DNA of 32,000 bases, from assembly GCF_000018105.1 (NCBI RefSeq), contig NC_009925.1, positions 3,090,001 through 3,122,000 of the forward strand, in the 5' to 3' direction. Numbering within the stretch: the stretch's first letter is position 1; every line of letters begins with the position of its first letter. The notes beneath the pieces were generated by a model. It saw nothing but the letters and a program-made list of their open reading frames with translations. It did not search any database and was not told where the DNA came from. Below are positions 1 through 32,000 of the stretch, in pieces. The DNA comes from Acaryochloris marina MBIC11017 (GTDB lineage: Bacteria; Cyanobacteriota; Cyanobacteriia; Thermosynechococcales; Thermosynechococcaceae). Made by a program: the position numbers and the translations under genes.

Positions 1-893
1 AACAGTTGACGATCTTCGAGATAGTCCCAAAGTGCCTTTTCTCCGATGAGTGAGTGCCGAACTGCAAGTTCGCGGAGTGCTGTATACCCAAGGTGTTGTC
101 TGCGGGTGCCCAGTTGTTCTGTATATGTTTTGAGTCGCTGATACAGGCGGTACTCAACAACATTATCTTCCCCCCAGCCTCCATTAGCTTGTGCGACTTC
201 AGTGCAATCTGACGTGGGCACATATAGGTCTGGATCAATAAGAACGACATCCGAAAATCGAAAATCGTTCTGACTAAAAACCTTTAACCGCCAATCTTCG
301 GAACGGAAACTGTGTCGGGCGCGATCTAGCACAGTATGGACACAGGCAGCTTTATCTGGTGTGCCCTCCTCTATGTATAAGCGGCCTAGCTTACACATCG
401 CTCGATAGAGTTCGGACGGCATGCTGTCGTTTTGTCGGACAATTTCTTGATTAAGAACGCGCGTGTACTGCTTCAGAATGCCTTGAGCCAGCAAAACGAC
501 AGCATCTTCTGCAGTGTCTATGATGTTGTGTAGACTAGCTGCAAAAGAATGACCTTGTGCGATCGCAGCCGACCAGTTGGGGTCTCTATTTTCCGACTCA
601 GCTAAAATCTGCCTCTCCATATCAGCATCCGAAAAATTAGGCAGCACTTCTCCAATGGATGCTAATGTCCAGCCCCTTTTCAAGAGCAGCGCTGTTGCCA
701 ATCCTTCTAAAATCTGGCGAAACCCAAACTTTTTACCTTTAGGTTGGGAGAGTAGTTTCTTCGATCGCCAAAGCCGAATTGTCCGCAGTGCAGGCGGTTC
801 TATCAAGATATTCAATAAACCAGTCTGATGCTGAATTTCTTCAGTCAGATCTTTGGCAGACCCACTCCAACGGCGCACGCGGTCGAATTGCAT
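1..893 (-). CDS. Hypothetical protein, N-terminal 297 codons visible (3' end lies beyond the left edge). Possible MerR-like HTH near the N-terminus.
   Basis: My own reverse-complement translation from the ATG (cat at 891-893) gives MQFDRVRRWSGSAKDLTEEIQHQTGLLNILIEPPALRTIRLWRSKKLLSQPKG... It stays open to position 1. The segment ALRTIRLWRSKKLL resembles a MerR-type recognition helix. The rest is unrecognised. It is absent from the ORF track because the window edge truncates it. Confidence 0.5.
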   Translation of the reverse strand, partial: MQFDRVRRWSGSAKDLTEEIQHQTGLLNILIEPPALRTIRLWRSKKLLSQPKGKKFGFRQILEGLATALLLKRGWTLASIGEVLPNFSDADMERQILAESENRDPNWSAAIAQGHSFAASLHNIIDTAEDAVVLLAQGILKQYTRVLNQEIVRQNDSMPSELYRAMCKLGRLYIEEGTPDKAACVHTVLDRARHSFRSEDWRLKVFSQNDFRFSDVVLIDPDLYVPTSDCTEVAQANGGWGEDNVVEYRLYQRLKTYTEQLGTRRQHLGYTALRELAVRHSLIGEKALWDYLEDRQL

Positions 894-998
894 TTATCCA
901 AGCGATAGATTACATTAATCAATGATTACACCATTTAGTGTAAAAATTGAATCTGTTTCACAAATGTATTAAGTTGACCCTCAATAAGGCACAAAGCT

Positions 999-1334
999 AT
1001 GGACACGTCTCCACAGGAAATTCGCCTATATCTGCGACCAGACGGTAGCTGTCCCTTTGCGCAGTGGCTAGAAGGTTTGCGAGATCGGCGTGCAAGAGCC
1101 AAAATCAGGCAGAGCTTAGATAGGATTGAGCTGGGCAATATGGGTGACTTCAAGCCTGTCGGCAAAGGCGTCTTGGAGGCTAGAATTAAGTACGGCCCAG
1201 GATATAGAGTTTATTTTGCTCGTGCAGGTCGGCAAGTTGTCTTGCTGTTGTGTGGCGGAGACAAAAAGACGCAGAATAAGGATATCCTCAGAGCACAGCA
1301 GTATTGGATGGACTTTCAAAAGTACAAAAAATAG
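999..1334 (+). CDS. Type II toxin-antitoxin system toxin, RelE/ParE superfamily (addiction module killer type).
   Basis: 111 aa. The N-terminus reads YLRPDGSCPFAQWLEGL. It carries GNMGDFKPVGKGVLEARIKYGPGYRVYFA and LLLCGGDKKTQNKDILRAQQYW. These match the conserved blocks I remember for this killer-protein family. Confidence 0.85.
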   Translation: MDTSPQEIRLYLRPDGSCPFAQWLEGLRDRRARAKIRQSLDRIELGNMGDFKPVGKGVLEARIKYGPGYRVYFARAGRQVVLLLCGGDKKTQNKDILRAQQYWMDFQKYKK

Positions 1335-1412
1335 AAAACATCTAAAAGCTACCACTCGTACCTAGTCGAATCGCTAAAGGATAAAGAAGAAGCAGCCGCT
1401 TATCTAGATGCC

Positions 1413-1637
1413 GTGTTTGAAGATGGAAGTCCAGAAGAAGTGGCGCTAGCACTCAAAAATGTTGCAGAAGCTCGTAGACAATCAGTCGATACCTCACAGA
1501 CAAGCAACGCTGACTGGGAAAAGTGCTACCACTTACTTGAGCAATCAAAAATGCCAGCTTTGCCTATGCTTTTGATGCTATTGAGTGAGTTGGGATTAAA
1601 ACTGACTGTCACTGTAAAGCAGGGGCAACCAACGTAA
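1413..1637 (+). CDS. Cognate antitoxin (addiction module antidote type, HTH). It is probably N-terminally compromised.
   Basis: The C-terminus MPALPMLLMLLSELGLKLTV and the block EEAAAYLDAVFEDGSPEEVALAL are typical of the partner antidote family. Family-like sequence (KSYHSYLVESLKDKEEAAAYLDA) already starts at 1335, directly after the toxin TAG and in the same frame. There is no ATG, GTG or TTG before the GTG at 1413. Confidence 0.6.
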   Translation: MFEDGSPEEVALALKNVAEARRQSVDTSQTSNADWEKCYHLLEQSKMPALPMLLMLLSELGLKLTVTVKQGQPT

Positions 1638-2014
1638 TTCATACTTATCTACTCAGATAACATCTACGAGTTGCAAGCATTTGATGTCAGAGTCAAAATC
1701 ATCGAGCCAGGTGGAATCAAAACGAACTTTATCCATAGCGATACGACATGGGCAAACTCTGTTGACAGTCCTTATCATGAACTCACGCAACAAGTGAAAT
1801 CCTTCAGAAAGCGGCTAAATGAATCATTGTCAGGGCCACAGAAAGTCGCTGAAGCGATTTATCAGGCAGCTAATGACCAGTCTGGTAAGCTACGCTATTC
1901 TCCACATGGACAGGCGTTTCTATTACTACACGCATGCTGCCTGATAGGCTATGGCGATCGCTCGTAGGCCGGATGATGCGAAGAAAGAACCTTGGGTCTA
2001 AATCGCTTAGATGA
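1638..2014 (+). pseudogene. C-terminal stump of a short-chain dehydrogenase/reductase (SDR) carrying a frameshift.
   Basis: LQAFDVRVKIIEPGGIKTNF is the SDR region after the catalytic YxxxK. No Rossmann or N-terminal part is present. The frame opens immediately after the antitoxin stop. Near 1930-1940 the family-like tail LPDRLWRSLVGRMM continues in a different frame and ends at TGA 2012-2014. Confidence 0.7.
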
Positions 2015-2365
2015 TGCTCGATAGTGTTAGAGGGTAATGGTGCGATCGCCTAATTCGAGCCGATGCCAACCATCTCTTCTGTGGCCGCTCAGGACTCGCC
2101 TTTGAATGTTGGATTGAGCCAGGAGATCTACGCTCCACGGTTATGACTCTGGATGGCACTCAGACGATCCCAGCACAAAAATACACGCCTCGACGCATCA
2201 TTGGTGTAGGCAATGTTGGCCGCCATCCCGGACAGGCGACCTATACCCTTTATAATCCTGCCAACAATCAAATCACCTTCAAAACCGTGAAATATAGTAA
2301 AACCAAAGGCTTTGCTGTGCAGAACTCCTAGGGGTATTTTGGGAAATCGATGCCTGTGCGATCGC

Positions 2366-2679
2366 TTATTGCTTTGAACGCTCACTCCCTAGGGCAACCA
2401 CTTCTCTATTCAGTTGCTCCCCTACTTCATCTTCAGCCACATCCAAGTCGTAATCCATTTGCAATCCCAACCAAAAGCGCGGCGACATATTGAAATAACG
2501 AGCTAAACGAAGGGCTGTATCCGCCGTAATACGGCGCTTTCCATGAACAATTTCGTTAATCCGTCGTGCAGGGACTCGAAGTGCCAGAGCCATCTGATTT
2601 TGACTAAGATTCATTGGCTTGAGAAACTCTTCAAAAGTACCTCACCAGGATGTACTGGCATCAGCTTATCTTCATTCAT
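2366..2679 (-). pseudogene. higA: higA-type XRE/HTH antitoxin with a frameshift.
   Basis: The listed ORF (82 aa) reads MNLSQNQMALALRVPARRINEIVHGKRRITADTALRLARYFNMSPRFWLGLQMDYDL, the HigA HTH core. The expected N-terminus MNEDKLMPVHPGEVLL is present upstream (ATG at 2679). It is one base out of frame across the T4 run near 2631-2637, where EEFLKPMNLSQ resumes in the other frame. Confidence 0.7.
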
Positions 2680-2803
2680 ACTTCTACCTCGGTGACAATC
2701 AACGATCTCTGCGTCTAAAGCATCACCGTCTTACCATAAAAAACCAATTCGCTACTGATTGGGCTTCAGCGGTGATAGAGATCATCGAGTCACCATCAAA
2801 GTG
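2680..2803 (-). pseudogene. higB: higB-type (RelE-like killer) toxin remnant covering only the C-terminal third, with a frameshift.
   Basis: Reverse-strand translation gives HFDGDSMISITAEAQSVANWFFMV, then a frame change, then GDALDAEIVDCH. This resembles the HigB C-terminus (GD..SI..W..F...GDA..V..DYH). It is preceded by an in-frame TAA at 2804-2806, so the N-terminal two thirds are missing. Confidence 0.45.
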
Positions 2804-2838
2804 TTAAGTCCATCTGTTGCAAATCCTAACTAGACAAG

Positions 2839-3042
2839 TCAGGGACTTAGCGGTTGCTTGTTGTCACGATTTGAGGATTTCTGAATGCGTTTCAGCCTTT
2901 GCTGACGAATCTCCTCATCGAATCTAGCGAGCACCCCATCGAGCTGCAACCCTAATTCTTCAATTTCTAGACGAGCGCGATTCAGGTTATCTAAGAGACG
3001 TTGATCAACCGATGGATCGGGCATCAATGGTTGGTTTGTCAT
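2839..3042 (-). CDS. Hypothetical small helical protein (67 aa from the ATG at 3042).
   Basis: The ORF reads MTNQPLMPDPSVDQRLLDNLNRARLEIEELGLQLDGVLARFDEEIRQQRLKRI... Its ATG overlaps the TGA of the upstream ORF (ATGA at 3039-3042), which suggests translational coupling. I recognise no family. Confidence 0.45.
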   Translation of the reverse strand: MTNQPLMPDPSVDQRLLDNLNRARLEIEELGLQLDGVLARFDEEIRQQRLKRIQKSSNRDNKQPLSP

Positions 3043-3383
3043 GGTAACTCCCACTCAGTCCTGATTTCTTGAATACTTTGTTCCAGTGCTGGCAGTCTAG
3101 CTTCCGTATTCAAGATGCTCTGCATCACTAGCTCTAGCATATCTCCTGGAACATGAGGCTGAACATTGAAAATCCGAATTTGTAGACTCGAAAACTGGGA
3201 GAATCGCTCAGTAGCTTGCTCCGCAACACTGTGCAAATCATCAAGATAAACAATTGTCCGTTCTGTTTCACCAAATGTGTTGAATAGGGCAAACTCAGCA
3301 GTTCTGGCATTCTCGATAACATCAGCTAATTGCCGCTTTAATCTCCAGATTCTCTCAGAGACCTCGTTTGGAAGTTTTGCCAT
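3039..3383 (-). CDS. Hypothetical protein (114 aa from the ATG at 3383; the track start at 3446 is a TTG).
   Basis: The ORF reads MAKLPNEVSERIWRLKRQLADVIENARTAEFALFNTF... It is predicted helical and I recognise no family. It overlaps the downstream ORF by 4 nt. Confidence 0.45.
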   Translation of the reverse strand: MAKLPNEVSERIWRLKRQLADVIENARTAEFALFNTFGETERTIVYLDDLHSVAEQATERFSQFSSLQIRIFNVQPHVPGDMLELVMQSILNTEARLPALEQSIQEIRTEWELP

Positions 3384-3625
3384 ACTTGTTGTGTCGGGAG
3401 CAACCTCTACTGCTGGTAAGAGGTTACCACCTACTTGTGCGCTCAACTGACTGATAATCTCTCAACGTCAGATCCCACAGCAGAATTAGGATCTAACGTT
3501 GGTCATCACCGGGTTGCCGCTAGCGATGTGGGTTTCCAATTCGGCCTGGTTCGGAAACTCTGCTATCTCACAGACTACTCACCCTGCATAAGGTATCGAT
3601 ATAATGCCACCGCTTGATGTAGTCA

Positions 3626-3642
3626 ATGATAATGATTATCAT
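3626..3642. promoter_or_regulatory. FUR-family operator, Zur-box type.
   Basis: ATGATAAT-G-ATTATCAT is a perfect 8-1-8 inverted repeat. It contains the 7-1-7 core TGATAAT-N-ATTATCA that I recall as the cyanobacterial Zur operator. It lies about 195 nt upstream of the COG0523 gene. Confidence 0.7.
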
Positions 3643-3837
3643 TTTAATTGCACTTCCTCACTCCACATGCACCTATGTCTACGGTGACGCCTGCTCTTTC
3701 CCCCGCCCTCGCCACAAGTGTGCGGCGCTTTAAACAACTCTCTGCTCCCAAGCGACCGTAAGACTATCTGCTGCAGCGATTCGCCCTGAAGCTTATACAT
3801 CCAGAGCCAACTCACTCACCTCAACCGGAGTTCACTC

Positions 3838-4875
3838 ATGATTCAATCTCCCACTCAACAAGCCTCACCCCAAACCGATCTGAAACTTCCCAAACGAGGG
3901 TTGCCCGTGACAATTATTACGGGCTTCCTTGGCAGTGGGAAGACCACACTGCTCAACCATATTCTCCAAGACTGCCAGGATCTAAAAGTCGCGGTGTTGG
4001 TCAATGAGTTTGGCGATATCGATATTGATAGCCAGCTCTTGGTTTCTGTTGAAGAAGATATGGTACAGCTCAGTAATGGCTGTATCTGCTGCACCATCAA
4101 CGACGACTTGGTGGAAGCGGTCTACAGCATTTTGGAGCGGAACGAGAAGGTGGATCACTTGGTGATCGAAACAACGGGGGTGGCCGATCCATTGCCCATA
4201 GCACTCACGTTTGCGATGCCGCCCCTACGGAATTTAACCCAGCTAGATTCCATCGTCACGCTAGTGGATGCAGAAGCCTTCTCCCCCCAACATTTTGAGA
4301 GTGAAGCCGCCCTTAATCAAGTGTCCTATGCCGATATTATTGTGCTTAATAAAACGGACTTAGCTGCCCCTCAACAGGTAGATACGTTGGAGGCATGGGT
4401 TCGAGAGCAGAAATGGGGGGCACGAATTTTGCGATCGCAAAACAGCAACATCCCCCTGCCATTGATTTTAGATACCAATCTCTTTCAGCCAGAGCGCTAT
4501 ACCGCAGAAGCAAAAGCAATGGCTGAGACGACGCATGATCACCATGCCCCTCACTGCCACGACCACCACCATCACTCCAACCATCTCGTCAATGATGGGT
4601 TTGTATCGATGGCATTCGAAAGCGATCAACCGTTTGATTTGGACAAATTTCAAGATTGGCTCGCCGATGATCTGTCAGAAAACGTCTTCCGAGCTAAGGG
4701 ATTCCTATGGTTTGGCACCATTACCCCCCGCTATATCTTCCAGCTCAGCGGCAAACGCTACACCTTAGACGCAGACAAGTGGCCTGGAATACCCAAGACA
4801 CAGCTCGTCCTGATTGGTCGCGAGTTAGATGCCCCAAAACTACAGCATCAGCTTCGAGACTGTTTAACCTCTTAG
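3838..4875 (+). CDS. COG0523/CobW-family G3E GTPase (putative zinc metallochaperone).
   Basis: Walker A is GFLGSGKTTLLNHIL. The metal-binding CxCC motif is GCICCT. NKTD is present. There is a His-rich stretch THDHHAPHCHDHHHHSNH, and the CobW C-terminal domain is present. Confidence 0.9.
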   Translation: MIQSPTQQASPQTDLKLPKRGLPVTIITGFLGSGKTTLLNHILQDCQDLKVAVLVNEFGDIDIDSQLLVSVEEDMVQLSNGCICCTINDDLVEAVYSILERNEKVDHLVIETTGVADPLPIALTFAMPPLRNLTQLDSIVTLVDAEAFSPQHFESEAALNQVSYADIIVLNKTDLAAPQQVDTLEAWVREQKWGARILRSQNSNIPLPLILDTNLFQPERYTAEAKAMAETTHDHHAPHCHDHHHHSNHLVNDGFVSMAFESDQPFDLDKFQDWLADDLSENVFRAKGFLWFGTITPRYIFQLSGKRYTLDADKWPGIPKTQLVLIGRELDAPKLQHQLRDCLTS

Positions 4876-5095
4876 CCGATCTCATCCACATCCATAACTC
4901 ATAAAGAGTCTGAGCGAGATTCCTCAGGATTAACTGGGGGATCTAGCCAAAGCTGAGGTTCTAACTCACTGCAGCAGCATATACAGATGCTATGGCATCG
5001 TCAGAACCTGAGAACGAAAAAGCTCTCAGTACCGAGATATTCCCACGAAAGAAAAAGATTTTCTGAAGCCTCTGCTTAGTCCAATTTCCTAGGAT

Positions 5096-6161
<1,066 letters not shown>

Positions 6162-6206
6162 AATTGCCCTGCGTTTGCCCTTGTCTCAACTATTAGGAAT
6201 GTTGCC

Positions 6207-7448
6207 ATGACCCCTAACTCTTCTCGTCCCTCTCGGCTGCAAAAATACCAACTCTCCATCGCTCTGCTGTCGGCACTGGCCCTGGGTAGCTGTGCCTCGA
6301 CTCCTTCAGAGGACCCCAATTCTACTCAAGGGGACTCGAAGCTCCAGATAACAACGACCTTTTTACCCATTACCAATTTTACGAAAGCAGTAGCCGGTGA
6401 TCGTGCCCAAGTGACGCAGCTTTTGCCCAACAATATTGGTCCCCATGACTACCAGGCAAAACCCGAAGATGTCCAGAAGCTAGCCAAGGCTGATGTTCTA
6501 GTCATGAACGGTCTAGAAATGGAAGCCTTTCTAGAAGACATGGTCAAAAATGCGGGCAATAATGAGTTAGCCATGGTTGACTCCAGTGAAGGCATTGCCG
6601 TTATTCCCAACGAAGAAGAGCATGGGGATGACCATGATGAGCACAAAGGCGAAAAGCATGAGGACGAGCATGACCACGACGACCATGAAGGTGAAGACCA
6701 TAAAGACGAGGATCATGCCGAAGACAAGGACCATGATCATGACGAAGATCATGCTGAAGGTGAAGATCATAAAGACGACGACCACGCTGAAGGCAAGGAT
6801 CATGACGAGGAGAAAGACCATGCCAAAGGCGGCCATGACCATGACCATGGCGAAAATAATCCCCATATTTGGCTGGATCCGAAGCGAGCCATTCAGCAGG
6901 TTGAAAATATTCGAGATGGTCTAATTAAGGCGGACCCGGACGGGAAGTCGACCTATGAAGCCAATGCCGCTGCCTACATCGATGAATTGAAAAAACTCGA
7001 TACGGAATTTACCGAGCAACTGAAGCCCTTTGCCGGTAAAACCTTCGTCACCTATCATGACTTTGCGGACTACTTTGCCCGTAGCTATGATTTAGAGGTG
7101 GAGTATCTGGTCGGCATTCCCCACGAGAATGCCTCCCCCGAAGATGTTAAGCGAGTCATTAACGCTGCGAAATCTTCGAACCTGAAGACCCTACTGTCTG
7201 AGCCTCAAGCTTCGGGTAACCCATTTGCAGCCCTGGCCCAGGATCTTAAGGTTCAGGTGGGCACGTTTGATCCCATAGAAACTGGCGGAACAGATGCCCT
7301 TGAGGCAGATTATTACTTGACAACTATGCGAGAAAATCTTAAAAATCTGACCACCGCCTTTGGTAACCAGCCTCAAGCTTGGGTGCCAGCGCGACCCAGA
7401 CAACGGACTATCGCAACCTTGCCCCAGTGGGTTCAGGTGAAATTCTAG
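6207..7448 (+). CDS. znuA: Zinc ABC transporter substrate-binding lipoprotein ZnuA with a very long His/Asp/Glu-rich loop.
   Basis: The lipobox is LALGSC. The cluster-9 SBP metal-ligand contexts GPHDYQ, NPHIWLDP and TYHDFADYF are present. An acidic His-rich insert of about 80 aa is typical of ZnuA. Confidence 0.9.
   Translation: MTPNSSRPSRLQKYQLSIALLSALALGSCASTPSEDPNSTQGDSKLQITTTFLPITNFTKAVAGDRAQVTQLLPNNIGPHDYQAKPEDVQKLAKADVLVMNGLEMEAFLEDMVKNAGNNELAMVDSSEGIAVIPNEEEHGDDHDEHKGEKHEDEHDHDDHEGEDHKDEDHAEDKDHDHDEDHAEGEDHKDDDHAEGKDHDEEKDHAKGGHDHDHGENNPHIWLDPKRAIQQVENIRDGLIKADPDGKSTYEANAAAYIDELKKLDTEFTEQLKPFAGKTFVTYHDFADYFARSYDLEVEYLVGIPHENASPEDVKRVINAAKSSNLKTLLSEPQASGNPFAALAQDLKVQVGTFDPIETGGTDALEADYYLTTMRENLKNLTTAFGNQPQAWVPARPRQRTIATLPQWVQVKF
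6609..6860 (+). repeat. Low-complexity His/Asp/Glu/Lys-coding region inside znuA, with internal near-repeats (DHAEGEDHKDDDHAEGKDHD).
   Basis: EEEHGDDHDEHKGEKHEDEHDHDDHEGEDHKDEDHAEDKDHDHDEDHAEGEDHKDDDHAEGKDHDEEKDHAKGGHDHDHGENN. It generates spurious ORFs in other frames (6567..6866 minus, 6577..6924 plus). Confidence 0.85.
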
Positions 7449-7459
7449 GAGGTTCAAAT

Positions 7460-8230
7460 TTGCCAGAGGCCATTCTGCGGGTTTCAGGACTAACGGTTGT
7501 TCGCGACAAGCATGTTGCTGTCGAACAGGTATCGTTTGCCGTGCAGCCGGGGACTAATGTGGCCATCGTTGGCCCCAATGGCGCGGGAAAGAGTAGCTTG
7601 ATTCAAGCTGTTCTGGGGGTACTCCCGCGTCAGGTGGGCCAGGTAGAGGTGCTGGGTCATACCCTGAGTCCCCAAGGCCGACTGCCAACCAAGATTCGGG
7701 ATGCGATCGCATATCTACCGCAAAACTTTAGTTTCGATCGCCGGATTCCCATGACCGTCGAAGAAGTGGTGGGCTTAGGCTGGCATACCCTCGGTCTCCA
7801 GTGGCCCTGGACCGGGCATAGAGCGAGACAGATTGCGGTTCGTCAAGCCCTGGGCCAGGTGGAGGCGCTCCATCTGAAACGAAAACGGATCAGCGATCTA
7901 TCGGGGGGCGAAACTAAGCGAGTCCTGCTGGCCTATTGTCTGGTTAGGCCGCGTCGTTTGTTGATTTTAGATGAGGCCCCTGCAGGTCTAGATCTGCGGG
8001 CGGAAGCAGAATTCTACCAATTGCTGAACCAGCTCAAACAACAGCATGGATGGGCCATTTTACAAGTCTCTCACGATCTGAATATGGTGCAGCGCCAGTG
8101 TGATCATGTGTTGTGTATTAACCGCACGTTACTCTGTGAGGGAGTTCCTGAAGTGGCTCTGTCTAGGGAAAGCTTGAGCACAGTCTATGGTCCCGAATTT
8201 GCCCGCTATCACCATTCCTGTTCGTTGTAG
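7460..8230 (+). CDS. znuC: Zinc ABC transporter ATP-binding protein.
   Basis: Walker A is GPNGAGKSSL. The signature is LSGGETKRV. Walker B is LLILDEAPAGLD. I prefer the TTG at 7460, which sits 7 nt after AGGAGG (7447-7452), over the track start at 7379. The 7379 start would overlap znuA by 70 nt. Confidence 0.88.
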   Translation: MPEAILRVSGLTVVRDKHVAVEQVSFAVQPGTNVAIVGPNGAGKSSLIQAVLGVLPRQVGQVEVLGHTLSPQGRLPTKIRDAIAYLPQNFSFDRRIPMTVEEVVGLGWHTLGLQWPWTGHRARQIAVRQALGQVEALHLKRKRISDLSGGETKRVLLAYCLVRPRRLLILDEAPAGLDLRAEAEFYQLLNQLKQQHGWAILQVSHDLNMVQRQCDHVLCINRTLLCEGVPEVALSRESLSTVYGPEFARYHHSCSL

Positions 8231-8246
8231 TTTGTAACCCCATTCC

Positions 8247-9086
8247 ATGCCTCTTGCCAGCGAAATCACTCGAATTATCGACCTGTTTCAGTTTCCGTTT
8301 ATGCAGCGGGCAGTGATCAGCGGCATCCTGACTGGACTAGCAGGCGGGATGCTCGGCAGCTTCACGATTCTGCGACAACTCTCGTTTTTTAGCGATGCGT
8401 TGGGGCACTCTACCCTGCTGGGTCTTAGTTTCGGGATACTGTTGGGCTGGAATCCCACAGCAATTGTCCTCCCTTTTGCGGTCTTATTTGCCTTGGGCGT
8501 GACCTATCTGCTGGAACGAACGCGGCTATGGACCGATGCGCTACTGAATATTGTCTACTCCTCTTCCTTGGCCCTCGCGGTTATTGTTCTTAGCTTTACT
8601 GGAACCTACAAAGGAGGGATTCATCAACTGTTATTTGGCGATATTTTAGCGGTGCACACGACTGATTTGTTTATTTGTGGGGCTTTGCTGCTGGTCTGCG
8701 CGCTGTATATGGGGCTGACATTTCGGACGCAGATGCTGATTACCCTGAATGAACCTCTTGCAGTTGCACGCGGTGTATCCGTCTCATTCCATCGAACCAC
8801 TTTTATTGTGCTTCTGGCATTGGTCGTGGGGATTTCAATCAAAGCCGTCGGAGTACTCTTGATTAGCGCCTTTATCGTAATTCCAGCCTGTGCATCGCGA
8901 TTACTTTGTCGCCAATTCAAACATCATATTGTTCTCTCGGCCAGCTTAGGAGCATTCAGTGCAGTAGTGGGGATGCTGTTGTCAGCGGGACTAAACTTAC
9001 CCTCCGGTCCAAGCATCGTAATCGCTCAACTGGGGATTTTTATGGGGGCGATGATTTACCCTCAATTTTATAAAGCCGTGGCTTAG
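8247..9086 (+). CDS. znuB: Zinc ABC transporter permease (ABC-3 family).
   Basis: A 279-aa polytopic membrane protein directly after znuC. The N-terminus FPFMQRA...GILTG...G..GSF..LR is typical of ZnuB/MntB permeases. Confidence 0.88.
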   Translation: MPLASEITRIIDLFQFPFMQRAVISGILTGLAGGMLGSFTILRQLSFFSDALGHSTLLGLSFGILLGWNPTAIVLPFAVLFALGVTYLLERTRLWTDALLNIVYSSSLALAVIVLSFTGTYKGGIHQLLFGDILAVHTTDLFICGALLLVCALYMGLTFRTQMLITLNEPLAVARGVSVSFHRTTFIVLLALVVGISIKAVGVLLISAFIVIPACASRLLCRQFKHHIVLSASLGAFSAVVGMLLSAGLNLPSGPSIVIAQLGIFMGAMIYPQFYKAVA

Positions 9087-9218
9087 TGCGGTTCAGCTTC
9101 CCCACTGGCCCAAATTAGATGACTCTTATCAAAAGTGATTCTCGTACCAGCGCTATCCACCCCGCAGCCGATTCTACCGAGGTCATGTTCATTTCATTTG
9201 ATTTTCAGCTACCCATTA

Positions 9219-10199
9219 TCACCCTAGTGTCGCCGATGCTGGGTTTAGACTGTGGTCGATATCCAAACAAGGCTCACCATGACAGGGATTGACCTCAATA
9301 AGCACATGCGAGAGAGATGGAATCTGACTGAGGAGGCTCTTGTAATACTCTGGCGCTTGCGGATAGTGGGTGACTAGCGAAACCGTTGCAGACAGATGCT
9401 TTTGGCTGACACGCCAAACATGCAGATCGACCACACGATTATCCGCATCGTCTTCAATGGCGTTTAAAATATCCTGCTTGATGTGCTTATCAATGCCGCC
9501 ATCCAGCAAGATTGAACCCGTTTCACTCACCAAGTCGGAGGCCCATTTAGTGATAACTCCGGCCCCCACGATTCCCATGGCGGCATCCAGCCAGATCCAA
9601 CCTAGAAACTTCCCAGCAAATAAAGCAATGATGGCCAAAACAGAGGTGAGGGCATCCGCTAAAACGTGGACATAGGCAGCCCGCAGATTGTGATCCGCAT
9701 GATGGTGGTGACCATGACTGCCATGATGATCGTGGCTATGGCCGTGATCATCATGGAGTAACCAGGCACTCACTAAATTAACCACTAATCCAAGAATGGC
9801 CACGCCAATCGCTTCGTTAAACTGAATCGTCTGGGGCTGGAAAAATCGACCGACGGATTCAAATGCCATGACAAACGCGACGACCGCAAGCGCAACAGCA
9901 CTAGCAAACCCACCCAGTACACTGACTTTGCCCGTACCGAAGGTATATCTAGCATCAGTAGCATGTTGGCGAGCATAGCGATACGCAAACACTGTGATAC
10001 CAAACGCTGCTACATGAGTGGCCATATGCCAGCCATCCGCCAACAGGGCCATCGAACCCAAAATAGTACCTGCTGCAACCTCAGCAATCATCGTGGCTGC
10101 GGTGATCAGCATCACGATCTTGGTATTTTTCTCCGCTTGATTCTGATTAACCGAGAAGTCGTGAGAATGTTGCCACTGATCAAGGGTTTGAATATGCAT
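9219..10199 (-). CDS. Cation diffusion facilitator efflux transporter (DmeF/CzcD-like) with a His-rich loop.
   Basis: The block HSHDF...NTKIVMLITAATMIAEVAAGTILGSMALLADGWHMATHVAA...FGTGKVSVLGGF matches CDF TM1-TM3 blocks. The cytoplasmic loop is HDDHGHSHDHHGSHGHHHHADH. I prefer the ATG at 10199 over the upstream TTG at 10235. Confidence 0.85.
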   Translation of the reverse strand: MHIQTLDQWQHSHDFSVNQNQAEKNTKIVMLITAATMIAEVAAGTILGSMALLADGWHMATHVAAFGITVFAYRYARQHATDARYTFGTGKVSVLGGFASAVALAVVAFVMAFESVGRFFQPQTIQFNEAIGVAILGLVVNLVSAWLLHDDHGHSHDHHGSHGHHHHADHNLRAAYVHVLADALTSVLAIIALFAGKFLGWIWLDAAMGIVGAGVITKWASDLVSETGSILLDGGIDKHIKQDILNAIEDDADNRVVDLHVWRVSQKHLSATVSLVTHYPQAPEYYKSLLSQIPSLSHVLIEVNPCHGEPCLDIDHSLNPASATLG

Positions 10200-11068
10200 T
10201 GAATCTCTAAATCCTTGAGTTGAAGACTTTACCAATCAGTATTCCTGAATTTTACAACCCCACTGGATGCCCCTACGAGATGGGGTGAGAGGAGAGAGTG
10301 ATACGGCGCTCAATTGCACCTCACAGAATTTAGACTGTGAGTTGAAGGTTTCTAGCAGCATCTACTCAGGAAACATCGCCAAAGTCCATCTGTACATCTC
10401 CATATTGGGTCATTCGAGCTTCAACACGATTCAACGGTTGATCATTGAGAGCATACAGAACCAGCACTCCCCGCTGACGGAATTACCAAGGGACTTTCTT
10501 GGCTGCCAGCCATACTGTTCTCCGAGCAAGTAAATGGCTGCGGTCAAACAGAGCGGTAAGCAAGGGTAGTTCTAAAGCTGAGATGGTTTCGACACAGCGA
10601 CAATAATTCTTGTCTCGCTGATTAGTCAGAACAATGATAGGAAAAGGGTAAAGAGATATTTGTAAGAAATTTGACCTCGATTTCGTGAGGCCATAGGGAT
10701 CGGCGAATGAGTAGACTACCCCATAAAACCTTCAGAAATCTATGTCTTTTAAATCACCAATATATTACTCTTAATTAAATTCTTATTTGTTACAAAATCG
10801 TACACATTTAGTAACCATTCACGATACAAAAAATCAAGATAGATATATGGCTTTCAAAAATTTATTCGAAAGCACTTGCCAAAATCGACACTTTTGTTTT
10901 CGTTATTCCTTGTTTTCTTCTTCCTAAATCAAGATTAATTCCTTTAATCCTAAATTATTTTTTTCTTAAACTCAACTTTTTTTATTCTTAAAGTTAGAAT
11001 GAAACCCTGAGTTTGGGAAAGATTTTCAAGTTGATTATCTTTTGAGATTCCAACCTGTAAATCTCATT

Positions 11069-11103
11069 GAGAATGCTTCTGCAGATTAAGCTTCAGCATT
11101 CTC
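11069..11103 (+). other. Hairpin with a 9-bp stem (GAGAATGCT ... AGCATTCTC) followed by CTTTTCT, inside the AT-rich non-coding region.
   Basis: The inverted repeat was read directly. The 17-nt loop contains the CTGCAG and AAGCTT palindromes. It could be a terminator or attenuator-like element, or part of an RNA. Confidence 0.35.
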
Positions 11104-11256
11104 CTTTTCTAAGACTTATTTTTTATGTTGATACATTAAATAATTTCACCGTACATATTGGTGTTTTGTGGGGATCATCTCAAAGTGTATGTGTCAAAAT
11201 TTTTAGTTAAGGACGTCAGCCTCTTCAATTCAAAAGAGTCTTAATAAAGCCTGCTG

Positions 11257-11280
11257 ATTCACAGTGTTTTTACTGTGAAT
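11257..11280. other. Perfect 9-bp inverted repeat ATTCACAGT-gttttt-ACTGTGAAT.
   Basis: Read directly. A third TTCACAG copy follows at about 11289-11296. It is a candidate protein-binding site or RNA hairpin about 280 nt upstream of the giant gene. Confidence 0.35.
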
Positions 11281-11554
11281 TTCCTGCTTTTCACAGCATG
11301 TATGTCAGCCAGTAGTGAGTTAAACCATTTAACTACTGAGCAATTTTTAAGGTGTTTGATAAATTTACACTTTTATTGATAAAGACTGTTGTCAAAAAAT
11401 TATTCATTTATTAACTTTCCGATGGCTACTCCTTAACCTAAATAAGAAATTATTTCACATATAAATATTCGCTGTCGGCATTTTCTTCTGGACTAGGATT
11501 TCTATGTCCAGAGCTAATACAGCAGCTAATGAATTAATTTCTGAGGTTTAGTTC

Positions 11555-14500
11555 ATGACAAGTAACGTCATTTTTATTCATCCTGATGGAGCAGACCCAT
11601 CACATTTTGCTGCTGCCCGGTTCAAATCTGTTGGCCCAGATGGTCGTCTGAACTGGGATGAAGCACCTGCAGCAGGCGTCTATCTAGGACACTTAGACGA
11701 TAGCGTGGTCGCCACATCTAATGGAGGTGCGGTCGTCCATGCTTATGGAATCAAGTCTGTTGCCCCCAGCTATGGCTTTGATGAAAACGGGATTGCATAT
11801 CAATCCCTTGCTGCTCTTCAAGGTCAGAATGTTGCGGGTTCAGCTCCAGACGCAACGGTTCTACAAGAAGCGATTGCAGCAGGTCGCCCAACGGCTGTGA
11901 TTAACTCAGGTTTCATTGCCGAACCCGGTACGGGCGTATTCCTAGCTGATGCAGAAAGTCGACGCGATCGCGAAGGTATTACTGCTCAGATTGTTGAATC
12001 CGGTGTCAACGTGATCATGGCTGCGGGTGAAATTGATTATCTTCCTGTTGGCACTGTTGGATTCTTCGGTGAAGAAGGAACCCGAACAGATGGCCGTAAC
12101 CTGATTGAGGAAGCCGAAGCTTTGGGCTATACCGTTGTGTATACCCGTGAGCAATTGGAAAGTCTGCCTGCAGACACCGAGCGCGTGTTGGGTGTTTTTG
12201 CTGCTGATGATACCTATAACGATGTTCCTGAAGGGCAGCTAATTCAAGACGGTTTTGTGGATGATAATGGTGAACTGATTACCTATGGTCAGCCACCTCT
12301 CAATCCAAATCCGCCTACTGTGGCTGAGATGCTGGAAGCAACGCTCAAGCTCGATTTATTTAGCCAAGAAGAAGACGGATTCTTTATCGTTCTTGAAGAA
12401 GAAGGAACCGATAACTTTGGCAACAACAACAATGCTCGGGGGACGATTGATGCCACCCTCAGAGCCGATGCTGCTATTGGGGTTGCAAGGGATTTTATTG
12501 ATAACGTCAACTCCAATACCTTTGTTGTCACCGCCGCAGATAGTGCGGGTGGGGCTTTAGAAATTGATGATGTTTCGGGTCCAACAGTAGGAACCACCAC
12601 GACCCAACGGCAGTTGAATGCAGCCGGAGAAAACAGTGGCATTACAGTACCTTTAGATGGCACAACGGGCAGCGACACTGCACCATTTGTGAGCGCACCG
12701 GATAGAAATGGTAACAGCTATGAATTCGGTGTTGCTTGGGCCGGTTTACCAGACTTTGCGGGGAGCATTGTTTCAAAAGCCTACGGCGAAGGGGCAGACC
12801 GTTTACCTGCAACCCTCGATAACACAACGATTTATCGACTGATCTACGAAAGTCTCTTTGATGTTCGTCTAGATGCACCAGAGGGTGTGCCCGATGATCT
12901 GGCTCCTCGTGAAGCCCCTGAACCCACTGCCGATACTGGCAATGTCATTTTTATTCACCCAGACGGGACCAGCCCTTCCCACTACGCAGCAGCACGGTTC
13001 TCATCCTTGGGGACTGATGGCCGTCTCAATTGGGACCAGATGAGCAATGCAGGGGTCTATTTAGGCCATATTGATGATCGTCTTGTTTCCACGTCTAATG
13101 CAGGAGCGGTTGTTCATGCTTACGGTGTAAAACCCTTTGCAGGTAGCTATGGGTTTGATGCACCTGTTGACGAAGGGGGCCAAGAAATCGTTGCCCTTTC
13201 CGGTCAGAATGCCACCATTGCCCAAGAGGCCCAGGCTGCTGGTAAAGCCGTCGGCATCATCAACTCTGGATTTATTGCTGAGCCAGGCACAGGCGTTTTT
13301 CTAGCTGATGTAGACAACCGGGGTGAGACAGAGGCCATTACAGCTGAAATTCTGGATCAGCGACCAGATGTGATTCTCGGGGCAGGTGAAACGGATTATT
13401 TGCCCGTTGGTACAGTCGGTTTTTTCGGGGAAGAAGGAACCCGAACTGATGGCCGCAACCTAATTGAAGAAGCCGAAGCAGCAGGGTATGAAGTTGTTTT
13501 CACCCGTGACGAACTGTTAGAAGTTGACACTGAAAATACGGATCGCTTGCTAGGTATTTTTGCAGCAGAAGACACCTATAACGACTTTTTCGAAGATGAG
13601 CTGCGTCGAGATGGTTTTGTCGACGAAAATGGCGATCTGATTCTGTATGGTCAGCCCCCTCTCAACCCCAATCCACCGACTGTGGCTGAGATGCTAGAGG
13701 TGGCACTGCCCATTCTCAACCGTGACCCAGATGGTTTCTTTTTGGCCTTGGAAGAGGAAGGAACAGACAATTTCGGTAATGATAACAATGCTGCTGGTAC
13801 TATCGAAGCTGCTCTCCGTGCCGATGAGGCTATCGGTGTTGCCCTTGATTTCGTCGACAATATTGATCCCAACACATTAGTCATCACAGCTGCAGATTCT
13901 GATGCAGGTGGCTTAGAAGTCGACGATGTCCCGATTAGTGGCTTTGGCTTAGATCCAGCCGATCCAGCTGCAGGGTTTACACTAAGAACTCAAGCTGAAT
14001 TGGCCGCTTTTGGCGATGACGCTGACGGAACGCTTGTTCAGGTTGATGATATTGACGGCAGCAATGACGTACCTGGCTTCAGTACCGATATTTTCGAAGC
14101 TTTCACCACAGGCGCTCCCGATGCCGATGGTGACGTGTTTGACTTCGGTGTTGCTTGGGCCACTCGCTCTGATGTCAATGGTGGCATCGTCTCCAAAACC
14201 TATGGTCTAAATGCTGACCTATTACCTGCCACAACAGACAATACTGATATCTATCGCGTCATGTATCAGACCCTGTTTGGTGTTGCTCCTGAAGCCGCAG
14301 GTAACAGCGAGTTAGAAGGATTTGCGTCTCTCCCCGCCGACACCTTTGCTGAGGGACCTCCTGCAGGTGGCGACAATGGTAATGGCGGCCCCATCGATGC
14401 CAACGGTCGCACGGGTCCTTTTGAGGGTCAACCCGTCCAAGGTTTTAGTGGTGTACAGTTTGCAGACAGCGATGGTAGTTTCTGGTTCTTGTCTGACAAT

Positions 14501-17200
14501 GGCTTTGGGGCTAAAACCAATAGCTCTGATTATTTACTGCGACTCTACAAAGTTGACCCCAGCTTTGCAGGTTCAGAAGGTGGTGATGGATCGGTTGAGG
14601 TCGAAGACTTTATTCAACTCTCTGATCCCAATAACCTCATCCCTTTTGAGATTCAGAATGAAGGTACGACTGAGCGTCAGCTCACCGGATCTGATTTCGA
14701 TATTGAGTCCTTTGTCATTGATGGCAATGGCGACATTTGGGTGGGTGAAGAATTTGGCCCTTACCTCCTGCACTTCAATAGCGATGGTGAGTTAATCGAA
14801 GCCCCCACTGCTACACCCAACCCAGTAGAACTGAATACCCTCAACGGCCAAGATCCCATCGTAATTGGACACCGGGGTGCCAGCGGTATTTTGCCAGAGC
14901 ACACACTAGAGGCCTATGCCACAGCCATCGCCCAAGGAGCTGACTTTATTGAGCCTGACTTGGTGATCACCAAAGATGGTGTCCTGATTGCTCGCCATGA
15001 GCCGCTGCTAGATGACACCACCAACGTCGCCGATGTTTTCGGTCCTGAGCGGATGTCGACCAAAATGTTGGATGGGGTAGAAACCACTGGCTACTTCGCC
15101 GAAGACTTCACCTTAGAAGAAATCAAAATGCTGCGAGCCGTGCAGTCTCGTGATTTTAGATCGCAGGATTTCAACGGCGCTTTCGAGATTCCCACCCTCA
15201 AAGAAGTGATTGAGCTGGTCCAGGAAGTCGAAGCCGACACTGGAACAGTGGTTGGCATTTATCCCGAAACCAAGCACCCCACCTTCTTTGATTTACAGGA
15301 TCTGTCCCTGGAAGAGCCACTTATTGCGACCTTCCAGGAAACAGGCTTTACGGATCCTAGCCGTCTATTTATCCAGTCCTTCGAGTTTCAGAACTTAATT
15401 GAACTCCAAGGCATGTTAGATGCAGAAGGTTTAGGCGATATTCCCCTAGTCCAGCTCTATGGCAATACCACTGCGAGTGCCAGTCCTGATTCTGGATTTT
15501 CTGTGCCCTACGATATTCGCTACAACGTTGAACAAGGCAACGACTTAGCAGCCATTTATGGGCAAGACTTCTTAGATGCAGCAGAAAACGCGCCGTCCGA
15601 AAACACCATTTACAGTGATTTAGACAATCCTGAAATTCTCCAAATTATTAGCGAGAAATATGCCGAAGGTGCTGGCCCTTGGAAAAATAATTTCTTACTG
15701 CGAGAAGCCCTTGATACTCCTGTAGATGGGGATGGCGACGGCAATGCTGAAATCACCACCCAACTGACCGGGGAAGTGACCTCTTTTGTGGATGATGCCC
15801 ACGCCGCTGGATTACAGGTTCATCCCTATACCCTGCGGAATGAAGAGCGGTTTCTAACCCTCAATGCCGATGGCACTCCACAAACCCCTAAGGAGGAAAT
15901 TAAGCAGCTGATTGACATTGGGGTAGATGGGTTCTTCACCGATTTTCCAGGGACCGGAGACGCAGTTCGAGATCAAATCGTGGCCGATGTGGTACGCTCA
16001 CCCGATAATCCTGATGTGTTGACAGGGGATGAGGTTTCTAACCTACCTCGCTCGCGCGGATTCGAAGGAATGGCCATCAGCCCCGATCGGATGACCCTCT
16101 ATCCCATGTTGGAGGGCACCGTCGAAGGCGATCCAGAAGGTTCCCTCAGAATTTATGAATTCGACGTAGAATCCAGCGAATATCAAGGCCTAGTCGGTCG
16201 CTATCAGCTAGATGACCCCAGCCATGCCATTGGTGATTTCACAGTCATTAACGAGAACGAATATCTGGTGATTGAGCGGGATGGTAATCAAGGAGATGAA
16301 GCTGCCTTCAAGAAAATCTTCAAGGTGGATTTGTCTCAATTGGATGACGAAGGGTTTGTGATGAAGGAAGAACTGGTTGATCTTCTGAGCATCAATGATC
16401 CGAATGATTTGAATGGAGATGGAGAGACAACTTTCAACTTTCCTTTCGTCACCATCGAAGATGTCCTGGTCATTGACGAAGATACTCTATTGGTTGCCAA
16501 TGACAACAACTATCCTTTCTCTATTGGTCGCGGACCTGACATCGATAACAACGAAATCATTCAGATCAAGCTCAACGAACCACTCGACCTGGATCCACGG
16601 GTTGGCTTAGCCGGTCTTGATGGTGGTGATAGCGATTCTGATGGTGAAGGTAATTCTGATGGTGAAGGCAGCGGCGATTCTTCCAGTGACGATAGCCAAG
16701 GCAGTCGCGGAATAGACGTCCTTTCGGGTGGTCCCACTGATGATGATCTTAGCGGTGGTCGTGGCGATGACACTATCACAGGTGGTCTCGGTGATGACAA
16801 CCTCATGGGAGGTCGGGGTAACGATCTCCTAGAAGGTGGTCAAGGTGACGACGATCTGTTTGGAGGACGGGGTCTAGATACGCTGAACGGTAACGAGGGT
16901 AGCGATATCCTAGTGGGTGGTCGAGGAGATGACCTACTGACGGGAGGCTCAGGTGAAGACCTATTCGCCCTCGCTGCAAGTGACGGCACCGACACCATCA
17001 CAGATTTCCTTATTGGCGAAGATGTCGTTGGTCTAATCGGTGGCTTGTCCTTCGAGCAATTAGAAATTGTTCAAGGAACTGGAACGCAAACCGCAGACAC
17101 TCTGATCTCCGTGGCAGAGACTGATGAACTCTTGGCTGTTTTAAGTGGAGTCCAAGCGACTACCCTCACTGACTCAGCCTTTGAAACATTCGTCGTCTAG
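11555..17200 (+). CDS. Giant secreted multi-domain phosphoesterase: 2x alkaline-phosphatase-like + phytase-like/GDPD + RTX calcium-binding repeats.
   Basis: 1881 aa with no N-terminal signal peptide.
- Two homologous AP-like modules occupy nt 11555-12870 and 12938-14290. Each has NVIFIHPDG, (A/S)TSN(G/A)GAVVHAYG, EEEGTDNFGN and TAADS.
- Phytase-like esterase motifs lie at 14308-14810 (FSGVQFADSDGSFWFLSDNGFG; DIESFVIDGNGDIWVGEEFGP) and at 16041-16600 (RGFEGMAISPD; LVANDNNYPF).
- The GDPD domain lies at 14858-15960 (VIGHRGASGILPEHTLEAY...GADFIEPDLVITKDGVLIARHE).
- A D/S/G linker is followed by GGxGxD nonapeptide repeats at 16727-16970.
- The protein ends in a short C-terminal tail. Confidence 0.9.
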   Translation: MTSNVIFIHPDGADPSHFAAARFKSVGPDGRLNWDEAPAAGVYLGHLDDSVVATSNGGAVVHAYGIKSVAPSYGFDENGIAYQSLAALQGQNVAGSAPDATVLQEAIAAGRPTAVINSGFIAEPGTGVFLADAESRRDREGITAQIVESGVNVIMAAGEIDYLPVGTVGFFGEEGTRTDGRNLIEEAEALGYTVVYTREQLESLPADTERVLGVFAADDTYNDVPEGQLIQDGFVDDNGELITYGQPPLNPNPPTVAEMLEATLKLDLFSQEEDGFFIVLEEEGTDNFGNNNNARGTIDATLRADAAIGVARDFIDNVNSNTFVVTAADSAGGALEIDDVSGPTVGTTTTQRQLNAAGENSGITVPLDGTTGSDTAPFVSAPDRNGNSYEFGVAWAGLPDFAGSIVSKAYGEGADRLPATLDNTTIYRLIYESLFDVRLDAPEGVPDDLAPREAPEPTADTGNVIFIHPDGTSPSHYAAARFSSLGTDGRLNWDQMSNAGVYLGHIDDRLVSTSNAGAVVHAYGVKPFAGSYGFDAPVDEGGQEIVALSGQNATIAQEAQAAGKAVGIINSGFIAEPGTGVFLADVDNRGETEAITAEILDQRPDVILGAGETDYLPVGTVGFFGEEGTRTDGRNLIEEAEAAGYEVVFTRDELLEVDTENTDRLLGIFAAEDTYNDFFEDELRRDGFVDENGDLILYGQPPLNPNPPTVAEMLEVALPILNRDPDGFFLALEEEGTDNFGNDNNAAGTIEAALRADEAIGVALDFVDNIDPNTLVITAADSDAGGLEVDDVPISGFGLDPADPAAGFTLRTQAELAAFGDDADGTLVQVDDIDGSNDVPGFSTDIFEAFTTGAPDADGDVFDFGVAWATRSDVNGGIVSKTYGLNADLLPATTDNTDIYRVMYQTLFGVAPEAAGNSELEGFASLPADTFAEGPPAGGDNGNGGPIDANGRTGPFEGQPVQGFSGVQFADSDGSFWFLSDNGFGAKTNSSDYLLRLYKVDPSFAGSEGGDGSVEVEDFIQLSDPNNLIPFEIQNEGTTERQLTGSDFDIESFVIDGNGDIWVGEEFGPYLLHFNSDGELIEAPTATPNPVELNTLNGQDPIVIGHRGASGILPEHTLEAYATAIAQGADFIEPDLVITKDGVLIARHEPLLDDTTNVADVFGPERMSTKMLDGVETTGYFAEDFTLEEIKMLRAVQSRDFRSQDFNGAFEIPTLKEVIELVQEVEADTGTVVGIYPETKHPTFFDLQDLSLEEPLIATFQETGFTDPSRLFIQSFEFQNLIELQGMLDAEGLGDIPLVQLYGNTTASASPDSGFSVPYDIRYNVEQGNDLAAIYGQDFLDAAENAPSENTIYSDLDNPEILQIISEKYAEGAGPWKNNFLLREALDTPVDGDGDGNAEITTQLTGEVTSFVDDAHAAGLQVHPYTLRNEERFLTLNADGTPQTPKEEIKQLIDIGVDGFFTDFPGTGDAVRDQIVADVVRSPDNPDVLTGDEVSNLPRSRGFEGMAISPDRMTLYPMLEGTVEGDPEGSLRIYEFDVESSEYQGLVGRYQLDDPSHAIGDFTVINENEYLVIERDGNQGDEAAFKKIFKVDLSQLDDEGFVMKEELVDLLSINDPNDLNGDGETTFNFPFVTIEDVLVIDEDTLLVANDNNYPFSIGRGPDIDNNEIIQIKLNEPLDLDPRVGLAGLDGGDSDSDGEGNSDGEGSGDSSSDDSQGSRGIDVLSGGPTDDDLSGGRGDDTITGGLGDDNLMGGRGNDLLEGGQGDDDLFGGRGLDTLNGNEGSDILVGGRGDDLLTGGSGEDLFALAASDGTDTITDFLIGEDVVGLIGGLSFEQLEIVQGTGTQTADTLISVAETDELLAVLSGVQATTLTDSAFETFVV

Positions 17201-17245
17201 TCCAAATTTACAGCGTTAACTTTCCTGATAAACGACTGAATCAGC

Positions 17246-17288
17246 AACGAGAGGTGAATTCTGTTCCGAACCACCTCTCGTTTTTTTT
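17246..17288 (+). terminator. Rho-independent terminator of the giant gene.
   Basis: An 11-bp perfect stem AACGAGAGGTG / CACCTCTCGTT with a 15-nt loop runs into a T8 tract. It lies 46 nt after the stop codon. Confidence 0.8.
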
Positions 17289-17454
17289 ACTTTGCGAGGT
17301 GCCTATGTCTCTACAGTCCGATATTCAGTTCAAACCTCAGACGCTGGACGAAGGGTAGGGATTCCTCGCGGCGGCCTTTGAGCAGCCTGTGGCCATCGCA
17401 TCTTAAAAAACCTCTCAAGACCCTTTAAGTCTTGCAGCTGATTCCTGCAATACA

Positions 17455-17497
17455 TAAAAGAAAAGAGCCGATTGCAGAAAAATTAGCAATCAGCTCT
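17455..17497 (-). terminator. Probable Rho-independent terminator for the minus-strand small secreted protein gene.
   Basis: A 12-bp stem with one mismatch (AGAGCCGATTGC / GCAATCAGCTCT). On the minus strand it is followed by TTTCTTTTA. It lies about 43 nt downstream of the stop at 17540. Confidence 0.55.
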
Positions 17498-17539
17498 AAA
17501 AGGTGTGAGGTATGTGTGTTTAGCGTTTTGTGATCTCAG

Positions 17540-17863
17540 TTAGCGAATATGAAATGCACCATTAGGACCACGCTGAATCACCTGTAGCGTTTTTGATGAT
17601 TGAGCAGCATTTTGGCGAATTTCCCGAGGTTGAGCAATCTGCGCTGCACCATGAGAGCCACGAGTAACAATATTGGGAAAACCTTTTGCAGGAGTGTTAG
17701 GCCGGACTTGAGCATCATGGGGAATGCGGTCGACCTTGACTTGGCGAGCTGCACCATGAGGACCGCGAGTAACAGTAACAGTTTCAGCAGTAGCGGGGGA
17801 AACAAAGCCTAGACTGAAGACTGTTAAACCTGCCAAGACAGCGACTTGATTGTTGCGTTTCAT
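17540..17863 (-). CDS. Small secreted protein with three RG(P/S)(H/N)GA repeats (107 aa from the ATG at 17863).
   Basis: The sequence from the internal ATG is MKRNNQVAVLAGLTVFSLGFVSPATA/ETV, a clear Sec signal peptide with an AxA site. The mature part has TVTRGPHGAARQV, IVTRGSHGAAQIA and VIQRGPNGAFHIR. The track start at 17998 is a TTG that would add 45 non-signal residues. Confidence 0.6.
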   Translation of the reverse strand: MKRNNQVAVLAGLTVFSLGFVSPATAETVTVTRGPHGAARQVKVDRIPHDAQVRPNTPAKGFPNIVTRGSHGAAQIAQPREIRQNAAQSSKTLQVIQRGPNGAFHIR

Positions 17864-18008
17864 TGTTTGCGCTCCAACTTCGATGACTTCAATGTACGAG
17901 GAGTATCTGAAGCTGGAATGATGGCGATCTGGGTGAGTCCCTGTAATTGGCTGAACAGACCATAAGGGATTAATGAGAATCCTGAGAGGTTCACTCAACC
18001 CACGATGA

Positions 18009-18842
18009 TTACCAGGATGTGACCAATACCTCCGTAATCTTGCCGCGCTTTTGGGGGTTAGAGTTGATGGCCCGAGCCGCTTGAATCGAGTAAATGTTGA
18101 ACGACTGGTAAAGGTCGCGGATAAACGAGCAATCTGAGTTAGACAGCATCACCTGTACGCCTCGACTTGCTAATTCAGCAAACACCTGAGCCAATTTCGT
18201 TTGATCTTTCGCCGTAAACGCACCTTTTGAATAGGCTGTAAAATCGCTTGTAGCGCTGATGGGATGATAGGGCGGATCGAAATAGACAAAATCCTGGGCT
18301 GATTGGGCCACCTCCAAAATCGTTTCAAACGGCTGCTGGTGGATCTGAACGGCTTGGAGAACTTCAGAAACCGCTTTCAGGAGCACTACATCACAAATTT
18401 TGGGTTTCTTGTATCGGCCCATAGGCACATTGAACTGTCCTTTGGAGTTTTCTCGATACAGACCATTGAAACAGGTGCGATTGAGATAAATAAATCGAGC
18501 GGCACGTTCAGCGGGTAAGGATGGATTGAGAGCTCGAATTTGGTAGTAGTAGTCATGACCATGCTGGCAGGCATGCGTCTCCAGATATTTCAAGACGTCA
18601 TCTATCCGATCGCGAACACAGGTATAAACATTGACCAGTTCAGGATTCACATCAGAAAGAACTGCCTGCTCCGGCTGTAAATGGAAAAAGATAGCACCAC
18701 CGCCTAAGAACGGCTCATAGTAAGCACCAAAGTTCTGAGGGAAATGCGGACCATATTGAGTGATTAATCGACCTTTGCCCCCTGCCCATTTCAGAAACGG
18801 ACGGGCAGGAACTCGCGCCTGAGTCGGCAATGGACTAGTCAT
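18009..18842 (-). CDS. dam: DNA adenine methyltransferase, Dam/D12 class (GATC type likely).
   Basis: RPFLKWAGGKGRL is the motif-I region. FVYFDPPY is the DPPY catalytic motif. Also present are YYEPFLGGGAIFF and NRTCFNGLYR. I prefer the ATG at 18842 (277 aa) over the upstream TTG at 18914. Confidence 0.9.
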   Translation of the reverse strand: MTSPLPTQARVPARPFLKWAGGKGRLITQYGPHFPQNFGAYYEPFLGGGAIFFHLQPEQAVLSDVNPELVNVYTCVRDRIDDVLKYLETHACQHGHDYYYQIRALNPSLPAERAARFIYLNRTCFNGLYRENSKGQFNVPMGRYKKPKICDVVLLKAVSEVLQAVQIHQQPFETILEVAQSAQDFVYFDPPYHPISATSDFTAYSKGAFTAKDQTKLAQVFAELASRGVQVMLSNSDCSFIRDLYQSFNIYSIQAARAINSNPQKRGKITEVLVTSW

Positions 18843-18937
18843 GGACGGGCAACCCCACAATGTAGAAGGTAAAGGCTTTGGGTTAAGATCAATCCTGTGA
18901 ATCAGAGAAATCAATAATATATATCGACTAAATCACT

Positions 18938-19144
18938 ATGGGTGACTTTTTTAAGAAACTCTCCTCGTATCCCAAGTTCTTCTTGGCGATTGTGGTTGGA
19001 GTATTTTGGACTTTACTCAAGCCTCTGCAGGGGTTTGCTAAGAATCCAGTGACTGGCTTGGCTGCCCTGGGCGTTATCGTCGGCGGCTTTGCCTTTCTTA
19101 GCTTCACCCTCAGTGCCATGATGGGGATGACTCCATTAAACTAG
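18938..19144 (+). CDS. Ycf33-like / DUF751 small membrane protein.
   Basis: 68 aa reading MGDFFKKLSSYPKFFLAIVVGVFWTLLKPL...KNPVTG. It has two hydrophobic helices. It matches my memory of the cyanobacterial and plastid Ycf33 family. Confidence 0.65.
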   Translation: MGDFFKKLSSYPKFFLAIVVGVFWTLLKPLQGFAKNPVTGLAALGVIVGGFAFLSFTLSAMMGMTPLN

Positions 19145-19208
19145 GCCTTGGGGAGACAACATATCTGTTAGCGGTTTCATCTCAGGGGAGATGGAGGAGT
19201 AGAAACGA

Positions 19209-19625
19209 ATGGCTACAGGACGACGGGTTTCTCGTGTTGCCGAATTAATTAAACGCGAAGTCAGCCAAATGTTATTGCATAGCATCAAAGATGATCGAGT
19301 CGGATCCGGGATGATTAGCGTTACGGCTGTGGATCTATCGGGTGATCTCCAACATGCCAAGATTTTTGTCAGCATTTATGGCACTGATGAAGCTAGAGCA
19401 GAAACAATGGCCGGTCTAGAATCAGCCACAGGCTATGTTCGTAAACAATTGGGGCATCGCATCCACCTTCGCCGCACTCCAGAAGTCATTTTTTGTGAAG
19501 ATCGCTCCTTTGAAGAAGGCAATCAGGTACTGTCGTTGCTCCATAAACTCGATCATGAGCGCCAGAATAAGCCTGCTGCCTCAACCGAAAAGCCTCCTGT
19601 AGGATCTTTAGACGCTGATCTCTAG
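19209..19625 (+). CDS. rbfA: Ribosome-binding factor A.
   Basis: [19 protein letters not shown]...[29 protein letters not shown]....[18 protein letters not shown] is the canonical RbfA pattern. Confidence 0.95.
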
Positions 19626-21254
19626 TTGGATGAACTCTTGACTCATTTATTGCCAGAGCCAGATTCTCTGTCTTTGCCAGAACAAGTTGCTCAAATGTTG
19701 GTCGTCCGAGCCTCCGGCTATCTGTTCGATCATCAAATTCAATATCCCAGTTGGGAACCCAGCGCTGAGGTGCTGCGCCACTGGCTCACGGATTTAGGAG
19801 TTGGTGGGGTGATTCTGCTAGGCGGTAGCGCCGGAGAGATTGCCTGTCGATGTCAGCAACTGCAAGAGTGGTCTGCAATCCCCCTATTGCTAGCGGCGGA
19901 TATTGAGGAAGGCGTCGGACAACGTTTTTCGGGAGCAACCTGGTTTCCTCCACCTTTAGCGTTAGCAGGGATGGTCCAAGCGGGAGCGGCCATCGAACAA
20001 GTTCAGCAGTCTGCTCAAGCCATGGGGGCTTGGACAGCCCAAGAAGCTTTAGCTATCGGTTTGAACTGGGTGTTGGCTCCGGTCGTGGATGTGAATAACA
20101 ATCCCCAAAACCCGGTGATTAATGTGCGGGCATTTGGGGAAACACCAGAGCTGGTCAGCCAATTATCTACAGCCTTTATCCAAGGAGCCCAACCCTATCC
20201 AGTCCTGACAACGGCGAAGCATTTCCCGGGGCATGGCGATACGGCTACGGATTCTCACTTGGATTTGCCAGTGATTCCCCATGATTGCGATCGCATCTAC
20301 AATACCGAGTACCCTCCTTTCCAGGCGGCGATTGCAGCCCATGTGGATGGGGTGATGAGCGCCCATTTATTGATACCGGCGTTAGACCCAGACTATCCCG
20401 CCACCCTATCTCCCAAAATTCTGACGGGAGAGCTTCGCCAAAAGTTGGGGTTTGAGGGGCTGATCGTCACGGATGCATTGGTGATGGGAGCCATTGCCAA
20501 TCAATATGGTGCCAATGAAGCGGCAGTGCTAGCGGTCGCTGCTGGAGCCGATATCCTGATGATGCCTGCGGATCCGCTGGGGGCAATTTCTGCGGTGTGT
20601 GAAGCGGTGGAACGAGGACGGATTCCCTTAGAACAAATTGAAGCGTCGGTGGAGCGGATTTGGCGGGCAAAGCAAAAAATTACCCGCTATGAAGTGGAGG
20701 ATACAAGTTATCAACATGCGTGGGAAACCCATACGCCTTTGCAGATCGATTTAGATCGGTTAGGAACGGCAGAGGCGATCGACGCGACTACCACGATCCT
20801 GAAGAGATCGAATGTGGTGCATGGACAGATTACTGCGATTCCTGACAATGCCCGAACGCTAATTATTGTGGATGATTTGGTGGATTGTGAGTTTCTTAGT
20901 CGCAAGGCTCTAGCGATTGATTTACCCCGCAAGTTGGGTTATCAGGTGCAAATTGTGGATGGTAATACGCCTGAGATACCGATGGATAAAGTGGGTCAGC
21001 CAACATTTTTGCAGTTGTTTATTCGCGGTAATCCGTTTAGAGGCAGTGCCCAGTTAAGTCGTCAGGCTGAAGCTTGGTTTGAGTTTTTGCTGCAATCTGA
21101 CCAGTTACAGGCTTTAGCGGTTTACGGCAGTCCCTATGCATTAGCTCAGTTTCAAGGACAGCTTTCTGCTGAGATTCCTTATGGGTTTAGTTATGGGCAA
21201 ATGCCTTTGGCGCAAAAACTTGTTCTCAAGCAATTATTAGGGCAGTTGGGATAA
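19626..21254 (+). CDS. nagZ: Glycoside hydrolase family 3, NagZ-like beta-N-acetylhexosaminidase with a C-terminal extension.
   Basis: The GH3/NagZ blocks KHFPGHGDTATDSHLDLPVI, NWVLAPVVDVN and GLIVTDAL are present. The TTG start abuts the rbfA stop. The conserved QVAQMLVV block requires a start this far upstream. Confidence 0.85.
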   Translation: MDELLTHLLPEPDSLSLPEQVAQMLVVRASGYLFDHQIQYPSWEPSAEVLRHWLTDLGVGGVILLGGSAGEIACRCQQLQEWSAIPLLLAADIEEGVGQRFSGATWFPPPLALAGMVQAGAAIEQVQQSAQAMGAWTAQEALAIGLNWVLAPVVDVNNNPQNPVINVRAFGETPELVSQLSTAFIQGAQPYPVLTTAKHFPGHGDTATDSHLDLPVIPHDCDRIYNTEYPPFQAAIAAHVDGVMSAHLLIPALDPDYPATLSPKILTGELRQKLGFEGLIVTDALVMGAIANQYGANEAAVLAVAAGADILMMPADPLGAISAVCEAVERGRIPLEQIEASVERIWRAKQKITRYEVEDTSYQHAWETHTPLQIDLDRLGTAEAIDATTTILKRSNVVHGQITAIPDNARTLIIVDDLVDCEFLSRKALAIDLPRKLGYQVQIVDGNTPEIPMDKVGQPTFLQLFIRGNPFRGSAQLSRQAEAWFEFLLQSDQLQALAVYGSPYALAQFQGQLSAEIPYGFSYGQMPLAQKLVLKQLLGQLG

Positions 21255-21488
21255 AACTTTGAAAAGTTTCTAACAGCTATCACTCCCCAAAATTTAGAGC
21301 ATCTGATTCGGTTGGATCAACCATGACGGAAGCTGAGAAATATGAGTAATCTTTACCAAATACAAATTACAGTCAACTGCAAAAACTCTTTAAATAACTT
21401 AAATCTTAAAGTTCTACGTTGCTAAAACCAAGCAATCTAAAAATTGCGATAGTTTAAGGATGATAAAGCGTCATTATTCTTATTTCGC

Positions 21489-24401
21489 ATGGGTTTATTG
21501 CAAGGTTTTTGGAATTTTCTGAGTACAGATGTTCGAGATTTTCCATGGGGGGAAGTTGCTCAACAAGGAATTGAAGCAGTCAAAACAACCTCTGAAGTTG
21601 GAAAAGCGATTAAAGAACAGGCACCGCATATCAAGCAACTGAAGCCGCATCTCAAGCAGATTGAACCCTTTTTAGAAACCATCAATTCACCTATTACCCA
21701 ATTGGCCGTATCGGGATTGCCCTTTTTGTCGATAGGGATTAGTTTTGTCAAAATTTATCTCTCCCTATCTAAGGAAGAGCCATCTTTTGAAAGCTCTGTT
21801 GTTCTCGTTTCCCAGCTTGCCTACTTACAGAGCTTAGAAGAGGTGATCAAAGGAAATCATGATGAAGAGACCCAAAAAAAGTTAGAAAAAATTTGGTTAC
21901 AGAAGCTTGTAAAAAGACAGTTGAATAAGATAACTGCCCAAGAGCTGAGTCAGTCTGAGGCGAAAGCAGCCACCAGTCGGTTTCCAGAATCTAGCTTGGC
22001 ACAACAATTCAACAGCGTATTACAAGAACAACTAGACCAAATAGAACTAGATAGCACCTTGAGTCAGCGGTTTGTCAACCAGGTGTGTTGGGGAACCCAT
22101 CAGTTTTTGCATCAGGCCATTGCTGAAGCGGGTGACGAGGTTAGTGTCCTTGCTGATGTTTATCGGACCGGCGGAAAAGCCATACAAGATAGATATGACA
22201 GCATCAACACTTATTTACAAGAACATATTCAACCCCTACCACATGAACAAGTCTTCGATGAAACAGAACCACGGATTACCTTTCTAGATCTCTATGTGTC
22301 TTTGGATGTGCAGCCGTTAGACCAATCAGGTGATCCAACTGGTCAACAACCAATCAATATTCATAAATGGGCTAAAAATATTCTCGACTCTAACGATGAG
22401 CAACGCAAGCTAATGTTTATTGAGGGAGAGGCAGGTCGAGGGAAATCAGTTTTTTGCCGAATGTTTGCAGATCTCGTACGGCAAGACTATCAGTTTTCGT
22501 TTGTACCCATTCTAATTCGTCTGCGGCGTTTACAAGTATTGAAAAATAATTTGACTGAGACCCTGGAAGATTCTCCAGAGTTAGAACAGGTAAGGTTTAT
22601 TCGAGGTAACAATGCGTGGTTAGCAGACCCCAATACCAGGTTTTTAATTATTTTGGATGGTTTTGATGAGTTACTACTGGAAGGTCGTGATAGTGGCGGG
22701 TTAAAAGAATTTTTGCAGCAGGTTGCAGCTTTCCAAAATGAAAGTAATCATCAATGTTTGATTACTGGACGCCCTTTAGCACTTCAGGGGATTGCTCAGT
22801 TGATCACTCAGACCAAAAATTTACAACGGGTCAAAATTCAGCCCATGAACGATCACCTGCGTAGTGATTGGCTAGGAAAATGGAGGAGAAAATTTGGCAA
22901 TCAAGAAGTCACTGAATTTGAAAATTTTTTAGCAGCATGTCCTGAAGAAATTCACAACAATTTAGCACGCGAACCACTCGTCCTATATCTATTAGCTCGA
23001 CTGCACCGAGAAGGTCGATTGCAATCAGCGATGTTCGCAAAAGCCGAGGGTATTGCCGCAAAACTCTGCATCTACCGAGAGTCTATCAAGTGGGTCTTGG
23101 AAAAACAGCGCGATGACGAAAATATTAGGTTAGCAGGTGTAGAAGATCTTGAAGATCTACACGATGTTCTGAAAGAGGCAGCGTTGTGTGTTGTGCAGTC
23201 GGGTAACGAAACTGCCAAGCTCTCCATGGTCAAGCAACGATTTAAGAATACGTCTAACCCTGTTGCCGAGATTTTAAAGCAGGCTGAAGATACGACAAAA
23301 ACATCTGAAGATAAAGTCCTCAATAATTTATTGACCACGTTTTATATCAAGCCGGGAGAAGGAGACAAGCGAGGATCCGTTGAATTTGCCCATAAGAGTT
23401 TTGGTGAATTCTTATTTGCCGAAAGACTACAGTCAGCAATTGAAGATTGGACCCGCTTAGATCATAGGGGTCGACGATTTGTTTTGGATGATCGTCAATT
23501 CCATGAACAACTCTATGATTTGTTGGGATATGGCGGATTGAGTGTTGAGATCGTTGATTATTTAATGGAACTGCTCAAGACCAGCAATCAGTATCAGCCT
23601 ATTCCACTCTTCCAACGTCTACATGAGTTCTATTTAAATTGGTGTGAGGGTGAATTTATAGACAGTTCACCAGCAGAAAATTTGCCCCAAAAAAAATTTT
23701 TACAGCTACAGTCCGTTAATATTAATTCTGGTCTGCGCCAGGTCGATGTCTTTACTGGACTTAATGTATTAATTTTATTGCTGAGGTTGCACTCAGATAA
23801 TCAACAGAAACCCAAAAGTGAAGCATGTGACGAGCTGATTTTCTATCCTTGCGGCAAAAGAGAGTCTACTGACTTTAAGACTCACAGATTTCTTCAGATT
23901 CTTCAGTATTCAGATTGTTTAGGCCCTGGTACATTTACCCGTCTAATCGGTTCTCATAGCCGATATGCCAACCTCTCCGATACCTACCTCTCCGGTACCT
24001 ACCTCTCCAATGCCAACCTCTCCAGTGCCAACCTCGACGGTGCCAACCTCGACGGTGCCTACCTCGACGGTACCAACCTCTCCGGTGCCAACCTCTCCGG
24101 TGCCTACTTCGACGGTGCCTACCTCGACGGTGCCAACCTCTCCAATGCCAACCTCTCCAATGCCTACCTCTCCGGTGCCTACCTCGACGTTGCCAACCTC
24201 TCCGGTGCCAACCTCTCCGGTGCCAACCTCTCCGGTGCCAACCTCTCCGGTGCCAACCTCTCCGGTGCCAACCTCTCCGGTGCCTACCTCTCCGGTGCCT
24301 ACCTCGACGGTGCCAACCTCTCCGGTGCCTACCTCGACGGTGCCAACCTCTCCGGTGCCAACCTCTCCGGTGCGATTATGCCTCAAGGCTTTACTAGTTG
24401 A
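21489..24401 (+). CDS. STAND/NACHT-family NTPase with an unrecognised N-terminal domain and C-terminal pentapeptide repeats.
   Basis: 970 aa. Walker A is FIEGEAGRGKSVF (about nt 22426-22449). Walker B is FLIILDGFDELL (about nt 22644-22670). The NACHT-associated block is HKSFGEFLFAERL. The last ~135 aa are A(N/Y)L(S/D)(G/N) pentapeptides. The first ~300 aa are helical, with one hydrophobic segment ITQLAVSGLPFLSIGISFVKIYLSL, and match no family I recognise. Confidence 0.88.
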   Translation: MGLLQGFWNFLSTDVRDFPWGEVAQQGIEAVKTTSEVGKAIKEQAPHIKQLKPHLKQIEPFLETINSPITQLAVSGLPFLSIGISFVKIYLSLSKEEPSFESSVVLVSQLAYLQSLEEVIKGNHDEETQKKLEKIWLQKLVKRQLNKITAQELSQSEAKAATSRFPESSLAQQFNSVLQEQLDQIELDSTLSQRFVNQVCWGTHQFLHQAIAEAGDEVSVLADVYRTGGKAIQDRYDSINTYLQEHIQPLPHEQVFDETEPRITFLDLYVSLDVQPLDQSGDPTGQQPINIHKWAKNILDSNDEQRKLMFIEGEAGRGKSVFCRMFADLVRQDYQFSFVPILIRLRRLQVLKNNLTETLEDSPELEQVRFIRGNNAWLADPNTRFLIILDGFDELLLEGRDSGGLKEFLQQVAAFQNESNHQCLITGRPLALQGIAQLITQTKNLQRVKIQPMNDHLRSDWLGKWRRKFGNQEVTEFENFLAACPEEIHNNLAREPLVLYLLARLHREGRLQSAMFAKAEGIAAKLCIYRESIKWVLEKQRDDENIRLAGVEDLEDLHDVLKEAALCVVQSGNETAKLSMVKQRFKNTSNPVAEILKQAEDTTKTSEDKVLNNLLTTFYIKPGEGDKRGSVEFAHKSFGEFLFAERLQSAIEDWTRLDHRGRRFVLDDRQFHEQLYDLLGYGGLSVEIVDYLMELLKTSNQYQPIPLFQRLHEFYLNWCEGEFIDSSPAENLPQKKFLQLQSVNINSGLRQVDVFTGLNVLILLLRLHSDNQQKPKSEACDELIFYPCGKRESTDFKTHRFLQILQYSDCLGPGTFTRLIGSHSRYANLSDTYLSGTYLSNANLSSANLDGANLDGAYLDGTNLSGANLSGAYFDGAYLDGANLSNANLSNAYLSGAYLDVANLSGANLSGANLSGANLSGANLSGANLSGAYLSGAYLDGANLSGAYLDGANLSGANLSGAIMPQGFTS
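23967..24371 (+). repeat. 27 tandem 15-bp units encoding the pentapeptide repeats. Six consecutive units are identical at 24192-24281.
   Basis: The units are gccaacctctccggt / gcctacctcgacggt and mixtures of the two. Variation is confined to a few positions. All frames on both strands are open across the array, which produces artefactual ORFs. Confidence 0.95.
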
Positions 24402-24548
24402 AATCACAAAAACTCTACTTCCCTGTCAAGTAAAATTCATGTTTCTCAGCCCAACATCACAGGTCACGGGCACCCCTTACAAATATTAGGGTTGCTTTAT
24501 GGTTTAAATTTAAATCGCCAACTTGTCTTATAAAAACATTCCGCCAAT

Positions 24549-25010
24549 CTAAGCAATATCCATTGGCGGAGAAGGTTGATTTTGTCTCAGGGCTGTCTGA
24601 ATTAACTGTTGTAGCTCATAACGAGTAATTTCTTCTCCCTGATCCAAATCACCCATCGTCTCCAAAAAGAGAATGCTATCCACAGGCTCCAACGCCAACA
24701 GCTGAAACAACAGCGGAATCACTGGCACTGGCAACGCCACCAAATCTGCTGACCGACTGGACCGAGTTGCATCCTGCAAATTGGCAAAGGCATAGACCAC
24801 CGTCTTTTCCAACCCCGGCTTTTGCCGATGCTGCAAGGTCGTTAACTGCCAATTTCCCTGCAAATTTTGCAGAATATAGTACTCCTCAAACTTCAAACGC
24901 TGCTCTGCCAACTCTTGCAGCAACGGCGCAATAATTCGAATCGCAGCAGGCATCCCACCGTCTTGCGGCGCTTCATCAATCAGTGCTTGCACCTGCGGCT
25001 GCAAATTCAT
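24549..25010 (-). CDS. Hypothetical protein (153 aa from the ATG at 25010), apparently co-transcribed with ilvB.
   Basis: MNLQPQVQALIDEAPQDGGMPAAIRIIAPLL... I recognise no family. The ATG lies 2 nt after the ilvB TAA (25013-25015). The track start at 25031 would overlap ilvB. Confidence 0.55.
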   Translation of the reverse strand: MNLQPQVQALIDEAPQDGGMPAAIRIIAPLLQELAEQRLKFEEYYILQNLQGNWQLTTLQHRQKPGLEKTVVYAFANLQDATRSSRSADLVALPVPVIPLLFQLLALEPVDSILFLETMGDLDQGEEITRYELQQLIQTALRQNQPSPPMDIA

Positions 25011-25012
25011 GC

Positions 25013-26821
25013 TTACAACTTTGTCCCGCACTCAGGGCAAAAGTGATTTGTTGAGGTATTTTTGGCCCCGCAGTTACTGCAATAAATCAGCTCTGCTGCC
25101 TTTTCTAAGGTTTTCTGATCCGGCAACCCTAGCATTTGGGCATTGCTCTTACCCGGTGCCACCATGGGATAGCAGTTTTCATCCCGCGTCACCTGGGCAT
25201 CTAACAGATAGGGACCATCAAACGCTAACATCTCAGCAATGACACTTTCGAGATCATTTCGCTCCCGCAAAATGCCACCCTTGACGCCAAATGCTTCCGC
25301 CAATTTCTCAAAATTAGGCATCCCGGCTTCCATACTGGAGTTGGAATAGCGCTCGCCAAAAAAGGCTTGCTGCCACTGGCGCACCATCCCTTGCCAGAAA
25401 TTATTGATAATGACCGTTTTGACCTTGATACCGTATTGGGCTAGGGTAGCCAACTCCTGCAAATTCATTTGGAAGCTGGCATCACCACTGATACAGATCA
25501 CTTGATGATCGGGTAATGCCACCTGTACCCCCATCGCCGCCGGTAAACCATAGCCCATGGTTCCCAGACCACCACTCGTCACCCACTGGCGAGGACCATT
25601 CTTCAGGAACTGAGCCGCCCACATTTGGTGCTGTCCGACATCTGTTGTGTAGTAGGCATGGGGTGCCTGTCGTTGCAGCTCCACAATCACCTCTTGGGGC
25701 GACAGCTTTGTGTCTGGTCTAGGCACCATCAATGGATAATCTCGCTGCCAACGTTCTACCCGAGAGCGCCACTCTTGTGTCTGGGCTGTATCAGGCGGTG
25801 AAGACTGTTTTGCTATTTTCAGCAGTTCCACTAAGACAGGCTTCACGCTACCCACAATCGGCACCGTCGGGGCACGATTTTTGCCCACTTCCGCTGGGTC
25901 AATATCGATATGAATCACTTTTGCCCTAGAGGCAAATTCATCAAGCTTACCCGTCACCCGATCATCAAAGCGGGCACCCACGGCAATCAGCAGATCACAT
26001 TCACTAACGGCAAAATTGGCATAGGCGGTGCCGTGCATACCCAACATCCCCACGGATAAGGGATGGGCCTCATCAAAGGAGCCTTTGCCCATCAGCGTTG
26101 TGGTTACCGGAATATGGAACCACTCAGCCAGCTCTTTCAGTTCAGCATGGGCTCCCGACGAAATGGCTCCACCACCTACATATAAGAGGGGAGATTTAGC
26201 CTGTCGAATGAGATCTAGGGCTTGTTTAATCTGACGCGGATTGCCTTTGACCGTGGGGCGATAGCCCTTTAAGCTAATGGTCCCTGGCTGCACAGGAGTA
26301 TAGTCAAACTCTTGAAGGCCTACGTCCTTGGGCACATCAATTAAAACGGGTCCTGGTCTACCGGTACCAGCAATATGGAAGGCTTCCGCCACAACCCGAG
26401 CCATATCCGCCGGATCACGCACCACATAGGAATGTTTCACCAGGGGCAGCGTAATCCCAAAAATATCGGTTTCTTGGAACGCATCACTGCCAATATTGGT
26501 CCGAGGCACCTGCCCCGTAATCACCACCATCGGAATTGAATCCATATGAGCGGTGGCAATTCCGGTCACCAAGTTGGTTGCCCCAGGACCGGAGGTCCCA
26601 AAGCAGATGCCGACCTGCCCCGTTGCTCTAGCATAGCCATCAGCAGCATGGGATGCACCTTGTTCATGGCGGACCAAAATATGTTTGAGATCGCCCCGCT
26701 GTTCTGCCTTATACACCTCATCATAAATCGGCAAAATCGCACCACCGGGATAGCCAAAAATATGTTTGACGCCGTGATTTTTTAGACTATCGATTAACGC
26801 AAAAGCTCCGGTTGCACGCAC
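25013..26821 (-). CDS. ilvB: Acetolactate synthase (AHAS) large subunit with a C-terminal zinc-ribbon-like tail.
   Basis: The N-terminus is [30 protein letters not shown]. The ThDP motif region is [15 protein letters not shown]...[13 protein letters not shown] start. The last 24 aa are [24 protein letters not shown] (CxxC-x10-CxxC). Confidence 0.95.
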
Positions 26822-26967
26822 AGGAGAACCTCACACTCAGATCCTAGTTGCCAAATAAGAGAATTTATCGTCCGTTGAGAAATGAAAACCTTTTAGATCT
26901 ATATAGTTTAAGCGGAGCGACTTCAACCTGTCGAGAGAAATTGCAGAAGAGTTTACAACCTTGGATT

Positions 26968-28257
26968 TTAAATCACATCCTGGAGAACCTTGCGGGTACT
27001 TCGCCAAACCAAGAAACCCGCCACTACGACCGTGATCCCCATGGCAATCAGCACCCGCCGTAGTCCCAAAACGTCAGCCAAAATACCTGCAATCGCCAAG
27101 GGCACGCTCAAGGCAATATTGACCACATTGTTTTGAAATCCAAACACTTTACCGCGCATATCTGGCGGCGTTTTCACTTGAATCAGAGTTTGCATCGGTA
27201 CCCCAATCATGGCTGCCCCCATGCCCAGGAACATACTTAAGCTCAGGCTCAAGGCAATACTGAGGTCAATTCCCAACCAATCCTTATGAATAAACGAGAA
27301 CAATACCAACACAATGCCCATACTGAAAAACCCAAATAGGGGGAGGGGTAAATGATGAAAGCGATCGCCCCACTGACCCAGAACGCCCGCACCAATCACC
27401 AGACCCACACCAGCCGCTGCCAGCAAGAAGCCAAACTGACTGGGTTTATCAAAGCCTACTTTTTCCGCTAGGCCAATGGACAGCACTGATAGGGCTGCAA
27501 ATACGCAGTACAGCATTGTCAGCTGCACCATGGCATTGCTAATCAAACGATTTTTCCGCAGGTAGGCAAAGCCTAATTTCAAGTCACTAAAAGGGTGCAA
27601 GGCCACGGCTTCGTTATGCTTTTTCTCTCGCAAGGGCAGCATAATCCCTAACACAATGGCTGATAAAACATACAGCCCACCAACTAAAAATTCTCGGCCA
27701 TTCACACCACCCCAGTTCTGCGACCAGCTCAGCAACGGATCGCCCACGGCAAATCCCACCACCAAAGAGCCCATCATCGTCGTCGTAAATAGGGCATTGG
27801 CAGGCATCAGGTTGTTTGGCTTCACCAACACGGGAATAGCGGCCTGTTCAGCCGGAGCAAAGAACTGAGTCAAGATTGACTCCAAGAACGCCACCGTCAG
27901 TAAGAGCGGAAAGAAGGGCAGGGACTTGGGCAACACAATAATGACTAAGGTCAGCAAGCCCCGCATCAGAGTTGTGGTCCACAAGATCTGCTTCTTAGAC
28001 CATCGATCGACAAAAATTCCAGCTGCGGACCCAAAGAATACCGCTGGCAGCGTATTCGCAATCATCACCGATGACCGCATGGAATTCTCAATATTTTCTG
28101 GGGGTTGATAGTCTCCCACCAAGGTAATGAGCAGTACAAAAAAAAACTTGTCCGCTAACTGTGAAATAATCTGTCCTGCCCACAGCACCACAAAGGCCCG
28201 ATTATCCATCAGGGAACGAAATCCACCGTTAGGGGGTTGGGGGTCAGAAGTCTGCAT
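26968..28257 (-). CDS. MFS transporter (MFS_3 / EntS-like topology).
   Basis: A 429-aa polytopic protein. The N-terminus is FRSLMDNRAFVVLWAGQIISQLADKF. The loop 2-3 motif is GIFVDRWSKK. About 12 hydrophobic segments are present. Confidence 0.8.
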   Translation of the reverse strand: MQTSDPQPPNGGFRSLMDNRAFVVLWAGQIISQLADKFFFVLLITLVGDYQPPENIENSMRSSVMIANTLPAVFFGSAAGIFVDRWSKKQILWTTTLMRGLLTLVIIVLPKSLPFFPLLLTVAFLESILTQFFAPAEQAAIPVLVKPNNLMPANALFTTTMMGSLVVGFAVGDPLLSWSQNWGGVNGREFLVGGLYVLSAIVLGIMLPLREKKHNEAVALHPFSDLKLGFAYLRKNRLISNAMVQLTMLYCVFAALSVLSIGLAEKVGFDKPSQFGFLLAAAGVGLVIGAGVLGQWGDRFHHLPLPLFGFFSMGIVLVLFSFIHKDWLGIDLSIALSLSLSMFLGMGAAMIGVPMQTLIQVKTPPDMRGKVFGFQNNVVNIALSVPLAIAGILADVLGLRRVLIAMGITVVVAGFLVWRSTRKVLQDVI

Positions 28258-28427
28258 AAATCCGCATCATGATGTCATCGGTTGGAAGGCGAGGGAGTGT
28301 AATCTATAGACTGCCCAGTCCCAGGGCAAGACACAACTCAAGCAACCGCAATATTGTACTCAAATAGGGGGCTTTGCCGAAATTGGCCTCCCTATATCAA
28401 CCATAAAGATAGTCCATACATAGCATT

Positions 28428-28451
28428 AAACCCCTGACAAAGCAGGGGTTT
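28428..28451 (-). terminator. Hairpin downstream of hpf (AAACCCCTG-acaaag-CAGGGGTTT); possible terminator.
   Basis: A perfect 9-bp stem 23 nt after the hpf stop. The flanks are A3/T3 only, so there is no long U-tract. Confidence 0.4.
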
Positions 28452-28473
28452 ATATCGTTAGGCTGAGAAAAAG

Positions 28474-29112
28474 CTATGCAGTTTGAAAATCAGCTTGTTT
28501 CACGTGACCATTGCTAATGGGATTACCTTGGCGAGGCTGAATCACCCCATACCCTCCATGATTGCGCTCGTAAATCACATTTAGTTGACCCGTGTCAGCA
28601 TTTTCAAACACATAAAAATCATGGTCAACCAGATCTAATTGCTCAAGGGCATCATGAACGGACATGGGGGAAATAGCAAAGTACTTACACCGAACCACTT
28701 CCTCGGGCAATTCAGGGGCACGATCCCTCGTTAGATCCCCAATAAGTGGCTGCTCTTCTGGAGTTTGAAGAGCAACAGCTTTCGATCGATTAGAGCCTTT
28801 ATTAGGCCCTTTTGTTTGCCGCTTCTCTTTGTACTTACGGAGCTGGCGAGCAATTTTATCGGCGACCAGGTCAATGCTGGCATATAGGTTTTCTGAACTT
28901 TCTTCTGCTCGAATGACAGAACCATTTACAAATAGGGTTACTTCCGCGGTTTGTTTCGTCGTTATTCTAGGATTACGAGCAACCGATAGATGCACATCGA
29001 TTTCGGTCGTTAAATTCTGATAATGATTGGCAGCCTTCTCTATCTTTTGGTGGACATATTCACGAATGGCATCGGTGATCTCAATATTCTTGCCGTGAAT
29101 AACAAGCTTCAT
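28474..29112 (-). CDS. hpf: Ribosome hibernation-promoting factor, long form (LrtA-like).
   Basis: [27 protein letters not shown] is the classic HPF/S30AE N-terminus. The C-terminal dimerisation domain is [39 protein letters not shown]. The ATG at 29112 is preceded by GGGGAGG. The track start at 29148 is unlikely. Confidence 0.9.
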
Positions 29113-29259
29113 AGGGTTGCCTCCCCTAATGGTCAGTGTTAACCTCACCCTAACACTTTGTTTTCTGCAAGGGGGGGCTGTTCTACCGTGTCTTCAACTT
29201 GCTTTGCATCCCGTGATAATTCTTAAATGCTATCGTCATAGGATTACTCGGAAATACCC

Positions 29260-29988
29260 TTGATTTCATCTCACCAATCGGTTAAGGATTCGGACTCATC
29301 TCTCCCTAAACGTCCCTGTTGGCTGTACCAACTGGGTCTGGTGGACTACCAAAAAGCGTGGGATTGGCAGCGGCAACTGGTGTGCGATCGCATTCACAAT
29401 CCTCAACTTCCCGATACATTACTCCTGTTAGAGCATCCCCCGGTCTATACCCTGGGACAGGGTGCAAGTTTAGACTTTCTTAAATTCAATCCTGACCAAT
29501 CAGACTTTGCCCTGCACCGGATCGAACGCGGAGGAGAAGTCACTTATCACTGTCCGGGTCAACTCATCGGCTATCCCATTCTCAATCTCAAGCACCATCA
29601 AACTGACCTGCACTGGTATCTACGGCAGCTAGAAGAAGTAATCATTCGTACCCTGGGCATTTACGGACTAGAAGCAGAGCGTATTCCGGGCCTTACAGGC
29701 GTCTGGCTAGACCAGTGCAAAGTCGCAGCCATCGGCATTAAGGTCAGTCGCTGGATTACCATGCACGGCTTTTCTCTCAATATCAACCCCGATCTGTCTG
29801 GCTTTGACCAGATCATTCCCTGTGGTATCCATAATCGGGCCGTCGGCAGCTTAGAGCAGTTTATTCCCAACCTAGACAGTGCTGAGGTCACTGCCACACT
29901 GCTGCATCAGTTTTCCCGGGTGTTCGATCTAGATTTGAGACGAGAGGGCCCTGAACCTTTTATCTGTCATCCTTCATCGCTTGATTAA
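29260..29988 (+). CDS. lipB: Octanoyltransferase (lipoyl(octanoyl) transferase).
   Basis: [36 protein letters not shown] and [21 protein letters not shown] are present. TTG start; no upstream ATG is available. Confidence 0.9.
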
Positions 29989-30007
29989 GTCATTACGATA
30001 ATCCGTC

Positions 30008-30502
30008 ATGATAGAGAAGCAGTGCCCTTCTCCCGCCATGACTTCCTCTGTTGCTTCTACAGACGATCACTTTCTGATTACATTTGCTCCCCTGAGCGTC
30101 GAGGAAGTGTATCATCAAGCCGATCATCCCCATAACGGCGCTGTGGTCGTCATGAGTGGCACCGTTCGTGACCAAACGGACGGTAAAGCCGTACTCTCCC
30201 TGGAATATCAAGCCTATGAACCCATGGCCCTTAAAGTTTTCCAGAGCATTGCCCAGGATATTCGTCAGCGCTGGCCAGAGGTCAACCGGATTGCTATCCA
30301 TCACCGCACGGGTCATCTCAAAATTAGCGAGATTAGCGTCCTCGTTGCCGTGGGCTGTCCCCATCGAGCTGAAGCCTTCACCGCCTGTCAATACGCCATC
30401 GACACCCTCAAGCACAATGCCCCCATCTGGAAAAAAGAGCACTGGGCCGACGGTTCGAGTAGCTGGGTCAATATTGGGGCCTGTGAACAGGAAAACGCTT
30501 AG
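30008..30502 (+). CDS. moaE: Molybdopterin synthase catalytic subunit.
   Basis: GAVVVMSGTVRD...LEYQAYEPMA...IAIHHRTGHLKISEISVLVAVGCPHRAEAF.AC.YAID.LK..APIWKKE are the MoaE signature blocks. The start could also be the second ATG at 30038. Confidence 0.9.
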   Translation: MIEKQCPSPAMTSSVASTDDHFLITFAPLSVEEVYHQADHPHNGAVVVMSGTVRDQTDGKAVLSLEYQAYEPMALKVFQSIAQDIRQRWPEVNRIAIHHRTGHLKISEISVLVAVGCPHRAEAFTACQYAIDTLKHNAPIWKKEHWADGSSSWVNIGACEQENA

Positions 30503-30504
30503 GC

Positions 30505-31008
30505 TTAGTTTCCCTGCATTTGTTCTTTTAAAGACTCTAATGCAGCCCAGCGTCGATCAACGGGTTGCTCAATCTTCTCTGCCTCTTTCAGCAAACCTTC
30601 ACAGTTTTGATCACAAAGCTGTCGATGGGGCAGTTGCAAACTCAACTGCTGATACAGCCAATCTTCAGGACTAAAGTACCCTCGGGGGGATAATGTTTCG
30701 ACCGGGTCATCGAGGGTGACTTCAATTTCCAATCCAGGCTCATCTGCCGGGACATCTGCCGATAACCAAATCATCTCTGAGGCATCTACTGTCAGCCGAT
30801 GATTATATTGCTGCAAACAGCGATCGCAATTCAGAGTCACAATCGTTTTTGCTTGGCTGCTCACCTGCAGATAATTACCCTGGTGCATGAGGGTAACTTG
30901 CCCTTGCACTGCCGTTAGGGAAGAAAGTTCAGTTAAAAACTCATCAACATCCAAAACCAGGGTTTGCTTGGGCGCATTTTCAATGTCTGGGATGTAAACC
31001 TTGTCCAT
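30505..31008 (-). CDS. yceD: DUF177 / YceD-family protein (large-subunit rRNA accumulation factor type).
   Basis: 167 aa. It has the paired Cys motifs LNCDRCLQQY and LCDQNCEGL, separated as in YceD. It is convergent with moaE, with only 2 nt between the stop codons. Confidence 0.8.
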   Translation of the reverse strand: MDKVYIPDIENAPKQTLVLDVDEFLTELSSLTAVQGQVTLMHQGNYLQVSSQAKTIVTLNCDRCLQQYNHRLTVDASEMIWLSADVPADEPGLEIEVTLDDPVETLSPRGYFSPEDWLYQQLSLQLPHRQLCDQNCEGLLKEAEKIEQPVDRRWAALESLKEQMQGN

Positions 31009-31039
31009 CGCGGGGAACCTTTCTCCATCCCTTCTCTAC

Positions 31040-31564
31040 TTAATCGTTCTGAGCATCCTCATTCGCCGCCAGCATCACCACCAAACGGCGATCGGGTTCT
31101 TGGCCACGGCTGACCGTCTCTAAATCTGACTCATCAAACAAAATTGTATGGACTAACCGCCGTTCCGCTGAATTAATCGGAGGCATCACATATTCTTGCC
31201 CAGTTTCGCGAACCGATTGAGCCGCTTTGTCTGCGAGTTGCGTCAACTCTTCATACCGGTTGACGCGAACATCAGACATCTCAATCGTATAGGCCGTTCG
31301 GGCTTCTTTATCTTTGCCCAAATTCAAAGTTGAATTAATCAAATATTGAATCGCATCTAACATGCGGCCATTGTTGCCAATGAGTAAGTCAACCTGCTCT
31401 GGAGACAAGTCACTGTCTTCAATAGTGAGCCAGAACCCACCAAAATCTTTAAACTTAGTTTGGGCAATATCTGGCTTATCGATACTGACCGGAGTCTCAA
31501 CTCCCAAATGGCCTAACAAATTGGACAACCACTCTTGTCCCCGTTGAACATTTGACTCACTCAT
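31040..31564 (-). CDS. jag: Jag/KhpB-type RNA-binding protein (KH + R3H).
   Basis: The C-terminal R3H block is MPPINSAERRLVHTILFDESDLETVSRGQEPDRRLVV. It sits immediately downstream of yidC, as in the conserved yidC-jag pair. I prefer the ATG at 31564; the TTG at 31573 is possible. Confidence 0.85.
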   Translation of the reverse strand: MSESNVQRGQEWLSNLLGHLGVETPVSIDKPDIAQTKFKDFGGFWLTIEDSDLSPEQVDLLIGNNGRMLDAIQYLINSTLNLGKDKEARTAYTIEMSDVRVNRYEELTQLADKAAQSVRETGQEYVMPPINSAERRLVHTILFDESDLETVSRGQEPDRRLVVMLAANEDAQND

Positions 31565-31569
31565 GGGTG

Positions 31570-32000
31570 TCAACTCGATGCTTTCTTTTTAGAGTACTCA
31601 GGTTCAAAGGGTAGCGCACCCCGCTCACCATCTTCAGCCACCACCTTCGATGCCCGCTCTTCTTTGGCTTTCTTCCGCTCTTGTTCATCCACAATCTTTT
31701 GCAGATTCTCAGGCAATGGCTCTTTCGATAAGAAATAGCTTTGAACCGTTTGGAAGATGTTGGCTAGCAGCATATACAACAGCACCCCCGCAGGCAAAGG
31801 GAAGAATAAAAACATGCCTGAAAACATCACCGGCATATACTTATTCATCGCTTGCTGCTGTGACCCAGAGTCGCCACCGCTTTGTCCTGACAGTAACTGG
31901 TTGACATATAAAGATACGCCAAACCCAATCACCATAAACAAAATATCCCAATGGATGGCATCCGAGTTGAACTGAGCGCCATCATCTGTTGTGGTAAAGA
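31570..32000 (-). CDS. yidC: Membrane protein insertase YidC/Alb3 family, C-terminal part (5' end lies beyond the right edge).
   Basis: QQAMNKYMPVMFSGMFLFFPLPAGVLLYMLLANIFQTVQSYFL is the conserved last TM region of YidC. The frame stays open upstream of the listed start to position 32000 (…FTTTDDGAQFNSDAIHWDILFMVIGFG). Confidence 0.85.
   Translation of the reverse strand, partial: FTTTDDGAQFNSDAIHWDILFMVIGFGVSLYVNQLLSGQSGGDSGSQQQAMNKYMPVMFSGMFLFFPLPAGVLLYMLLANIFQTVQSYFLSKEPLPENLQKIVDEQERKKAKEERASKVVAEDGERGALPFEPEYSKKKASS

Follow-up and report, generated by a model that had tools for sequence, protein, structure and literature searches.

The textbook argument that zinc and phosphorus should co-limit marine phytoplankton is built on alkaline phosphatases (APs) of the PhoA type. 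The enzymes of E. coli (1ALK) and Vibrio (3E2D) are assigned to PF00245, and PhoA is described as a Sec-exported homodimer. A review on zinc homeostasis draws the same link between PhoA, zinc and phosphorus, and surveys count phoA genes by the Pfam model, as for example in the methods of PMC11098088. Other APs such as PhoX, PhoD and Psip1 are calcium-dependent; they have folds unrelated to PhoA, which are either propellers or metallophosphatase-like, and contain iron plus calcium. The GlpQ-type glycerophosphodiester phosphodiesterases (GDPDs) of E. coli (the periplasmic GlpQ, 1T8Q/1YDY) and H. influenzae (protein D, 8CWP) are free-standing enzymes. The group of RTX exoenzymes includes serralysin-type proteases, Pseudomonas lipases and the PueA/B esterases. 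These proteins lack an N-terminal signal; their C-terminal block of GGxGxD nonapeptides leads into a domain that is not cleaved off, measures about 80 residues and has a hydrophobic end.

The DNA analysed here, a 32-kb stretch of the genome of Acaryochloris marina MBIC11017 which is called the window in the following, contains a plus-strand ORF that combines phosphoesterases with an RTX tail. It starts with an ATG at 11555, ends with a stop codon at 17198-17200 and encodes a protein of 1881 aa that is 100% identical to AM1_3076 (ABW28072.1). A Shine-Dalgarno-like GAGG lies about 8 nt 5' of the ATG. We read AM1_3076 as an extracellular phosphorus-scavenging enzyme that arose as a fusion of two units, each of which related cyanobacteria also secrete as a protein of its own, and assign to this reading a probability of roughly 0.6. 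The features of the locus are given in Table 1.

Table 1. Features of the AM1_3076 locus. Positions refer to the window; residue numbers refer to the encoded protein.
Feature	Position	Strand	Description
Upstream intergenic region	10534..11554	+	AT-rich, 33% G+C
Whole ORF AM1_3076	11555..17200	+	1881 aa plus stop; A. marina MBIC11017
AP-fold module 1	11555..12889	+	aa 1-445; PF00245 match aa 4-332, module extends to ~445
Short Pro/Glu/Ala-rich linker between AP modules	12890..12934	+	aa 446-460; low pLDDT
AP-fold module 2	12935..14299	+	aa 461-915; PF00245 match aa 463-798, module to ~915
PF13449 'phytase-like' beta-propeller, N-part	14360..14833	+	aa 936-1093; Pfam aa 959-1091, profile positions 1-110
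GlpQ-type GDPD, inserted in propeller	14834..15964	+	aa 1094-1470; PF03009
PF13449 propeller, C-part	15965..16606	+	aa 1471-1684; Pfam aa 1487-1653, profile positions 117-284
Acidic Gly/Ser/Asp-rich linker	16607..16708	+	aa 1685-1718; very low pLDDT at model end
RTX block	16709..16963	+	aa 1719-1803; PF00353; Pfam range aa 1725-1805
Conserved C-terminal domain, presumed type I secretion signal	16964..17197	+	aa 1804-1881
Module 1, predicted site residues			D11, S55, E123, R136, E281, D286, N287, N290, D329, S330, D400
Module 2, equivalent site residues			D470, S514, E576, R589, E733, D738, N739, N742, D781, S782, D873

Pfam searches with the whole protein and with six pieces of it revealed two AP domains, a GDPD, a PF13449 propeller and RTX repeats. 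In AM1_3076 three hydrolase families are represented by four modules, to which the RTX part is added, and in this composition Pfam agrees with the original prediction, which was made from the sequence without database searches. The arrangement differs from the predicted one, as the GDPD is not located beside the propeller but is nested inside it and splits the propeller profile in two. The N-terminal modules, for which a non-phosphatase family had been named as the opposing case, are assigned to PF00245, with E 3e-70 over the full-length sequence and scores of 98 and 148 bits for the single modules.

Between the two AP modules the identity is 60%, and to classical PhoA it is only 20-23%. An AlphaFold2 model of the two-module segment reached a pLDDT of 87.7 and a pTM of 0.90, and it matches E. 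coli AP in Foldseek with a TM of 0.66 normalised to the target (E 1e-23). Of 119 proteins, 112 contain the AP modules as tandem pairs. In 216 of 227 cases a module 1 is orthologous to the modules 1 of other proteins, or a module 2 to their modules 2, and therefore both copies have been kept intact since an old duplication. The high pTM and the obligate pairing suggest that the two modules probably form an intramolecular pseudo-dimer in place of the classical homodimer. Unlike PhoA, AM1_3076 consists of two fused modules and combines them with an RTX tail instead of a Sec signal.

The active site was mapped by a profile alignment to the Vibrio AP together with a MAFFT alignment with six classical APs, and conservation was counted over 228 AP modules from 119 proteins. 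Common to PhoA and the AM1_3076 modules are the fold and the equivalents of Asp51 (D11), Ser102 (S55), Arg166 (R136), Glu322 (E281), Asp327 (D286) and Asp369 (D329); the Ser nucleophile and the Arg are kept in both modules (S55/S514 and R136/R589). Asp153 is conservatively replaced by E123, and the D-S-A motif of PhoA reads T-S-N. Differences are found at Lys328, His331, His370 and His412, which correspond to N287, N290, S330 and D400. Neither of the two classical zinc ligand sets is complete in the AM1_3076 modules: the Zn1 ligands Asp327, His331 and His412 align with D286, N290 and D400, and the Zn2 ligands Asp51, Asp369 and His370 with D11, D329 and S330. At the third-metal site (Asp51, Asp153/His153, Thr155, Glu322) D11, E123 and E281 are invariant, and the Thr155 column holds G125 with T126 adjacent. 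All mapped residues are invariant or conserved in 227 of the 228 modules, the latter being the case for the Ser at position 330. Classical APs recovered by the same searches have His at all three replaced columns.

The AP-like character suggested in the original prediction holds for family and fold. What it overlooked is the loss of the zinc histidines, which is the most unusual feature of these modules. As shown by the alignment, Asn, Ser and Asp stand where classical APs have their zinc-binding histidines, which leaves a ligand set made of oxygen donors only. With such a set, calcium or magnesium would be preferred to zinc. Ligand sets of O-donors bind calcium or magnesium in other branches of the AP superfamily, for example in arylsulfatases. 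We infer that the metal of the AP modules would be calcium or magnesium and not zinc, and that AM1_3076 may scavenge phosphate without zinc.

Alternatively, the modules could be active with zinc or another transition metal in a site that was rebuilt with H9, H46 and H62, in which case no zinc would be spared. These three histidines are invariant and the clade's own. H9 precedes the metal ligand D11 by two residues and shares its strand, H62 is on the helix starting at the nucleophile, and both are new in comparison to PhoA, as the corresponding columns of classical APs are hydrophobic. We consider such a rebuilt site unlikely, as six of the ligand positions of classical APs are now occupied by O-donors (D, D, S, D, N, D) and the RTX and GlpQ-type GDPD parts of the protein are calcium-dependent by family, although neither point is decisive.

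The replacement of all three canonical zinc histidines and of Lys328 could also mean that the AP modules are inactive pseudo-enzymes with a binding or scaffold role, so that only the GDPD and perhaps the propeller would be active; an assay of any member of the N/S/D clade was not found in the literature searched. However, loss of the nucleophile and sequence drift are usual in pseudo-enzymes. The 228 modules, at both tandem positions, show no variation at Ser55, Arg136, Asp11, Glu281, Asp286 and Asp329, the same residues are kept in distant single-domain secreted relatives, and the replacement residues N290, S330 and D400 are equally conserved. In addition, many proteins consist of the AP pair and the export tail alone, which makes little sense for a scaffold. 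Inactive modules are for these reasons very unlikely.

PF00245 proteins without the zinc histidines are encoded by at least 597 stretches in species-representative genomes, the best 80 of which are all cyanobacterial. Judged from these sequences, the N/S/D clade without the zinc histidines is a large branch. Taking up the reading of the AP modules as calcium or magnesium enzymes, one could extend it to the whole branch, which would then be a large uncharacterised clade with PhoA fold that uses calcium or magnesium instead of zinc. Its cyanobacterial forms would be obligate tandem pseudo-dimers exported with an RTX tail, counts of 'phoA' by Pfam would then imply no zinc need for much of cyanobacterial phosphate scavenging, and AM1_3076 would represent a calcium-only cascade from glycerophosphodiester to phosphate on one polypeptide. 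We propose this extension tentatively, and the odds are somewhat against it in its full form.

PhoX, PhoD and Psip1 are proposed as functional analogues, since for marine cyanobacteria a zinc-free release of phosphate outside the cell is described (PMC11098088); AM1_3076 would do so with a PhoA fold. A kinship to PhoAaty or Psip1 was rejected, because these families are unrelated to the PF00245 modules.

The GDPD of AM1_3076 matches PF03009 (E 2e-46) and E. coli GlpQ (E 1e-35, 30% identity). The motifs HRGASG..PEHT, IEPDL, ARHE and YPETK are aligned to 1T8Q, and the fold was recovered by Foldseek with a TM of 0.79. Catalytic and calcium-binding motifs align with those of GlpQ and protein D over the entire TIM barrel together with its insertion. 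In contrast to the free-standing GlpQ, this GDPD sits in a loop of the beta-propeller, and it has extra loops of approximately 60 residues. Its score of 172-176 bits is below the cut-off of 254 bits for the GlpQ equivalog NF008354 (NCBIfam), and therefore its substrate range may differ from that of GlpQ. Going by these profile matches the domain is a relative of GlpQ, and we do not call it an equivalog.

Both halves of the propeller together cover the full PF13449 model (Table 1). The AlphaFold2 model of this region consists mostly of beta-strand, with lower confidence at the start of the N-part. The phytase reading of the original prediction goes back solely to the name of the Pfam family and is not supported. 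Pfam gave no match to the beta-propeller phytases (PF02333), and a propeller-only profile search of the PDB returned no phytase and no other credible solved structure. With the combined model of propeller and GDPD, the best 50 of the 63 Foldseek matches at E <= 0.001 comprise neither a phytase nor a structural neighbour of the propeller; they are GDPD-type except for two glucanase entries and a phage spike protein with a GP-PDE domain. AM1_3076 further differs from the PF02333 enzymes in having only PF13449, in two halves and with an enzyme domain of 377 residues in between. Possible roles of the propeller are those of another calcium-dependent esterase, of a scaffold or of a domain that binds substrate.

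AM1_3076 has no N-terminal signal peptide, as had been predicted. The catalytic Asp11 is already residue 11 of the protein, and an N-terminal extension is impossible because a TAG is located in frame at 11549-11551, two codons 5' of the ATG. Eight nonapeptides of the RTX block follow the canonical GGxGxD pattern (regex, aa 1734-1802) and a ninth is degenerate, and PF00353 matches in four stretches. It is followed by a tail of 78 residues with the pattern ...ITDF..GEDV.GL...LAVL.G....F.TFVV, which is present in most family members regardless of their architecture and also in a neighbouring classical AP of Crocosphaera. Type I secretion, which the original prediction preferred over Sec, is most likely the route of export, because RTX repeats and a conserved C-terminal domain end the protein. 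This build is the same as in the RTX exoenzymes, and NCBIfam models of RTX toxin, serralysin and PueAB tails match the tail of AM1_3076 below threshold. The differences concern the cargo, which are phosphoesterases, and the cognate ABC and MFP genes, which are not nearby: ABC, membrane-fusion and outer-membrane genes of a type I transporter were not found in the window, and no type I secretion genes recur beside the homologues in 81 loci.

After export AM1_3076 could be retained on the surface and act there, as part of the S-layer or as an outer-membrane-associated RTX protein. Some cyanobacterial RTX proteins are surface-layer components, and phosphate kept near the cell would be advantageous. 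Pfam finds no anchoring domain in AM1_3076 and the sequence does not tell a released from a retained protein, so that we regard retention as rather unlikely.

The combination of AP-AP with the propeller/GDPD unit is not restricted to A. marina. About 45 of the 120 best matches, including one from Crocosphaera subtropica ATCC 51142, carry the same set and are automatically annotated as 'alkaline phosphatase' or 'GDPD'. The combination, which was originally not recognised as a described enzyme, is hence not rare, but no characterisation was found, and the open-access papers searched by locus tag and accession do not mention AM1_3076 or four of its homologues. The propeller/GDPD unit is colinear in the approximately 45 relatives. 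AP-AP-RTX proteins without the other unit show 87-88% identity (P0030, P0034 and P0036), propeller/GDPD-RTX proteins show 80-87%, and both domain orders occur among the relatives. The cyanobacterial forms all start with M-x(2-5)-VIFIHPDG without a signal peptide, and mostly carry RTX repeats and the ITDF...F.F domain at the end. The single-module AP relatives have Sec or lipoprotein signal peptides, which end just before VIFxHPDG.

According to the proposed function as a scavenging enzyme, the C-terminal domain of AM1_3076 would be recognised by a type I secretion system; the RTX repeats would fold on binding extracellular calcium. As the intact motifs suggest, the GlpQ-type GDPD would then cleave glycerophosphodiesters, i.e. 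deacylated phospholipid head groups, to glycerol-3-phosphate and an alcohol, and the AP modules would release phosphate from glycerol-3-phosphate and other monoesters. By the fusion of GDPD and AP both steps of one pathway would therefore be held together outside the cell. In Trichodesmium, phosphorus stress is reported to induce a GDPD (PMC6411698). APs together with a phytase-like protein are reported from Synechococcus exoproteomes (PMC4949707).

The long AT-rich leader noticed in front of the gene is present (Table 1). In A. thomasi the orthologue is preceded by a leader that resembles it in length and composition, but phylogenetic footprinting detected nothing alignable between the two (best shared word 11 nt, E 0.19). 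A riboswitch or other leader RNA was rejected, as Rfam gave no match at E <= 1, and promoter-like sites occur at chance level (5 found, 4.5 expected). Terminator-like sites number 3, with 0.8 +/- 1.0 expected. With the model for a cyanobacterial SphR/PhoB Pho box, three tandem YTTAAYYW units at a spacing of 11 bp, a single weak triple was found at 10943-10972 (4 of 24 positions mismatched), which is the sole such site in the window. Among 500 shuffled versions of this leader 39 contain an equally good site, so that it is not significant as a Pho box.

The zinc-limitation cluster which had been predicted next door is real and consists of a COG0523/ZigA-like gene, hemB, znuA, znuC, znuB and a CDF gene. 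AM1_3076 lies 1.3 kb from it and could belong to the same Zur regulon as a zinc-sparing substitute of PhoA that is switched on at zinc starvation. The hemB is of the Mg-type (zinc-independent), and a histidine-free site suits the zinc-sparing theme. The palindrome TGATAATNATTATCA, the consensus of Zur sites in Anabaena, has a perfect copy at 3627-3641 and a copy with 1 mismatch at 5097-5111, and these boxes precede the COG0523 gene and hemB. The leader of AM1_3076 (10534-11554), however, contains no box with up to 3 mismatches to this consensus, and Zur control was rejected. Moreover, a convergently oriented CDF gene separates AM1_3076 from the cluster, and neither A. thomasi nor Crocosphaera nor Halothece shares this neighbourhood. 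ORF clustering of 81 loci revealed no partner present in more than 10 of them. The relatives sit instead among phosphorus-scavenging genes: the A. thomasi orthologue is next to a 2439-aa RTX protein with phytase-like, nuclease-like and 5'-nucleotidase parts, and in Crocosphaera subtropica a PhoD/phytase giant, a classical AP with an RTX tail and a metallophosphoesterase are the neighbours. A link to the zinc cluster is seen neither in regulation nor in evolution, and membership in its regulon is most improbable.

In a large set of cyanobacterial PF00245 proteins the zinc histidines are gone and the other catalytic residues are strictly conserved. Should these enzymes be zinc-dependent, the finding would reduce to an ordinary, if large, secreted phosphatase. 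If they work with calcium or magnesium, organic phosphorus would cost benthic and coastal cyanobacteria less zinc than has been inferred. By joining AP to a GlpQ-type diesterase, the fusion would show in a simple form how both steps of an extracellular pathway are kept in one secreted chain.

AM1_3076 is a single ORF of 1881 codons (ATG at 11555, stop at 17198-17200 of the window), and its product is 100% identical to Acaryochloris marina AM1_3076 (ABW28072.1, UniProt B0CDK3). The start is fixed by an in-frame TAG two codons before the ATG and by a GAGG motif that precedes the ATG by about 8 nt. Pfam was run on the full-length protein and on six fragments of it, and the domain borders were taken from these scans. 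They confirm the multi-phosphoesterase ORF and the domain list of the original prediction, whose functional reading is largely sound. The list can be refined in one respect, as the glycerophosphodiester phosphodiesterase (GDPD) sits as an insertion inside the propeller matched by PF13449. About 45 relatives have this composite unit in colinear form, and one relative (P0025) has an intact propeller with only a GDPD remnant inside.

Features of AM1_3076 (amino acid positions), its alkaline phosphatase (AP) site residues under E. coli PhoA numbering, and two neighbouring genes (window positions)
Feature	Position (site residues: module 1)	Module 2	Remark
AP module 1	aa 1-445		Pfam
Linker between AP modules	aa 446-460		
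AP module 2	aa 461-915		Pfam
PF13449 'phytase-like', N part	aa 959-1091		Pfam, profile positions 1-110
GDPD	aa 1094-1470		Pfam
PF13449, C part	aa 1487-1653		Pfam, profile positions 117-284
Acidic Gly/Ser/Asp linker	aa 1685-1718		
RTX nonapeptides, eight canonical and one degenerate	aa 1725-1805		
C-terminal tail, 78 aa	aa 1804-1881		
PhoA Asp51	D11	D470	kept
PhoA Ser102	S55	S514	kept
PhoA Asp153	E123	E576	conservative change
PhoA Arg166	R136	R589	kept
PhoA Glu322	E281	E733	kept
PhoA Asp327	D286	D738	kept
PhoA Lys328	N287	N739	changed
PhoA His331	N290	N742	changed
PhoA Asp369	D329	D781	kept
PhoA His370	S330	S782	changed
PhoA His412	D400	D873	changed
COG0523 GTPase gene	3838-4875		
hemB (porphobilinogen synthase)	5127-6161		+ strand

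The two AP modules share 60% identity, compared with 20-23% identity to solved APs. Their predicted AP fold is secure, given that both match PF00245, that the AlphaFold2 model of aa 1-935 reached a pLDDT of 87.7 and a pTM of 0.90, and that Foldseek aligned this model to E. coli AP (target-normalised TM 0.66, E 1e-23). The active site was mapped in two ways, by the family profile against Vibrio AP and by a MAFFT alignment with six classical APs. The mapped residues are invariant in 228 modules of 119 family proteins (S330 in 227 of the 228). The six classical APs have His at all three columns that carry Asn, Ser and Asp in this clade. The clade also has invariant histidines of its own (H9, H46, H62) at columns where the classical enzymes have hydrophobic residues.

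When 1.84 billion cluster representatives were searched exhaustively with module 1, 109 of them matched at E <= 1e-30. The full-length single-module representatives (about 430-480 aa) are mostly metagenomic, with one named Latescibacteria, and share the active-site signature of AM1_3076. They carry typical Sec or lipoprotein signal peptides, whose ends lie immediately ahead of the VIFxHPDG strand. In species-representative genomes, a motif scan revealed at least 597 encoding stretches, of which the best 80 are all cyanobacterial. The complete cyanobacterial members all start M-x(2-5)-VIFIHPDG without a signal peptide, and most have RTX-like repeats and a conserved '...ITDF..G.D.IG...LA.L.G....F.F' domain at their C-terminus. 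Because of the signals of the former and the RTX-type tails of the latter, the clade is considered generally extracytoplasmic. The cyanobacterial members appear to have exchanged the Sec signal for a C-terminal RTX-type export module, and we infer type I secretion for them from their sequences. Genes for type I transporters were found neither in the 32-kb window nor recurrently beside the homologues at 81 loci.

In Crocosphaera subtropica ATCC 51142 the gene for the histidine-free giant homologue adjoins that for a classical AP of 755 aa (L002 16798-19065), which has the histidines (DSA, D-W-x-x-H and DHDH motifs) and no signal peptide. One phosphorus island therefore contains both metal types. 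This classical AP also carries the RTX-like C-terminal export domain of the cyanobacterial members.

The AP modules are paired in 112 of the 119 proteins, regardless of other fused domains or domain order. Modules 1 and 2 form separate orthologous sets, the nearest module of another protein occupying the same position in 216 of 227 cases. The duplication must thus be old, and each copy has retained the complete site. Since classical PhoA is an obligate homodimer and the pair was modelled with the high pTM, an intramolecular pseudo-dimer would be the natural reading.

The combination of domains, which the original prediction did not recognise as a described enzyme, is not unique, as the architecture is common and auto-annotated in relatives. 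AP-AP-RTX occurs alone in the close relatives P0030, P0034 and P0036 (87-88% identity), and propeller/GDPD-RTX alone in other proteins (80-87% identity; >3000 matches at E <= 1e-20). Other family members have added PhoX-like, nuclease-like or 5'-nucleotidase domains. Secreted phosphoesterase units have thus been shuffled frequently, and AM1_3076 is one of the products. Fusion of AP and GDPD is recurrent, in both orders, which would fit a functional link: glycerol-3-phosphate, the GlpQ-type product, is a phosphomonoester and therefore an AP substrate. Directly upstream of the Acaryochloris thomasi orthologue a 2439-aa RTX protein is encoded (L001 1690-9009) with choice-of-anchor-I, phytase-like, Exo_endo_phos (nuclease-like) and 5'-nucleotidase C domains. 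Such a protein would form another 'cascade in one chain', leading from nucleic acid via nucleotide to phosphate. P0303 from Acaryochloris sp. CCMEE 5410 (981 aa) matches aa 903-1881 of AM1_3076 at 98% identity, and its called start is an internal Met in the final helix of AP module 2 (MYQTLFGVAPE...). That strain may have a frameshifted or split gene, or the gene may have been mis-called.

The GDPD aligns over its whole length to E. coli periplasmic GlpQ (1T8Q/1YDY; E about 1e-35), with the HRGASG..PEHT, EPDL, RHE and YPETK motifs in register, and the AlphaFold2 model of aa 936-1700 (pLDDT 82, pTM 0.78) matches GlpQ structures with a TM of 0.79 in Foldseek. However, its score of 172 bits is below the NCBIfam GlpQ equivalog threshold of 254 bits, and we therefore name it GlpQ-type and not a GlpQ orthologue. 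The 'phytase-like' label of the propeller comes from the PF13449 match only. The Pfam scans gave no PF02333 match, a propeller-only profile found no phytase among solved structures, and the top Foldseek matches listed for the combined model were nearly all GDPD-type proteins, none to the propeller. The suggested hydrolysis of phytate is unsupported.

The cluster upstream of AM1_3076, which comprises genes for a COG0523/ZigA-like GTPase (AM1_3070, PMC3323870), hemB, znuA, znuC, znuB and a DmeF-like CDF gene, is credible as a zinc-limitation unit. The Zur-box-like palindrome TGATAATNATTATCA is perfect at 3627-3641, upstream of the GTPase gene, and has one mismatch at 5097-5111, 30 nt upstream of hemB; seven matches with <=3 mismatches were found in the window against 2.1 expected. 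This hemB has the Mg-type motif instead of the cysteine-rich zinc site and has the appearance of a zinc-independent paralogue that came under Zur control. A link to AM1_3076 is unsupported, as no Zur box (<=3 mismatches) occurs in its leader, the CDF gene intervenes on the opposite strand and the neighbourhood is not conserved. Giant phosphoesterases adjoin the A. thomasi and Crocosphaera homologues, the Halothece homologue has neither these nor the zinc cluster beside it, and no neighbour recurs across the 81 loci.

The long, AT-rich leader is indeed 1,021 bp long with 33% G+C, and the A. thomasi orthologue has a leader of similar length and composition, but no sequence of the two can be aligned. 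The leader has no Rfam match. Its one Pho-box-like triple (10943-10972) was equalled in 39 of 500 shuffles. Phosphorus regulation is plausible by analogy, judged from the context in relatives and the literature on related enzymes (PMC6411698, PMC4949707).

Several other genes of the window were noted. Directly downstream of AM1_3076 on the opposite strand lie a Dam-type N6-adenine DNA methyltransferase (301 aa) and a 152-aa ORF without Pfam or NCBIfam match (17540-18914, -). A 970-aa NACHT NTPase with an NNH3 domain at its N-terminus and pentapeptide repeats at its C-terminus (21489-24401, +) may be horizontally acquired, since its stretch has 40-42% G+C compared to about 50% around it. A gene for a thiamine-pyrophosphate enzyme that ends in a zinc ribbon (25013-26821, -), 8 kb downstream of AM1_3076, precedes a small ORF that Pfam does not match (24549-25031, -); the same pair (L003 13735-16276) lies immediately 3' of the tandem-AP gene of Halothece PCC 7418, which may be residual synteny. 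A 111-aa Gp49-like (HigB-type toxin) ORF is located at 999-1334 (+).

No mention of AM1_3076, its accessions or four homologues was found in the open-access papers searched, and the 'atypical' cyanobacterial phosphatases of recent work, PhoAaty and Psip1, are unrelated to PF00245. This protein stands out from ordinary multidomain exoenzymes by the strictly conserved, apparently histidine-free metal site that it shares with a large PhoA-fold clade. The members of this clade may no longer need zinc as alkaline phosphatase does.

What the first reader, a model, noticed from the sequence alone, without database searches (positions are those of the whole stretch)
21489..24401. NACHT/STAND NTPase with a novel N-terminal domain and a pentapeptide-repeat sensor: candidate NLR-like defence or signalling protein
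The tripartite layout is that of bacterial NLR-like/Avs-type STAND proteins.
- An unknown ~300-aa helical N-terminus has one strongly hydrophobic segment.
- The NACHT NTPase has clear Walker A and B motifs.
- C-terminal repeats complete the protein.

In such proteins the N-terminus is usually the effector and the repeats are the ligand sensor. Here the sensor is a pentapeptide-repeat (DNA-mimicking beta-helix) array rather than TPR, WD40 or LRR. I cannot place the N-terminal domain in any family.

The gene is a stand-alone unit between AT-rich intergenic regions. It looks AT-richer than its neighbours and contains no HIP1 copy, which is compatible with horizontal acquisition.
Basis: partly seen in the sequence, partly recalled or inferred. 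Interest (0 to 1): 0.65.

Follow-up and report, generated by a model that had tools for sequence, protein, structure and literature searches.

The report
Known-type cyanobacterial NLR-like NACHT protein
This gene encodes a bacterial relative of animal NLR immune sensors, of an already catalogued cyanobacterial type (NNH3 helical domain, NACHT switch, pentapeptide-repeat tail); its function is untested, and it sits in a chromosomal slot that holds different genes in different Acaryochloris strains.

Summary
The 970-aa ORF at 21489-24401 (+) and its three-part layout are confirmed. The N-terminus is not novel. It matches Pfam NNH3 (PF22735, E=2.9e-54). NNH3+NACHT+pentapeptide is clade 9 in the bacterial NACHT survey of Kibby et al., and more than 1,000 proteins, nearly all cyanobacterial, share it.

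NNH3 has no known function or fold relative, and no clade-9 protein has been tested. "Defence" is therefore an inference by analogy.

The horizontal-transfer arguments are only partly valid:
- HIP1 absence is uninformative (P=0.37).
- Low GC is real (0.415 against about 0.50), but it recurs in homologues relative to their own flanks.
- A real replacement polymorphism exists. In a related Acaryochloris assembly (flanks 93-96% identical), the 3.27-kb cassette between GH3 and hyp160-ilvB is replaced by a GUN4-pentapeptide gene. A third strain carries something else again.

Two further observations:
- The 15-bp repeat array is the only difference from a second A. marina assembly over 20 kb (27 against 12 units).
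- This copy lacks the C-terminal tail present in all 39 compared homologues.

Verdict: an ordinary member of a known kind, with modest interest.

The parts
21255..21488 (+). AT-rich upstream intergenic region (234 bp, GC 0.325), presumed to hold the gene's own promoter. The part from 21283 onwards belongs to the strain-variable cassette.
   Evidence: GC. The homology break with L086 is at window 21282. The sigma-70 consensus scan found no site here.
21489..24401 (+). CDS of 970 aa: NNH3 + NACHT + pentapeptide-repeat protein (bacterial NLR-related, bNACHT clade-9 architecture).
   Evidence: ORF, Pfam, full-length AF2 model with pLDDT 82 and pTM 0.75, Foldseek.
21630..22265 (+). NNH3 domain (Pfam PF22735), residues 48-259. 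Residues 1-47 are a conserved N-terminal extension (W8, L11) that Kibby et al. include in NNH3.
   Evidence: E=2.9e-54. Alignment. All-helical model. No PDB or BFVD fold match.
21693..21764 (+). Conserved hydrophobic helix-break-helix segment, residues 69-92 (family motif SPxTQLAxSGLPFxSIGIxLLKL).
   Evidence: KD19 = 1.67. Motif conservation. Family median KD19 is 1.41.
22389..23933 (+). NACHT module, residues about 301-815 (NBD, helical and winged-helix subdomains). The Pfam NACHT core is residues 308-465 (22410-22883).
   Evidence: Pfam at 43 bits against a 26.7 cut-off. Foldseek hits to NLRC4 4kxf and NLRP3 7pzc at E about 3e-10.
22425..22448 (+). Walker A / P-loop, GEAGRGKS (residues 313-320).
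   Evidence: Sequence. A315, G316, G318, K319 and S320 are invariant in 40 homologues.
22644..22670 (+). Walker B, LIILDGFDE (residues 386-394).
   Evidence: Sequence. D390, G391, D393 and E394 are invariant.
22764..22775 (+). Sensor-1 type motif TGRP (residues 426-429).
   Evidence: T426, G427 and R428 are invariant. Assigning it to sensor 1 rests on my knowledge of NACHT motifs.
23385..23414 (+). Winged-helix motif FAHKSFGEFL (residues 633-642) with a conserved His635. This is the NLR-type His that contacts ADP in autoinhibited NLRs.
   Evidence: F633, H635, S637, F638, E640 and L642 are invariant. The functional assignment is by analogy with NLRC4 and was not tested.
23964..24368 (+). Pentapeptide-repeat array: 27 tandem 15-bp units encoding A(N/Y)L(S/D)G-type repeats, about 6.75 coils of a right-handed quadrilateral beta-helix. 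GC is 0.61. D+E = 9 and K+R = 2 over residues 816-970.
   Evidence: TRF, unit list, Pfam, pLDDT 93-98, fold matches to 2j8k, 3du1 and MfpA/QnrB1.
24402..24548 (.). AT-rich downstream intergenic region (147 bp, GC 0.374) between the convergent gene ends. It is part of the variable cassette.
   Evidence: Homology with L086 resumes at window 24551.
21283..24550 (.). Strain-variable cassette (3,268 bp). In L086 it is replaced by 1,439 bp that carry a 374-aa GUN4+pentapeptide gene on the opposite strand.
   Evidence: blastn boundaries, gene tables, Pfam of the replacement gene.

Best explanation
The gene encodes a single-gene bacterial NLR-related STAND NTPase. Its architecture, NNH3 helical domain + NACHT module + pentapeptide-repeat beta-helix, is already catalogued as bNACHT clade 9. 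The host is Acaryochloris marina (named from the closest database relatives); the window protein lies on a 6,503,724-bp contig.

Shown here:
- the domain composition;
- intact NTPase and winged-helix motifs;
- an NLR-like fold;
- stand-alone organisation;
- position in a strain-variable slot.

Inferred by analogy with NLRs and the tested bNACHTs, the likely mechanism is as follows.
1. The C-terminal beta-helix keeps the ADP-bound NACHT closed and acts as the trigger-binding surface.
2. Binding of a trigger (a phage or stress-derived protein) allows nucleotide exchange and oligomerisation.
3. Oligomerisation clusters the N-terminal NNH3 domains.
4. NNH3 has no conserved catalytic-type residues, so it probably acts non-enzymatically. 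It could recruit another factor, or it could associate with membranes through its conserved hydrophobic helix pair.
5. The most probable outcome is growth arrest or abortive infection.

The near-perfect 15-bp array makes the sensor's length highly changeable.
For: - Domains: Pfam gives NNH3 at 2.9e-54, NACHT at 43 bits (cut-off 26.7) and Pentapeptide at 2.5e-47.
- Motifs: Walker A, Walker B, TGRP and the FxHxSFxEFL motif are invariant in 40 homologues.
- Fold: the full-length AF2 model has pLDDT 82. It matches NLRC4 and NLRP3 at E about 3e-10 and Np275/276, HetL, MfpA and QnrB1 at probability 1.0.
- Family size: 1,070 proteins reach E<=1e-5 with the same architecture. Of 40 diverse long NNH3 proteins, 33 carry pentapeptide repeats and 32 hit NACHT.
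- Literature: Kibby et al. Table S1 lists NNH3+NACHT+Pentapeptide as clade 9 and classes pentapeptide repeats as 'antigen-receptor type' sensors. The same paper reports that diverse bNACHTs defend against phages.
- Variable context: contexts differ in three other genomes with no conserved partner gene. The slot is swapped in L086 and L088. Family copies lie on 5 cyanobacterial plasmids, one interrupted by an IS4 transposase.
- Non-enzymatic NNH3: no conserved His, Cys, Lys or Arg class in residues 1-300.
Against: - No clade-9 protein is among the tested bNACHTs that I could see. No clade-9 row in the part of Table S1 that I read carries a bNACHT label, and the NNH-bearing bNACHT16 belongs to clade 4.
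- No PADLOC model matches the protein.
- The window neighbours are housekeeping genes (rbfA, GH3, ilvB, MFS), not a defence island.
- The family is well conserved across cyanobacteria, at 46-61% identity over 800 aa. That is more than is typical for fast-evolving immune sensors.
- The repeat surface is of very low complexity (N/Y, S/D, G), which argues against a finely tuned, specific ligand-binding surface.
- This copy lacks the C-terminal tail present in all 39 compared homologues, so it may be impaired.
- NNH3 residues 1-77 are modelled at low confidence, and the hydrophobic segment is not consistently of transmembrane grade.
Confidence: 0.55

Rival explanations
1. It is a housekeeping-type signalling switch rather than an immune protein. 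In this reading the NNH3-NACHT-pentapeptide family is a cyanobacterial STAND regulator that senses an endogenous state (stress, photosynthesis or differentiation) and passes the signal on through NNH3-mediated protein interactions.
For: - The family is broadly conserved across cyanobacterial orders with well-conserved NNH3 and NACHT parts.
- Variants fused to a receiver (REC) domain exist in clade 9.
- Cyanobacterial pentapeptide proteins such as HetL act in development, and HetL is the best NCBIfam repeat match, though far below its cut-off.
- The slot's alternative occupant carries GUN4, a tetrapyrrole-sensing domain.
- No PADLOC model matches, and the neighbours are housekeeping genes.
Against: - The gene is dispensable at this locus: related strains carry other genes there.
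- Several paralogues occur per genome, some on plasmids, and one is interrupted by an IS element.
- An EAD10 effector-associated domain is fused to NNH3 in one clade-9 member.
- One homologue lies next to terminase genes.
- This pattern is typical of conflict systems as described by Kaur et al. and Kibby et al.
Confidence: 0.25
2. The roles are reversed. The acidic pentapeptide beta-helix is the output: a DNA mimic that, once exposed or multimerised, sequesters gyrase or another DNA-binding protein of host or phage. NNH3 would then be the sensor or regulatory domain.
For: - The fold matches the DNA mimics MfpA and QnrB1.
- The repeat domain is net acidic, with 9 D/E against 2 K/R.
- Kaur et al. 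note that pentapeptide repeats can inhibit DNA-binding proteins.
- NNH3 has no catalytic signature.
Against: - Scores against the Qnr and MfpA equivalog models are far below their cut-offs (52 against 240 bits, 44 against 360 bits).
- In STAND proteins C-terminal repeats are, as a rule, the sensors.
- An array that can be 12 or 27 units long fits poorly with a shape-matched DNA mimic.
- Most homologues add a further C-terminal tail, which would be the natural tethering or sensing element.
Confidence: 0.1
3. This copy is a decaying, functionally impaired allele. It has lost the family's C-terminal tail and carries an unstable repeat array, and it persists as near-neutral cargo in a variable slot.
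For: - The protein ends 9 residues after the last repeat, whereas all 39 compared homologues have tails of 11-184 residues.
- No remnant of the tail is found in any frame downstream.
- The array differs by 15 units between otherwise identical assemblies.
Against: - The 970-codon ORF is intact and every conserved NACHT motif is present.
- The non-repeat sequence is identical in two genome assemblies and several read-set assemblies.
- Tail-less NNH3+NACHT+Pentapeptide architectures are listed in Kibby Table S1.
Confidence: 0.1

Closest known systems
[quoted passage not shown]
   Same: The domain order is identical (NNH3, NACHT, pentapeptide repeats). The family is mainly cyanobacterial and consists of single-gene units.
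   Different: This copy has no C-terminal tail, REC or EAD10 additions. Placement in clade 9 rests on architecture, not on a phylogeny made here. No clade-9 member has a demonstrated function.
Animal NLRs NLRC4 and NLRP3 (PDB 4kxf, 7pzc)
   Same: The NACHT module fold matches (NBD, helical and winged-helix subdomains; Foldseek E about 3e-10, probability 1.0). Walker A/B, the TxRP motif and the winged-helix His motif are shared. The three-part logic of effector, switch and repeats is the same.
   Different: Sequence identity is 12-16%. The sensor is a pentapeptide beta-helix rather than LRRs. The N-terminus is NNH3 rather than CARD or PYD.
Cyanobacterial pentapeptide-repeat proteins Np275/Np276 (2j8k), HetL (3du1) and Rfr23 (2o6w)
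   Same: The right-handed quadrilateral beta-helix of A(D/N)LXX repeats is shared, with 33-46% identity over the repeat region.
   Different: Those are small stand-alone repeat proteins, whereas here the helix is the C-terminal module of a STAND NTPase. The NCBIfam HetL equivalog cut-off is not met (91 against 260 bits).
Avs (antiviral STAND) proteins
   Same: Single-polypeptide STAND NTPases with an N-terminal output and a C-terminal repeat sensor; the general working logic is the same (my knowledge).
   Different: No PADLOC model, including the Avs and NLR-like models, matches. The NTPase is of NACHT type, the sensor is pentapeptide rather than TPR-like, and there is no nuclease or other enzymatic effector.

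Membership tests
NACHT-clade STAND NTPases (Pfam PF05729) | Walker A P-loop GxxGxGK[ST] | tested here: met
   G313-E-A-G-R-G-K-S320; invariant in 40 homologues.
NACHT-clade STAND NTPases (Pfam PF05729) | Walker B with the acidic pair hhhhDGxDE | tested here: met
   L386-IILDGFD-E394. D390, G391, D393 and E394 are invariant.
NACHT-clade STAND NTPases (Pfam PF05729) | Profile score above Pfam's gathering threshold | tested here: met
   43.0 bits against a cut-off of 26.7, residues 308-465.
NACHT-clade STAND NTPases (Pfam PF05729) | NBD, helical and winged-helix module fold with a conserved winged-helix His | tested here: met
   Foldseek to NLRC4 and NLRP3 at E about 3e-10 and probability 1.0. 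The FAHKSFGEFL motif has an invariant H635.
NACHT-clade STAND NTPases (Pfam PF05729) | Nucleotide-dependent switching and oligomerisation | not testable with these tools
   Requires biochemistry.
bNACHT clade 9 (Kibby et al.) | N-terminal NNH3 or NNH4 helical domain | tested here: met
   PF22735 NNH3 at E=2.9e-54, residues 48-259.
bNACHT clade 9 (Kibby et al.) | C-terminal pentapeptide-repeat sensor | tested here: met
   PF00805 at E=2.5e-47. 27 units. Beta-helix fold matches.
bNACHT clade 9 (Kibby et al.) | NACHT module groups with clade 9 in a NACHT-only phylogeny | not tested
   Only the architecture was compared with Table S1. No tree was built with their sequences.
bNACHT clade 9 (Kibby et al.) | Anti-phage activity | not testable with these tools
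   Not shown in the paper for any clade-9 member that I could see.
Known defence systems in PADLOC-DB v2 (including Avs and NLR-like models) | Match to a defence-system protein model | tested here: not met
   The only hit is a spurious Type I MTase match at E=0.0035.
Pentapeptide-repeat proteins (Rfr fold) | Tandem A(D/N)LXX units that form a quadrilateral beta-helix | tested here: met
   Model pLDDT is 93-98 over the array. Foldseek matches 2j8k and 3du1.
DNA-mimic pentapeptide proteins (Qnr, MfpA) | Equivalog-level similarity to Qnr or MfpA | tested here: not met
   Qnr scores 52 bits against a cut-off of 240, and MfpA 44 against 360. DNA mimicry itself cannot be tested here.
Membrane-executing helical NLR effector domains (plant CC, fungal HeLo, MLKL 4HB) | Fold or sequence similarity of the N-terminal domain | tested here: not met
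   No PDB match (best E=1.0, TM<=0.30). The profile search against PDB sequences found nothing below E=0.14. Caveat: the N-terminal model has pLDDT 67, with residues 1-77 below 50.

The most novel reading that the evidence does not exclude
NNH3 could be a previously unrecognised, non-enzymatic executioner domain. On NACHT oligomerisation, its conserved hydrophobic helix pair and flexible N-terminal ~78 residues would insert into or perturb the membrane, working like plant CC or fungal HeLo domains without being related to them. The pentapeptide beta-helix would be a fast length-switching sensor (27 against 12 units in otherwise identical genomes). The GH3/ilvB slot would be an Acaryochloris hotspot that exchanges alternative pentapeptide-based sensor cassettes (NACHT type against GUN4 type).
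Probability: 0.1. Interest if true: 0.6.

Novelty: new member of a known kind. Interest (0 to 1): 0.25.

Why it matters
If the analogy holds, this is one of many NLR-like immune or stress sensors that cyanobacteria carry in several copies. Its class (clade 9: NNH3 output, pentapeptide sensor) has no experimental characterisation at all.

The local details found here give concrete handles for experiments on that class:
- a clean cassette swap between strains;
- a repeat array that is the only difference between two near-identical assemblies;
- a tail-less variant.

None of this changes how such systems are understood. The architecture, the domain names and the proposed logic are already published.

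Tried and rejected
- **Genome scan with the protein itself.** A scan of genome contigs with NACHT residues 1-800 found no relative. I then used the GH3 neighbour instead.
- **Fold and profile searches for NNH3.** Foldseek of the N-terminal model against the PDB and BFVD, and a profile search against PDB sequences, gave nothing significant. The fold class of NNH3 stays open. A weak 'programmed cell death protein 5' hit (E about 0.5) is noise.
- **PDB sequence search for the NACHT part.** phmmer of the NACHT region against PDB sequences gave only chance hits to Tti1. The relation to NLRs shows only at the fold level.
- **P0191.** This 3,862-aa protein has 25 matches to residues 26-75. It is a Glu-rich low-complexity repeat protein, so the match is compositional and I rejected it.
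- **Mobility signatures.** I looked for flanking direct repeats and found none. The 14-nt inverted repeat I3 (21332/24437) is at about the number expected by chance by my own estimate of about 1 such pair in 3.4 kb. I saw no integrase or transposase among the window's ORFs, though I did not scan them all.
- **Promoter and terminator scans.** Fewer hits than in shuffled sequence, so they are uninformative.
- **Overlapping ORFs.** The ORFs at 23943-24407 (-) and 23965-24489 (+) are alternative-frame readings of the repeat array, not genes.
- **HIP1 absence as a foreignness marker.** Rejected on Poisson grounds.
- **Codon-usage divergence.** 0.073, within the range of the neighbours (0.03-0.23).
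- **Exact-match look-ups.** P0029, P0033 and hyp160 were not on record.
- **First literature search.** The search for 'NNH3' returned only chemistry papers.
Full report
**Observation.**
Pfam finds three modules:
- NNH3 (PF22735, 'NACHT N-terminal Helical domain 3'), residues 48-259, E=2.9e-54;
- NACHT (PF05729), residues 308-465, 43 bits against a gathering score of 26.7;
- pentapeptide repeats (PF00805, E=2.5e-47) over about residues 820-964.

The NTPase motifs can be read directly from the sequence. They are Walker A GEAGRGKS (313-320), Walker B LIILDGFDE (386-394), a TGRP motif (426-429) and a winged-helix FAHKSFGEFL motif with His635. All are invariant in an alignment of 40 homologues. Tandem Repeats Finder reports 27.2 copies of a 15-bp unit at 23966-24373. 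So the three-part layout is real. The statement that the N-terminus cannot be placed in any family is not correct.

**Organism and family.**
The window protein is in the public collection on a 6,503,724-bp contig. Its closest relatives are named Acaryochloris marina. A search with residues 1-800 found 1,070 proteins at E<=1e-5. The listed ones are almost all cyanobacterial and have the same NNH3+NACHT+pentapeptide make-up, at 46-64% identity. They include two paralogues named A. marina: P0029 on a contig of the same length as the window's, and P0033 on a 120,693-bp contig.

An exhaustive HMMER scan of 1.84 billion cluster representatives with residues 1-300 found only 207 hits. The matches lie at or near the N-terminus, apart from some truncated fragments. 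Among 40 long, diverse members, 39 hit NNH3, 33 hit pentapeptide repeats and 32 hit NACHT. The pentapeptide sensor is therefore the rule for NNH3 proteins, not an oddity.

**Literature.**
Kibby et al. (bioRxiv 10.1101/2022.07.19.500537) define NNH as 'NACHT N-terminal helical domain' and list pentapeptide repeats among the 'antigen-receptor type' sensors. Their Table S1 lists NNH3+NACHT+Pentapeptide proteins from Nostoc, Anabaena, Leptolyngbya and others as clade 9. The same clade holds NNH4 versions from Vibrio and other bacteria, and variants with EAD10 in front of NNH3 or REC at the end.

No clade-9 row in the part of Table S1 that I read carries a tested 'bNACHT' label. bNACHT16, which has an NNH domain, belongs to clade 4 (NNH1 + LRR) and has no listed defence phenotype. 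A search for later work found nothing relevant. No PADLOC model matches the protein.

**Structure.**
The full-length AlphaFold2 model has mean pLDDT 82.2 and pTM 0.75, and the repeat region scores 93-98. Foldseek against the PDB returns NLRC4 (4kxf) and NLRP3 (7pzc, 7zgu) at E about 3e-10, and also NLRP1 and NLRP7. For the tail it returns Np275/276 (2j8k), HetL (3du1), MfpA, QnrB1 and Rfr23. All are at probability 1.0.

The N-terminal domain on its own is all-helical. Its confidence is moderate for residues 80-300 and low for residues 1-77. It has no significant match in the PDB (best E=1.0, TM<=0.30), in BFVD or by profile against PDB sequences.

Conserved NNH3 positions are mostly hydrophobic or aromatic, plus S115, S168 and E258. 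No His, Cys, Lys or Arg class is conserved. This argues for a non-enzymatic role.

The hydrophobic segment at residues 69-92 is real (KD19 = 1.67) and its motif is conserved. Across 62 members, however, the median is 1.41 and only 39% reach 1.6. A true transmembrane helix is therefore doubtful.

**Horizontal-acquisition arguments.**
- *HIP1.* There are 11 copies in 32 kb, so about 1.0 is expected in the gene and P(0)=0.37. Longer HIP1-free gaps occur elsewhere in the window. The argument carries no weight.
- *Composition.* The non-repeat part has GC 0.415 and GC3 0.373, against about 0.50 for the neighbours. The repeats have GC 0.61. Homologues in three other genomes are also below their own flanks: 0.517 against 0.540, 0.419 against 0.496 and 0.385 against 0.427. 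Codon-usage divergence here (0.073) lies within the neighbours' range. Low GC therefore looks like a family trait.
- *Synteny.* rbfA-GH3 is conserved in 80 loci from other species. None of them has a NACHT relative within the DNA held, up to 10 kb from GH3.
- *Slot replacement.* This is the decisive evidence, and it comes from closer strains. In L086, whose flanks are 93-96% identical, homology stops 28 bp after the GH3 stop (window 21282) and resumes at the end of hyp160 (window 24551). The 3,268 bp in between are replaced by 1,439 bp that carry a 374-aa GUN4+pentapeptide gene on the other strand. In L088 (95.5% identical) homology stops at window 21223, and an unrelated 155-aa ORF follows.
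- *Mobility marks.* I found none at the boundaries. Family copies do lie on five cyanobacterial plasmids, one interrupted by an IS4 transposase. None is found in phage genomes.

So the predicted presence/absence polymorphism exists, in the form of a cassette replacement in a variable slot.

**Two additional features.**
First, against a second A. marina assembly (AP026075, L001) the window shows zero mismatches over 11489-23888 and downstream of the array to 32000. The array, however, has 27 units here and 12 there, and the difference is not a single clean deletion. Short-read contigs that are otherwise identical to the window break inside the array at 24102. An assembly artefact therefore cannot be excluded.

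Second, all 39 compared homologues have a tail of 11-184 residues after the repeats. The tails fall into several classes, for example RYPExFETLEAAExFV, IxWxxxTNWxxxxGL and TPR-containing tails. This protein ends 9 residues after its last repeat, and no remnant of a tail is found downstream in any frame.

**Mechanism.**
*Shown:* the domain make-up, intact switch motifs, an NLR-like fold, stand-alone organisation and location in a variable slot.

*Inferred by analogy with NLRs and the tested bNACHTs:* the repeats autoinhibit the NACHT and sense a trigger. Nucleotide exchange and oligomerisation then cluster NNH3, which acts non-enzymatically as an adaptor or a membrane-active domain.

The main rival is a non-immune signalling role. 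It is supported by the family's broad conservation, the REC-fused variants, the housekeeping neighbourhood and the lack of any PADLOC match. Lesser rivals are a role reversal, with the acidic beta-helix acting as a DNA-mimic output, and a decaying tail-less allele.

**Verdict.**
This is a member of a known, catalogued but functionally untested kind. The claims of a novel N-terminal domain, an unusual sensor and HIP1-based foreignness do not.

Noticed in passing
window 23964-24368 vs L001 12478-12660: The pentapeptide array is the only difference over about 20 kb between two A. marina assemblies (27 against 12 units; zero mismatches elsewhere). Short-read contigs break inside it at window 24102. 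It is either a hypervariable VNTR-like coding array or an assembly artefact.
   Followed up: partly
L086 7813-9251 (replaces window 21283-24550): In a related Acaryochloris assembly the same slot holds a 374-aa GUN4 + pentapeptide-repeat gene on the opposite strand. In L088 an unrelated 155-aa ORF with a hydrophobic N-terminus follows GH3. The slot therefore has at least three alternative occupants, two of them pentapeptide proteins.
   Followed up: partly
window 24369-24401 (protein C-terminus): The protein lacks the post-repeat tail found in all 39 compared homologues. The tails fall into several classes, for example RYPExFETLEAAExFV, IxWxxxTNWxxxxGLxxAxNxP and KQRRxRWVEALKAGxNPFTPEELE. These tail families look like distinct small C-terminal domains of unknown function.
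   Followed up: partly
L082 10848-12664 and 9335-10729: The homologue P0003 (Leptolyngbya sp. SIO1E4) lies next to terminase large and small subunit genes, many small unannotated ORFs and a second stand-alone pentapeptide protein. This is a prophage-like neighbourhood.
   Followed up: no
window 10236-11554: A 1.3-kb AT-rich non-coding stretch (GC 0.36; the 1-kb window minimum is 0.33) lies upstream of an 1,881-aa protein with alkaline phosphatase, phytase-like, GDPD and RTX calcium-binding domains (11555-17200).
   Followed up: no
window 18009-18914 (-): A Dam-like DNA methyltransferase (PF02086, per the gene table of the identical locus L001) has no obvious restriction partner nearby. The flanking small ORFs have no Pfam hit.
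   Followed up: no
window 19209-21254: rbfA and a GH3 glycosidase abut directly: the rbfA stop is at 19625 and the GH3 start at 19626. The pair is conserved in most of the 80 cyanobacterial loci examined. This is an unexpected housekeeping linkage.
   Followed up: partly
window 24549-25031 (-) and 25013-26821 (-): A 160-aa ORF with no Pfam, PHROG or exact database match overlaps the start of ilvB by 19 bp and is syntenic in related strains. ilvB itself carries a C-terminal zinc-ribbon extension (PF13240/PF13248, weak).
   Followed up: no
plasmid NZ_CP071719.1 86469-91319 (hit H1): A 57%-identical paralogue on an Acaryochloris sp. 'Moss Beach' plasmid matches in three pieces, with an IS4 transposase annotated under the match. 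This is an IS-disrupted copy.
   Followed up: no
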